64,000 nucleotides of DNA from assembly GCA_019828565.1 (NCBI GenBank), contig JAHDYR010000003.1, forward strand, positions 681,409-745,408, given 5' to 3'. Shown piece after piece: positions 1 through 64,000 of the stretch (positions within the stretch are counted from its first letter, which is position 1; every line of letters begins with the position of its first letter). Below the pieces are notes generated by a model, which did not search any database, was not told the DNA's origin, and was given only the letters and a program-made list of their open reading frames with translations. Both the position numbers and the translations under genes were made by a program. The DNA comes from Carpediemonas membranifera BICM. Lineage: Eukaryota > Protista > Fornicata.

Positions 1-194
1 ACTTCCTTTATCTTACTCTCTCCCGGAATATCACGGTAAGTGTTCATAAGCGACATCCCTGGCATGCGGGCCCATTGCTTGCCGTTCACATCTTCGTTCT
101 GGTGCTTGAGCAGGTATCCGAACCGGTCAATCCAATATTTGCCAGCGTTCGAGAGGACCACCGGGATTGATTTGATTAAGATATATATGCCCAT
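1..194 (-). CDS. 5' part of a hypothetical ORF running off the window edge
   Basis: ATG at 194 opens MGIYILIKSIPVVLSNAGKYWIDRFGYLL... with no stop before position 1; divergent from the 276 ORF across an AT-rich spacer. Confidence 0.35.
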   Translation of the reverse strand, partial: MGIYILIKSIPVVLSNAGKYWIDRFGYLLKHQNEDVNGKQWARMPGMSLMNTYRDIPGESKIKE

Positions 195-275
195 TGATTC
201 GATCCAACCAATTGATTTATATTTATAGCCCGATTGATTTGCCTTAACCTGCCAGAAAACACTCTTGCGCACACG

Positions 276-971
276 ATGGTCTTATCTGAGTATCGCACAG
301 TTTCTAATCGAGCTTTGGTGCAGCGGCTACTGGAAGCAGCTGGTGCTCGCATCGCGAACGGCGACAACGTCGGATGCGTCATCGATCCGGCAGATGAAGG
401 AAAACCCTTTGTCAACTGTGTCCTCATGATTAATGGTGAGAAATACATCACACTTAGATGGAATGAGGAAGGAGGAAAGCTGTACTGCACCAACGGTGTT
501 CACAAGGCCTCTTTCCTTGAGATCCTGGACAATGTGATTGCTGAAGTCGAAGCCGAAGATGCTGCTCATCACAACGCGACCCTCAGCCCAACAGCCAGAG
601 AGCGTGTGGAAGCTCGTCGTGCCCAAGCTGCAGCCCAAGTTGCAGCCCACGCCGCAGCCATCGAGGAAGCCCGTGTTGCAGCCCGCGCCGCAGCCATCGA
701 GGAAGCCCGTGTTGCAGCCCGCGCCGCAGCCATCGAGGAAGCCCGCCCTGAAGACCGCGCTGCAGCCATCGAGGAAGCCCGCCCTGAAGACCGCGCTGCA
801 GCCATCGAGGAAGCCCGCCCTGAAGACCGCGCTGCAGCCATCGAGGAAGCCCGTGTTGCAGCTCTCGAAGCAGCACACGCTGCAGCTCTCCGTGCACCTC
901 CCGGTGATATTGACATGGAAGATTTCGAACGGGATCTCCAAGAGCTGCGCCTCAGATACAACTTAGGTTAA
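276..971 (+). CDS. Hypothetical protein with Ala/Glu/Arg-rich 12-aa repeats
   Basis: First ATG of ORF 234..971 is at 276; six AAAIEEAR-containing repeats. Confidence 0.55.
   Translation: MVLSEYRTVSNRALVQRLLEAAGARIANGDNVGCVIDPADEGKPFVNCVLMINGEKYITLRWNEEGGKLYCTNGVHKASFLEILDNVIAEVEAEDAAHHNATLSPTARERVEARRAQAAAQVAAHAAAIEEARVAARAAAIEEARVAARAAAIEEARPEDRAAAIEEARPEDRAAAIEEARPEDRAAAIEEARVAALEAAHAAALRAPPGDIDMEDFERDLQELRLRYNLG
633..860 (+). repeat. 36-bp coding tandem repeat, about 6 copies
   Basis: gcagccatcgaggaagcccg recurs at 654, 690, 726, 762, 798 and 834. Confidence 0.95.
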
Positions 972-1572
972 GACTCATTTGATAAACTCGATCCTCGATT
1001 ACTCGACTCACACGACTTTCGAATAAAGCCCAGTGCTCGTATTCTCATGATGGCCTTCTCGATGGTCGATGACCATGCACGCAGAAGTGTGGTGCCGGTC
1101 AGCCCACCATTCCAAAATATTGGGGTTGCTGCGGGCTAGAGTCATGAAAGTAAAAGTTTGATGATAGAAATATTAAATATGTTAGTTTGGGGCTTACAGT
1201 TCCCACGTGGAGATCAATCTCAACCAGGGGAGGGAACTCGTTGTCCCCTATCTGTCAATAGTCGCTGGAGGATGGATACCGTCCACTCCCCAGGGAGGCG
1301 GTGAGAGGACCGGGCCGGACCGAAGAGTACTGCGTGACTTTGAGGCGATACCGGCCCGGCTTGACCAGTCGACGGCTCAGACCAATCATTTTGTCCAAAA
1401 ATATCCCCGCAGTTTTAGGTCATGGGGGCGGAATTTAAGAAAAATTAGTGACCCCCCTCAGGTCTGCGTACGCAGGCGTACGCTCGGTTGGGGCCAGCGT
1501 ACGCTGATACGCGGTACGCAGATTATACAAAGCCCAAAAATCTCAACGAAAACTTGATCTTGGCTCATTGTG

Positions 1573-2330
1573 ATGTCTGACAGCTACAATCACCGCTGCA
1601 AGATAGGAAATTGTTTGTTACTTCACCATTCGCTCACACTGGGTACGAGAGTCAAGTCCTCGACGACCTTCAACTCGAGGAGTACAAACAGCGCCGCGAG
1701 CGGGGAACAGCCGCTTCTTCCGCTCTACAGATCCAGAAGTTGCTTGAAAAGGCTGTAGAAGGCAAGTTCCAGCGAGAGGAGTGCATTTCCGAGGGCGACA
1801 TGATCACCATCGGGACCAAGATGGACGACAGGGACCTCGTCCTCGGCGTAGACCCCCGCGACCCCCTCCCTTTCGAGGATGACGCGAGCACTGTCTCTGC
1901 TGGCCCCGCCAAGAAGGCCGCGCGTTCCCTTTTTGTGATCCGCAAGTTCAAGTCTGGCTCCGACGACCCCGTCATCCGCTTCGGAGACGCCATTGAGCTA
2001 ACCAGCGAGGTCATGGACTCTGTTGTGCTCAGCTCCCAGCCCCAGGGGACGGCGGTGAACTCCCCCATCACGAGCAAGCAGGCCGTCTTCATGATCCCGC
2101 CTGAGCAGGGGCGCGTGTCGGCCAGGTCCAAGTGGGAAGTGGTCTACCCCGACACCGAGTGGCGATTGGAGGAGATCGGTCGGCCCGTGAAGAGGGGCGA
2201 GGCTCTTTTGTTGAAACATGGCACGACTGGGGCCTTTTTGAACGTTGGCGGGTCGTTCCACAACTTGTTCGGTGTTGAGTATGAGATGGTTGGTGCGAAG
2301 AAGCCCCAGCTCTGGTGCTTTAATGTGTAA
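1573..2330 (+). CDS. CFAP161: CFAP161 (C15orf26)-like axonemal protein, 2 exons (probable intron 1613-1641)
   Basis: Splicing restores KIGNWYESQVLDDLQLEEYKQRRERG, matching the IGNW..E N-terminus of the family; the downstream domain contains IRFGDAIEL and LLLKHGTTG. Confidence 0.7.
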
Positions 2331-2407
2331 ATGGCTGCTGTAAATGGAAGTGCAGTTTATGTCACCAGCAAAATTTCGGTCGGCCGTTCTAGTGCCCACA
2401 GCGAGCA

Positions 2408-3295
2408 ATGGCGGATAAGGCACAGATTAAGGACCTGCAGCGACAGAATTCCGAGCTTTCTGTGATGAATAGCTATCTTCTTGGCGTGGCGAACGAGAAA
2501 GACCTCGAGATCGCCCGCCTGGAGGAAAAGGCGTTCAGACTGACCGAGCAGCTTAAGAAGGACTTCGATGACTATCAAAAGGAGACAAATGTGCAGCGCG
2601 ATGGGCATCAGGACCAGATCAAGCTGCTCAAGGCCCAAATTGTTCACCTTGAAGGGAAGATCGAGGGAATGTCTGACGTCTCGGACGAGAACGAGGTCCT
2701 GAAGGAGCGAGTCCGTGAGCTAGAGTCCAAGATCGAGGGTGTACGCACCGAGTATGAGCACCGCATCAGCCACGCCAAGTCCGAGACGTTCTCGACAAAG
2801 AGCGCCCTCGCCGAGGAGTACCGCCGCAAGATCCAGGAGCTGACGGACAAGATGGAGAGCAACCTCGTCCAGTCTCTGCCCGAGGAGGCGCGGCGTGCCC
2901 ACCAGAATAACATCGAGCTGCGGGAGCACCTGCTGACCCAAGGCCGTCACGTCGACGAGATCATGGCCAAGATGTCGAAGCTCGAGGTCCATGCCAAGAA
3001 GATGAAGGTCGAGCGCGACCTCTCGGCGGAGGAGGCGGCCGCGTCAGTGAAGGAGGCCGCCAGCCTGAGGCTCCAGGTGAGTAACCTGAAGAAGACGGTG
3101 AAGGAGACCGCCACAGAGCTGAAGAGGCTGAGGGCCCAGTCGAGTGAGACCGAGAAGCTGCAGCAGGAGCTTCACAGCTTGAAGACTGCCAACTCGAAGC
3201 AGCAGAAGCAGCTTGAGAAACTCACGGCGGAAGCAAGGGCCAGGGCTGCGGTAAGGAAGAAAGAGCCGAAGAAGACGTACCTCGGGCCCATCTAG
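2408..3295 (+). CDS. Coiled-coil flagellar protein, CFAP157-like
   Basis: 295-aa heptad-rich ORF; LPEEARRAHQNNIELREHL resembles the conserved CFAP157 segment (recalled, not searched). Confidence 0.55.
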   Translation: MADKAQIKDLQRQNSELSVMNSYLLGVANEKDLEIARLEEKAFRLTEQLKKDFDDYQKETNVQRDGHQDQIKLLKAQIVHLEGKIEGMSDVSDENEVLKERVRELESKIEGVRTEYEHRISHAKSETFSTKSALAEEYRRKIQELTDKMESNLVQSLPEEARRAHQNNIELREHLLTQGRHVDEIMAKMSKLEVHAKKMKVERDLSAEEAAASVKEAASLRLQVSNLKKTVKETATELKRLRAQSSETEKLQQELHSLKTANSKQQKQLEKLTAEARARAAVRKKEPKKTYLGPI

Positions 3296-3406
3296 AGGAG
3301 TGCCAGGCCTCCATGGTTGTATGTAGTATAGCGCCTTAAATATGGTTTTTAGCGACAGCACGTATCTAAGAGGGGCCTGGATAGAGCTGGATGATGGATG
3401 TTGGAA

Positions 3407-3550
3407 GTGCTGCGCAGGATTAGAATTGTTGAGTCCAAAACACACAGTGATCCAAGCAGCATCAGGATCGCAGTGTGGTTCATCATACTCTATCAATCGT
3501 GCGCAGCATATCACGCGCGCTGCAGCGCGTGTTTGCTCAACTTAGCAAGT
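3407..3550 (-). ncRNA. Candidate Fanzor omegaRNA scaffold (copy A)
   Basis: Matches the hairpin-rich segment 43259-43401 lying between the Fanzor stop codon and the element end in copy B. Confidence 0.6.
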
Positions 3551-4369
3551 TAATGATAGCGAGGAAGCACCTCTCTGGGAGTCGTAGTGGAAAGGAGATT
3601 GCTCTATCTGATCTGAAGTTGCATCGTGGGTGCACCAAAGGATGTTCTCGCTGGCGCTCTTATCTCGGTGAGAGAGATTGAGAAGTTTGTCTCTCTGCTC
3701 GGGATGCCGACGTAGCCGTTCAACGCGCCATGGAGCTCCCTCGCACGCGGGATTCTGGCAGAGCATGGTGCGGTGTGTGTGCACCACACGTCGGAAGTGT
3801 GCTTTGCAGTATGGCCACACGATGGAAGTGCGGATTCCGAGACCATCGTGACACTCACGACGACGTTGTGCCGGAGCATGATGCCAGGAAGAGCTCGAGC
3901 AAAGTGGCGGTACGGAGCACAGGAGGGAGTGCCGGCGGAACCGAACAGTGCAGCCCCATACGCGACTTCGAGGTGAATGGGCTCCGGGGGGCGCCCGCCG
4001 AGATCATCCAGGAGTTGACGTCCAGCCCGGGCGAAGTGCTTCAGGCGCAGACAGTGATTGGCAAAAGTCGCACGGCGGAAACACTTTCTAGTCCCCTCGT
4101 TGATGATTTGAACGATACACTCTGCCCGTCTGGGCGGCGGATCGTGTAGCCGCCCAGCGACCGAGCACCAGGGTCGAAGCCCATGAGAGCTTGAATGTCC
4201 GGGGCAGGAGTAGCCTCGGCGTCATCCTGACCGAGCCGAGCCCGCTTGTTGCTGCTACCCTTTTTGTACGTGGGCCGGTCAGGGTCATTGTTGAGTCTAA
4301 ATCCCAGGGGGGTCGACAGCCTAAGTCACCTTTACATGAATCCTCCACATAAACCATCTAAATACCACA
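3407..4369 (-). mobile_element. Fanzor element copy A, internally deleted and non-autonomous
   Basis: Near-identical to the termini and 3' part of 40916-43402. Lacks about 40984-42397 and about 42564-42688 of B. Flanked by the direct duplication ttggaag (3401-3407 and 4370-4376). Confidence 0.9.
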
Positions 4370-4412
4370 TTGGAAGTGACATATTCTGCGAAAAACTATT
4401 CGCGCGAAAGCA

Positions 4413-6731
4413 ATGCTTCGCGTACTCAATGCGGGGTACCAAATAGACCATATAGGTCAAATACAGAACCAGAGTTCGCCCGTTCCCTTCGTTTTTGGCA
4501 CCCGAATCGCCAAGGATATCCCAATCCCAAGCTTTCTCGTCAAACTCCTGAACAATACCCGGAAAGAGAACGGAATAGACGATTCCGAGATTAAGATGCA
4601 ATTTCGCCTCTCCCTCCTCCTCCTGCCTACGGGAGCGCCCATCGGCCGTACGTTTTCCTCGGCCTTCGTCTCTCCGAGCCACCTCAAGGGCTGTAGCGGA
4701 GGAATCCCGTACTCATCGATGGCTGACGAGGACCCCTTCTATCGCGCCGATGTCCGCTTCACCGAGGACACCCTCATGGTGTGCGACGTCGTTGAGGCCG
4801 ACCACGTGGCCATCGTCGTCGAGGTTGTCGCCGCGGTCGTCTATACGAACCCGCAAGGCGAAGTGGCGCTGAGTCCCCTCACTGTGGGCTGGACGGCCAA
4901 CTGTTCGCTCTTCCAGCTGCTCCGGGACCACTCGTCGGGCCGCAAGAAGCTGCCCAACTACCCAGAGCCCTGCCCCGCAGCCTCGTTCAAGCTGTGGCCG
5001 CACACCACATCCCCGCGCTACCTGTTATCTGGGGCGGTGACCACGAGGGCACACCTGGCGGCCATGTCCAAGAAGCACAAGGACAAGCTCGCGGCGGTGT
5101 ACTGCGCGGTACAGCCAGTGGACATGCCCAATCTCAGCAAAATAGGGCAGTATTTACCTAGGAATCGGTTTGTCTCACGTAACACTGTAATTCCCGGCAT
5201 CGCCAGGACCACGGGGTCGTTGGCGATCCAGATCAGATGGGACGCACGTCCCTCGGGTCTTGACGACCTCACAAACGTCCCGCCGGCCCCGGACATGGAG
5301 GGGACAGCCCTGCTTCCCTTCGAGGAGGATCCCAAGACACTAACCCTTACTGTCCAGAAGGTGAAGTTCGTAGGGCTGTCGGCCGCCATTGAGAAGGCGA
5401 GGCTGGCACTGGAGACGATGCGGCACGGCACGTCTAGCCGGGCGCTAGGCTATAGCGTGACGTTCATCGTCCACAACAGCCTCAAGGCGGTGTCGACCCG
5501 CACCACGCCCCTCCAGGGCGACACCGCCGTCGATGAGGTGGCGTTCACGATGCCGCTCCAACACCACTGCTTCCTTGTCGTCGCGGTGACGGCGTCCCTC
5601 GAGACCGAGACCGCGGCCGGACCTTACGGCGGCAGTGTAACGGTGTGCGCCTCCTCTTTCGCCCCGTTCGACCCGAAGACGAACGAGCTCGTGCCCGACC
5701 TGCTCCCCATCTGGACAGCGGTCACTCTCAGCCCCATGCCGCTCCCGTGGGCGGCCGAGCTGCTCCACCTGCCACAAGCCCTGTGTGCTACGGAGGTCGA
5801 GATCACCGCGGAGGTCAAGCAGGACCTGCCGCAGACACCCCGCCGGGGCCCGCGGGCCACGCCTAAGACGCCAGTGCGGGCCACACGGTCGATGTCCACG
5901 AGTAGGGCCGTCCCGCCGTCTCCACTGGCCGCGGCCGACAGATCGGGGCTGTTTACCGACGGTACTGGCGGGTCGACATTCGTGTCGCTGAGTCGAACTG
6001 AGTCGATGCTCGGCATGGTTCCCCCTGCCACACCCGCGACACCGGCGACGGACTTCAACCCGACCATCGGAGTGTGTATGAGGGTCGATATCAAGGGCAT
6101 GCGGTTCGTCGGCCAGCCTTGCTTGCAGGACCAGTTCAAGACAGCAGTAGATACAAAGAATCCGACTGTATCTCAGGATCATGATAGATACATCAAATAT
6201 CGAGGGAATCTCGAGCTGATCCTCTTTGTGGGTCAGGTCGCCCAGGTCCGGCACCGCTTCTCCGTGAGCACTCAATGTCAGCCCGGTGTCAATATAGATA
6301 CGGGCAGAGATTTGGTGTCAGATCCGATCGTCCTGACAGCCTCTAATCCTGCCCCCTACGGCGGTCACCCCGTGTTCCTGGAACTCAGAGACAACACTGG
6401 CCACAGCTTGGGGCGCATGAGCCTCTACTCGGGCATCCCGCGGCCCTTTAAGCGGAACATGACGGCCATCCTCGCGTATGATTCGATGCCGGTGTGCCGT
6501 CGGGAGGGCTTCCTTGACGAGGCGGTGGAGGTGACCGCGGACCTCGAGTTCTCCCTCGACGTGCCCCGGGCCACGAGGGTGGACGACGTCGACGAGGCCG
6601 ACCTAACCATAGTCACCCCACTGGACCTCGCGGAGAACGTGCTGACGAACGTCGGTGTGTACGGTGCGGTGTCCAAGGAGGTGCTGGCCATGCTTGTGGA
6701 GATCGGGCCGTATCCATGGGGGGTCGAGTGA
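4413..6731 (+). CDS. Nephrocystin-4 (NPHP4)-like transition-zone protein, N-terminal C2-like region
   Basis: FRLSLL...IGRTFSS, HVAIVVEVV and TSPRYLL resemble NPHP4 N-terminal motifs; the exact start is uncertain. Confidence 0.55.
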   Translation: MLRVLNAGYQIDHIGQIQNQSSPVPFVFGTRIAKDIPIPSFLVKLLNNTRKENGIDDSEIKMQFRLSLLLLPTGAPIGRTFSSAFVSPSHLKGCSGGIPYSSMADEDPFYRADVRFTEDTLMVCDVVEADHVAIVVEVVAAVVYTNPQGEVALSPLTVGWTANCSLFQLLRDHSSGRKKLPNYPEPCPAASFKLWPHTTSPRYLLSGAVTTRAHLAAMSKKHKDKLAAVYCAVQPVDMPNLSKIGQYLPRNRFVSRNTVIPGIARTTGSLAIQIRWDARPSGLDDLTNVPPAPDMEGTALLPFEEDPKTLTLTVQKVKFVGLSAAIEKARLALETMRHGTSSRALGYSVTFIVHNSLKAVSTRTTPLQGDTAVDEVAFTMPLQHHCFLVVAVTASLETETAAGPYGGSVTVCASSFAPFDPKTNELVPDLLPIWTAVTLSPMPLPWAAELLHLPQALCATEVEITAEVKQDLPQTPRRGPRATPKTPVRATRSMSTSRAVPPSPLAAADRSGLFTDGTGGSTFVSLSRTESMLGMVPPATPATPATDFNPTIGVCMRVDIKGMRFVGQPCLQDQFKTAVDTKNPTVSQDHDRYIKYRGNLELILFVGQVAQVRHRFSVSTQCQPGVNIDTGRDLVSDPIVLTASNPAPYGGHPVFLELRDNTGHSLGRMSLYSGIPRPFKRNMTAILAYDSMPVCRREGFLDEAVEVTADLEFSLDVPRATRVDDVDEADLTIVTPLDLAENVLTNVGVYGAVSKEVLAMLVEIGPYPWGVE

Positions 6732-6808
6732 GTTAGTTTATGTCGCTGGAAGTGCTGTTATGTCAATATATACGCCCCGCAGTAAAGCATGTTATCCCAT
6801 TAACCCGG

Positions 6809-8719
6809 TCACAATGCGTCCACGGCTTGAATCTGACCGTCGGCAGTTGATATGAGCAGCTTCTTGCCGGAAAACTTAACACACTGGGCGCCGTCGTTGT
6901 GGACCTTCAGCTGCCTCAGCATATCCTGAGTCATCGTGTCGTAGAGGCTGATGTTGCTGTCCAGGCTCCCGGCCGCCAGGATGCGGCTGTTGGCGCTGAA
7001 TGACACACTCAACGCCCACGAGTTAGGGCGCATGGGCACGCCAACAGCCTCGCCGGTGACGTAGTTCCAGAACTTGATAGACCCATCCCGCGAGGTCGAC
7101 GCGATGATCGGCTGGTTGGCCGCCGGGTGCACCCCGAAGGCGACGTCGAGTACATAGTCCTTGTGCGCCTCGATGACGTGGCGCGGCTTGACCTTGGCGG
7201 GGTGGGACTCAACTACGTCCTTGACATTCCAGACGAGGACGAAACCGTCGAGCCCGCCGGACACAAACCATTGGGAGTCGGGCGAGAAGCGGACCACCCG
7301 GACCCAGTGCTGGTGTCCGGCCAGCAGACGGAGGAAGGAAGCGGCCTTGAAGTCCCAGAGCACGACAACACGGTCCATGCCCCCAGACACAATGTACTTG
7401 TCGTCGGGTGAGAGGTCGGCGGTCAGGATGCCGTCGCTATGAGCACCCTTAAGTAAATGGACGCAGCCTGCAGTAAATGTGTTCCAGATCCTGATGGACT
7501 GGTCGAACGAGGCGCTAACAATGAATCTGTCATCGCTTGTGATACACACCGAGCTGACCAGGCTGCGGTGGCCGACGAACTCGGCCTGTTGCTCACCGGT
7601 GTTGAGCTCCCAGATTCGGATATTCGTATCATGAGATCCGGTGATGATACACCCAGGATACATTCGACTCTCACAAAAAGATTTGATTCCATTGGGGTGG
7701 GCCTGGATTGAGAACGGGAAAAGATGCACGTCGACCGCACAAAAGAGTATATGCAGCACGTGTATGCTGTTGACGATGATCTCGAGCTCGTCGTAATAAA
7801 AGGCTCTGGCGGGGGTGTCGAGGCCCGCCATGGTGCGGTTCTTGAGGTTGTACTTGACGAACTGCTTGTCGAATGAGAGGGCGTACTCCACCAGGGGCAG
7901 TGACACCCGGATGAACTGGTGGGCGATGTTGACGAGGTGGTTGAGGTGAGTCTCAAACACCTGCTCCCGTTTGATTAAATCAACGATCGCGAGGGTGGGG
8001 AAGACCGCCATCACCGCCATCACCGAGGAGTGAAGCATGTCGATCACGGGACCGAGGCGGGCGGCCACGTGCGTCTCGAACTGGGGGTGGTCTGGGGTGA
8101 GCAGGTCCTGCACAAGGAGCGTGTCGGGCATGTCCATGAACGTCAGCTCCGCCTGGTCCAGGTGGTCCACGTCGAACTGCCCCGTGCTCGCTGTGGGGGC
8201 GTCCTTGGTTAGCCCCCGCCCCATGTCCGTCTCGTCCTCGGCAGTGTCCTCGGACTCGGACGCCGCCGCACGGGCTGTGTCCGTGTCCCTGTCGTTGTGG
8301 GAGACCTTAATGGCGTACTCAAGCTGATCCATCGCTGTCCGCAGGCGCTTGAAGAAACCGCCCTCGCTGTGTGAATGTGGGGTTGGGCACAAACAGGTCG
8401 CGGAAGGCCTGGATGTTGGCCTTGATAAGCTTGCTCTCGTTGGCGTCTATGATCCTGGCGACCCCGCTGACCCCGGACTTCTTCTCTGTGCCCGGTTGGA
8501 ACACGGTGGTGTCGCCCCACTGGCGGAGCAGGCTGAAACTGTGTCTTAGTTGCTCAAAGAGTGTTCTATCTTCAGGGTGTTGCGTAATTAGGATCTTCTT
8601 CCATCTGCGTTAGTGCTTGAGGGCGCAGCAAACATATCGGGTACACTAGAGGACCGATTGAATAGGTTCCGAAGCAGCTGTGACTTTGTGATCGAGTAGA
8701 GGCGGCGATAATCGTCCAT
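6809..8719 (-). CDS. WD40-repeat protein, 3 exons (introns 8605-8633 and 8367-8394)
   Basis: About 7 GH...WD-type repeats at the C-terminus; two GTTTG...CAG introns (29 and 28 nt) join the reading frames; the start could lie further upstream (8770 or 8887). Confidence 0.8.
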
Positions 8720-8956
8720 ATACGTGTTTAAGCATATCTCTGTCGTCTGATTGTTTGATAATCGAAACATCAGAGGTGTTGCGTTGTACTTTGTAGATTT
8801 CGCGTACATATTAATACCTTTGGCGGGACTTGCTGTGGCCGCAATGAGTGCTCGTAGGCCGCATAGAGTCGGTAGGAACCCTGCCATGCCAATAAATCAA
8901 TGTGACCTTAAAGTGCGACACTGCGCGATTTGGCCGAGCAACGCTACGAGGCCTGA

Positions 8957-9811
8957 ATGTCCGAAAATTCGGCGAATGCAGGTGCAATGCAGCAAATTAA
9001 CGAGCATATTGCGTCACAATTTGAGAAAATGAAAAAGCAACTGAAAGCAAAGGATGCGGAGGTCTCTCGACTCAAGGAGAGCTTTGAAGCGAGAACCAAG
9101 GAGCTAGAGGATCTTCTTATAATAGGACAACAGCATATGCAGCCACCAGCTTCTGTGACGGACATGAATAACCGCGTTGATGCGCTCGAGCAGGAACTCC
9201 GGGCCCAAGCAAGGGCCAATGAGTCCCAGGCAGAGGCGTCCGCCCGGGAATACGACGCCTCCCTAGGCAAGGAGGCAGAGAGGGCCCGGGGTCTTCAACG
9301 GCAACTCGAGGAGGAGAAGCGGCTCGTTCGTGATCTGAAAGAGCGGGTTCAGGCGAGCGATGCGCGCCTGGATGCCCAAGCTCGAGAGCATCAGCTGGCG
9401 TTGAGGAAAGAGGCAGATAGTATTAGAGAACTCCAACATCAGCTCGAGGAGGAGAGGCGGCTCGTTCGTGATCTGAAAGAGCGGGTTCAGGCGAGCGATG
9501 CGCGCCTGGATGCCCAAGCTCGAGAGCATCAGCTGGCATTGAGGAAAGAGGGAGAAAATGCGAGAGAGCTCCAACATCAGCTTGAAGAGGAGAAGCGGCG
9601 TTTCGATGCCGAGCTTCTGTCGAGAGACCGGCGGAACGACAGGCTGCTGGTGGAGGCGGCCAGCTACAGGAAGCAGCTGGACGATTGCCACATCATCCTT
9701 GAGGCGAAGGAGAAGGAGGGACGGCGGGTCGAGCGCAAGGTCGGGAAGAAGGGCAAGAAGGGGAAGCGGGGCAAGAAGGGTAAGAAGGGCAAGAAGGGTA
9801 AGAAGAAGTGA
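8957..9811 (+). CDS. Coiled-coil protein with internal 46-aa duplication and poly-KKGK tail
   Basis: Heptad-rich ORF; 138-bp repeat across about 9300-9600; ends KKGKKGKRGKKGKKGKKGKKK. Confidence 0.8.
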   Translation: MSENSANAGAMQQINEHIASQFEKMKKQLKAKDAEVSRLKESFEARTKELEDLLIIGQQHMQPPASVTDMNNRVDALEQELRAQARANESQAEASAREYDASLGKEAERARGLQRQLEEEKRLVRDLKERVQASDARLDAQAREHQLALRKEADSIRELQHQLEEERRLVRDLKERVQASDARLDAQAREHQLALRKEGENARELQHQLEEEKRRFDAELLSRDRRNDRLLVEAASYRKQLDDCHIILEAKEKEGRRVERKVGKKGKKGKRGKKGKKGKKGKKK

Positions 9812-10031
9812 TCGCTCTGCCTCTGCTGTGTGAATTTATTAATCGTCGCCCAGTTAACCGCTCCGCCAGACACGGGGGGCTCCTGGTTGACTTCCAGGCC
9901 CAATAAACCCCTGGACTAGCATGCTGTCGTGCATTTATCTCCCGTGTCGCTGCTGCGACTGTGGGCGGTGTTTGATGGGCTGGCGGGTTTTGCACTTTGT
10001 TCCGGACATCGAAGCACAGACGAATTGTGCC

Positions 10032-11109
10032 ATGGACAGTGATAATGGCATGGATCTGGAGAGTGTTGAGAGTGAGATCATTGAATGGTTGGATGGACAG
10101 CTGAACGATGATCCAGACTTCGATCTCACTGGAGGAATCACACAAATGAAGAAACCATCGCTTCTCCTGCGCTTAATTCGCAATACGCTTGCCGACTTGC
10201 TTCCTTCAAATACTCAATATCCTATTCTGACCTATCTGCATGATCACGATGGCGTCATCCAGGACATCTTCAGGATCGTCTCCTTCCTGCGCACCAGTTC
10301 GTCCTTACCCCCGCCCTCACACAGCCTTTCCCGCCTTCCCAGAGGTCTCTGTGATCCACCTCGCCAACGGCGATCTCCAGACGATTCTGACAGTGATCGG
10401 ATTCATCTATACGACGTCGTTTACCGACGTCCCCACCGACTCCGACTCTGACACAGACTCGGAGATCGCAGCACTCAATAGCGACCGCATGGTGCTGCTT
10501 GAGACCGAGCTGACCCGTGCCCGCTCGCTCTACTCCAAGGAGCGGGCACACGCCGCCGCCCTCGCGGACCGGAACGACGAGCTCCACGCAGAGTTGGAGG
10601 GGGCGAGGTCAGACCTGAGCCTGCTCACGCTGCAGCTGGACACTGTCAAGCACAGGGAGAAGGTGGCGAATGACGAGATCAAATCCTTGGCCGACTCTGA
10701 GCGGCAGGCCAACACGGAGCTCAAGAAGCAGCAGCTTGCAGTCGCCCAGCATGTGGAGCAGCTCAGCAGCATGACAGAGGAGCTGCTCGCGCTGAGGCAG
10801 CGGGAACAGGCGGCCAAGGAGTCGGCCGAGGAACTCAGGGGCCAGGTCGGCGAGCTCGGGGAGACCCTCAGAAGGGCGCGGGAAGAGAACGCGGCCCGGC
10901 TCAGCACAGTCATGCCGGCAGAGCAGGAGTTCCGGCAACTCAGCTCGAGTCTTCTGCGGCTCAAGTCAGAGCTCGACAGGAAGCCGGCGGAGCTGTGTAC
11001 TGTGGCCATCGGGTGCGACCTCACCGGCTTCAGGGTGGCGAGGGCGGCGGCATGGGCCGGGTTGGTGGTGATGGCCGCAGCCGGGCTGCTTGTCAGTGTC
11101 GTTGTGTGA
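10032..11109 (+). CDS. Hook/CH-like N-terminus, coiled coil and C-terminal membrane anchor; 2 exons (intron 10297-10324)
   Basis: The 28-nt gttcgt...ctcacacag intron joins ORFs 9921 and 10240; ends in hydrophobic AAAWAGLVVMAAAGLLVSVVV. Confidence 0.7.
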
Positions 11110-11252
11110 TAAAATGCTCGAAGCATGGCTTGGCGCATGTCGGTGACATAGGGCCCCAGTCAGCCTGGCCGGCCGGCGATTTACGGTTTATCGAAGCTTT
11201 TGTATCGGGCCACAACCACTGCCAACTATCTTGCCCTTCATATTGCGCTACT

Positions 11253-14200
11253 ATGAGCGCAATCGGCGATGAAAACGCAGGCGATAGAATCTTTGGGGGC
11301 AAAAGGCTTCCAACGATCATTCCAGGGCTTGTTGACGATGAGAACCGCCTTGCAGGCGATAACGTCGAACAGAACGCACCAGAGAACGAACAGATGCAGA
11401 ATGAGGATGTTCGTGACACAAATCAACGGAATACTATCCCAGTTGTTGTTCCGCCACTCAGGAACGCCAACCACATTGAGATCGAAGCCGGGAACGACCC
11501 CGACCATGAGACAGGCTGGTACCATGAGCGAGTATTCCAGCCTGTGGTGCTCGACAACCGCAATGCGCTCGACCTCAACCACCTCCAGGATCTGGCGCAG
11601 GATCCCGACCTGCAGCCCATTATCGCCCAGAATGCTCACATCGCGGCACCTCCGGCAGAAAGGCAACATGGCCATGACGCGGAGCCCTATGTGCCTGCCT
11701 CTATCGAGCAGACTGACCTTGGCAATGCCCCACTCGACGCCATGATGCCACTCGACGGTCTCCTGGGAATACTCGACCGGGAACTGCCGCCCGTGATTGA
11801 GCCAGAGCCAGTCAATACCTCTGAGCCAACCCAGCCGGCTCCAAAGGTCGGGGCTAGGTCAGGTAGTCGGCAAACTACTGCTGTCGGAAAGCCGCGAGTC
11901 GATCAGTTGCTGGCGCAGAAAGAAGCTCTCATGAAGGAGTGCGCTGACAAGCTAGGTCGGCTAGAGGCACGTCAGGCGATCCAGGAGGCGCTAAAGGAGA
12001 GAGGTCGGCTCACTCGCCCAGTTATCAGGCACACGCCGGGGAATCTGCCGAGAGAGTGGAGCTTCGAGATCAGCGAGCCGAGCCTGGCAGGAACGCAGGA
12101 CAGTCAGAAGAAGAAACGGACGGCAGCGAAGAAGGCGATCCTCAGTGCCGAGGTCAAGGTCCTGCAGGCTGAGTCCCAGTACGCGGACCGCTCTCTGGTT
12201 GCCACTGAGGCCGCCATACGCCATGCTATGGCGGGCGAGCAGGACGATTCCGTGGAAGCGGAGCTAGCACGGGTCGACCCGGTAGTTGTTCCAGACACAC
12301 AACGGATGCTGTCGAAGGGGAAGGCAGACATGGACAAGGAGGCGATGGTCCAAGTCGAGATCGAAGTTGTGCGGCTCCGCGGTCAGATAGAGGAGTACGA
12401 TACAGCCCTGGGCATGCTCGGCGTTGAACTCCCCCCGCCGGAGCAGGTCAGCGACGAGGATACGGGAGTCGTGGAAGCGGGGCAGGCCAGCAGCGGGAAG
12501 CCCGATGCTATCCGCCAGCAAAAGTGCCGTGCGAACAAGAGAGTGCGTAATGCCAGACTCAACGCCGTTAAGCGACAGAGAGCAGTGCTGGTTACCGCGC
12601 TGAGGGATCGAAAGGGGGCCCTAACCGAGGCCCTCGCCCCAGATCAGCCCCCTGCCGGCCAGAAGCGCAAGCCTAGTACCCGGCGAGATGACAAGCCTGA
12701 CAAACGAGCAAACTGCCTGGATGACTTCGACGGCAGCGGCTCGAGCGGCGTCATCCTGAGCTACTTCCGGGTGATGTCTGACCTCCTCGACATGGACGTC
12801 GGCGAGGGCACAACACCCGCTCCCCTGCTCAAGAAGATGTTCGTAGCGGTCTCGCATGACAACGGCGAGGAGGTCCGCAAGCTGCTCACAGCCGGCGCTC
12901 TGCCGACAGATGTGTACAAGGGCTCAACCCTGCTCGAACACGCATGCGAGGCGGGTGCAGCAGAGGCGGCCAGGGCCCTCATCGACGCAGGAGCCAACCC
13001 GCGAGACCAGCTGCTACGGGCTGCAGCCGACGGCCACGGGGACACCGCCCTGCTCTGCCTCGACAGGGGCGCCGATGTCAACGCTGCAGACCCAAGCGGA
13101 GACCTACCGCTGCATATCGCCGTCAGAAACGACTTGTTCGACTTGCTGGAAGCGCTCATCGGACGACCTGACTGTGAGATCAACGCCACCAACGATCGGA
13201 ACATCACCGCGCTCTTCTCGGCATGCAGTCGTGGCAAGACCAACGCGCTGGAACTCCTCATCAAGGCCGGAGCCGACCTGGACATCCCTAGTGTGCAGGG
13301 CTACACGGCGCTGCATGTCGCCGCTAAGGACCGCAACGCCGCCTTCGTCCGCATGCTGCTTGACGGAGGCGCCGACTGTACCAAGCTCCAGGGCCCCGCG
13401 CGGTTTAGCGTGCTTGACATCGCAGTCGGCCAGGCCAGCAACGCTGAGGTGATCAAGATGCTGCTCGAGGCCGAGCCAGAGCTTCGAGACAGACCCTGCG
13501 GCATGGGCACGATGCCTATCAACACTGCGATGGGGCTGGGTCGGCTGGAATCCGTCCGTGCCCTGCTCGAACATGGTGTCGACCCGAACCTGACCGTGAC
13601 TGCTGCTGCGGGCGGCAACGCGGGTGAGCTGACGCTAATCAACTTTGCTTCATTCATTAACCACATCGGCCTCCTGGAGCTCCTCATTGAGTTCGGGGCC
13701 GACGTGAATCGTCTCAATTCACAGAACATTTCACCCCTTACACTCTGCGTCAAGCAGAACAGAGTCGACTTCGCACGGGCTCTGCTCAAGACAGGGGCCG
13801 ACCCCAACATCCAGGACGACCAGGGCGTGGCCCCTGTCATGCTGGCCGCGATGGACCGGCAGTGCGGTGAGCTCGCCCGCGTGTTGGTTGAGGGGGGCGC
13901 GGACTACACGCTTGCGAACAGGGAAGGCATGACGGCCATCGATATAGCCATTGCCGCGGCAAACACCGAGATGCTCGAGGCATTGCTGGGCGACAAGACA
14001 GGCCCGGCTGTAATGTCGGACAGCAACGGTTGCCCAAGGCTGTATCTCCATGTCGCGTGCTCCAACGGCCTCACCGACATCGTCCGACTCCTCATCGAGC
14101 ACGGCGCGGACGTCAACCAGCGTAACGACAACGGGTGGAGCCCGGTGAACTCGGCCGCGTACAACGGGCACACAGAGGCGCTCAGACTCGTGCTCGCGGC

Positions 14201-16490
14201 CGGGCCGACCCTGGATCACGTCGACGCGACCGGGTTCACACCCCTGATGGCCGTCTGCGTCAACAACCTCGTCGAGCACGTCCAACTCCTCGTCGATGCC
14301 GGGGCCGACTGCTTCATCGGCAGCGCTGATGGTGACAACGTACTCCATCTGGCGGCCAACAGGAACCACGTGGAGATCATCAAAGTGCTGCTCGACGCCA
14401 AGCCTGATCTCCTCAACATGGTCGACAACTTCGCCCGAACCCCGCTGTTTGACGCCGCGGCGCATGGCCATAATGACTCCGTTCGACTCCTCCTGAGTCA
14501 TGGGGCTGACCCAGACATCGCCTCGTTCGCCGATCAGACCGCAATCATGGCCGCGGCGGCGTTTGGCCGTGCTGAGAGCGTTGCGATGCTAGTCGGCGCT
14601 GGTGCGGAGCTCAACCAGCAGGATAGCGATGGCGACACAGCACTGGCCATTGCATGCATCAAGGGCAACGCCCAGTGCGTCAGGATCCTCGTCGAGGCGG
14701 GAGCTGACACTACTCTCACCAGGAGCGACGGAATGACTCCTTTGTCCTGCGCGGTCAAGAATAAGTTCCCCGATATCGTCAAGATCCTCGCCAAGGTCGC
14801 GCCAGAGCAAGAGTGTCTCGCGGCACTCCTCCTTGCAAGCGGGGACAACATGCCGGAGATTGCCGACGCCATCCTCCAGAGCCGCGTCTTCCCTCCCGAT
14901 CACCTAGGTCAATGCATCGGTCTCTCCGTCACACTTGGGCACGACATGATCGCCCAGAGCCTCCTCAGGGCCGGGGCCGACGTCAACTGGTTCGACCCAG
15001 ACCTGGGTGAGTCTCTCATCCACGCAGCAGCAGGTGGCGGCGAGGAAGAGCTCGTGCGGCTCCTATTGGGGCACGGCTGTGACGTCAACGCACGCCGCGA
15101 AGATGGTGCCACCGCGCTCTGTATCGCTGCCGAGGACGGCGACGACGAGGTTGTCGAGATGCTCCTGGACGCCGGGGCTGACCCTAAACTGCCCGGCCCT
15201 GAAGGGAGGCTGCCACGGGACATCGCTGAGGGCCACGGCCACGACGAATGTGTCAGCCTCGTCGACGCCCGTGTCAAGTCCGGTGCTGATGTCATACCGT
15301 CGGATGAAGCATCGGAGGCAACCGTAGCAGGGCCCAGTGTCGACGATGACGAGGACCAGCCGTTGCTTATCACAGCGGCAGCATCAGGGGCCAGGAGTCT
15401 GCTTGTGGATCTCATCAGCACCGGTCACGACCCCGATGCGACCAACAAGGCCGTCACCCTCACTGCGCTTGTTATGGCTGTCTCGTCCGGACATGCAGAG
15501 CTCCTGCCTCTTCTCCTCAATGCCGGCGCTAACCTCAAGAAGCAGCTGACTTCGCAAAGCGGGGGCGTGGCTCAGGAGACCATGGCCATGCTCGCTGCTT
15601 GTGCCAAGGGCGACGCCGAGAGCATCCGTCTTCTCCTCGACGCCGGGGCTGACATCAACGGAGCCCTGCAAACTGGCGAGACGCCCCTCCTGAGCACCGC
15701 GCTGTACAACCCGACCTTCCTGTCTCATGTGGTTCGCCTTCCCGGGGTCAACCTCGACCAGCCTGCGGGCCTCGGGGCCCCTGTGCTGCTTCATGCGGCG
15801 GGGTCGGACAAGATCGACTCCGTCCGAGTACTGATCCAAGCCGGGGCGGACATCAACCTCTGCTTCCCCAGACACGGCACCGCACTCATGGTTGCGGCCA
15901 ACTACGGGCACGATGAGGTCCTTGGGTGTCTGCTCGAGGCCGGTGCAGATGCTGATGTTGTCGACGAGGACGGCGACACAGCGCTAATCTGCGCGGTTCG
16001 CTGGGGTCACTTGTCATGTGCCGGCCGCCTCCTGCGGGCCGGGTGCGACATCAATACGCGTCTCCCCAACGGCTCCAATGCGGCATTCATTGCCGCGGCC
16101 AACGGCTTCTCTGATATTCTCGGCCTGCTGGTAGCTGCTGGTGTCGAAACGACAGCCCCAGGCGAGGACGGCAAACTCCCCAGCGAGATCGCCCAGACTA
16201 ACGGACACCAGGCCTGCGCCACACTTCTCGAGGTCTCAGGGAAAACCAGTGCTCGACCGGACCAGGTCGACCCCGATGTCGGCCAGGTAGAGTCGGAGCT
16301 GGACGCCGTTCATGTAACTCATGTAACTCATGTAACTGGGAACGTCAGAATCGAAGAGCTCTCAGAAACCCCACCTCCACCCCCCAGGAGGAGCATAGCG
16401 ATGAAGGGAGCTATTGGAGCCCTTGCTGTCGCCACCGGCGTGGCTGGACTCATTAGACTCCGGCAGGGCATGAGCAGGCGTGGGCGGTAG
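11253..16490 (+). CDS. Large ankyrin-repeat protein with unrelated N-terminal region and C-terminal hydrophobic tail
   Basis: More than 25 G.TPLH.A...G...V..LL..GAD.N repeats from about 12800; first ATG at 11253; an internal ATG near 12775 is an alternative start. Confidence 0.85.
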   Translation: MSAIGDENAGDRIFGGKRLPTIIPGLVDDENRLAGDNVEQNAPENEQMQNEDVRDTNQRNTIPVVVPPLRNANHIEIEAGNDPDHETGWYHERVFQPVVLDNRNALDLNHLQDLAQDPDLQPIIAQNAHIAAPPAERQHGHDAEPYVPASIEQTDLGNAPLDAMMPLDGLLGILDRELPPVIEPEPVNTSEPTQPAPKVGARSGSRQTTAVGKPRVDQLLAQKEALMKECADKLGRLEARQAIQEALKERGRLTRPVIRHTPGNLPREWSFEISEPSLAGTQDSQKKKRTAAKKAILSAEVKVLQAESQYADRSLVATEAAIRHAMAGEQDDSVEAELARVDPVVVPDTQRMLSKGKADMDKEAMVQVEIEVVRLRGQIEEYDTALGMLGVELPPPEQVSDEDTGVVEAGQASSGKPDAIRQQKCRANKRVRNARLNAVKRQRAVLVTALRDRKGALTEALAPDQPPAGQKRKPSTRRDDKPDKRANCLDDFDGSGSSGVILSYFRVMSDLLDMDVGEGTTPAPLLKKMFVAVSHDNGEEVRKLLTAGALPTDVYKGSTLLEHACEAGAAEAARALIDAGANPRDQLLRAAADGHGDTALLCLDRGADVNAADPSGDLPLHIAVRNDLFDLLEALIGRPDCEINATNDRNITALFSACSRGKTNALELLIKAGADLDIPSVQGYTALHVAAKDRNAAFVRMLLDGGADCTKLQGPARFSVLDIAVGQASNAEVIKMLLEAEPELRDRPCGMGTMPINTAMGLGRLESVRALLEHGVDPNLTVTAAAGGNAGELTLINFASFINHIGLLELLIEFGADVNRLNSQNISPLTLCVKQNRVDFARALLKTGADPNIQDDQGVAPVMLAAMDRQCGELARVLVEGGADYTLANREGMTAIDIAIAAANTEMLEALLGDKTGPAVMSDSNGCPRLYLHVACSNGLTDIVRLLIEHGADVNQRNDNGWSPVNSAAYNGHTEALRLVLAAGPTLDHVDATGFTPLMAVCVNNLVEHVQLLVDAGADCFIGSADGDNVLHLAANRNHVEIIKVLLDAKPDLLNMVDNFARTPLFDAAAHGHNDSVRLLLSHGADPDIASFADQTAIMAAAAFGRAESVAMLVGAGAELNQQDSDGDTALAIACIKGNAQCVRILVEAGADTTLTRSDGMTPLSCAVKNKFPDIVKILAKVAPEQECLAALLLASGDNMPEIADAILQSRVFPPDHLGQCIGLSVTLGHDMIAQSLLRAGADVNWFDPDLGESLIHAAAGGGEEELVRLLLGHGCDVNARREDGATALCIAAEDGDDEVVEMLLDAGADPKLPGPEGRLPRDIAEGHGHDECVSLVDARVKSGADVIPSDEASEATVAGPSVDDDEDQPLLITAAASGARSLLVDLISTGHDPDATNKAVTLTALVMAVSSGHAELLPLLLNAGANLKKQLTSQSGGVAQETMAMLAACAKGDAESIRLLLDAGADINGALQTGETPLLSTALYNPTFLSHVVRLPGVNLDQPAGLGAPVLLHAAGSDKIDSVRVLIQAGADINLCFPRHGTALMVAANYGHDEVLGCLLEAGADADVVDEDGDTALICAVRWGHLSCAGRLLRAGCDINTRLPNGSNAAFIAAANGFSDILGLLVAAGVETTAPGEDGKLPSEIAQTNGHQACATLLEVSGKTSARPDQVDPDVGQVESELDAVHVTHVTHVTGNVRIEELSETPPPPPRRSIAMKGAIGALAVATGVAGLIRLRQGMSRRGR

Positions 16491-16700
16491 CAAGCATAGA
16501 GACGTTTGATAAATTTAGTTTCCACCGCAGCTGTCACACACTCCTGGTTGAGACGGATCAATGAGAACGCGGCAACATCAATGACACCCTCTGCCCCATA
16601 GTTCCTGCGATACGCACTGTATTGTTGTGCGATTCGACTGTAATCGGCGGTGCTTGACTGGCTGAGTCGAGGTGAAGGCACAAAGCCCCAAGTTCATCGA

Positions 16701-17213
16701 ATGGACGTCGATCTGGATTCAAAGAGCGTTGCAACAGCATGCACTCGTATCCTGTTCGATAGAATCGACTCAAAGAGCTCCAGTTCGGGCACTGAATCGC
16801 TGTCCCAGCTCTCTTCGACATGGCGGGCCTACAAACAGCGCTTGAGGGCACTAAACAGCCCTCAGCTATCATTCTCCAACTACGATTCCATTGGATCCCA
16901 CTCAGCAGCGTCGTCCTCGAACTTCGCGGACTCACGGCTCCGCGTCTCCGTTCTCGATCGGGAGCCGCAAACCGCAAATCAGAAGGCCGCTGTGCCAGTA
17001 GAAGAGCAGACTGATGCGCTTCCGATCAGCATCAGTGCCATTAACGCGGCGACGAAGTTCCTCGAGAGCGCCAGCCAGGAGCAGCTCAGCGACGTCGACT
17101 ACGAGAAGCTCGTCGCCCTCGTCAGGCTTGCTGACGTTGTGAATGACCGTCTGCACCTAGACGCCGGTGCAGGGGAAGAGGGGGGGCGAGGAGTGAGTGC
17201 CACCCGTGTGTAA
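16701..17213 (+). CDS. Hypothetical protein
   Basis: ORF with host-like codon usage, ending at a TGTAAA motif. Confidence 0.55.
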   Translation: MDVDLDSKSVATACTRILFDRIDSKSSSSGTESLSQLSSTWRAYKQRLRALNSPQLSFSNYDSIGSHSAASSSNFADSRLRVSVLDREPQTANQKAAVPVEEQTDALPISISAINAATKFLESASQEQLSDVDYEKLVALVRLADVVNDRLHLDAGAGEEGGRGVSATRV

Positions 17214-17390
17214 AATACCAAGCTCAACGGAGTCACGCGTCAAAGGATTTTGGCTTGCGATGCGGTTTACGAGCTGGAAGCTGGCTGAGGCTGCGAGTGG
17301 AGCACAATTACATTGGTGCCATGCCATTAGCGCGAGAATTTCTATTCGCGCAAGTTTTGGAGAACGAAAGTCAACGCTTCCGCTGATTCA

Positions 17391-18866
17391 ATGTCGGAGC
17401 ATCTAGACCAGAACGTTGAGATTGCAGCAGAGCCATACGGTTGGCTCATACTGAAGGACGCTGCCGGTAACGTCACCAAGGAGCGCTTCAAGATCGTCTT
17501 GAAAGAAGCAACGATCGGCCGCAGCTCCTCATGCCATCTGATCATCGATTCGAAGAAGGTTGCTAACTATCACTGCTCGCTGTTCTTTGACGACCTCACC
17601 AACCTCTTCTCGATTAAGAACGTCACAGAAGACAACTTCAATGTCGTCTGTGATGGGACTCAGCTCCCTCCCGGCGAAACCATGCCCCTGAGCAAGCATC
17701 TTATTGTTGGCGACATCAGCTTCCTCCTCCACCCGAGCCCTAACTTCCTCCCCGCCCACTCACAGGAGGAGGCCGAGAGTATTGTCATCGAGGGCACTCC
17801 CGCCGTCATCCACCGCAACGAAGAGGCAGTGGAGCTCCTTGTCAGCCCTCCCGGGTCTGTTTTCGACCGGTTCGTTACCACCCCGATGCGCGGCCTCAAG
17901 CGGCTGCTGACGCCCAAGGCTGCCACGCCTGAGTCCAGGGGCCATCTCAGCACCCCTAAGAGCGCCAAGCCCAGTGCCAGGAAGGAAGAGGTCACCCCTA
18001 TCAGCGGTGCCTTCTTCAAGAAGTCGAGTGCCCGCCGCAGCAAGTTGGCCCGGCCCTCGCTCATGCGGAGAGTCGACCCGATCGAGGAGGAGGATGTTGA
18101 CATGGAGCCCGTGGAGGAGGCTCCGGTGGAGAAGACACCGCTGGCCCGCACACCTGAGATGAAGACCCCCCGGAGCTCCGCCAGACTCAGCAGACTCGCA
18201 AGGGTCGAGCCTGAGGAGGAGGAGATGGAGTCTGCCGAGCAGGCGGGCGCTGCTACTGAGTCTTACTCCGAGAGCGAGGCGGAGGCTGAGTTCGTCTGCC
18301 CCTACACCCGGGCCCAGCTGCAGACCATCAAGGTCGTTGCCCTCAGACGGGCCTTCTCTGATGCCAGTGTGGCTACCCCCGACATTCACAAGAAGGTGCT
18401 CATCGACCGGATCATCGCCGGTGACATCCCCGGTGTCAAGTTCCCTGAGCTGGACCCCGAGGAGGAGGCTAAGGAGGAAGAGAAGCCTGTTGCCCGTGCC
18501 ACCAAGGCCAAGAAGACTCCCAAGGCGAGGAAGCCCAAGGAGGCGCCCAAGTCCACACGCCGTAGTGCTCGCGTCCAGCCTACTGAGAAGGAGGAGGCCC
18601 CTGCGAAGGTCAAGACCCCCAAGGCCAAGGCGGCCGCTATGAGCCACACACCCCGTCGGTCGGCCCACACCAAGGCCCCCGAGCCCGAGTCGAGCTCCGA
18701 GTCTGAGGACGAGACCGAGGAGACTCTGCCCTACACCATGGAGGAGCTTAAGGCGCTGAAGTGGCTGGAACTGCGGTCTGTGTGCAAGCAGCACGGCATC
18801 ACGGCGAGGAATAAGGACCAGTACCTGGCCCTCGCCCTTCCCCGGTGCAAGGACGGCAAGCAGTGA
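17391..18866 (+). CDS. FHA-domain protein with basic TP-rich linker and two SAP/HeH-like motifs
   Basis: ATIGRSSSCHLII...VANYHC is an FHA core; YTRAQLQTIKVVALRRA and YTMEELKALKWLELRSVCKQHGI are SAP-like. Confidence 0.8.
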   Translation: MSEHLDQNVEIAAEPYGWLILKDAAGNVTKERFKIVLKEATIGRSSSCHLIIDSKKVANYHCSLFFDDLTNLFSIKNVTEDNFNVVCDGTQLPPGETMPLSKHLIVGDISFLLHPSPNFLPAHSQEEAESIVIEGTPAVIHRNEEAVELLVSPPGSVFDRFVTTPMRGLKRLLTPKAATPESRGHLSTPKSAKPSARKEEVTPISGAFFKKSSARRSKLARPSLMRRVDPIEEEDVDMEPVEEAPVEKTPLARTPEMKTPRSSARLSRLARVEPEEEEMESAEQAGAATESYSESEAEAEFVCPYTRAQLQTIKVVALRRAFSDASVATPDIHKKVLIDRIIAGDIPGVKFPELDPEEEAKEEEKPVARATKAKKTPKARKPKEAPKSTRRSARVQPTEKEEAPAKVKTPKAKAAAMSHTPRRSAHTKAPEPESSSESEDETEETLPYTMEELKALKWLELRSVCKQHGITARNKDQYLALALPRCKDGKQ

Positions 18867-19134
18867 GTAAACTTAGATTGAAGTGCGAGAGGCGTTCTTT
18901 TGCCGTTATGATGCATTTCCAAATTTCTGGATTCGGACCCTCTCTTCGGAGCCCACTGATTGCAGAGGTGGTGGGGCGATGGAAAATCAAGTGAGAAAAA
19001 ATCTCATGAACTCTTCGGGGGACTTATAAGCACCATGCAAGCCGACATGGCTGGGGGTGGCCTGTAGATCGCAAATTTGATCTCGATTTGATGCGCGAAA
19101 AAATCTATATCTCCAAAGCACGGGAACGACGCTC

Positions 19135-20425
19135 ATGGTTAACGCGACTCGCTACGCTTTCGTTGGCTACAACATCAACCTCGATGCCCAAGTGAACATG
19201 GAGAACCAGGCCGATTTCGACGGCATCTGCCAGCTCATCCAAAAGCACAGCCCCAACCTTCTTAGCGTGTTCGTTTCTCCCATATTTGTTACGTAGGTTC
19301 GTTGATAGCGTCAAGAACGCTGCTTCCTGCGAGCGCCTTGTCCCCCCATCCCTCTCCGGCTCGATCAAGGACTCATTCCCCTCCAACCTCGTGGTTGCTG
19401 GCCAGGCAGGCTTCTTCCTTACCAACATCGTTCGCCCCGAGTTCTCCGGCTTTACCCCCGTCGTCCACCTTCCCAACCGCTCTGCCGACCTTGTGAACGC
19501 CATCATGAAGCTTTCGGAAGACATCTACGTCTTTGACCAGACCTCCGAGAGCGGCATCGCCAAGCTCACGGCCGCGCACATTGAGGACGTCGCCCCTCCG
19601 GTGCACGTGGTCCTCGAGTATCCCGCGGACCTTGCCCTTACCTTCGAGGGTGAGTCCTTCGTCGTGCCAAAGGCCAACCGGTTCATCTTCACGTACGACC
19701 CCACCAACATGGAGCTCCACCTCGACGAGCACTTCCTCGCAAAGAAGGACATCGTCAACCAGGACTGGATCGCCCTAGTCTCGGGCTACCACCTTCTCCA
19801 GGAGGACATCCTCACCGACGCCTTCCGCACCCAGCACCGCGAGCTCGTCCAGCACTTCAGGGACAACGCATCGTGGCTTCACATCGAGCTGGCGTACTCG
19901 GACATCCACCTCGTCCGTGAGTTCGTCCTTAACGACATCCTGCCCGCCGGCCACTCGATTGGCCTCAACGAGATCGAGCTCGGCCTCTTCGCCGAGGAGA
20001 GTGGCTGCTTCGTCCCCACCGACGACCACTCCGCCCGCCTCAAGCGGTGGTACACGACGCTGCCCAACCACGCGGTGATCCTCTTCCATTGCTTCGGGGC
20101 CTACATCTCCATCGACGTCGAGGGCCGCATCTCCGCCAAGAAGACCCAGGATGCCTTCCGTCTGGCTGAGGACGTCATCCTCCGTTCCCGCGCGGTCATC
20201 CGTGACGGTAAGAACGTCTCTGTCGCCTCGGACGTCGACCATGACGGCAATCCTAGCTTCAACCTCAAGCGCGCGGCTGTCCCCACCGCGCTCGAGCACA
20301 ACGGCATGACCATCGCCGAGGGCCACATCCAGGCTTACTACCCCAAGACGCTTAAGCCGATCGCCAGCACCGTCGGGCTCGGCGACACGATCTCGTCGTC
20401 TATTGCCGTGGGCATCAACTTCTAG
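19135..20425 (+). CDS. ADP-dependent glucokinase/phosphofructokinase family, 2 exons (intron 19269-19296)
   Basis: N-terminal GYNINLDA, ANRFIFTYD, HIELA, SIGLNEIEL and catalytic STVGLGDTISS motifs; 28-nt gttcgt...tag intron. Confidence 0.9.
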
Positions 20426-20545
20426 GGGGATTGCAACTTTAAATGAAATAATGAAAGAGGCGGGGGTGCGGCTGAGTTGCAAGGGCCTTGATCTCTTCCA
20501 GGCATTCTTCGTCTGCGGCAGCGTGCTCGTCTCGATGTCACTTCG

Positions 20546-21790
20546 ATGACAATGAAGCATCTCATCAGCGGTAAGGTCGTAGTACTCGGTGTTTGCAGCT
20601 CCATATCAGCATACAAGGCAGCTGACATCTGCAGCAAGCTCATGAAGCTCGGGGTTGAGGTTCACGTCATTATGACGGCGAACGCCACGAAGCTGATCAC
20701 TCCGCGAGTATTCCAAACACTCACACACAACGATGTAACGACAGATCTATGGGCTGTCGATAACTGGAAGCCAGAGCACACAGCGTTGGCCGACAAGGCT
20801 GATCTGTTCGTGGTGGTGCCCGCGACGGCCAACTTCCTCGGCCAGTATGCGAACGGACTCGCGCCGGACGCCCTAAGCACGTATGCACTCGCCAACAGGG
20901 CCCCAACCGTCATCTTTCCCGCGATGAACCCGTTCATGTGGTCGAACACAGCGGTGCGGGATAACGTCGCCACCATTCGCCGCAGAGGGGCGCGTGTGGT
21001 AACACCGGCCTCGGGAATTGTCGCATGTGGTGACGAGGGTGTTGGAAAGCTGCCCGGCGTGGATGCAATCGTCGAAACTATTGAGGCGCATCTCTCCATC
21101 CTCGAGCTGGCCCCAGCCCCCCGGTCCCGCGTGGTCGTCACTGCAGGGCCGACGGAAGAGCACATCGATGTCGTCCGATTCCTCACAAACAGGTCTACAG
21201 GCAAGATGGGATATTGCCTTGCCGCGGCAGCCGCAGCGCTGGGCCACGAGGTGACTCTTGTCAGCGGCCCAGTAGATAGGGAGGCCCCGCTGGACGTAAA
21301 GCTCGTCCGCGTGTCATCAGCGAGGGACATGCTTCTTGCCGTCCAGACCGCCGTGACTGGGGCCGACGTGCTCATCATGGCCGCGGCGGTGGCGGACTAC
21401 ACGTACCAGGACACACAGGCACGGAAGATTAAGAAGGCCGGTGACAGTCTCACCCTCAACCTGACTCGCACTATCGATATTCTTGCGACTATCTCAGCAT
21501 CACCCACCAGGCCAAAGCTCGTCGGGGGGTTCGCCGCTGAGTCCCACGACGTCATTGAGTATGCCCTTGGCAAGCTGGAGAGGAAGGGTCTGGACTTCAT
21601 CGTCGCGAACGACATTTCCGGGTCGGATCGCGGGTTTGGGAGTGACCACAATGAGGTTGCAGTCCTCGCGAGGGGCGGAAATGGGGATGTGGTGCAGACA
21701 GACGTGTCCTTTGCCCGTAAGATGACCGTGGCGGCGCACATATTCGACGCCGCCATCCACGTCAGCCCAGGTGTGAGTTCGTCTGAGTAA
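20546..21790 (+). CDS. coaBC: Bifunctional phosphopantothenoylcysteine decarboxylase/synthetase
   Basis: LGVCSSISAYKA, PATANF, PAMNPFMW and ACGDEGVGKL (CoaC); VTAGPTEEHIDVVRFLTNRSTGKMG, AAAVADY, GFAAES and ANDI (CoaB). Confidence 0.95.
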   Translation: MTMKHLISGKVVVLGVCSSISAYKAADICSKLMKLGVEVHVIMTANATKLITPRVFQTLTHNDVTTDLWAVDNWKPEHTALADKADLFVVVPATANFLGQYANGLAPDALSTYALANRAPTVIFPAMNPFMWSNTAVRDNVATIRRRGARVVTPASGIVACGDEGVGKLPGVDAIVETIEAHLSILELAPAPRSRVVVTAGPTEEHIDVVRFLTNRSTGKMGYCLAAAAAALGHEVTLVSGPVDREAPLDVKLVRVSSARDMLLAVQTAVTGADVLIMAAAVADYTYQDTQARKIKKAGDSLTLNLTRTIDILATISASPTRPKLVGGFAAESHDVIEYALGKLERKGLDFIVANDISGSDRGFGSDHNEVAVLARGGNGDVVQTDVSFARKMTVAAHIFDAAIHVSPGVSSSE

Positions 21791-21945
21791 AGATGCTGGA
21801 GAAAAACATAAGACGCCTCTGGCAGCCTTGAATTCGTGGTATCAGTGCATCTGCGGGTACTGAGTGAGCTTCCCAGCCTCGGCACTGCGCCGCGCAGCTT
21901 ATGCTTTCTCACTCCACCGCGCCAAGGCAAATCAGCCAGCCCTTG

Positions 21946-23932
21946 ATGGCTACTTCACTTCTGAGGGCACGGCAATCTGCAATAGCAGATACACTTGATG
22001 GGATCCTTGTGGCGCTCAACCCTATCGAATCAACGATGTCCAGTACGCACGACCCCGAACAAGCAAAGCTTCTTCACGACGCTACGCAGAATCTTTCTGA
22101 ATGTTGCTCCCATCTTGGCGCCTTCCTTCGCAAAGTGGACACGAAGATCTCTTGAAGCAAACCACGCTGTCGCTGAAATCATGATCCACATTTGCATCTC
22201 GCTCTCAGCGTTCCTCCCCAACCCCGAGTCCGCCAGCGCCGACAGCTCCTCGCCCATCCAGCAGGCGATCGACCACTTCATAGACACCTGCACAGCCCAG
22301 GACATCCCTGTGGACAGCATCCCCCCGGACGTGCCCCTCTCGCCAGACCTCAGGACACTCTGCAAGCTCAAGTATTGGATGTCACAGGCCGATGAACTCA
22401 GCAAAGACTGCTCTCATGAGATGGCGGTGGCCGTGGCGAAGGTGGGCGAGCAGGTGCATGCGCTGTACCAGGAGTACGAGATCCTCGAGGGCCCCACGCT
22501 CCTGGCACTCAAGCCTCACATCATAGACGCGATCATCATGGCCAGCAACCCGGAGAAGGACATCTGGTACATCAACCGCACGATTGTCAGCAACAGGAAC
22601 GAGATCTCGACGCTGTCGCCCTCGTTCAAGGATGGCGACCTCACCCTCGTCGCCAGGGACCGCCGCATCTTCTCGGTCATCGGCGGGGACCTGGAGAAGG
22701 GCAGGACGACCCCCCTGCCCATGTGCTTCTCCGACACCGTCACCACACCCTTGGACCCGATCCCCGGACTGGAGCGCGGCAGGATCTCGTGGGTGCGGCT
22801 CCCCCCGGTTAGAGACGTTAAGATGCGGGACGGGTCGATCTTCGTGCTGACTGAGCGGGGGTTGTTCGCCTGGGGCAGGAACAGACATGCCGACATGCCC
22901 CCCAGCGCCGGCCGACTCGGCGTGGGCAGCAGCGAGAAGATTGTGTCCCGCCCCGCCCGGGTTCGCATCCCGTCAGCCGCCCTGAACGTCATGGCGATCT
23001 CGGACGGGACCTTCTTCCAGACCGTCGAGGGCGTCTTCTACGCCTCCGGAGACAACTCCAACGGCCGTCTTGGCATCGGGTCCTTCATGTCGACGTCGAT
23101 CCCCGTCATGACTGTGTGCGAGGCCCCCATTAGGAGCCTCGTATTCGCCCCGTCCGGACTGTTTGCCCTCACGGCCCGCGGCATCATGTCCTGTGGCAAC
23201 AACAGGTTCGGCACCCTCGGCGTCGGCTCGGCGCGGGTGTCAACCCTCACACACCTCCAGATCCCCGGCGAGTTCAGCCCCAACAAGGTCATCTGCGGCC
23301 GCCGGTCGACCTTCCTCATCCAGGGCCAAGACTGCTACGCCATGGGGCTCAACGGCGACGGCCAGCTGGGGGTGGTCGGGCCCGAGGTTGTCCACGTCCC
23401 TACACGGCTCCGGTTCCCCGTGACGGCGGTGCTTTCCGTGGGGAACAGTAGTGTCTTCGTGTCCCAGGCCAACGTCCTCGTGTGCGGCGAGATCCTCCGC
23501 AAGATCCTGACGCCGGTCGGCACCCGCATCCAGCCGCCCAGCCCCATCGCCATCCCCTGGCGATTCACATCCCTCGTCCTAGGCTGGATGAGCCTCTTCG
23601 TCCTGGCCGAGGACGGTACATGGCACGCCTGCGGTCTGAACCACCAGGGACAGCTCGGGTCCGGCATGGCAGACGCCCACATCCGGTGCTGGCGGCCGGT
23701 AGTCACCCGTGAGCCCATCAGGACGGTGGAGATGTTCGGGGAGGCCCGTCTCGACCCGTTCGGCAAACCCGTCCAGTCCGCCATGGGCTGTGTCACCCGG
23801 TTCATCACAGTCAACGACTCTGTGCTGGTGTCCGGCCTGGTCGACGGCGAGGCGGTCCCCACGCCAAGGCTGGCGCCCCTCGGGCTTGACTGGGGCCGAC
23901 TGGTCTCCGCTAGGTGGGACGTGGGGTCTTAG
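21946..23932 (+). CDS. RCC1/BLIP-II repeat protein with an apparent frameshift near 22150
   Basis: G.N..G.LG.G repeats; the ATG frame at 21946 stops at 22155 while the long frame continues, and no good intron is visible. Confidence 0.75.
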
Positions 23933-24172
23933 CAGTGTCTTAGTGCTTATTTTGGGCGATCTGATTGTAAATATAGGCACACAGCATCGTGTCATGAACG
24001 GTCTGCCCCACGTTGCGAAGCTGCCAGGTCGGCTGGGGTATAAGAGTAACATCAGTGGTTCAGCGCAATCGCCGAGTCGAGACCTGCATGGGCGAGGGCC
24101 ATTGCGAAGTCGGTGCAGTTTACGGTCGAGCAGGTTATGGCACAACCAAAATAGTCAGTTCCGCCACAACCA

Positions 24173-24604
24173 ATGTTTAAGCCACAATCTAGTCGCCAGG
24201 AATACGAAAATCAATATGCTACGCTTACGCCTGAGGAAGCAGAGAGGCTGGATAACCAACAGACGCAGCGGAAGAAGCTTCTCGGCGCACACGAGGCTCT
24301 GACCGACGGTGTAACAGCCCTGAGAGAAGCAAACACTATGGGTGACGAAACTGCGCAGATTACTCACGAGATCATGTACGAAGTGGACCGTCAAGGCAAG
24401 ATCATCTCGGGAGCTCGGGACAAGAACAAGTCTGTGCAAGATAGGCTGAAGGACGGGCGAAAGCTGGCCCGCGCCATGCTCAGAAGGGAGTATCTGTCGA
24501 AGATCATCCTCCTCGTGCTGTTCCTCCTCCTTGTGTCGACCCTGGGCATCGTATTGTGGTGGAAGTTCATCCAACCTCAAATCAAGAAGATCACTGGCAA
24601 GTGA
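24173..24604 (+). CDS. Qb-SNARE, Vti1-like, short form
   Basis: QRKKLL...ETAQI...DRQGKII...AMLRRE SNARE helix followed by a C-terminal TM segment. Confidence 0.8.
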   Translation: MFKPQSSRQEYENQYATLTPEEAERLDNQQTQRKKLLGAHEALTDGVTALREANTMGDETAQITHEIMYEVDRQGKIISGARDKNKSVQDRLKDGRKLARAMLRREYLSKIILLVLFLLLVSTLGIVLWWKFIQPQIKKITGK

Positions 24605-24804
24605 TGAACGGACTCGCCGGAATTGTTGTAAATGGCGCGCCTCGGGTAGGTATGGACGTCTGTATGGCCGGGTCACGGACTCGGAGCCGTGGCTGAGTAT
24701 AACTGGTGCCTGCTGCCATGTTCACGTGTTTTGGCAGACGTGGGAGCTCTTACTAGCTCTTAAATAACGTTTGACATAATCTGCGTTTTTCGAAATTTCC
24801 AGCA

Positions 24805-25854
24805 ATGCCAAAAGCCGACGCCAAGGCGAAGAAGAGCAAGAAGTCTGCGTCGAAAGACACAAAATCAAAAGAGAAATCCTCTAAGTCCGATAAGACCGAG
24901 AAGAAGACCAGCAGTTCCGAGAAGAAGGCCCCGGAGGCTGCTGCGGCTCCCCCAGCACCCTCTGTAGAACAACATCCCTGCTCAATACACAGCCAACCAT
25001 TAACATACTTCTGCCTCACCTGCGACACGCCAGTGTGCGACCAGTGCAAGCAGACGACACACTACGGACCCGAACACGGAGTGGTGCCCCTCACAGATGC
25101 CGTCATGGCCAAGATCACCGACCTCAAGAAGACTGTACATACCGAGATGAGGATTCGGAAGAATGAGATCCTCGCCAGGCTAGCCGACGTCCAGCTCAGT
25201 GTCGACAAAGTCAAGGAGCAGAAGGCGAAGATTGAGAGGTCTGCGAGGGCCGACCTTGAGGCGGTGCTGCAGCGGCTGAGGAAGGCGGAGTCCATCAAGA
25301 TTGCCTCGTGCAACGAGGACTCAACCCTGCTCAAGCAGGAGCTCGGTGCCGTCGATGAGATTGAGGGCCTCATCAACCAGCTCATGGCCAGCGAGGACCC
25401 CTACAAGGCTCTGATGAAGATCCCCGACACGCACCAGCAGCTCGCCATGATCCTCCACAGGGACCTGTCAGCCTACATGGACCAGGAGAAGCCGTACGAG
25501 TCCCAGCTGCCCGACGAGATCACTGAGAGACGGGGGATGTGCGAGAAGTTCGCGGCAACAACGTCGGTGCTGCAGCTGAAGAGCCAGCTGCTCGAGACGG
25601 CAGAGGAGAAGACCCACACCATTGCCCAGGACGCCGCGGAGGAGCTTCAGAGGTGGGAGACCCTCACCTCGGAGTACGAGACCGAGCTCCGCAGGTTTAG
25701 GATGCAATGCACGTTCTGCGGCATCGAGCTGGACCCAAGCACGGTGAACTCCCTCTGTGGTGAGAACCAGGACATCACTGCGCTGTCCCCGATGGGAGTG
25801 CCCGACGAGGTGGTGGGCAACATGCACCACTACTGGGTGCAGGGCGACGTGTAG
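24805..25854 (+). CDS. B-box zinc finger and coiled-coil protein
   Basis: CSIHSQPLTYFCLTCDTPVCDQC...H..H B-box followed by a coiled coil. Confidence 0.85.
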   Translation: MPKADAKAKKSKKSASKDTKSKEKSSKSDKTEKKTSSSEKKAPEAAAAPPAPSVEQHPCSIHSQPLTYFCLTCDTPVCDQCKQTTHYGPEHGVVPLTDAVMAKITDLKKTVHTEMRIRKNEILARLADVQLSVDKVKEQKAKIERSARADLEAVLQRLRKAESIKIASCNEDSTLLKQELGAVDEIEGLINQLMASEDPYKALMKIPDTHQQLAMILHRDLSAYMDQEKPYESQLPDEITERRGMCEKFAATTSVLQLKSQLLETAEEKTHTIAQDAAEELQRWETLTSEYETELRRFRMQCTFCGIELDPSTVNSLCGENQDITALSPMGVPDEVVGNMHHYWVQGDV

Positions 25855-25979
25855 GTTGTGGCGGGGCTCGTAAATGAATGGGGCTGTGGGTAGTTATGGG
25901 GCTATGACGGTGTGATGTGAGCCTCTGTGGGGTCCTCTGGTCTGAAAATTCGACTCGACAGTCTTGGCCACGACGACTA

Positions 25980-26483
25980 ATGGCGGAAACAAGCGATAAT
26001 ATCAACCTTTGGCCCTTATTTACCACTGTTCTGGCCTCCTTTGTGCCCAAGAAGCTGACCATTAGCCGCAGAACTCCTCGTTGGATGCGGATCTTTAAGA
26101 AGAAGCCCAACGCCATCGTTATCTGGGCCCTGGTCTGTGTAACATACTTTGCTATGGCTGGCGGCATCATTTACGATGTCCTCAACAAGCCCCCAGCCAT
26201 TGGGCAGACTAGGGACCCGTACAACCCCGACATTGTCCGCACCCAGTTCATCTTTCCCAGGATGAACGCACAGTACCGCAACGAGGGTTTCACTGCCTCG
26301 GGTCTGTTCATCCTTGGTGGTCTGGGCATCATGATTCTCTTCGTAGCATCGTCTGCCCGTCTCCCCGCTGCCCTCGAGGGCAAGCGCCCCTTTTTCGTCG
26401 CCTTCGGTCCAATCCTGACATACGGCGTGTTCGCTGCCGTCAGGGCGATGTACCGTAAGAAGTTTGCGACATACATGAAGTAA
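25980..26483 (+). CDS. OSTC: Oligosaccharyltransferase subunit OSTC/DC2
   Basis: GGIIYDVLNKPPAIG and NAQYRNEGFTASGLFILGGLG motifs with 3 TM segments. Confidence 0.85.
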   Translation: MAETSDNINLWPLFTTVLASFVPKKLTISRRTPRWMRIFKKKPNAIVIWALVCVTYFAMAGGIIYDVLNKPPAIGQTRDPYNPDIVRTQFIFPRMNAQYRNEGFTASGLFILGGLGIMILFVASSARLPAALEGKRPFFVAFGPILTYGVFAAVRAMYRKKFATYMK

Positions 26484-26687
26484 ACACATAGACGAGCAGC
26501 CACTGGTTTGCAGCACACATGGGGCCGGATGATTTGCAAAGGTTTAAGAGAGCCCTAGAACCACACTGCTCCTGACTCGCAGTCGCCAGTGCGCCTGGTA
26601 TTCGCTCCCACATGCCCCACGCCGCATTTTCTACTGGTGCGCAAATCTGACTTTATTCGAGGAACGAACCATCTTGCAGCTGTGTGC

Positions 26688-27530
26688 ATGTCTGGGGGTC
26701 TTGGCACTGTTGCTCGCGGAGAACGACGTCTTACAAAGAAGCACATCAAGTTTATTATCGCTCTTGCTCTTTTTGGCGCCGTAGGAGGCCTTATTGTTGC
26801 TGCTTACACCACGGACTTTAAGGCCGACGAATTCATCGTCTCAGTCCTCGAGTTCCTTCAGGATATCCCTCTTATAGTTTCTGCGCCCGTGTTTGCGCTG
26901 ATCTACACCGCCTGGGTGACGTGCCTCCTCCCCGGCACCCCCCTGGTCCTGGGCGCCGGCTTCACATGGGGTTTCTTTGTCGGTACGTTTCTCGTGTGGC
27001 TCGGATGTGTCGGCTGCGAGACTTCGGCCTTCTTTATTGCCCGGTTCGCGCTGAACGAATGGATAGAGAACTTTGTCGCCAAGAAGCCCAAGCTCAAGCG
27101 CCTACGCGTGGCCCTCACCCAACCATCGACGCTCCTCATCTTCCTGACGCGGCTATCTCCCCTCTTCCCGTTCCCGTACCTGAACTACATCTATGGTGTA
27201 ACCAAAGCCCGTTTCGTCAATTATATCCTGGCATCAGCCATTGGATGCCTGCCAGGCGTGCTTCTGTACACATACCTCGGTTCGTTGCTCCACTCCCTCG
27301 CTGATCTCTCGAACGAGGGCCTGACATCGCACCTGCCCATGTTTATCTGCATCATCACACTCACCGTCGTGCTATTCGCTGTGGTCACTGTGCTGGGGTA
27401 CAGGGAGATCAACAAAAACCTGGCTGCGGTTGGTGCTGCTCCAGGAAAGGTGAAGGTCGAGGTCGACGTTGACGGGATGGTCTTCACGACGGCGGAACTT
27501 CGGAAGAGCTCGGCGGAGCTGGCTGTGTAG
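26688..27530 (+). CDS. TVP38/TMEM64 (DedA/VTT) membrane protein
   Basis: LPGTPLVLGAGFTWG and RLSPLFPFPYLNYIYG motifs. Confidence 0.9.
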   Translation: MSGGLGTVARGERRLTKKHIKFIIALALFGAVGGLIVAAYTTDFKADEFIVSVLEFLQDIPLIVSAPVFALIYTAWVTCLLPGTPLVLGAGFTWGFFVGTFLVWLGCVGCETSAFFIARFALNEWIENFVAKKPKLKRLRVALTQPSTLLIFLTRLSPLFPFPYLNYIYGVTKARFVNYILASAIGCLPGVLLYTYLGSLLHSLADLSNEGLTSHLPMFICIITLTVVLFAVVTVLGYREINKNLAAVGAAPGKVKVEVDVDGMVFTTAELRKSSAELAV

Positions 27531-27615
27531 TATATTCGTGTGTTTGATGTAAAGGCATCTGTCGGTGTGGGTCTCTGTTGGTTTGGGGTAAAAGTGCGCC
27601 GTGACGAGGACGAGG

Positions 27616-29214
27616 ATGAACACGGCGAACAGACACTCCTTGGATAGAACGGACAGCCATGACTCTTTAATAGCCAAATTGCACGCAATAGCGGAGAAAG
27701 TAACCACGTTGAGCGTTCGGTCGTGTGGTATTTGCACTTTCACCGACTGGCCGAGGCTGCCGAACCTCCTGGCCATTGATCTCAAAGACAACAGCATTAG
27801 CGACGTGTCAGACATCGAGATCCTTCTCGGTCTGGCCCCACGCCTGCTCCGCATTTTTGTGGGCGACAATCTTCTCCACAGACACCAATTCCAGGGGACA
27901 TCCCTCCTGAACGGCCAGCGGCAGCCAGTCTCCATCAATTACGAGTCCGCATCTAGGGCCTCCAGTCCCGCGCCCTCCAGACCTCCGTCAGAAGCACCAT
28001 CACGGTCGACGGTGTGCGGTCCCTCGGCAGCCCGCCTCACAGCGCCCCAGCCACAGCCGCACCGAGCCCCGTCCCCGCCCCACTTCCCCGCGCCGGCCGT
28101 GCCGCTGCCCTCGCTGCACCAGCCAGAGCCCGAGGTACCCAGCACAGTGGCGCGGGTGGATTCTGAGATGAGTGAGCGGGGTGAGCACTCTTTCGCCAAC
28201 TCAGCGAGACAGGCCCTGCAAACCGCGCTCAACTACGAGCTTCACAAGGAGAACGCCTCCCTTCGCCGCATCCTGGACGCCCCCGCCTCCGATGACCCGA
28301 ATCAGTCGCTTGAGTTCGCTGTGCTGGCGCCAGACGGCCGCATCAGCCAGAGGGCCCGCCCACGAGACATGACTCCTAATCAATTGATTAGCATCATCGT
28401 TGAATACCGCCGGGAACTGAAGCGGCACATCGTCGCTGCCGGGGAGGACCAGCGGCGGTACCGGCGAGAGCTGTCCGAGCTTAGAGAAGGCAAGAAGAAG
28501 CTTACTGAGCGGGTGGCCGAGCTGCAGATGTCTGAGATGAGAGCCCAGGGTGATCTGAGGAAGGGCAGAGTGGAGCTCGACCGGATCGGGCGAGGGCTGG
28601 TTGCAGCCCAGACGGCAGCAAAGACTCGGGCCGGGTCTCTGGCGGCGGCGATGGAGAAGCTGGTGAAGGATGTGGCGGCCAAGCAGGAGGCCCAGGTCAG
28701 GCGGATTGAAGCAGCAATGGAGCAGCTCTCAGTCGGGCGAGCCGCTGTACAGGCTCAGACACGGGCCAGAGTCAAGGCGGGTCATGAAAATGAAGAGCTC
28801 AGCCGCCGGACACGGGCGTCGGCCAAGACCATCGCACTGCTGAAGGACCGGGTCGACCAGCTCGTCCGGGAGGTGCAGGATAAGGACGAGGCCCTGACCG
28901 AGGCCCGGGCAGCTGTCCGCCGGGCCGAGCGGCAGCGGGATCTTGCTGTGGCGGCCCACGGCCCCGGGGTGGGTGCGGCAGACCCGCGGATAGGGGGGCA
29001 TGACGGTAGGGGGGCCGACGAGCCGGGGGAGACCGACGACACGGAGTACGCCACGGACGACTCGACCGACTCCGAGGACGTCCCGATGAGGACGACCCTG
29101 CTGGCCGTTCCCCCAGCCCGGGTCAGGGGGGAAGTGGACTGGATGTCGGCCGACCTCAGAGCCGTATTCGAGGAGAAGGTGATGACGGACCCGTCCTGGC
29201 GGGAGCTGGGGTGA
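27616..29214 (+). CDS. LRR and coiled-coil protein, probably centrosomal or basal body
   Basis: LPNLLAIDLKDNSISD LRR with LRR-cap, Pro-rich linker and coiled coil. Confidence 0.7.
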   Translation: MNTANRHSLDRTDSHDSLIAKLHAIAEKVTTLSVRSCGICTFTDWPRLPNLLAIDLKDNSISDVSDIEILLGLAPRLLRIFVGDNLLHRHQFQGTSLLNGQRQPVSINYESASRASSPAPSRPPSEAPSRSTVCGPSAARLTAPQPQPHRAPSPPHFPAPAVPLPSLHQPEPEVPSTVARVDSEMSERGEHSFANSARQALQTALNYELHKENASLRRILDAPASDDPNQSLEFAVLAPDGRISQRARPRDMTPNQLISIIVEYRRELKRHIVAAGEDQRRYRRELSELREGKKKLTERVAELQMSEMRAQGDLRKGRVELDRIGRGLVAAQTAAKTRAGSLAAAMEKLVKDVAAKQEAQVRRIEAAMEQLSVGRAAVQAQTRARVKAGHENEELSRRTRASAKTIALLKDRVDQLVREVQDKDEALTEARAAVRRAERQRDLAVAAHGPGVGAADPRIGGHDGRGADEPGETDDTEYATDDSTDSEDVPMRTTLLAVPPARVRGEVDWMSADLRAVFEEKVMTDPSWRELG

Positions 29215-29910
29215 GCGGTTGGCGGTGTTTTATAAATGTGTCACCCTATTTATCTGTTGGAGTAACAGTGTGTGGAGATTGATGGATTTCAAATAGACAC
29301 CTTCAGGTCGGGGCAAAAAGAACATTTATCCCAATCGAGGATCTAGTGGTTGGCCGTTGTGAGACAACAGTCGGGTCTCGGATCGAGACCGGTCGGTCCT
29401 GCATCATTCGAGGGCAGTATGAAGACATCGGATTGGAGTCATGTTTCTGTTCACGGGAGTCTTGATGAGTGCCCACCATCGACCATCAACTGACGCACCC
29501 ATCCCCTGGATTGAATGAGAATGTGTCGGTCAAGGATGAACTCCGTCTAGAGTCGCGGGTATGTTGGGGTCGAGCAAGCACCAGTCGAGCTTAGGGTGAC
29601 TTGACCACTGCCGGTTCATCCCACAGTTGAATCCCGACAGGTCATCCTCTGACATTCAGATTCAAGCGAGTAGTGACCCAAACCCGAACACCATTCGCCA
29701 TTGCCTGACGTGTCAGGGAGCAATCACGACCATCCTGAGCACAGCAGACGTTTGTCATGAAACTGCCCAAAGCCCTGACCAGATAGACTCGGCGGAACGT
29801 GACCCGAGACATGGTTGAAAAAGCCAGTCAGTGACTACGAACCAAGTCGCCGTCTACATAAACTACTACTACACCGTCTAGATTACATTTAATTCTGACA
29901 TCTATCAAAG

Positions 29911-31327
29911 CTAATGCAGCGGTGCAACGGCTTCGCTGTCGTCGAGGCCGCTGAGTACTACATTCTTGACTACGGCCGGCCCCCACGTCTGCTTCATGTC
30001 ACCAGTGCCGAGTATGCCGTCGCGGTTGGTGCCAAGGCCGAACCAGCCTTGGTCGGCCTCGAACCACCAGTTCTGCTTCTTCTGGTGCGCCGTGACGAGC
30101 TGCAGACGCTGCGAGGACTCCCACACGAAGGTGTCGCCCGTGCGCGGGTTGGTCGAGTAGACCGTGAAGCCGGGCTTGTCGGTGACGACGGCGATGAACG
30201 GATCCTGGCGTACGCCTCGCGGACTCGGTCGGTCAGCGGCACCGGCGTGGGGTCGACGCTGTCGTGGACGCCGGCGAGGCTCTTAAGCTGCCGGGGCTGG
30301 CCGCTCGTGAAGAGGCGGCCGTCGCGCAGGAAGAGGGTGAAGCCGCTGCACGGTGCACGCCGGCCCACTCGCCAGGCACGCGCGCGGGCGTCGTCACGGG
30401 GTCCGTGTGGCCCAGGCCGAGCTGGCCGGTGCGGTTGCGGCCGGTGACGTAGCGCAGCACGCGGCCGTCAGCGCCGGTGCGGGTGAAGATGGTTGCCGTG
30501 GGGAATGCTGTCGGCATGAAGGGCGCACCCGGCTGGGGCGGCGGCAGGCGGATCGGGCGGAACGTGTTGACGCACGCCTCGTCGCCCACGCCCAGCTGGC
30601 CGTTGGCGTTGGAGCCCGCGCCGAAGAGGCCGACGGAGGTCTGGATGATGGTCATGTCGGCGTGGAGGAAGACGTGCTCGATCACGGCGTGCCTCTCGAA
30701 CAGCAGACGGCTGGCCTCAAGCTCGGCGACCTCGGGCGCGTCGGGGAAGGAGACGCGACTGGGCGAGTCGACGATGGCGGTCGTTTGGCCCAGGCCGAGT
30801 TGGCCGCAGCTGTTGCTGCCCTGGGCGTAGAAGCCACGCTCGGTAGCTATGAACAGCGAGCCGTCGTTGGTGTAGAGAGCGCGGGCCCGGGGGATGCGGA
30901 GGCGGCTGAAGCTCACAGGCTCGTCCAGGAGCGTGTCGTGGCTCATCGTGAAGACTCTGCCGTCGAACAAGCGGAGCGAGATGGGGTCCCGGCCTTCTGT
31001 GAAGCCGTGGCGGACCGCTTCGCTATCGCAGACGGCCTTGTGCTTGCCCCAGATTGCGGTTGAAAGAAACGGCAAGGCGTCCGTATCTGCGCTAACACCG
31101 TCATATTCTAGGTAGTCGACGTCACAATGGGGCCAGAGGGGTGTGGATACAGTGTTGGTATCAGGAGAAACGCCGCATGATACCAGCAGGTGCCACTGAA
31201 TATTCTGGGGGAGATCAAGGATGGAAACGTTGCTATTTTGCACTTCCATGCTCTCATGCACGCAAGAAATGTCTTCTGAACCAAAAATGTCGGTGCTCAT
31301 TTGGTCTTGAAGTTTGGCACTCTTCAT
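29911..31327 (-). pseudogene. RCC1-repeat paralogue of 39262..40674 with two single-C deletions (pseudogene or assembly error)
   Basis: About 1.13 kb near-identical to 39417-40552; lacks one C in each of gtgcacccgtg and tacgcccagg. Confidence 0.8.
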
Positions 31328-32118
31328 TGCCTTGTCAAGAAAAGATTATCTCGCTGATGACGAAAATGCAACGAATGTTACCGCTCCTAGGTGCTCAGTG
31401 ACCAGATTGCCACCGGATTCTCAACTTTTAGCCCAATTCGAGTCGACTTTTGCCCAATGTGGTCTCGGACCGAACGTGCCGAACAGGATCAAAATCGTCT
31501 CCGCATCGACGGCCAGCGGATGGCTGGTCATTTTGGACGGTTGCAGCACCATAGATGCCCTCCGCGGCCCGTCACGTGTGCCATGCATCGAACTTAAGAG
31601 AGATTCTGTTCGAATCAATTGTGTGATCTCAGCGATTTTCGAATATTCAGAGCAGTCTTGGTTAATCACCGCATTTTCTTGCCCCAAACGCCTTTCTGAC
31701 TCAGGATTTCAAGATTGACTTTAGAAGACTGACTTTGACAGCATCATTTTTTTTTGAGATTATTGAGAGATTCAGAAACAATCTATCGATAACAACATTA
31801 TGACTGCTCATAGATATACGGATACAGAACTTCGACTTTAGCGGCTAGATGCTATCAGTAGAGCTACACCAGCAGGCACGACCAGGTTCCTCGCGGTGTC
31901 GCGCAGACACTGACCGGTCGTTGCCCAAAAGTGCGAGTCGGCAAAGTTGGAGCGCGATCGAATCAGAGGAGTGGCGGGCAATGAATATCGTTGAAGGGAA
32001 AGTTGCAGACGAGGTCCTCGAGTTCTCGGCGAGAATTGCTGCCTATCCTGCGCACATCAAAAGCTGCCGACCCAAGTGGAATGTTAAGAGCATTTTCACT
32101 CTGTCTAAGATGCGCAGT

Positions 32119-32865
32119 TTATGTATAGCTATCGGCGACAGGCATGGGCTCCTCGCCGTATGCGTTCATGAGGGCTCCGATCTCACTCCCGAGCTGGGCC
32201 AGCTGGACGTCCATGGCCTCGTCTATGGGCCCTGATGGCGCCCCACCAGACTCAAGCTCCATCAGCTCGCGGTTGACCTCCTCCATCTCGTGATCTTCAG
32301 AGAATTTTGAGGACGAAAAGGACATTTCCGAGTCGCGGCCAGAGTTGCAGTAAAAATCATTCTCATCGAGCGCTGGCGCTGGTGGGAGGTCAGATGGCAA
32401 GTATGGCTTGGATGATACGATCTTGCCCGATCCCAGGGCGCCCGGCGACCCGAACTTCTTGGCCCAGTTCATCCTGCGCGTCGCAGTCTCCTGCTTCAGT
32501 TCGGCAACCATGCGAGCCTTCTTCCGCATCTCCATTTTCCTCTTCTCGAGGACTACGCGCTGGCGTTCAAGCTCCTCGCGCTCGGCAATCTCTCTGGCCT
32601 TCCGGTCAGACGCTGCTTTCAGCTCTTGTTCAACGATGAGGATCTTACCGCCTCGCTTGTTCTGATCTACTAGTCTACCATCTCGAGTGATGAGCCCAGT
32701 TTGCATGAGCCTCCTCTGAACGGTCTTTTGGCAAAAATAGTTGGAAAGATTCTTATCCTTCAGCGCGTTGTATGATGGTGCAGCCTCGTTGATCGAAAAT
32801 CGAACATCAAAGTCATTTGGCTCCTTTTTGGACGCCTTAGCGCTGCGCCTGACCTTCTTTGGCAT
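32119..32865 (-). CDS. ERICH3 N-terminal-like ciliary protein
   Basis: YNALKDKNLSNYF...RRLMQTGLITRDGRLV matches the ERICH3 N-terminal motif (recalled). Confidence 0.7.
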   Translation of the reverse strand: MPKKVRRSAKASKKEPNDFDVRFSINEAAPSYNALKDKNLSNYFCQKTVQRRLMQTGLITRDGRLVDQNKRGGKILIVEQELKAASDRKAREIAEREELERQRVVLEKRKMEMRKKARMVAELKQETATRRMNWAKKFGSPGALGSGKIVSSKPYLPSDLPPAPALDENDFYCNSGRDSEMSFSSSKFSEDHEMEEVNRELMELESGGAPSGPIDEAMDVQLAQLGSEIGALMNAYGEEPMPVADSYT

Positions 32866-33980
32866 TGAAATTCTCGTTGTTCAAAGTGAAGTCGTCATCC
32901 GAGATCTCAGAGGGTTCGAACCACTAGCAGACTCCCTAGCCATTGCTGCATGCCGACTTTTGAACAGCCATGCAGCTGCGTCGGCATGGGCAAGTGAGGC
33001 GGGCCATGGAGAGACCAGACTCAGGTGCTGCGTTCGTCCGATAGAAAAGTGACGCAGACATAGTTGTCATACAGAACGTCGTGTTACCTGGTTTATATCA
33101 GTTGGTTTCGGGTTGTGTATCAACCTCTGTCACAGTGTTCAATGTTCTTGTTGAAATACGCACAGTGGATCAAACGTCTCATTCATTCCAGACTAATGAC
33201 CAAGGGAGTGTGATCGTGTCTCAAGCGATCAATCGGCTTAACTGTCACTGTAGTGTGTACTTTAGACCAGTTTGTCAACGTTTGGTTGCCATTTGCCAAT
33301 CTATTCGCAGCCTGCTCTGAACACGGCGAACTCAAAAGCTTGCTCAAGGAGCAGACCTCATTGATCCAATATGATGATGTCGTTGAATGTAATTTCACGG
33401 CCTGACCGCCACTTGATCATCCCTTTCATGCAGTCGGCAATCTCTATTCGTAGACCCACCTCCGCACACCCAGGACCGTGATAATACTCCTTCTCAGCTC
33501 ACTCTTGGACTCATCTCCAGTTTCTCCGTGGTCGGTGTTGTTCTCGTCGTCTCGTCTCCTTCCTCATCATTTGAAAAATTAAGAACATCTGTAGAGACTC
33601 TCCGTTGTCTTTCAGTGTCTGTTCCGGGTGTATTCAAGCAGCATCAGTCACGATACCAGTTGCTATTGTCCTGAGACTAGTAGACGAGAGCTGGAGGGGT
33701 GCTGAGACCCGGGGCGGGAGTCGCCACGGGCCAAGTTGCACCCCTCCCTGCTCATACACAATTGAAATGTGTATAATATACAGGAACGGCGACCGCGGGT
33801 TTGCGGGTGCTGTCAAAATCCAAGCTGTGCGCCACAGCGTCTTCGGACACGTGGGTTTGCATTGGCCTCTGGCCCTTGCAGCACACCGGGACATCCGCGC
33901 CAGTTTGCACGGCGCGGAACCCGGGTTCTAGTTAGGAGCGCGCGGGCAGTGTGAGACTGACGCGCGACATCAGATGGGCC

Positions 33981-34062
33981 TGTGATCTTGTCGAGGTTAA
34001 AGGTTTCAAAACAAACTGTTTATAGGGTTCGCACGTGTAGTTGGTACCCTAAACTGCTCACA
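33981..34062 (-). repeat. 3' LTR (82 bp)
   Basis: tgtga...tcaca; preceded on the minus strand by the polypurine tract agaggggaag (34063-34072). Confidence 0.97.
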
Positions 34063-34070
34063 CTTCCCCT

Positions 34071-37000
34071 CTAAAGGTGCAGCTCCGGGTGAGCCTCGGC
34101 ATAAATGTCGAGGGCTTCGAGGTCGCGGACCTCGTGGTACGGGAGCCACTCATCGGCGCCTGGGTAGCCATCCCAGGCGACGAGGAATTCGAGGGTAGAC
34201 TTCGTGGGGCCACCACGGTGGCGGGTGATGGCCTCGACTTCGTAGGTGTCGTCGTCAAGGGAGGCGACGGTGATGTCATCGAAGGCCAGGGAGTCGTCGT
34301 ACTCCACGAGCCGGGAACCGTGATACTGGAAGGTGGCGCCGGCAGTGGGGTTGTGTACGGTGTAGATGTCGTGCTCGCGGTCAGTGATCGTGTATGGGCC
34401 AACGAGCTTAGTAGACAGCTTGGTGGGGCGCTTCGAAGGGCGCGTGACAAGCACCTTCGAGCCAATAGGAAGGGGCTCGTCGCCGAAAGCCGGACGTTTC
34501 GAGAGGACGTTCTCTTGGTGCTGGCGTGCTGTCTCAATGAGCTTGGGCTGGGCCTGGAGAACACGGCTAAAGAAGCGGCCGTATTCACTCTTCTCCTCCC
34601 TCAACGTGGGCGTCGGACGACAGGAAGGGGGTGACGTTCTGTGAAGCGAACATGAGCTGTGCGGGGGCAATGCCCGTGGTGGCACATATCGTGGTGTTCA
34701 TGATCCGCTGGACGACTGGGAGGTAAAGGGACCAGTTGTTAACGTCGCGCAGCTCCTGAGTGATGGTACGTAGGTGTCGTGAGAGCTCGGCGTTAGCTCT
34801 TTCGACGAGCCCGTTGGCTCTGGGGTGGTATGGAAGAGAGACAACGTGTTGGGCGCCGAAGAGCTTAATGAGCTGTTGGAAAGCGGTGGCAAGGTACTGA
34901 GAACCGCGATCACTTCGGAAAGAAGACGGAGTACCGTAGCGTCCCGTGACGGAGATAAGAGCGCGAAGGGCCTCTGCAGAAGAAGCATCCTTGCATGGGA
35001 CCAGCTCTACGAAGCGTGTGAAGGTGTCAATGAAGGTGATAACGTAGCGGCATCCGTTGGAGTCTGCAGGATAAGGCCCGACCGTATCAAACGCCCAGCA
35101 GGAGCGTGGGGTGACGCCCATGGTAGGGCGGAGGCCTGTCTGAAGGCGCTTGGGAAGTCTGGCGTTCTTCTGACATATCGGGCAAGCCTTGATATACTCG
35201 GCGACAGCGTTGCTCATTCCACGGAAGTCAAGGTTTCGTTCCTTAAGGAGGCGGAGTGTAGCCTCTCGGCCGAGGTGTCCCTCGACGGCATTGTGGACAG
35301 AGGCTATGATAAGTCGCTGGAGTGTAGGGGCATTCTCGGGGGTTGGACGATGAAGCACCTGGATATGCCATCAGTGAGGGTGTTGGAGACGCCAGAGATG
35401 TGTTCAACGACAAAGTCGAACTCTTGGAGTCTGAGGTTCCAGCGGACGACCTTGGGTGTGGTAGAACGGCGCATATAAACTAGGTTACGGTGGTCTGTCT
35501 GTATAGCGAACGAGTGGCCGAGGAGATAGGGGAGTACTTCTCGACAACCGCGAAGAAGATGCCGAAGGCTTCCTTTTCGATGACAGCCCAGTTGCGCTCT
35601 GCGGTGGTGAATGCGTGGCTACAGTAGGAGACTACGTGTTCAACGCCATCCTTGACGTTGAGGAGCACGCCTCCACAGCCAATGTCGCTAGCATCGGTGC
35701 GAACGATAATTGGGGCAGAGTAGTCCAGGAAGGCTAAACACGGCGTGTGGGCGGCGAGGTTCTTGCTCTCTTCGAAAGCAGTCTGGGCCTCCTTTGTCCA
35801 TTTCCACCGGACCTTCCCAGAGGTGAGGGCGTATAGTGGCTGTAGGATCGAGCTGAGGTTGGGGATGAACCTACGGAAATAATTCATCGCTCCACAGAAG
35901 GCCCGCGTGGTCTTGATGTCCTTAGGAGGAGCCATGGCCTGAACGGCCTTGACCCGGGCGGGGGACATGCGGATTCCCTCGGGGGAGATGATATGGCCGA
36001 GGTATTTCACCTGCTCAGCGTACAGACAGCACTTGCTGGGATGAAGGACGAAGCGATGTTCCTTGAGAACGGCAAGGATCTCAGCTAGGCGTGTAGCTAG
36101 TTCGTCCGTGGTTGATGCGTGAATGATGATGTCGTCTATGAAGACCTCGCACGTAGTTCCGACAAACTTGGAGAGCAATTGGGTCATGATGGCCTGGAAG
36201 GTAGCAGGAGCCGTTTTGACGCCAAATGGAACGCGCGTATACTCATAAAGGCCGGTTGGAGTTGAAAACGCGGTTATCGGAATGGAACTTTCGGACAGTG
36301 GGATCTGGTGGTATCCACTAACGAGATCTAACGTCGCAAAGCAACGTTGGCCTGCGAGATGCGACATCAGCTCTTCTTGGTGTGCAAGTGGGAAACTGAC
36401 TTGCTTGATGCGATCATTCGCCTGACGGTAGTCCACGACGAGGCGGCGGGCACCGCCCTTTTTGGGGACAGTAAAGACGGGTGCAGCCCAGGGAGAGCGT
36501 GAGGGGCGGACGATTCCTTGAGCAAGGAGCTCGTTCACCTGGTCATCAACCTCCTGCTGGATTGCAGGGGATAGACGACGCGGCGGTTGAGCAGCCGGTG
36601 TGGCGCCCTCAAGCAGCTCTATCTCCATAGGGGGAACGTCTGCTCCGTCTGGGTGGGGACGGCTGGTGAAGACTTCGGCATACTCATCATAGACGGCTCT
36701 GATGGCTGGCGGGAGGGCAGACGCGGTTGAACCTACGTCAGGGAGCTGCTCTCCTTCATCTAGGCGAGTGACGGGTGCGTGATCCTCATCGATCGTCTCC
36801 TCATCGGCCGTTGGGGCCAAGGAGAGGGAGAGATCTTGGATAGTGGAGTTTGAGAGGATCAGATCCTCCGACATAGAGGGGAGGATGTAGAATGGCCGAA
36901 TGGAGCGAACGCCATCAATGAGCATGGCAAGGAACACAGCTCTCTTGATGAAAACTGGACCGTTCGCGGTATCCAAACGAACGTTAGCGACGGCTGGAAG

Positions 37001-37912
37001 AGCGCCACGTTGGATAAAATGATTCGGCTATCGTGGGGGAGATGAGGTCAATAGTTGCACCAGTATCAAGTACTGCACAGACCTCTGTGGCAGTACTCTC
37101 GTTGATGGGAACATAGAGAGTGGCTTGGCGACAGATGAGGCCGTCGTGATCAGTGGCGGCCAGATTCGCCTTTTCGCGCTTGACTGGCGGACCCTGGATG
37201 GGAGTCTTGCGCACGCCAGAGCGGAAGAAATCTCTGTGTCCTTGATAGGGACAGTTGGGGCGGATGTGGCCCGTATGGCCACAGCCGTGGCAGGGGCAGA
37301 CGATCGTTGGGGTAGTCTAGCCCCAGCGGCGGCGCCGGGAGTCGGGCGCTTACCAGCTGGCTGGGCCGGTTCCGGCTGCAGGAGCGACTGGAGGTTAAGG
37401 AGTTCCTCCAGTTCATCAATGGCGTGGTCCTGCGCCTCTGCGACGTCATCTGGCTGCTCCATGCGGATACGCTCCGCAAGAGGATCTGGAAGTGCCTGCA
37501 GGTATGCCTTCACCATTAGCTTCTCTGGTGGTGTGACGTCGGCTGTGAACGAGCTCCGGATAGTTTCGAAGCGTTCGATATGGTTGAGAAGCTGTGCAGG
37601 CGTTGATAAGGGGCCCGTTCGGGCGCACCGCAGCGACTTCAGCTTGGCTAGTGCTTGAACGTTACTGCGGGGGCTATAGAATGTTTGGTAGACTGTGTCC
37701 AAGACAGTATCCGCCGGAAGATCGGCCGGATTGTCGTTGAGACGGCGTGTGATGAGAAGAAGAGGCGTAGGATCCATCAGGGCAGTCGGATGGAGAAGAG
37801 GATCGTCAAGGCGTTGAGCTCGGTACGCACGGTAGGACGATCGGACAACGAACTTGGTGAACGCCTGTTCTTCTAGTGTTAGTAAGAAAGGTCTTGGTAT
37901 GTAGTCGGACAT
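34071..37912 (-). CDS. gag-pol polyprotein, interrupted by about 4 frameshifts
   Basis: ATG at 37912; ORF pieces 37028-37927, 36984-37300, 35480-36976, 34585-35358 and 34071-34685 carry consecutive domains; ends in chromodomain YEVEAITRHR...FLVAWDGY...EWLP. Confidence 0.9.
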
Positions 37913-37927
37913 TAGATGAGTGTACAC

Positions 37928-38009
37928 TGTGATCTTGTCGAGGTTAAAGGTTTCAAAACAAACTGTTTATAGGGTTCGCACGTGTAGTTGGTACCCTAAA
38001 CTGCTCACA
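37928..38009 (-). repeat. 5' LTR (82 bp)
   Basis: Identical to 33981-34062. Confidence 0.97.
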
Positions 38010-39261
38010 GGCCTAGGACATTGAGCATAGAAGATACGCTCGGTCGACCCCCAAAATAGCTGGAGGCGCGTGTATGCGGGAGGGAATCCCAACTACACCC
38101 GCCCCTCTGGATGCCGTTGTCCAGAGGGGCTTTTTTGCGTTATGTCTGATTTTTTTCGACCCTGGCCCAGCCACTAATGGTTGTATGGATTGTCTAGACG
38201 ACATTCTATCGTCTATGCTTGTGATTGGCTTGACTCATTTGTCCTCATTGGCTGAGATATCTGGTGATGCTTTCTGAAAAGTTGCGTCTGGTAAGGCCGA
38301 CACATGATACGCGTAGCGGGGAATATTCTGCTAGAATTCGTAGTTCTCCAACACGATACAGGCTCTCCCACCCCAGCCCACTGCTGATTCGGCTGACCAC
38401 ACAGCCGCGAATAATCGAAATAGGGTCTGACGGACGACATTTCCGAACGGTCTGGACACTATAGCCTCTGGACGACTATCCTGCAGCCTTATTTTTCCAG
38501 GCTGAGGTTCATGACTTCGTATGTGACTCGATTGCCTTTTCGTTGCTTCGTGAGCAGTGCGGTCGCTAACTGCAGAAGAACGCATCTTTTTTGCAGTTCA
38601 TAATCGTTATTTACCGTCCTACAGTTACTATCTCTTCATATTGGTTCATTTGCTGTTTGCCTTCGCAGTTCGCATGTCATCCTCGCAAGCCGACACGCGG
38701 GCTGTAAGGCACAGTTGACACGCAAAACCAATGAATATGAAAGAATAGCACACTGGCTGTCATTACTACGTTCATCCTTGCAGCATGAATGCATGCAATC
38801 AGTGTGATTCGGGCCCGCCCCCACGCCCCGGTGGGTGTCGCACCTCGCGCTGTTCCTCGTTGCGGTCGAGTACTGTGTGGGTACGTCATGGACGACAGTT
38901 GTTCTTTCCATTTGCGACTGTGATCTCGATCAAACACAACTCTACGGATATCCACCAGTGCCAGCGGAGAACAGCACAAAGTTTTCCAAACGGAGTCTCA
39001 TGCTGTGCCACACACCAATGCAAGTACGAAGAGCTTCTTTTTTGTCGAGGGTTGAGTCCGACCACCGTTTTGTATCTCGATCTTTCCTACGTACGATACG
39101 TCCGTATCTCAAGCAGTACCTGGACCAACCCCGAGAGATGGCCTTGCCTTACCCTTCCGGGCCAGCGGAGGATGTTGTGTCAAGGTGAACAGGGCCAATC
39201 TTGACTGGATCACGGAAAAAATTTCTTGACGTCTTCTTGACGAGAGCGGGCCAAGTTCAAG

Positions 39262-40674
39262 ATGAACGAACCGTTGAGTTCAACGATTGAAAATGACAGC
39301 TCACCCAGAGCTACAAATGGAGAAGCACACGAGTACCACTTTTCATTCTTAGATCTGCCTGTTAGCATGCAGTGGTTGCTGATGATCTCTGCTGGCGTTT
39401 CTCCCGACGCAAACGCCGTATCCACACCCCTCTGGCCCCATTGTGACGTCGACTACCTAGAATATGACGGTGTTAGCGCAGATACGGACGCCTTGCCGTT
39501 TCTTTCAACCGCAATCTGGGGCAAGCACAAGGCCGTCTGCGATAGCGAAGCGGTCCGCCACGGCTTCACAGAAGGCCGGGACCCCATCTCGCTCCGCTTG
39601 TTCGACGGCAGAGTCTTCACGATGAGCCACGACACGCTCCTGGACGAGCCTGTGAGCTTCAGCCGCCTCCGCATCCCCCGGGCCCGCGCTCTCTACACCA
39701 ACGACGGCTCGCTGTTCATAGCTACCGAGCGTGGCTTCTACGCCCAGGGCAGCAACAGCTGCGGCCAACTCGGCCTGGGCCAAACGACCGCCATCGTCGA
39801 CTCGCCCAGTCGCGTCTCCTTCCCCGACGCGCCCGAGGTCGCCGAGCTTGAGGCCAGCCGTCTGCTGTTCGAGAGGCACGCCGTGATCGAGCACGTCTTC
39901 CTCCACGCCGACATGACCATCATCCAGACCTCCGTCGGCCTCTTCGGCGCGGGCTCCAACGCCAACGGCCAGCTGGGCGTGGGCGACGAGGCGTGCGTCA
40001 ACACGTTCCGCCCGATCCGCCTGCCGCCGCCCCAGCCGGGTGCGCCCTTCATGCCGACAGCATTCCCCACGGCAACCATCTTCACCCGCACCGGCGCTGA
40101 CGGCCGCGTGCTGCGCTACGTCACCGGCCGCAACCGCACGGGCCAGCTCGGCCTGGGCCACACGGACCCCGTGACGACGCCCGCGCGCGTGCCTGGCGAG
40201 TGGGCCGGCGTGCACCCGTGCAGCGGCTTCACCCTCTTCCTGCGCGACGGCCGCCTCTTCACGAGCGGCCAGCCCCGGCAGCTTAAGAGCCTCGCCGGCG
40301 TCCACGACAGCGTCGACCCCACGCCGGTGCCGCTGACCGACCGAGTCCGCGAGGCGTACGCCCAGGATCCGTTCATCGCCGTCGTCACCGACAAGCCCGG
40401 CTTCACGGTCTACTCGACCAACCCGCGCACGGGCGACACCTTCGTGTGGGAGTCCTCGCAGCGTCTGCAGCTCGTCACGGCGCACCAGAAGAAGCAGAAC
40501 TGGTGGTTCGAGGCCGACCAAGGCTGGTTCGGCCTTGGCACCAACCGCGACGGTCGTCTTGGTCTCGGTGGCCCTGGCATGGTCTGGAAGCCCACACCCG
40601 TGAGCGTCATGCAGTCCAACTTCGACGACAGCAAGCCCGTGGACCCGCTGCGGACCCCGGCCGACCCGCGTTAG
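39262..40674 (+). CDS. RCC1/BLIP-II repeat protein with F-box-like N-terminal motif
   Basis: GSNSCGQLGLG, GSNANGQLGVG and GRNRTGQLGLG repeats; N-terminal FLDLPVSMQWLL. Confidence 0.85.
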   Translation: MNEPLSSTIENDSSPRATNGEAHEYHFSFLDLPVSMQWLLMISAGVSPDANAVSTPLWPHCDVDYLEYDGVSADTDALPFLSTAIWGKHKAVCDSEAVRHGFTEGRDPISLRLFDGRVFTMSHDTLLDEPVSFSRLRIPRARALYTNDGSLFIATERGFYAQGSNSCGQLGLGQTTAIVDSPSRVSFPDAPEVAELEASRLLFERHAVIEHVFLHADMTIIQTSVGLFGAGSNANGQLGVGDEACVNTFRPIRLPPPQPGAPFMPTAFPTATIFTRTGADGRVLRYVTGRNRTGQLGLGHTDPVTTPARVPGEWAGVHPCSGFTLFLRDGRLFTSGQPRQLKSLAGVHDSVDPTPVPLTDRVREAYAQDPFIAVVTDKPGFTVYSTNPRTGDTFVWESSQRLQLVTAHQKKQNWWFEADQGWFGLGTNRDGRLGLGGPGMVWKPTPVSVMQSNFDDSKPVDPLRTPADPR

Positions 40675-41355
40675 TTGGCTGACATTTACAGGGGGTAGTA
40701 AATGTAATTTAATACTTCAATTAGAAAAACTTCCATCCATCTGGGTGCCCCTGTGGAAAGGCGAGGACTGATTTCATGGCATGGCTCATCCTCGACTCAC
40801 CCCCTCGAACAACAGAGACTATAGCTGCCAGCTGACACACAGGGCCAGTGTGTGGAGCGCCGTTTGCCAGTATTGAGCGCAGATTGCTTTATGGTGCACT
40901 TTATGTCAGCATTATTGTGGTATTTAGAGGGTTTATGTGGAGGATTCATGTAAAGGTGACTTAGGCTTTTAGACTGAACAATTCTAATCCTGCGCAGCAC
41001 ACTACCTCCACTCACCCACTTCAGCCCTCGTCTGTACCATCGGGCTTTCGTGCTTTCAGTCGTCGGTCTGCACGAAAAGATGCGTCGTCCATCGTCTGTG
41101 TCGAACGCTGCTGTCTTCTTTCGCGTCTGTGCTCGTCTGTTACGCGCTCATCTGTCGTCCATTGCCGGCGTCTGAAGCTCATGACGTCGTCGTCTTCGTC
41201 GTCTTCGTCTGTTGTGAGAGACACTAGTGGTGGAAAGCGGTTGTAGCTAGTAGTAAAGACGCTTTGTGCTGTATGATGCTGGTTTCTTGTGTTTTGAGGG
41301 ATGCTGCTAGCTGATGAACCCTGAAAAGAAATGATCGATGCAGGCAGCTCAATAG

Positions 41356-43258
41356 ACTCCAATACCTTCCAAGATATACACGGTGAAGGCTTCCGTTAAC
41401 AAGGCCATGGGCGAGATTAACGGCGGAGGCGATAACAACGCGCCGCGGCGAGGAAATCTTGAACCCGGCATGCGTTCTTTCACGCAGGCTAAGTACACAT
41501 TCACTTGCCTGCTTGCGTGCGTCTCTGCATCTGCGCACGCGTTGACCCCACCGAGGACGGTCAACCTGTTCGACGAGGAGGTCCTCACGCAGATCGTCAG
41601 CATTGCTCAGCAAAAGGTGTCGAGGGCAAAGGCAGCGGATCGGTGCAGGTGGATTTGCGACCTGGCGATGTGGAGGGACCCTGGCATAACCCCACTCGTC
41701 CGGGACTTCAGGGAAGCCTACGTTGGAATTGCAGCGCCATTTCAGAGCTGGTTGGGTGAGTACTCCACAGTCACCCGGGTCTGGCTCTCGCGCGCGTCAC
41801 CCGCGTACCTGACCCGTCTTCGTGCTGGATTAGAACGGGTGCGTCCGCTCCTCCATGATCGGCCGGGTGTTCGACAGGATTTTCCCGACACCCAAGGCGA
41901 GCTCGACACTGAGGTTGCCGCCATAGCCGCCGATCATGACATGCATCATCGTCAAATGCATGCATCGCCCGAGGGGCAACGGGTGGGTCGCACTGGTACC
42001 GTGGCCGAGGCTCTCGTCGGCGTGCTGTCGTGCGTCACGCGCATGAGTGCTGCAGTGACCAAGCTGGTCACACTCCCTCGTGCCGTGAACCTCGAGCTCA
42101 GTCAGGCCCTGCCAGAGCCGAAGCTCGTCCCGTTCGTGCCGATGGCACCGGTCAGGCCTGGGTTCATAACCATCGAGCGCGGAGTAACAGCGCTCACCCC
42201 AGCGATGAAGAGGCGCCTGCGTGTGCACGTGAATTGGTCAGCAACCAAGAATTTGACCGACGAGCAGGTTGATAGATACGAGCGTGATCACGGCGACATC
42301 ACCAAGCTCCGCAGAGTGCTCTCTGTGAAGACAGACGGGGTCTCTGCTGCTGTGACGGTTTGGGTGGGCTGCGAGAAATACCGTGGCGGTCGGGTGGCTG
42401 ACCGGCCCACGTACAAAAAGGGTAGCAGCAACAAGCGGGCTCGGCTCGGTCAGGATGACGCCGAGGCTACTCCTGCCCCGGACATTCAAGCTCTCATGGG
42501 CTTCGACCCTGGTGCTCGGTCGCTGGGCGGCTACACGATCCGCCGCCCAGACGGGCAGAGTGTCTGGCGTACTCGCTAAGTGTGGCTACACTGCCACCCC
42601 CTCTTTCCGCGTGAATATGAGCGTAGCATCGTTCAAAACGACAAGTCTAGAGGCTCTCAAACAGTCGATTAGATTTGTCCATGAGAACATCGTTCAGATC
42701 ATCAACGAGGGGACTAGAAAGTGTTTCCGCCGTGCGACTTTTGCCAATCACTGTCTGCGCCTGAAGCACTTCGCCCGGGCTGGACGTCAACTCCTGGATG
42801 ATCTCGGCGGGCGCCCCCCGGAGCCCATTCACCTCGAAGTCGCGTATGGGGCTGCACTGTTCGGTTCCGCCGGCACTCCCTCCTGTGCTCCGTACCGCCA
42901 CTTTGCTCGAGCTCTTCCTGGCATCATGCTCCGGCACAACGTCGTCGTGAGTGTCACGATGGTCTCGGAATTCCGCACTTCCATCGTGTGGCCATACTGC
43001 AAAGCACACTTCCGACGTGTGGTGCACACACACCGCACCATGCTCTGCCAGAATCCCGCGTGCGAGGGAGCTCCATGGCGCGTTGAACGGCTACGTCGGC
43101 ATCCCGAGCAGAGAGACAAACTTCTCAATCTCTCTCACCGAGATAAGAGCGCCAGCGAGAACATCCTTTGGTGCACCCACGATGCAACTTCAGATCAGAT
43201 AGAGCAATCTCCTTTCCACTACGACTCCCAGAGAGGTGCTCTTCCTCGCTATCATTAA
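41356..43258 (+). CDS. Fanzor1 (TnpB-like RuvC RNA-guided nuclease), about 630 aa, one frameshift near 42560, start uncertain
   Basis: YTVKASV N-terminal strand, SVKTDGVSA, RuvC-I GFDPG (D at 42505), VAYGAALFG, RuvC-II SEFRTS (E at 42968), WPYC...CQNPAC Zn-finger region, RuvC-III HRDKSASENI (D at 43142). Confidence 0.9.
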
Positions 43259-43402
43259 CTTGCTAAGTTGAGCAAACACGCGCTGCAGCGCGCGTGATAT
43301 GCTGCGCACGATTGATAGAGTATGATGAACCACACTGCGATCCTGATGCTGCTTGGATCACTGTGTGTTTTGGACTCAACAATTCTAATCCTGCGCAGCA
43401 CA
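43259..43402 (+). ncRNA. Candidate Fanzor omegaRNA scaffold (copy B)
   Basis: Hairpin cacgcgc-tgca-gcgcgcgtg, then a long stem tgctgcgca...tgcgcagca enclosing the hairpin cacactgcgatcc...ggatcactgtgtg; ends at the element terminus. Confidence 0.65.
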
Positions 43403-43413
43403 ATTATTTCGAG

Positions 43414-43812
43414 ATGGAGCCACAGCACGAAACCGAAGTGGATATTCCCACAAATGTAGGAGAAGAGCTCAAGGAGGAATCTATGCCGGTTGAGAAGCCC
43501 ATGACGTCTGCAGATCTCTTCACCTCCCTGAAAAGTTATCTTTCCTCTCATCTCTCCGAAGCAGTGAATGATCTGGACCTCCTTGCTGATCTTAACAAGC
43601 TTGGTGCCGAGAAGTACGAGCAGATGGCCAAGTTTTGCGGCCAGCTCATCCCCCAAGGCGAGGCGATGACAGAAGCATTCAAGCAGATCCAGCCCCATCT
43701 TGAGGAGATTGATGAGCTGATCAGCAACATTTCTGGTCTAGAGGCCACTGTGAATGCCCTGGACCACTACACGAAGGCGCTGCAGGGCAAGCTCGAGACG
43801 ATCCTCCGCTAG
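43414..43812 (+). CDS. BLOC1S2: BLOC-1 subunit 2 (BLOS2)
   Basis: DLDLLADLNKLGAEKYEQM...IQPHLEEIDEL...LEATVNALDHYTKALQGKL. Confidence 0.8.
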   Translation: MEPQHETEVDIPTNVGEELKEESMPVEKPMTSADLFTSLKSYLSSHLSEAVNDLDLLADLNKLGAEKYEQMAKFCGQLIPQGEAMTEAFKQIQPHLEEIDELISNISGLEATVNALDHYTKALQGKLETILR

Positions 43813-44058
43813 GCCGTAGATTGGACCAGCGGGATAAATATAGCAGGCGTGCACGCAAATGTACGAGGATGATGTTGTGTTGTACGATTACGATTTGTTC
43901 GTGAACGACGGCCGGGGGTTTGATCATCCATCATCAGCAGTTCGTTGGCCTAATCTGTCCATGGGCGACAGGACCATGTAATGAACCAAGTAATGTTACC
44001 CGGCCATGCGTCGGGACCAAGCTTACTCCTGGTGCAGCTTTAGAGGAGGCCAGATGAG

Positions 44059-45138
44059 ATGACGACGGGAGATTTAGTATTTCAAACCTATGTGCCTGGA
44101 AAGGTCATCTTATCTGGAGAACACGCCGTTGTGAATGGATACGCTGCCGTCGTCGTCCCTATCAACGCTTTCCTCACGCTGTCCATCAAAAGAAACCAGA
44201 ATGCTGCTGTTTTCACAGTCATTTCCGCCACCACCGGCACCAAGGAGATCTTCAGCCCATCCGAGCTATCCATGCTCTTCATCGCCCCACCACAGCCCCG
44301 CCCCACTCCCTGCGCAGCGATGGTGCATGCCCTTGCGCTATGCGCCAAGGCCAGAGGCCTTTCCAGTGACACAGTGATAAGCTCCATCATGGGGCTGACT
44401 GTATCTGTCGACTCCGAGCTGCCCATGGGAGCGGGCATGGGGTCCTCGGCCGCGCTGTGCACTGCCATGGCTCGAACCGCAGTCCACATCGTCTCCCAGC
44501 TCCCCCGTGAACCAGAGCAACGCATGTCAGACAGTCCACTCCCCCTCTCATCCCCCCCCTCACTCGCCCCCATACAGCTGGACGCGTCTGTTTACGACGT
44601 GGCCCTCGCCCTGGAGCACCTGTTCCACGGCAAATCGTCGGGCATTGACGTCTTCTGCTGTCTAAACCCCAACCTCGTCACAGTATCCCGGACTGGGGTC
44701 CACTCAACTCTGGCCATGCCCGAGGGAGCACCGGGGATCGAGATCGTGGTTGTCCACAGCGGCGTGGAGAGGAGTACTGCCGATGCCGTGGCAATGGTGC
44801 AGGGTAATGCTGACTACAAGCGGGTCCTGGGTCAGATTGGAGCTATTTCCGCAGAAACTGCGCGACTGCTGGGAGAAGGCATGACCGGCGATGCGCTCGA
44901 GACTGCTCTGGCTTCTGAGCAGCACCTAGAGGCTCTTGGCCTTTCCGTGCCCAGCATTGGCCACATCCTGTCCATCGGCCAGCAGCTCTCCCCGCCCTGG
45001 GTCGGCAAGATCTCGGGCGCCGGGCTCGGCGGGGCAGTGATCTTTCCCGTTGTTGCTGGGACACGTGATACCAGACCGCTGCTGGATGCTGTGCGGGCGG
45101 CGGGGTTCGAGGCCGCGCTGTACTCTACCGGCTGCTGA
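44059..45138 (+). CDS. MVK: Mevalonate kinase (GHMP family)
   Basis: PGKVILSGEHAVV, LPMGAGMGSSAA, HGKSSGID and KISGAGLGG motifs. Confidence 0.9.
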   Translation: MTTGDLVFQTYVPGKVILSGEHAVVNGYAAVVVPINAFLTLSIKRNQNAAVFTVISATTGTKEIFSPSELSMLFIAPPQPRPTPCAAMVHALALCAKARGLSSDTVISSIMGLTVSVDSELPMGAGMGSSAALCTAMARTAVHIVSQLPREPEQRMSDSPLPLSSPPSLAPIQLDASVYDVALALEHLFHGKSSGIDVFCCLNPNLVTVSRTGVHSTLAMPEGAPGIEIVVVHSGVERSTADAVAMVQGNADYKRVLGQIGAISAETARLLGEGMTGDALETALASEQHLEALGLSVPSIGHILSIGQQLSPPWVGKISGAGLGGAVIFPVVAGTRDTRPLLDAVRAAGFEAALYSTGC

Positions 45139-45194
45139 CCAGTGCCATGCAAGATTTACTAGCAAGCTGTTCTATTTATATTGATCGTATAAAT

Positions 45195-48100
45195 CTACCT
45201 CCCTCTGCCATATCCGTCGTATCCAAACGATATCCGGCTGGTGGAGTATCTTTTGTTGAGATCCTGCATCGTCGCGGGTGAGATGGCCGTGCTGCCGATC
45301 CTCAGCGGGTACGTCCCCGTCGCCCCGGGCCGCCGCATCGACGTCGGGTCTGACCCCGTCTCGAGGCGGTACCGGAGCCCCGGCATCTCGCGGCACATGC
45401 GGCGGTTGCGGCCGAGGATCTTCATGCGGCACATCGCCCTGACCGCGAGCATCGCCACGCGGAGCCGGCGTCTGGCCTTCATGGGCCCCATTCTCCGGCG
45501 TACCGGGGAGATTGCGATGGGGGCGATGACCCGCTGATGCTGCATGCCCGTCATCAGCGTCCGCACGTAGTCGAGCGCCTCCTTCTCAGCCCGCTTAAGC
45601 TGCGCGGACTCGGACTCCGCGGCGGCCTTGTCCCTCGAGAGCCGCTCGATGACCATCTCCGAGTCGGCCAACGCTCGCTGGAGTCGAGCGAGCTGCTCGG
45701 CCGGATCGGGCTGGGGCTCGGGTGTGGCGCTGCGAAGCGTGGCGACGGTCTGCTTCAGTCCGCGGATCTCGCCGTCCTGCTGGGCAATCGTCTGGGCCTG
45801 GTCGGCGTTCAGCTGCTGGTACCGGCTGACGTCGGCGCTGAGTCGCGCGATCTCGGCCCGGAGCTCCCTGTTCACGGCCAGCATCTCCGCACCGTGCGCA
45901 TGCTGCTGCTCGTCCTGGAGCTGTGCGATCGTCTGCTCCTTAACCTGCACCTGCTCTCTGAGATCGACCAGGTTGCGCTGCATCGCCGCCAGCTGGCTGC
46001 TGACGGACTCGAACCCGGCGCTGTCCCCGGGCCCCTTGGCTTGTCTGATCTCGGCGAGGAGGGAGTCGCGGTGGCTGGCCAAGATGCGCTCGATATCAAC
46101 ATCGCGAGGCTGGGCACGCGGGGTGCCTGGGCGGTCGGCGAGTCGTTTGACCGTGCCGATGAGCGTCTCGGACGGCTTCACACCGCGTTCAATGCACATC
46201 GTATCCAATTTCTGCCGTATCTCCGAGATTGCCTTGATCTGGGCCTTCTGTGAAGCAACGAGCTCGAGAACACTGTCCCAGGACTGGGCCTCGAGCTCAG
46301 GCCCCTCAAGCACCGCGGCCAGCCTTGCTTTGAGCTGTGACAGGTCAGCGGCGGCCGTGGCATCGTGTTCCTGGGCCGACGCGAGGATCTTTCTATACCC
46401 TGCGGCAATCGCGTCAACAACCTTCCTCATGCTCTCGCCGCCCTGCTCCCGGACACCGGCGACGGCGGCCTCGAGACGGGTGCGGTCCACCTCGCCCCCG
46501 TACGCGGCCTGCGCTAGCTGGGCGATTACTCTCGGATCCAGCTCGTCCTCCTCGACGGCCTCGAGGGCCTCTACGGGCCAATCGGGTGGCGCCGTCATGG
46601 CGAGGGCGTCGTCCAGGTCAGCCCTGCTGAGGGAGGCAGGGGCATGAGGGGCACTGAGCTCGAGGTCGATGTCGGACGGCTTCACCGACATGAACAGGGC
46701 GTCGTCTACGGCCTGCTTAGGGCGTACAAGGTCGTCGATGCGGGCCTCCAGCTGTGTCCGCTGGTCCAGGAGCTCATTCACACGGGCCCTGGCATTGGCC
46801 AGCTCTTCGGACAGTGCATCGGCTCTCTCCGTGACAGAGTTGAGGCGCTGGGTGACGGCCTTGTTCTCGGAGGTCAGACGCTTCTTCTCGGCCTCCACTG
46901 CCTCCATATCACGTCTAATGGCATCGACCTGGGTCTTAGCGTCAGCCTTGGCGCCCTCCTCGCGCTGAACGAGCCCTGTCTCGAGCTTCATGACCTTCTC
47001 CTGCAGCAGCGCGTTGTCCGCGCTGAGGTCGGCCTTCGCTTCGAGCAGGAGCGACACCTCGTGCCGCAGTCCGCCAGCCTCCCTGGTGAGCGCTGCCTTT
47101 TCCTCGCCGAGGATGTCATTGAGCGCCTGCAACTCCTTCTGGCGGGCTGCAGTGGTTCTAACTTCCGTCAGCTTCTGCTCCAGCTTGCCAACAGCGTCCT
47201 CGAGCGCCGCCTTCGCCTCCGCCAGCACGGAGCTTTCCTTCTGTAGCTCCACTACCCTATTGGCTGCCTCCTCGCTGGTGTGCAGGGCGTCGTCCAGCGT
47301 CGCCCGGAGATCATCGGCCTCCGCTAGCGAGGCGTCGAGCTTGGCCTGCAGTCCAGCGGCCTGAGTCTCAAACGGCGCGAGTCGGGCGACCTCGCCCTTC
47401 GCCTTCCGCAGCTCTCTGCCCCGACTCTCGAGGGCCTGCTGAACACCGGCCATGCTCTCTTGGTATGTCGCCGCAGACGAGTCAAGCTCAGCCTCGAGGG
47501 ACTCCTTGCCGGCCCGGGCCTGGGCGACGTCCTCGTGGGCGGCGTGGAGCTCCCGGCGGACGCGGGTGAAGTCGCGGGTCAGGCCAAGGTGGTCCTCGCG
47601 GAGCTTGGCGAGCTTCTGCTCGAGCTCGGTCTGGGTAGACTCGCGGTCCTTGGCGGACTCCTCGAGGCGGGTCTCAAGAGCGGCCTTCTCCTCGCGGATC
47701 TCGGCGAGCTTCTGCTCGAGCTCGGTCTGGGTAGACTCGCGGTCCTTGGCGGACTCCTCGAGGCGGGTCTCGAGAGCGGCCTTCTCCTCGCGGATCTCGG
47801 CAAGCTTCTGCTCGAGCTCGGTCTGGGTAGACTCGCGGTCCTTGGCGGACTCCTCGAGGCGGGTCTCGAGAGCGGCCTTCTCCTCGCGGATCTCGGCGAG
47901 CTTCTGCTCGAGCTCGGTCTGGATAGACTCGCGGTCCTTGGCGGACTCCTCGAGGCGGGTCTCAAGAGCGGCCTTCTCCTCGCGGATCTCGGCAAGCTTC
48001 TGCTCGAGCTCGGTCTGGGTAGACTCGCGGTCCTTGGCGGACTCCTCGAGGCGGGTCTCGAGAGCGGCCTTCTCCTCGCGGATCTCGGCAAGCTTCTGCT

Positions 48101-50990
48101 CGAGCTCGGTCTGGGTAGACTCGCGGTCCTTGGCGGACTCCTCGAGGCGGGTCTCAAGAGCGGCCTTCTCCTCGCGGATCTCGGCAAGCTTCTGCTCGAG
48201 CTCGGTCTGGGTAGACTCGCGGTCCTTGGCGGACTTCTCGAGGCGGGTCTCAAGAGCGGCCTTCTCCTCAGCGACGGAAGCGACCTGGGTCTCAAGAGCG
48301 GCCTTCTCCTCAGCGACGGAAGCGACCTGGGTCTCGAGAGCGGCCTTCTCCTCGCGGATCTCGGCAAGCTTCTGCTCGAGCTCGGTCTGGGTAGACTTGC
48401 GGTCCTTGGCGGACTCCTCGAGGCGGGTCTCAAGAGCGGCCTTCTCCTCGCGGATCTCGGCGAGCTTCTGCTCGAGCTCGGTCTGGGTAGACTCGCGGTC
48501 CTTGGCGGACTCCTCGAGGCGGGTCTCAAGAGCGGCCTTCTCCTCGCGGATCTCGGCGAGCTTCTGCTCGAGCTCGGTCTGGGTAGACTCGCGGTCCTTG
48601 GCGGACTCCTCGAGGCGGGTCTCGAGAGCGGCCTTCTCCTCGCGGATCTCGGCGAGCTTCTGCTCGAGCTCGGTCTGGGTAGACTCGCGGTCCTTGGCGG
48701 ACTCCTCGAGGCGGGTCTCGAGAGCGGCCTTCTCCTCGCGGATCTCGGCAAGTTTCTGCTCGAGCTCGGTCTGGGTAGACTCGCGGTCCTTGGCGGACTC
48801 CTCGAGGCGGGTCTCGAGAGCGGCCTTCTCCTCGCGGATCTCGGCAAGCTTCTGCTCGAGCTCGGTCTGGGTAGACTCGCGGTCCTTGGCGGACTCCTCG
48901 AGGCGGGTCTCAAGAGCGGCCTTCTCCTCGCGGATCTCGGCGAGCTTCTGCTCGAGCTCGGTCTGGGTAGACTCGCGGTCCTTGGCGGACTCCTCGAGGC
49001 GGGTCTCGAGAGCGGCCTTCTCCTCGCGGATCTCGGCGAGCTTCTGCTCGAGCTCGGTCTGGGTAGACTCGCGGTCCTTGGCGGACTCCTCGAGGCGGGT
49101 CTCAAGAGCGGCCTTCTCCTCGCGGATCTCGGCGAGCTTCTGCTCGAGCTCGGTCTGGGTAGACTCGCGGTCCTTGGCGGACTCCTCGAGGCGGGTCTCG
49201 AGAGCGGCCTTCTCCTCGCGGATCTCGGCGAGCTTCTGATCGAGCTCGGTCTGGGTAGACTCGCGGTCCTTGGCGGACTCCTCGAGGCGGGTCTCAAGAG
49301 CGGCCTTCTCCTCGCGGATCTCGGCAAGCTTCTGCTCGAGCTCGGTCTGGGTAGACTCGCGGTCCTTGGCGGACTCCTCGAGGCGGGTCTCAAGAGCGGC
49401 CTTCTCCTCGCGGATCTCGGCGAGCTTCTGCTCGAGCTCGGTCTGGGTAGACTCGCGGTCCTTGGCGGACTCCTCGAGGCGGGTCTCGAGAGCGGCCTTC
49501 TCCTCGCGGATCTCGGCGAGCTTCTGCTCGAGCTCGGTCTGGGTAGACTCGCGGTCCTTGGCGGACTCCTCGAGGCGGGTCTCAAGAGCGGCCTTCTCCT
49601 CGCGGATCTCGGCGAGCTTCTGCTCGAGCTCGGTCTGGGTAGACTCGCGGTCCTTGGCGGACTCCTCGAGGCGGGTCTCAAGAGCGGCCTTCTCCTCGCG
49701 GATCTCGGCAAGCTTCTGCTCGAGCTCGGTCTGGGTAGACTCGCGGTCCTTGGCGGACTCCTCGAGGCGGGTCTCAAGAGCGGCCTTCTCCTCGCGGATC
49801 TCGGCGAGCTTCTGCTCGAGCTCGGTCTGGGTAGACTCGCGGTCCTTGGCGGACTCCTCGAGGCGGGTCTCAAGAGCGGCCTTCTCCTCAGCGACGGAAG
49901 CGACCTGGGTCTCGAGAGCGGCCTTCTCCTCGCGGATCTCGGCAAGCTTCTGCTCGAGCTCGGTCTGGGTAGACTCGCGGTCCTTGGCGGACTCCTCGAG
50001 GCGGGTCTCAAGAGCGGCCTTCTCCTCGCGGATCTCGGCGAGCTTCTGCTCGAGCTCGGTCACGGAGGTCTCAAGGGCGGTCTTGTCCGCCTTCACAGCC
50101 TCCAACTCAGCATTCGCCTTCATTAGCTTCTTCTCCCGCGCGCCCTTATCGAGCTCAAGAGCGATCGACTTTTTCCTGAAGTCGGCCCGCTCGGCCTTGG
50201 TTGCCGCCAGTGACGACGCCAGCTGTTCCTTCTCCTCGGACAGCTTTTCGACCTTTGTCTTGTAGTCTGCGATCTCAACCCTGTGTCGAGCCTCCTTGGA
50301 CTCGAAGCCGTCCTGGGCCGCCGCAAGCTTGCGCTTCATGTCCTCAAGCTCGATCTCAAGCACTGAGTGTCTATATAGAATGTCTGCCTTCTCCTCTCTG
50401 AGCTCGGTCACGACCTTGTCCATCGCGGAGACCTTATCCAGCAGCTCGTATTTCTCGGTGGCGAGCTCGTTCGACTGGTGTTGTAGATACTCGTTGTGGC
50501 TGTTCAGCTTCTCCACCTTCTCGGCCATGCTGTTGTACTCAGTCCGCAGCATGCTGAGGTCCTCGTTGTGGTGGATCAGGTCGGCAGTCTTCACCTCCTC
50601 CTGCCGCTTCAGCTGTACTGACGCCAAATCCTGCTGGGAAGCGATGATCTCGTCCATAACAGCAGCTAGCTCCTTCAGGGTGTCCATGGTCGGGGCGGTG
50701 TCCTCCTGCAGGAGCTTCTTCCGGGCGAGTAGGTCCGTCATCTTGCCCTCGAGCGTGCTGTGGCGAGTAAGATCAAGGAAAGGCGTGTCTAGCGGCGCGT
50801 GGTCCCGTGCACTGCTCTCCTTTGTTGCGTCTGAGCGGACAGGAGTCCATGTAGGTGCCGGGGGGGCGGGAATGCTGCTCGATGGCGGCGCAGCGGCCGA
50901 TGGGGTTGCGGATGTTGGCGTTTGGTTCACATTGCGCTTCTTATAGCGACGCAACGCTTGCTCCATCCGGGCACTCTTGTCAGCGTCCAT
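45195..50990 (-). CDS. Giant coiled-coil protein with 32-aa tandem repeats and C-terminal PACT-like motif
   Basis: About 1930 aa from ATG 50990; KARRRLRVAMLAVRAMCRMKIL near the C-terminus. Confidence 0.8.
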   Translation of the reverse strand: MDADKSARMEQALRRYKKRNVNQTPTSATPSAAAPPSSSIPAPPAPTWTPVRSDATKESSARDHAPLDTPFLDLTRHSTLEGKMTDLLARKKLLQEDTAPTMDTLKELAAVMDEIIASQQDLASVQLKRQEEVKTADLIHHNEDLSMLRTEYNSMAEKVEKLNSHNEYLQHQSNELATEKYELLDKVSAMDKVVTELREEKADILYRHSVLEIELEDMKRKLAAAQDGFESKEARHRVEIADYKTKVEKLSEEKEQLASSLAATKAERADFRKKSIALELDKGAREKKLMKANAELEAVKADKTALETSVTELEQKLAEIREEKAALETRLEESAKDRESTQTELEQKLAEIREEKAALETQVASVAEEKAALETRLEESAKDRESTQTELEQKLAEIREEKAALETRLEESAKDRESTQTELEQKLAEIREEKAALETRLEESAKDRESTQTELEQKLAEIREEKAALETRLEESAKDRESTQTELEQKLAEIREEKAALETRLEESAKDRESTQTELEQKLAEIREEKAALETRLEESAKDRESTQTELEQKLAEIREEKAALETRLEESAKDRESTQTELDQKLAEIREEKAALETRLEESAKDRESTQTELEQKLAEIREEKAALETRLEESAKDRESTQTELEQKLAEIREEKAALETRLEESAKDRESTQTELEQKLAEIREEKAALETRLEESAKDRESTQTELEQKLAEIREEKAALETRLEESAKDRESTQTELEQKLAEIREEKAALETRLEESAKDRESTQTELEQKLAEIREEKAALETRLEESAKDRESTQTELEQKLAEIREEKAALETRLEESAKDRESTQTELEQKLAEIREEKAALETRLEESAKDRKSTQTELEQKLAEIREEKAALETQVASVAEEKAALETQVASVAEEKAALETRLEKSAKDRESTQTELEQKLAEIREEKAALETRLEESAKDRESTQTELEQKLAEIREEKAALETRLEESAKDRESTQTELEQKLAEIREEKAALETRLEESAKDRESIQTELEQKLAEIREEKAALETRLEESAKDRESTQTELEQKLAEIREEKAALETRLEESAKDRESTQTELEQKLAEIREEKAALETRLEESAKDRESTQTELEQKLAKLREDHLGLTRDFTRVRRELHAAHEDVAQARAGKESLEAELDSSAATYQESMAGVQQALESRGRELRKAKGEVARLAPFETQAAGLQAKLDASLAEADDLRATLDDALHTSEEAANRVVELQKESSVLAEAKAALEDAVGKLEQKLTEVRTTAARQKELQALNDILGEEKAALTREAGGLRHEVSLLLEAKADLSADNALLQEKVMKLETGLVQREEGAKADAKTQVDAIRRDMEAVEAEKKRLTSENKAVTQRLNSVTERADALSEELANARARVNELLDQRTQLEARIDDLVRPKQAVDDALFMSVKPSDIDLELSAPHAPASLSRADLDDALAMTAPPDWPVEALEAVEEDELDPRVIAQLAQAAYGGEVDRTRLEAAVAGVREQGGESMRKVVDAIAAGYRKILASAQEHDATAAADLSQLKARLAAVLEGPELEAQSWDSVLELVASQKAQIKAISEIRQKLDTMCIERGVKPSETLIGTVKRLADRPGTPRAQPRDVDIERILASHRDSLLAEIRQAKGPGDSAGFESVSSQLAAMQRNLVDLREQVQVKEQTIAQLQDEQQHAHGAEMLAVNRELRAEIARLSADVSRYQQLNADQAQTIAQQDGEIRGLKQTVATLRSATPEPQPDPAEQLARLQRALADSEMVIERLSRDKAAAESESAQLKRAEKEALDYVRTLMTGMQHQRVIAPIAISPVRRRMGPMKARRRLRVAMLAVRAMCRMKILGRNRRMCREMPGLRYRLETGSDPTSMRRPGATGTYPLRIGSTAISPATMQDLNKRYSTSRISFGYDGYGRGR
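47605..50060 (-). repeat. 96-bp coding tandem repeat (about 24 copies) with three 42-bp variant units
   Basis: Unit TELEQKLAEIREEKAALETRLEESAKDRESTQ; variant QVASVAEEKAALET. Confidence 0.97.
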
Positions 50991-51101
50991 CCAAGAATGT
51001 CGCCAATGTCGCCCGCGCACTTCTGTCAAACGAGTTACATGCTCACGTAATGGCCCCAGCCGCCACGCGCTATCGACAGTACACCACGCCATTTATCGCC
51101 C

Positions 51102-52097
51102 TCAGAGCCTCTTCAGCTCCCGGATCAGCAGCTGCTTCTCGTCCTTGAACTGGTCGTCCTGCCCGTCCCGGTCGTTCTGGAAGTCTGATAGATATGCGAT
51201 CATCTTGTCCTTGTTCTTGGTGAGGATGGACATCACGCCCTCGCTCTCAGACTTCTTGGGGTTGGCGACGAAGACCTTGAACACGTGGAACGCCTCAAAC
51301 TGGATCGACTTGTTGGGGTCAATCAGCAGCTTCATCATCAGCTTCAGGTTGTCCGCATCGGCGATGTACTTCTTCATGAGGGCGAAGTTCGCCTGGTCGA
51401 GGAGCATCTCCGCGAGCAGCTTGACTGACTGTCTCCGGGTCACGTAGTTCTCCGAGAGCAGCAGCTGGCGGTACTTCGCAAAGAAATCGTCGTAGTTGGC
51501 CGTCAGGTAGGTAGAAAGTGTCCTCTTATGCTGGGTCAACAGCGTCTTAAGCGTGGCAAATGCGTCCGACCCGATGTCAAACGAGCGGACCTGGGTCTGC
51601 TCAAAAAGCTTCTCCAAGTACGTGTCCAAGACGTGCTTGCTGATTCGTTCGCTCTTGAGGCAGTCGCGGAGGATGAGACCTGCGGTGAGAGCAGAGTTTG
51701 AATCGAGGTCGTAGGCATCGATCAGAATCTTAAGAATCTCGGGACGGTGGAGCACATACTTCACCGGATCGAGGGTGCCCTTGTGCCGCATCACGCAGGA
51801 CACAATGCGGGCGAAGTCGGAGCGGGTGTCGACATCAAAACGGGTGAAATACTGGAAAAGATTGAACAGGAGCTCGCTCTCAGGATCAATGAGCATGGAA
51901 ACCACCGTCTCAACCACATCTGGATCCGGTTCCTTGTCGGGTTCACCATACAGAGCAGCGCGAATTGTTGCCAGCTCCTTGGTAACGCCCTCCTGTGTTT
52001 CAGTCGAAACTTCCTCACTGGAGCTGTACTCCTCAAGGTACTTCTCCAGACGGCCAATGTATTTGCTTGGTTTGAATGAGTGCTTGCGCTTGAACAT
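51102..52097 (-). CDS. MO25: MO25/CAB39 scaffold
   Basis: FDIGSDAFAT, SENYVTRRQSVKLL and IQFEAFHVFKVFVANPKK motifs; ATG at 52097. Confidence 0.95.
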   Translation of the reverse strand: MFKRKHSFKPSKYIGRLEKYLEEYSSSEEVSTETQEGVTKELATIRAALYGEPDKEPDPDVVETVVSMLIDPESELLFNLFQYFTRFDVDTRSDFARIVSCVMRHKGTLDPVKYVLHRPEILKILIDAYDLDSNSALTAGLILRDCLKSERISKHVLDTYLEKLFEQTQVRSFDIGSDAFATLKTLLTQHKRTLSTYLTANYDDFFAKYRQLLLSENYVTRRQSVKLLAEMLLDQANFALMKKYIADADNLKLMMKLLIDPNKSIQFEAFHVFKVFVANPKKSESEGVMSILTKNKDKMIAYLSDFQNDRDGQDDQFKDEKQLLIRELKRL

Positions 52098-52312
52098 GGG
52101 ATTGGCGAAAGAACGGAGAGTTCCTGGCTGAATTTGGTGTTGGCTTGTCCAAACATGGACACGCATGTAACAATGTAAATGATGCATGATGACTCTGCCA
52201 GCATATTCAGGGTGACTATTCGCGCCCATAACAGCATTTTCAGGCCAGACTGGGCCAACAGCGGCTGGCGCCTATCCTGCGCACTTAAGATCGTTGAGCG
52301 AAAGCAAACCCC

Positions 52313-52852
52313 ATGTCCGGCCGCAGAACGATCACACCAGTGAATCAGAAAGTTCTCACAAATGTAGCCGTTGTGAGGTACAAAACCCACGGCATACGGT
52401 ACGAGATCGCGTGTTTCCCCAACAAGGTCGCCGATTGGCGCAACGGTGCTGAGAAGGACATTGAGGAGGTGCTTCAGGCTGATATGGTCTACTCAAACGT
52501 GTCCAAGGGAGTCTTTGCCAAGGACGCGGATCTCAAGAAGGGCTTCGGGACCTCCGACCACTTCGAAGTGGCCAAGATCATCCTCCAGAAGGGCGAGCTG
52601 CAGGTCTCCGCTAAGGAACGCGCTCACGGCCAAGATGCGATGCTTAAGGAGATTGCCTCAATTGTCAGCGCGCAGACGATCAATCCCGAGACCGGGCTGC
52701 CCTACCCAACGACTGTCGTGCTGCGGGAGATGGCAAACATTCACTACAACGTTAAGACTGGCAAGCCCGCTAAGGCACAGGCGGCGGACGTCATTCGCCA
52801 GCTCCAAGAGCGGATTCCGATAGAGAAGAACCTGTTCGACGGTGCCTTGTGA
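52313..52852 (+). CDS. SBDS: Ribosome maturation factor SBDS/Sdo1, lacking domain III
   Basis: TPVNQKVLTNVAVVRYK...YEIACFPNKV, NVSKG, ILQKGELQ and INPETGLPYP motifs. Confidence 0.9.
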   Translation: MSGRRTITPVNQKVLTNVAVVRYKTHGIRYEIACFPNKVADWRNGAEKDIEEVLQADMVYSNVSKGVFAKDADLKKGFGTSDHFEVAKIILQKGELQVSAKERAHGQDAMLKEIASIVSAQTINPETGLPYPTTVVLREMANIHYNVKTGKPAKAQAADVIRQLQERIPIEKNLFDGAL

Positions 52853-52976
52853 GCAACTGGTCCGCAGACTGATGAACGGCTGTAAACACTCGGTTGACTT
52901 CGTTGTTCCAGGTGAGAATCCGGTCTGGGCGAGATTTTGAGGTCTCCGCAGTTTATGCCAAAAATACTGAATCGAG

Positions 52977-54452
52977 ATGAACTCGATGGATACAACGGTG
53001 CTTGATAAGGCTGAGCAAAACCTGATCAAGTTAGTTAGTGGTACACAGGATATGCTTAGCTCACTAGCTGAAAGTGCCGCCAATCCTTCAAACCGCGAGC
53101 CTGCGACTGCAGAGTCAGTTGGACAGCTTTACAGCCTCTTATCAGACATCAAGGAGTCCCTCCATGATGAAGTAGGCAAGATGCGTCCTCTTCACAACCA
53201 CCGATCCCACCGAGCAATGCACCAGTTCATCCAGAGCAGGAAAGACCTCGCCCAGAAGATCCCCGAGTTCCTACAGGCTGCGGCCAACGCCTCCATCCAA
53301 GCTGTATCCACTCAGGCCCCACTTGCCACCGGAGACGCCACGATGTCTCTCCACCGCGTGGACCCCGCCGTCCAGCGCTACGTCTGGGGCATGGAGCCGC
53401 CCTGCCTCGTCCACGCCATGTCCGGCGCCGCAGACGGGACTCCGGAGCCTTGGGCCGAGGCATGGTTCGGCGTTCATCCCCGGGCCCCGTCGACCCTCCC
53501 CAATGGCATGCCGCTGACCGAGTTCATCGCATCTAACCCTGCCCTTGGCTTCCCGCCCTTCCTGCTCAAGGCCCTCTCCATCGCCAAGCCGCTGTCGATC
53601 CAGGCCCACCCCGACCAAGAGCTCGCAGCCACGCTCCATGCCCGCCGGCCGGACATCTACCCGGACGCCTCACACAAGCCGGAGCTCATGATCGCGGTGA
53701 AGCCGACGCGGGTGCTGTGCGGGTTCAAGACGTCGGCGGAGCTCCTGGAGCTCGTGGGCAAACTACCAGCCCTCGCGGCGGCATTTGGAGCAGCCGCATT
53801 TGATGCGTTCAATTCTGAACCCTGGTCCGGTGTCAAGGGCTGTCTCACCCACCTGTTCGACCACCCCGAGACCCACGAGGCCGCCATTGCCGAGCTCGTT
53901 GCCGTGGACGGCGTGGCGGCGTTCGTCCACGGCTTCTTCGGCACGGACGTCGGCGTCATTGTCGCCGCCCTCCTCCAGCACCGCACGCTGCAGCCCGGGG
54001 AGGCGGTGTTCATCCCGGCCAACGAGCTGCACTGCTACCTCAGCGGCGAGGGCATCGAGGTCATGGTGTCCTCAGACAACGTCGTCCGGTGCGGGCTGAC
54101 GGGCAAGCTCATCGACACCCCGACTCTGCTCGGGATGGTCTCGGGCATGCATGCAGAGATGGCCCAGGTCACCCCGACAGTAAGCGGGCCCTTCAGATCT
54201 TTTGATTGCCCCGCTGAGTTCAGGGTTGTCGGCGTCACACTCGATGGGGGAAACACGGAGGCCGACGTCGAGCCCATGCCGGGCCCTCTGTTCGTCCTCT
54301 GCATGACAGGGGAGGTCGAGGTCTCGACGCCCATGGGTTCATCGGCCGTGATCTGCGCGCACCAGTGCTTGTTTGCCGGCATCGACCTGGGGCTCGCCGG
54401 TCTTAGGATGCGGGGGCGCGGTGAGGCCATCATCGTGGCGCCGAGAGTGTAG
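52977..54452 (+). CDS. Mannose-6-phosphate isomerase (from about 53343) with an in-frame Med11-like N-terminal extension
   Basis: QRYVWG, AEAWFGVHP, PFLLKALSIAKPLSIQAHP, DASHKPEL, HCYLSG and SDNVVRCGLT PMI motifs; 122-aa helical leader. Confidence 0.85.
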   Translation: MNSMDTTVLDKAEQNLIKLVSGTQDMLSSLAESAANPSNREPATAESVGQLYSLLSDIKESLHDEVGKMRPLHNHRSHRAMHQFIQSRKDLAQKIPEFLQAAANASIQAVSTQAPLATGDATMSLHRVDPAVQRYVWGMEPPCLVHAMSGAADGTPEPWAEAWFGVHPRAPSTLPNGMPLTEFIASNPALGFPPFLLKALSIAKPLSIQAHPDQELAATLHARRPDIYPDASHKPELMIAVKPTRVLCGFKTSAELLELVGKLPALAAAFGAAAFDAFNSEPWSGVKGCLTHLFDHPETHEAAIAELVAVDGVAAFVHGFFGTDVGVIVAALLQHRTLQPGEAVFIPANELHCYLSGEGIEVMVSSDNVVRCGLTGKLIDTPTLLGMVSGMHAEMAQVTPTVSGPFRSFDCPAEFRVVGVTLDGGNTEADVEPMPGPLFVLCMTGEVEVSTPMGSSAVICAHQCLFAGIDLGLAGLRMRGRGEAIIVAPRV

Positions 54453-54588
54453 ATTCGTTGAGTGTTAGGCTGTATATATCATAAATTTGTCATTTTCCTG
54501 CCAGCTACAAGGACATGCGGTTGGACATCCCTCGAGGATGTATCACAGTTGTTGTTGTCACATAAAGCAAACGCGCAGTTTATATTGC

Positions 54589-56725
54589 CTAATCAACCTC
54601 CTCGAGGTCCTCGTCCTCGGCGACCTCTTCAACGGGGGCCTCGACGGGGGCGGCGACCTCAGTCTCATCGACACCGAGGCCGATGGAGACGATGTTGTAG
54701 ATGCGGCTGACGAAGGAGTTGGGGTCGTCGAGGGTGAAGCCGGAGTTGAGCATGGCGGTGTCGAACATGAGCCACACGAGGTCCTTGGCCGTGGCCGAGT
54801 CCTCGCCCTCCTCCTCGATCTTCTGGCGGAGGTTCTGGATGATGGCGTGGCCGGGGTTGATCTCGAGGGTCTTGCGGCCGCTCATGTACTGCATCATGGT
54901 GTTGTCACGGAGCGCCTGGGCCTTGACGATACGCTCGAGGTTGGCGGACCAGCCGTGCTCGCCGGTGACGAGGATGCAGGGGGAGTTGACCAGGCGGGAG
55001 CTGCCGAGAACAACCTTCTCGACCTTGTCGCCGAGAACGTTCTTCATGACGGTGCAGAGCTGGGCGAAGGCGGCCTTGTCCTCCTCGGCCTTCTTCTTCT
55101 CGTCCTCAGTCTGCTCGAGCTCGAGGCCCTCCTTGGTGACGCAGACGAGCTTCTTGCCCTCGTACTCCTTGAGAGCGGTGACGCAGTACTCGTCGATGGG
55201 GTCGACGAGGAAGAGAACCTCGAAGTCCTTCTGGCGCAGGGCCTCAAGGAAGGGGGAGTTCTCGACGGCCTTCTGGCTCTCGCCGGTGATGTAGTAGATG
55301 CTCTTCTGGCCCTCCTTCATGCGGGTGATGTAGTCGTCGAGGGAGGTGCGGTCGTCGGTCGACTTGGTCGAGGTGTAGCGGAGGAGCTTGGCGAGCTTGT
55401 CGCGGTTGGCGGAGTCCTCGTGGACGCCGAGGGAGATCTGCTTGTTGAACTGCTCGTAGAAGGTCTTGTACTTCTCGGCGTCCTCGGAGATGTCGGTGAA
55501 CATCTCGATGGCGCGCTTGACGAGGTTCTTGCGGATGACCTTGAGGACGGTGTTGCGCTGGAGCATCTCACGGGAGATGTTGAGGGGCAGGTCCTCGGAG
55601 TCGACGACGCCCTTGACGAAGCCGAGCCACTCGGGGATGAGGTCCTCGCAGTTGTCCATGATGAAGACGCGGCGCACGAACAGCTTGATGTTGTTCTTCT
55701 TCTTGTTCTGCTCGAACATGTCGAAGGGGGCGCGCTTGGGGATGTAGAGGAGGGACTTGAACTCAAGCTGGCCCTCGACAGAGAAGTGCTTGTGGTAGAG
55801 GGGCTCCTCCCAGTCGTTCGAGAGGGACTTGTAGAACTCGGTGTACTCCTCCTCGGTGACGTCGGCGGGGGCGCGGGTCCAGATGGCCTGCTGGGTGTTG
55901 ACGTGCTCGAACTCCTGGACGGTCTCCTTGACCTTCTTGGTCTTCTTCTCCTTCTTCTCCTCGTCGACCTCCTCGATCTTAGGCTTGTCCTCGTCCTCCT
56001 CGGCCTCAACCTCCTCGACCTTGGACTCGGCCTCGTCGTCGGTGACCTCCTTCTCCTCTTCCTTCGTGACGAAGAGGCTGATGGGGTAGGAGACGAACTG
56101 GGAGTGGGTGTTGATGAGGCCCTTGATCTTGGCCTCGTCGAGGTACTCGAGCTGGTCCTCCTTCATGTGGAGGACGAGGCGGGTACCGCGGCCAAGGGTG
56201 TCCTCGGACTCGGTGATGGTGAACTCACCGCCGGCAGAGGACTCCCAGGTGTGGCAGGCGTCGTCGTTGTGCTTGGAGGTGACAGTGACGCTGTCGGCGA
56301 CGAGGAAGGCAGAGTAGAAGCCGACACCGAACTGGCCGATGAGGGAGAGGTCGCTGGCGCCGCTCTGGATAGCCTCCATGAACTGCTTGGTGCCAGACTT
56401 GGCGATGGTGCCAAGGTTGTTGATGAGATCGGCCTTGGTCATGCCAACACCGGAATCCTCGATGGTGAGGGTCTTGGCCTCCTTGTCGGGGATGATCTTG
56501 ATCTCCATCTCCTTCTTGGACTCGAGAGCGGAGGAATCAGTCAGAGACTGGTAGCGGATCTTGTCAAGAGCATCAGAAGCGTTGGAAACGAGCTCGCGAA
56601 GGAAGACATCCTTGTTTGAGTAGAAAGTGTTGATGATCAGAGAGAGAAGCTGTGTAAAGGGGAAATGAAGCTCAAATGCAACATACCTGGTTGATCTCAG
56701 CCTGGAACTGGAAGGTTTCGGACAT
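54589..56725 (-). CDS. HSP90: Cytosolic HSP90, 2 exons (intron 56650-56686)
   Basis: [13 protein letters not shown]|[23 protein letters not shown] and C-terminal LEEVD; 37-nt GTATGT...ACAG intron. Confidence 0.98.
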
Positions 56726-57324
56726 ACAGACGTATACAGACAAACTGTTTTGGCGCGGCGAATCAATCCGATCAAAACACCCCAAATTGATTGGACAGAT
56801 TGATCTGTGGAACCTGTCGTCTATGAGCGGTGCAGGGGCAGAACACGTCGAGTACTTGCAAAGTGTTGATAATCGCTCGGGCTGCTCGAATAGATTTGAT
56901 AGATGTCGGGGTTGAGATTCATCAGTGCAAGCTGAACGCAGATTTTTGGCCGACCAGTAGCAGTAGTAACGTGCACAGTGCTCTCCGGTGCGTTCTTGTC
57001 GGTAGTCAAAACCCTCTTTTCCATCACTTAATCAGCCGACCAACATGGCAAGCTGAGCTAGCATAGCCAGCGTCTGACCCGATGGCCGGTGTCACAGGAT
57101 AAGAATGATTAAATGGTGACCACCCACCCCGGCAGAGGCATTGTTGACCGGCAGAGGCATTGCCATCAGCAAAGACAACGGCAATGTCAAAACTTGAGCC
57201 GGTGGATTTCCCAGCTACTCGGAGACTGCGGGTCGTAGCGAGACTTGGAGCCCGCCATCGACGCGATCTCCTTGAGGAAGTCGAGTGACAGTCAGCCGAA
57301 AAATGTGCCAAAAACTGCACCATC

Positions 57325-58838
57325 ATGAACAAGGCGCAGAACGGACTGGATTTGCTCTCTCAGGCATATTCATGCTACAGAAGACACAAATTTGACGATG
57401 CTGTGGAGATTTGTACCACGCTTTTGGCCAAAAACAGCCTTGATCAGGCTGCTTTCGTGCTCAAATGCCGTGCAGCCAATGCTATGGTCGCTGTAGACCG
57501 CACTGGTTCGTGGAACATGCTATCTTTCACCCAGATATTGACGAGGAAGTTGCTGGAGACACGCTACTTGATCGAAACGCGGCCACGACGACAGCTCGAG
57601 TTGGCACGACGTACCGACGCACATCTACTGCCGCCAGACCCGTGACCAAGTCAGGCCGACCTGTTACCGGTTTTATGCGGCCTGGAACGCAGAATCGCAT
57701 GGCCTCTGGCCGCCGCCAACAGATGAAGACCGCGACAGCCAGGGCCGGCACGGCGAGGCCGGTCACATCGGGCGGAAGGGTCCTTAGGCTTGGCACGGCG
57801 TCACTCGCGACACTGCAGAGGGAAGGGCAGATCGAGCTGGGGTCGATTGACCCGCACTCGTACGCCTCGAAGCCCTATGGCCGGATTCTGGCCGACTATC
57901 TCATAGACGTGTCCGGGGAGACGTCAAGGGCCACGGAGCTGGCTAGCACTGCTCTTGGACTGAAGGAGGACGATGTATTCTGGTGCCACCGCCACGCCCG
58001 CGCCCTGTACAACCTCGGGCTTCTCCAAGAGGCCGAGACGGCGTACAAGCGCGTGCTGCAGCTTGCCCCGTCCGTGTCAGTCTTCATGGAGGCAGCCCGC
58101 ATCCCAGTCCGCCGTGACCAGCCGCTGGCGGCCAAGGAGCTGTACGACCGGGGCCTGGCGGTGTTCCCGGGGTCCCCCTCCCTCATCCTGGGCAAGGCCA
58201 GGGTCGAGGACACACTCGGGAACGAGGCGGAGGCGGAGAAGCTGTTCAAGGCCGTGATCCGGGCCGACCCCACCAACCTCGAGGCGATCGCGTCGTACGG
58301 GGCAAACGCCTTCTACTCCTCCCGGTACGAGCTCGCCCTGCAGCTGTTCACCCGGCTTGTGCACATGGACGCTGCTGTTCCGGCGGTCTGGAATAATCTG
58401 GCCCTCTGCTACCACCACATCTGCCAGCCCGACCTCGCCCTGCAGGCCCTGCAGCGGGCACTGCTCGGGGCCGACTCGGACGCCACGGCTGCCGTCTGGT
58501 ACAACACGGCGCTGGTCGCACTGGCCCTGGGCGAGCATGCCTTGGCCAGGGACGCGCTACACTGCACGCTGCAGACGGACCCAGCGCATACCGCCGCCCT
58601 AAACTGCCTGGGCGTCCTCGAGCTGCAGCAGGGTAACGATGAGGCGGCTCGGCAGGCGTATATGGCCGCCAGTGAAGGAGACGGGTTCGAGCCGCACCTG
58701 AACCAGGCCCTGCTGGCGTACAAGACGGGCAGGGTGGAGAAGGCGTTTGAACTCGTCAAGGGTGTGTTGGAGGATGTGCCCGGTGAGGAGCAGGCGACCC
58801 AGCTGGAGGCCCGCATCAAAGAGGATTTCCTTCTGTAG
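57325..58838 (+). CDS. BBS8: BBSome subunit BBS8/TTC8, 2 exons (intron 57506-57534)
   Basis: RPVTKSGRPVTGFMRPGT and ARPVTSGGRVLRLGTAS motifs, TPR repeats; 29-nt gttcgt...cag intron. Confidence 0.95.
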
Positions 58839-58944
58839 GGGTAAATAGTGAGAGGAGCAGTGCGATGTTTTATCTCGTATGGCTCCGTCCATTTGCGTCA
58901 GAGAAGGCCGCGTCAAGCCGGCCATTTGACGAGTTCAATGAGCA

Positions 58945-60018
58945 ATGGAGGGCGAGACGATCGAAACGATCCAGTTTGGCGATAACGTCATCATATACGA
59001 GGGCGTGAACCGAGTATTCGTTCATAAGATCGTAGAGCATGAGCGGTACGACAGCAAGTTCGGCACCTTCTACAACTGCGATTTCGTCGGGAAACGCTAC
59101 GGCCAGCCGATCTTCGACAACAAGGACCGCAACCACATCTACGCGTTGAAGTTTAACTCACTTTTGTGGACTCTTGCGCTTGAGAAGCGCACGCAGGTGC
59201 TATATCTGCCAGACATTGCCCATATCATCGCACAGCTCAACATCCGTGCCGGTGATACAGTCGTGGAGGCTGGAACGGGTTCAGGCTCCCTCTCGCATGC
59301 ACTTGCCGAGGCTGTCGGCCCCACTGGCCGTCTCGTCACCTTTGAGTTTCACGAGGTTCGTGCCGCCGCGGCAAAGGAAGAATTCGCCGACCATGGTCTT
59401 AAGAACGTCACCAGCCTACACAGAGACGTCTTAACCGGCTTCCACGTTGACGACGCGGCTGTGGTGTGCGACGCTCTCTTCCTGGACGTACCCGCGCCAT
59501 GGAGTGTGATCGAACATGTCGCCGAATCTCTCAGGCCGGGCAAGATGTTCTGCTCGTTCTCCCCATGCATCGAACAGGTCCAGCGCACCGTTGCTGCGGC
59601 TGCGAAGGCTGGGTTCACCGACATTGTAACTCACACCGTCGACGTCATCTCATACGACAGACGGTCCCGGCCTGTCTTCGACATCGTCACCCAGACCATC
59701 AACCAGCTCCAGACAGGCGGCAAGATTGTCGAGAGCCGGCTTGCCAAGCGTGATGATGAGGAATCGAAGGCGAAGGCTGCGGAGGTCGCCGAGTCGCGGG
59801 AGCGGGCCATCGCGGCAATGGAGCAGCTGATACCTGTGCTTCCCCGCGGTGTGACGTCGCAGTGCATCCCCATGAAGGAGCAGCAGACACACAAAGGCTA
59901 CCTCAGCTTCATGCGGGCCCCTATCCCCTTTGAGGGGGTGGAGATCGACGTTGAGGTCACCACGTTCATGAAAGGCGGGAAGCGCAAGGGCAGGGGCCGG
60001 GGGCGGGGGAAGAGGTAA
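58945..60018 (+). CDS. TRM61: tRNA m1A58 methyltransferase catalytic subunit
   Basis: LWTLALEKRTQVLY, VEAGTGSGSLS, FEFHEVR, FLDVPAPW and FSPCIEQV motifs. Confidence 0.95.
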   Translation: MEGETIETIQFGDNVIIYEGVNRVFVHKIVEHERYDSKFGTFYNCDFVGKRYGQPIFDNKDRNHIYALKFNSLLWTLALEKRTQVLYLPDIAHIIAQLNIRAGDTVVEAGTGSGSLSHALAEAVGPTGRLVTFEFHEVRAAAAKEEFADHGLKNVTSLHRDVLTGFHVDDAAVVCDALFLDVPAPWSVIEHVAESLRPGKMFCSFSPCIEQVQRTVAAAAKAGFTDIVTHTVDVISYDRRSRPVFDIVTQTINQLQTGGKIVESRLAKRDDEESKAKAAEVAESRERAIAAMEQLIPVLPRGVTSQCIPMKEQQTHKGYLSFMRAPIPFEGVEIDVEVTTFMKGGKRKGRGRGRGKR

Positions 60019-61067
60019 AGACTCGCGGATCATATGGTGGATGGTAAAGGGGTGGGTCCTGGCAGGCACGTCTGCTGGGGCGGTGTGCGGCAGTGACAGG
60101 CCTGGGCAGTCGATGAGGAGATGGAGGGGGACTAAATGATTGCAATGGCATCGGTATCGTTATTAGACAATTTGCAGAGCGGTCGCTAGTGGTCGACCTG
60201 ACTTGTCACCCCGAGTTCAACCACTCAAAATGGTGCGTGCATGCTTTTGAGTCCATGCTGTAGCGATACCAGCCAGCAGGTTGGCGACATGTTCACCCGA
60301 TTTGAAATCCTATCGACTGCGGGTCCGAAGCTGAACGATGCTCTCACCTCGACTACTATCATCGAATCGCTGCCGCTCTGCCATAAAGCTTGTATAGCCC
60401 TCTAACATCTGGATCCGGGCCATTACCAGCGGGCGCACACTGGAAGTATGTGTTTGGAGTCGGCCCAAACTTCGATTTCGACCGACATCGAACTTGACGA
60501 ATAGAGGTCGGAGAGGGCTGAAACTCACACCATTACATCAAAATAGAAGCTCATACAGGATGGCTGACCCATCTTTATTTTTTAACCTGCCCACCTCGTT
60601 CGGCCGGACGCCGAGTTCACGGCGAAGGTACCGGTGGCCCGCAGGAACCAGCAGCGGCGGGCCATGAGAGAGCAGCTGGTGCGATAGGAAGAGTACATCA
60701 GACGCTGTTCAGATCATCGTCGTGGTCATCAGCAAGAAGCGGAGGGCCTCCGCTAGCCAGGACAGCCGGCCGCAGTTAAGCCGGCCTCGCCAGTAGTGAA
60801 TGCCGAATAGGCGCATGCCAGCCCTCATGACAGTCCAATAGCGGGATTATGATAATGTTTGTTGACCGGATTGCGGGAAGCATGATGAGGGCGTGATCTG
60901 GCTGGGTTCGCAGGATCGGCAATTAATCCACGTCTATCCGAGCTTGACGTATGCACCAAGGCGTGTTGCCCCCTGGGTTGCGATAGTATCCGGGGTGGGT
61001 TCGGCTTGACTCGCAGACTCGGCGACAGAGATAGCGGACGAAGCCTTTCTTCGAACATAAGCGGATA

Positions 61068-62102
61068 ATGGCTGATTCCTCCGACCCATTCATGCAATCA
61101 AACCCCTTTTATGACCATGTCGAGCTCGATACATACGATCCCTTCGCTCAGGCGAAGAAGACTACAGAAACAGCAACACCACCAAAGACGATGCCGAGAA
61201 TGGTGAAAGAAGCACCAAAAATACCAGCACCAGCAACACAGAAGCCAAGACCAGCGGAAACGAAGGCCTCTAAGATTCCCGTGGCGCCCGAAGCACCCGT
61301 CGCAGACTTCGAGGCCCCTTATGGTGGGAACCCCGGCGACCGCGAGAAAGAACTACAAAAGCGCGAGGCCAACCTCGCTGCCCGCGAGCGTGCATTGGAA
61401 CAGCGGGAGAAGTCACTCGGCGGGGGCAACGGCAAGTCGCTCTCGGACGCCCCGAACTTCCCCCCGTTCCTGCCTTTCATCCACCACGACCTGCTCCACG
61501 ACTTCGACAACTGGTTCCACCGCATCGTTCTGATCTCCGCCATCGGAGTGCAGGTCGCTGTGCTCCTCGCGACTTTTGCCAACATGGTCATCCTGATATG
61601 GGCGGGGATCATCGCCATCTTCTACACTGTCCACACCGTGTTCTACAACTACATCTTCCACATGCTCCTGGGCGTCGTGCTCCACATCGTCGTCACCCCC
61701 GCCCTCTTCATCCTGCAGTATAAGCCCCTCTACTCCGCCCTCAGGTACGGCCGCGGCACCTTCCTCATCTACAGCGCCGCCATCAGCATCGTGCTGCAGT
61801 TGCTCTGTCTCGTTGCATGCCTTGGCCTCGTAACAACCGGCACTGCTCTGCTCTACGACTTCTGGGACTGCACCACCGTCTTCTGGCCCAACCTAGTCAT
61901 GACGGTCGTATGGTGGACGCTCAGCTGCTGCTTCCTTGCTCAGGCCATCCTCGTCGCCGTCGTCTTTGTCCACCACTACAAGGTCATCCCCATTATCCAG
62001 AGGCTGTGGAAGAGCCCCGTCGCCCGCACTGCCGCAAAGACAGCCACAAAGCAGGCCGCGTCGTCGCTGAAGAGCAGTAAGCCACAGAGGAACACTGTGT
62101 GA
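61068..62102 (+). CDS. SCAMP: Secretory carrier membrane protein
   Basis: N-terminal NPF, ELQKREANL, PNFPPFLPFIHHD, four TM segments and YKPLYSALR. Confidence 0.88.
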   Translation: MADSSDPFMQSNPFYDHVELDTYDPFAQAKKTTETATPPKTMPRMVKEAPKIPAPATQKPRPAETKASKIPVAPEAPVADFEAPYGGNPGDREKELQKREANLAARERALEQREKSLGGGNGKSLSDAPNFPPFLPFIHHDLLHDFDNWFHRIVLISAIGVQVAVLLATFANMVILIWAGIIAIFYTVHTVFYNYIFHMLLGVVLHIVVTPALFILQYKPLYSALRYGRGTFLIYSAAISIVLQLLCLVACLGLVTTGTALLYDFWDCTTVFWPNLVMTVVWWTLSCCFLAQAILVAVVFVHHYKVIPIIQRLWKSPVARTAAKTATKQAASSLKSSKPQRNTV

Positions 62103-62196
62103 GTCAAATTTCCCGTAAATAGTAGATTTAGGCCGATTTTGTGTTTCTGGGATTCATGTGAACTGGATGGATGCAGATAGTGTGCGAATCTCGAAG

Positions 62197-62272
62197 GTGG
62201 CACTCCATTGATTATCATCTGTTGAACTGAAGTATCATAGAGTGCACAGTGCAAGCACTGCGTCTCTCCACT
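62197..62272 (-). ncRNA. Candidate omegaRNA scaffold (copy C)
   Basis: gcagtg-cttg-cactgt hairpin followed by the stem gcactctatgat...atcaatggagtgc ending in cac; same layout as family 1. Confidence 0.5.
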
Positions 62273-63324
62273 TCAATTAGCTTGCCCGGAGGCGAAGACT
62301 AGCGGCTGGTTAGCCGTAATTGGTGTATTGGGGTTATAGTTGGGAAGACGGGCTGGAGGTCTTGGATTTCTGAAAGCACTGGCTTGATACTGTGCATCCG
62401 TCATGAGGCCGCAATCCAAGATGTTCTGTGCAGCAGTCTTGTCTCTGTGGGAGAGATTGAGCCAAGTGGTGGTAGTAGGATCGGAATTGAGGCGTTGCTT
62501 GTAGCTCTGGATCCGTTAAATCTCGAATGAACTACTTTAACCTGCGGGGCAGACCCAGCGATAAATATCACACTGCACCGCCTTCCCGTGGCTGACCTGC
62601 GGTCAAGTAGAAATCTAACGATATCGTCATTTTGCACTTTAACCGCGATCTGGCGAGCGATGGGCGTTTGGCAAGACCTCGGTCATGCATAATCAACAGC
62701 ACGTGGGCGGGCGTTATCACCGATTTGGGCATCGCGGGCGCGCCACTGAGCACCACGGCACTGTGGATTTTCGCAGAGCATAACACGATGTGGGTGAACG
62801 TGCTGGTCATCACGCGGACGAACTCGCTTGTAGGTGGCGTGGCAGTGAGGGCAGACGACGGTGGTGCGATCCTCGTTAACCATGTTAAGATCGACGACAA
62901 TGTTATACCTCTTGAGAAGGGGAACTATCTCTCTCGCGAACTTTCGATATGGCGCGCAAGGAATGAACATACCAGCAGGCGTGGTGAATCCCGAGCTCCC
63001 GTAGAAGACTTTCAGGCGAATGGGGGTGGCGATGGGATGGTGGCGACGTGTGAGCGATTGTGATGTTGCAGCTGTGCTGACGTCCACGAAGAAGACGCTT
63101 TGTGGAAGCCCTGGAGAAGACGATCTCCCTACCGACTTTAGACGTGAGTAGGAGGGAGACAGGGCAGTGTTGCGCAGTATAAACACATTGTTTGACCCTT
63201 CAATAGCACAAGATGATTTACCTTAAAGTGCGAAGTCGCAAACTTTGCGGGAGGGACACCTGCCGTTGCGTTTCGAAGTGTGTCACAACCTTCACATTGA
63301 TCGGTTTGACCCTTCAATAGCACA
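62197..63324 (-). mobile_element. Fanzor element copy C: second, diverged family, deleted and degenerate
   Basis: VFYGSSGF...CAPYRKFAREI...VNEDRTTVVCPHC...CENPQC and, in another frame, WLNLSHRDKTAAQNILDC (stop at 62273); left-end-like tgtgctattgaagggt at 63324 and 63210; boundaries are approximate. Confidence 0.8.
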
Positions 63325-63429
63325 GCTTCGCGTTGGCTAAAGTGCGAAACACAGGGTTTGGTTAAACTGCATACGGGCTGGATGACCGCATCCTTGCCAA
63401 TAACAGTGAAGGAAGAAGGTGTATCACAG

Positions 63430-64000
63430 ATGAAAACTCGAAATTCACTTCGTCAAAGCTCACAGCCTCCGACGGAAGCGTCACAAAATTCTCGAGCGAT
63501 TGGCGGGAAATGTTCGTTTTGCGCTCATTCTTGAGCATCATCTTGATCAATATTCTCACACAGCATCCGCGTCAAACCTCGGGCAGATCTCTCGTCGCTT
63601 TGTAGAGATCCTGAGCAGCTCCCCCGAGCCACTCGACATTGCAGCCATCGCCAACAGCCTCGACATCAAGCAGCGCCGGATATACGACATCACGAACGTC
63701 CTCGAGGGGTGTGGGTTTATTAAGAAGGAGGGGAAGAAGCGGTTGAAGTGGTGCGGCCCGGGGGCCTCCGCGATCGACCCATCAACCAGCGAGCTCGCCT
63801 CGGAGCTCAAGGCGATAGAGATGGACATAGCGCGTGCGAAGAACGATCTCCGCATGTTCTCTGAGTCCTTGCCATCCGAGGTCAGCCTCTGTGTCTCGCA
63901 GCAGGACGTGATCAGCTCAGCGACGGCCCTGTCCAACCGGACCAAGCCCAACTTCGAGGCAGCACCGCTTCTGATCGCAGCCACCCCTGTGAATGGCTCA
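63430..64000 (+). CDS. E2F: E2F transcription factor, partial; intron 63512-63563
   Basis: NLGQISRRFVEIL...QRRIYDITNVLEGCGFIKKEGK...KW winged helix; exon 1 from ATG 63430 joins in frame via gttcgt...ctcacacag. Confidence 0.9.

Follow-up and report, generated by a model that had tools for sequence, protein, structure and literature searches.

The window analysed here, a stretch of 64,000 nucleotides, comes from Carpediemonas membranifera, a free-living protist known to lack ORC. Its genome measures 24.2 Mb with 57% GC (PMC8516963), in agreement with the window. At 40916-43402 on the plus strand lies a Fanzor1 element that we refer to as copy A. A 5-bp target site duplication (TSD), ATTAT, stands on each side of it, at 40911-40915 on the left and at 43403-43407 on the right (both plus strand), so that the termini and duplication proposed in a first-pass annotation of this DNA were right. 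Together with the flank beyond it, the right-hand TSD is the predicted guide region, a role transferred from described Fanzors (PMC10711439). Copy A opens with an internally deleted left unit (40916-41001, plus strand), in which 52 bp from the start of the left end (TGTGG...) run straight into an inner right-end copy (40967-41001, plus strand). The latter is a 35-bp direct repeat of 43368-43402, identical at 33 of 35 positions and absent from the first-pass annotation. There follow, on the same strand, the 5' non-coding part of the Fanzor cassette (41002-41361), which is rich in pyrimidines, 95-97% identical in other copies and presumed to be promoter/UTR, a Fanzor1 pseudogene (41362-43258), and a candidate omegaRNA scaffold (43259-43402) of two short hairpins and a long stem, formed by pairing of 43300-43313 with 43387-43400.

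With its break allowed for, the pseudogene comprises 632 codons from the conserved start position to the stop, in line with the roughly 630 residues proposed before. Its landmarks on the plus strand include a TDG at 42334, corresponding to the TDGVS motif of the first-pass annotation, and a basic NLS-like stretch from 42412, while the D-E-D triad is confirmed as the Asp of GFDPG (42505), the Glu of SEFRT (42968) and the Asp of RDKSASENI (43142). The start codon, formerly described as unclear, is actually lost: the conserved start of the family, MPSKIYTVKAS, is an ATA at 41362, and an upstream ATG is blocked by a TAG at 41353. The frameshift that had been placed in a GT run near 42560 is real; its supposed origin by GT slippage, however, is ruled out by alignment, as eight other copies read GAGTGTATCTGG where copy A reads GAGTGTCTGG, the two bases AT being missing right after 42563. 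Furthermore, the first zinc-finger Cys has become Trp (42989-42991). Copy A is thus dead, since these three separate lesions (start codon, 2-bp loss, Cys to Trp) make an active protein impossible.

Immediately downstream, a host BLOC1S2-like gene (43414-43812, plus strand; Pfam BLOC1_2, E 1.6e-19) has its ATG 11 nt from copy A, which now splits the gene from an upstream host motif, GCACTTTATGTC, at 40896-40907 (plus strand). This motif lies outside the element, is the best position weight matrix (PWM) match in the 80 bp upstream of it, and occupies positions -20 to -9 relative to the left end. Two further copies are present in the window. Copy B (3406-4369, minus strand) is a deleted subfamily-1 copy, 99.4-100% identical to copy A where shared, with the TSD TCCAA and the motif at -20. 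Copy C (62228-63324, minus strand) is a mosaic of a subfamily-3 left end and RuvC-II region, a chromodomain-Gypsy 3' end piece at about 62500-62690 and a subfamily-2 3' end, and has no matching TSD. It had been noted that the first zinc-finger Cys is Trp in A and B but Cys in C, all of which is correct, except that C derives from other subfamilies. At 63190-63348, two subfamily-3 left ends are separated by 114 bp, and a site resembling the motif precedes each of them by 21 bp.

Elsewhere in the window, a full-length chromodomain Gypsy (33981-38009, minus strand) has identical and unusually small LTRs of 82 bp, a 4-bp TSD (GGCC), a polypurine tract and a frameshifted pol, and no tRNA-type primer site. 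It is flanked by a recent inverted duplication (98.5%) of an RCC1-repeat gene (30017-31201 and 39367-40553) that ends just upstream of copy A. On the minus strand at 47593-49889, 24 near-identical 96-bp repeats lie within a coiled-coil ORF of 1965 aa. More chromodomain Gypsy families, nested, inverted and tandemly duplicated, occupy positions 1-1600 of locus L001 and 230-5845 of locus L003.

The family and its composite build

Searching with the N-terminal ORF of copy A returned 40 proteins, all from C. membranifera and up to 97% identical. In total at least 110 predicted family proteins were retrieved, which fall into three subfamilies that are 44-50% identical, and D-E-D plus four Cys are complete in 22 of them. 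All family loci were taken from assembly GCA_019828565.1. The first-pass annotation had inferred a recently mobile, possibly undescribed metamonad family, and each part of this holds: subfamily-1 copies are 93-99.6% identical, the host is C. membranifera, and no description was found in the searchable literature, where Fanzor and Carpediemonas do not co-occur. The searched text of the three main Fanzor surveys does not mention metamonads, and the C. membranifera genome is absent from two supplements of one of them. The searches made found no relatives outside the C. membranifera genome. The family accounts for more than 1% of the predicted proteome, and eight unselected copies or solo units in roughly 290 kb suggest, as a rough extrapolation, several hundred copies genome-wide. 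Some public protein names, among them cytosine deaminase, Cdc73 and Smc, sit on Fanzor copies or on gene models fused with them (P0008, P0030 and P0032).

Between copies pN/pS is 0.33-0.91, the top value belonging to a pair that includes the dead copy A. The Cys-to-Trp variant is common to copy A, copy B and a third copy on the same contig; a defective lineage thus went on moving, and the element does not depend on its own Fanzor for mobility. Family members often show deletions, chimeric structures (P0025/L026, L007, copy C) or captured host DNA (L027). In the style of Pack-element capture, host gene fragments lie inside or next to subfamily-3 copies at 9408-9791 of L027 and 16571-16721 of L025, namely the 3' end of Vps4 and a dynein piece that is duplicated 3.4 kb away. 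Elsewhere in L027, 42 bp matching the left unit of subfamily 1 are followed by five telomere-like TAAGG repeats (11522-11590) and adjoin a subfamily-3 copy.

An exact 5-bp TSD is found in 16 of 18 two-ended copies, and these sequences are all different, GC-rich and AT-rich alike. The elements end in TG...CA (subfamily 2 begins TGAAG) and have imperfect terminal inverted repeats of 5-16 bp. All three subfamilies share one architecture, in which the left unit comes first, then a non-coding stretch rich in pyrimidines, and finally the Fanzor ORF with the right end behind it. The left unit measures 43-251 bp, its longest form being at 9933-10183 of L008, and its final 30-35 bp repeat the right end, while the second right-end copy, at the element terminus, supplies the 3' arm of the predicted RNA stem. 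In subfamilies 2 and 3, left units are found solo as well, each with a 5-bp TSD of its own (L025 14060-14102 and L002 9836-9901). The subfamily-1 left unit shows variable deletions, always rejoined at the T run ahead of the inner repeat. In every copy the inner and outer repeats carry fixed differences and are of unequal length, and their variants do not co-vary within copies, which disfavours reverse transcription as their origin. These composite ends, the solo units, the random TSD and the promoter-motif targeting described below were all missing from the first-pass annotation.

On its opposite strand, the longest subfamily-1 left unit contains the final 55 codons and stop of a gene. This tail has a diverged homologue elsewhere, with 74% nucleotide identity, the same stop and a third-position bias (17 versus 10 and 9), and had no match in the searches run; it may be the remnant of a partner gene. 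The tail lies at 9982-10140 of L008 and at 942-1115 of L027, on the minus strand in both. The second of these belongs to a sequence at 905-1115 of L027 that is related to the subfamily-1 left unit but diverged, and that has a TGTG-like end; it is possibly a fourth family or a parent element. As stated earlier, the element encodes no transposase, and neither the roughly 110 related proteins nor 324 kb of this genome yielded one, the only integrases seen being those of Gypsy.

The protein and its predicted 3' RNA

The protein of the window element is, on motifs and profile homology, a very divergent new member of Fanzor1, as the first-pass annotation had proposed. The published Fanzor fingerprint (PMC10711439) consists of DPG and a Glu six residues ahead of CxxC, and the family carries both together with the RuvC-III Asp. 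GFDPG at RuvC-I is invariant in all three subfamilies. The catalytic Glu precedes the first CxxC as E547-x6-C554 in P0053 (the first Cys being the Trp of copy A), and the Asp after the zinc finger lies in RDKxA, aligned to the RDxNA of Fanzor1. P0053 (J8273_4472) is an intact natural copy, with an uninterrupted ORF of 642 aa (L003 10001-11929) in which D392, E547, D605 and four Cys are present; because it exists, the consensus reconstruction once suggested is not needed.

The profile comparison with Fanzor1 that had been proposed was run as HHalign. An alignment of the three subfamilies matched authentic Fanzor1 over 316 colinear columns with a probability of 95.5% (E 1.5e-8), with the WED strand, TDG, DPG, bridge-helix region, catalytic Glu, CxxC and RD...NIL all in register. 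Against a Fanzor2-type set, picked by motif rather than by verification against structures, the match covered 81 columns at 52%, and a reversed control gave 0%. The Fanzor1 reference set consists of giant-virus proteins retrieved by their RuvC-II pattern, and was confirmed as Fanzor1 by its matches to PpFz1 (E 1e-29), SpuFz1 (3e-25) and GtFz1 (8e-15). With the RuvC-II region that had served to pick this set left out, the part of the protein ahead of that motif gave by itself a weak match to Fanzor1, at E 0.006, still better than the controls (0.096 and 0.88). Sequence searches of Pfam, NCBIfam, PHROGs and PDB, in which the two pieces of the broken copy A ORF were searched separately and P0053 represented the full length, returned no significant match, the best being a Cas12f1-like TNB domain at E 0.016. 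Homologue searches and exhaustive phmmer retrieved Carpediemonas only, within the length window of the homologue tool, and locus scans of viral, metagenome and prokaryote collections yielded no relative of the family. AlphaFold models reached pLDDT 37 and 30, and their top Foldseek hits, Cas12f and viral TnpB-like proteins, fell short of significance (E 0.09 or TM of about 0.1). Nuclease activity of the intact copies is therefore inferred from motifs and profile homology, rather than from a fold match.

The structured 3' segment noticed in the first pass stands as well. The 144 nt downstream of the stop are predicted to form two short hairpins and a long stem closing at the element end, with the TSD unpaired (z -3.8), and fold better than 200 of 200 shuffles. 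In subfamilies 2 and 3 the full segments differ in sequence but adopt the same three-stem layout (z -2.1 to -6.4), which matches that described for Fanzor1 RNAs (PMC10711439), and Rfam gave no match for the segment. The fold of subfamily 3 is strand-specific (z -4.4 sense versus -1.9 antisense). In subfamily 1 it is the antisense strand that folds better (z -5.6 versus -3.8 sense), so its hairpin could partly reflect DNA inverted repeats. We regard the three-stem fold as a candidate omegaRNA.

Target sites and movement

Across the sequence examined, the motif GCAG(T/A)(T/A)TA(T/A)G(T/C) has 21 matches in 238 kb, where 0.8 were expected. Of 90 genes free of the element, 6 have it 28-69 bp upstream, a rate about 18 times that of coding DNA. 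It is also present within Gypsy LTRs and, in reverse orientation, close to the right end of subfamily 3. Because it is enriched upstream of genes and occurs inside Gypsy LTRs, it is probably a promoter element for a subset of genes, and one that is apparently undescribed for Carpediemonas. In the window, GCAGTTTATG(T/C)(C/A) is found at 2352, 24784, 32114, 52948 and 61715, and it recurs at other loci. A sigma-70 scan was empty and is irrelevant here; a Dada-like tRNA target was rejected, Rfam and tRNA scans being empty too.

A PWM trained solely on element-free sites was used to score the best match in the 80 bp left of each element. In subfamily 1, 7 of 8 copies have this match at -20/-19; subfamily 3 has it at -21 for 5 of 7 ends, and all 5 copies of subfamily 2 carry it at -24 on the opposite strand. 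The three insertions retrieved once the rule was fixed all obey it. Insertion thus takes place at a subfamily-specific, fixed offset from a promoter-associated motif, which suggests a target recognition different from that of known Fanzors.

With some confidence, we consider copy A a dead member of a high-copy, non-autonomous DNA transposon family that carries a divergent Fanzor1 and its omegaRNA. A DDE/integrase-type transposase acting in trans would cut the outermost ends, and use of the inner right end instead would yield solo units. This transposase may be placed at promoters by the motif itself or by a host protein bound to it, and the conserved gene tail of the left unit may be a leftover of the gene for this partner. 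Intact copies would make a Fanzor-omegaRNA complex with the right-hand flank as guide, as is known from other Fanzors, and this complex could cut the vacated site, where repair from the sister or from another copy would restore or spread the element. Fanzor-driven homing at vacated sites has been reviewed (PMC13565253). As the host has no NHEJ (PMC8516963), this repair would be homologous or based on microhomology, and it would account as well for the frequent microhomology deletions, chimeric copies and host DNA capture. The TAMs described for Fanzor1 are short and AT-rich and contain a fixed 5' TSD (PMC13565253), a typical though not strictly defining trait. Since the duplicated bases are random here, such a TSD-based TAM cannot apply, and a relaxed or spaced TAM is required. 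The best guess for it would be the motif's 3' half, (T/A)G(T/C)C, then 3-4 free bases and a guide that begins with the TSD. The fuller proposal, in which a Fanzor1 is combined with a new promoter-targeted, integrase-type carrier (possibly LTR-derived) and the nuclease reads a spaced or relaxed TAM, with the motif 3-4 bases off the guide, is tentative and on present evidence doubtful. Replication that depends on recombination, in a host without ORC and NHEJ, might even be fed by hundreds of RNA-guided R-loops or breaks at promoters, but this is extremely improbable.

The main rival is an LTR-derived carrier: the element would be a non-autonomous, TRIM-like derivative of an LTR retrotransposon, its terminal units being tiny LTRs on the strand opposite to Fanzor, and would be moved by a promoter-tethered chromodomain-Gypsy integrase, as in Tf1. 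The TG...CA ends, very short inverted repeats, direct repeats and solo units all fit this, and in all three subfamilies a purine-rich antisense tract (16-18 of 20) adjoins the inner repeat, although this tract may merely be the pyrimidine-rich 5' UTR. Moreover, chromodomain Gypsy elements whose short LTRs hold the same motif are common in the genome regions examined, and the subfamily-2 unit is weakly similar to one Gypsy LTR (p 0.01, uncorrected). Yet in each copy the two units show fixed differences and unequal lengths, with variants unshared within a copy, no tRNA (TGG) primer site is seen by inspection, and no retrotransposon is known to encode a Fanzor (PMC13565253). In the sole complete Gypsy, the 82-bp LTRs are identical, the TSD measures 4 bp and the motif is missing at -20, and mobilisation by this element of the window is accordingly disfavoured. 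Taken together, we hold an LTR origin to be unlikely.

Could the nuclease itself take part in choosing the site, or has it ceased to be a nuclease? If the GCAG motif were TAM plus seed, a break or R-loop made by the Fanzor complex might recruit the element, and both the lack of a transposase among the sequences searched and the subfamily-specific offsets of 8-12 bp from the motif, within the cutting range of the TnpB family, would agree with this. However, a fixed guide that would match the motif is absent from the element, an integrase is indicated by the clean TSDs of 5 bp and the exact TG...CA ends, and solo units and dead-Fanzor copies are equally mobile, which leaves nuclease-directed integration very improbable. 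Alternatively, the protein may be a decayed or repurposed passenger, e.g. one that binds DNA under RNA guidance and so shields the element or regulates the nearby promoter. Most copies are broken, their divergence is extreme, pN/pS is moderately below 1, and a random TSD abolishes the usual signal for self and non-self; against this, D-E-D and the zinc finger are retained across three subfamilies at 44-50% identity, and we deem a passenger role quite unlikely. Under the preferred reading, a non-autonomous DNA transposon with its Fanzor1, intact natural enzymes from three subfamilies make direct candidates for a TAM that is different or relaxed, because the TSD is random and the sole conserved target sequence is the offset promoter motif. 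This matters for editing range and for how Fanzors discriminate between empty and occupied sites. A spaced or relaxed TAM, if true, would mean a Fanzor with a new targeting rule; an LTR-derived carrier, if true, would be the first retroelement with a Fanzor. Fanzors are furthermore extended to the Metamonada through a lineage missed by standard searches, a composite, promoter-targeted carrier joins the list of Fanzor hosts, and an undescribed, probable promoter motif is exposed in a eukaryote known for its lack of ORC and NHEJ.

Comparison with known systems

The retrotransposons Tf1 and Ty3, like the Carpediemonas family, insert at a fixed offset on either side of a promoter-bound site and make a 5-bp TSD. 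The family differs from them in having no gag-pol, no identical LTRs and no visible primer site. TG...CA ends are shared with Ginger2/TDD and IS481EU (PMC2836005, PMC10045372), apart from the TGAAG start of subfamily 2, and the 5-bp TSD with TDD-4/5, TSDs in Ginger2/TDD being 4-5 bp. In contrast, the inverted repeats of Ginger2/TDD span about 45-300 bp against 5-16 bp here, and no integrase-like gene was found in the Carpediemonas family. In the literature searched on Ginger2/TDD and IS481EU (PMC2836005, PMC10045372), a Fanzor is unreported. KolobokP (PMC9587614) is similar in build: it too has an internal nuclease gene between direct repeats with short inverted repeats of their own, as well as solo units with TSDs. 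However, its repeats are about 450 or 660 bp, versus unequal units of 43-251 bp here, its nuclease is of the His-Me finger type instead of an RNA-guided Fanzor, and its TTAA target and Kolobok transposase are not seen in Carpediemonas.

Fanzor2 elements of the IS607 type have a serine recombinase partner and no TSD, whereas this family has 5-bp TSDs, and no recombinase gene was present in any family locus examined. Compared with Fanzor1 (SpuFz1, GtFz1, PpFz1 and the giant-virus proteins), the family is alike in size (632-642 aa), in the motif order TDG...DPG...E-x6-CxxC...RD with its colinear profile match, and in the three-stem RNA at the right end, which is predicted here. Like Spu-1 (PMC10432273), the element has no transposase. 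Spacing resembles that of viral Fanzor1, being 58 between TDG and DPG (viral 50-55) and 155 between DPG and E (viral 158-167). The family differs in its second Cys pair, which reads CxNPxC, and in an identity below 20% within the profile alignment, and it is invisible to single-sequence searches. Where known Fanzor1 has a fixed, AT-rich TAM/TSD, the TSD here is random, and composite ends, promoter-motif targeting and a very high copy number further set the Carpediemonas family apart.
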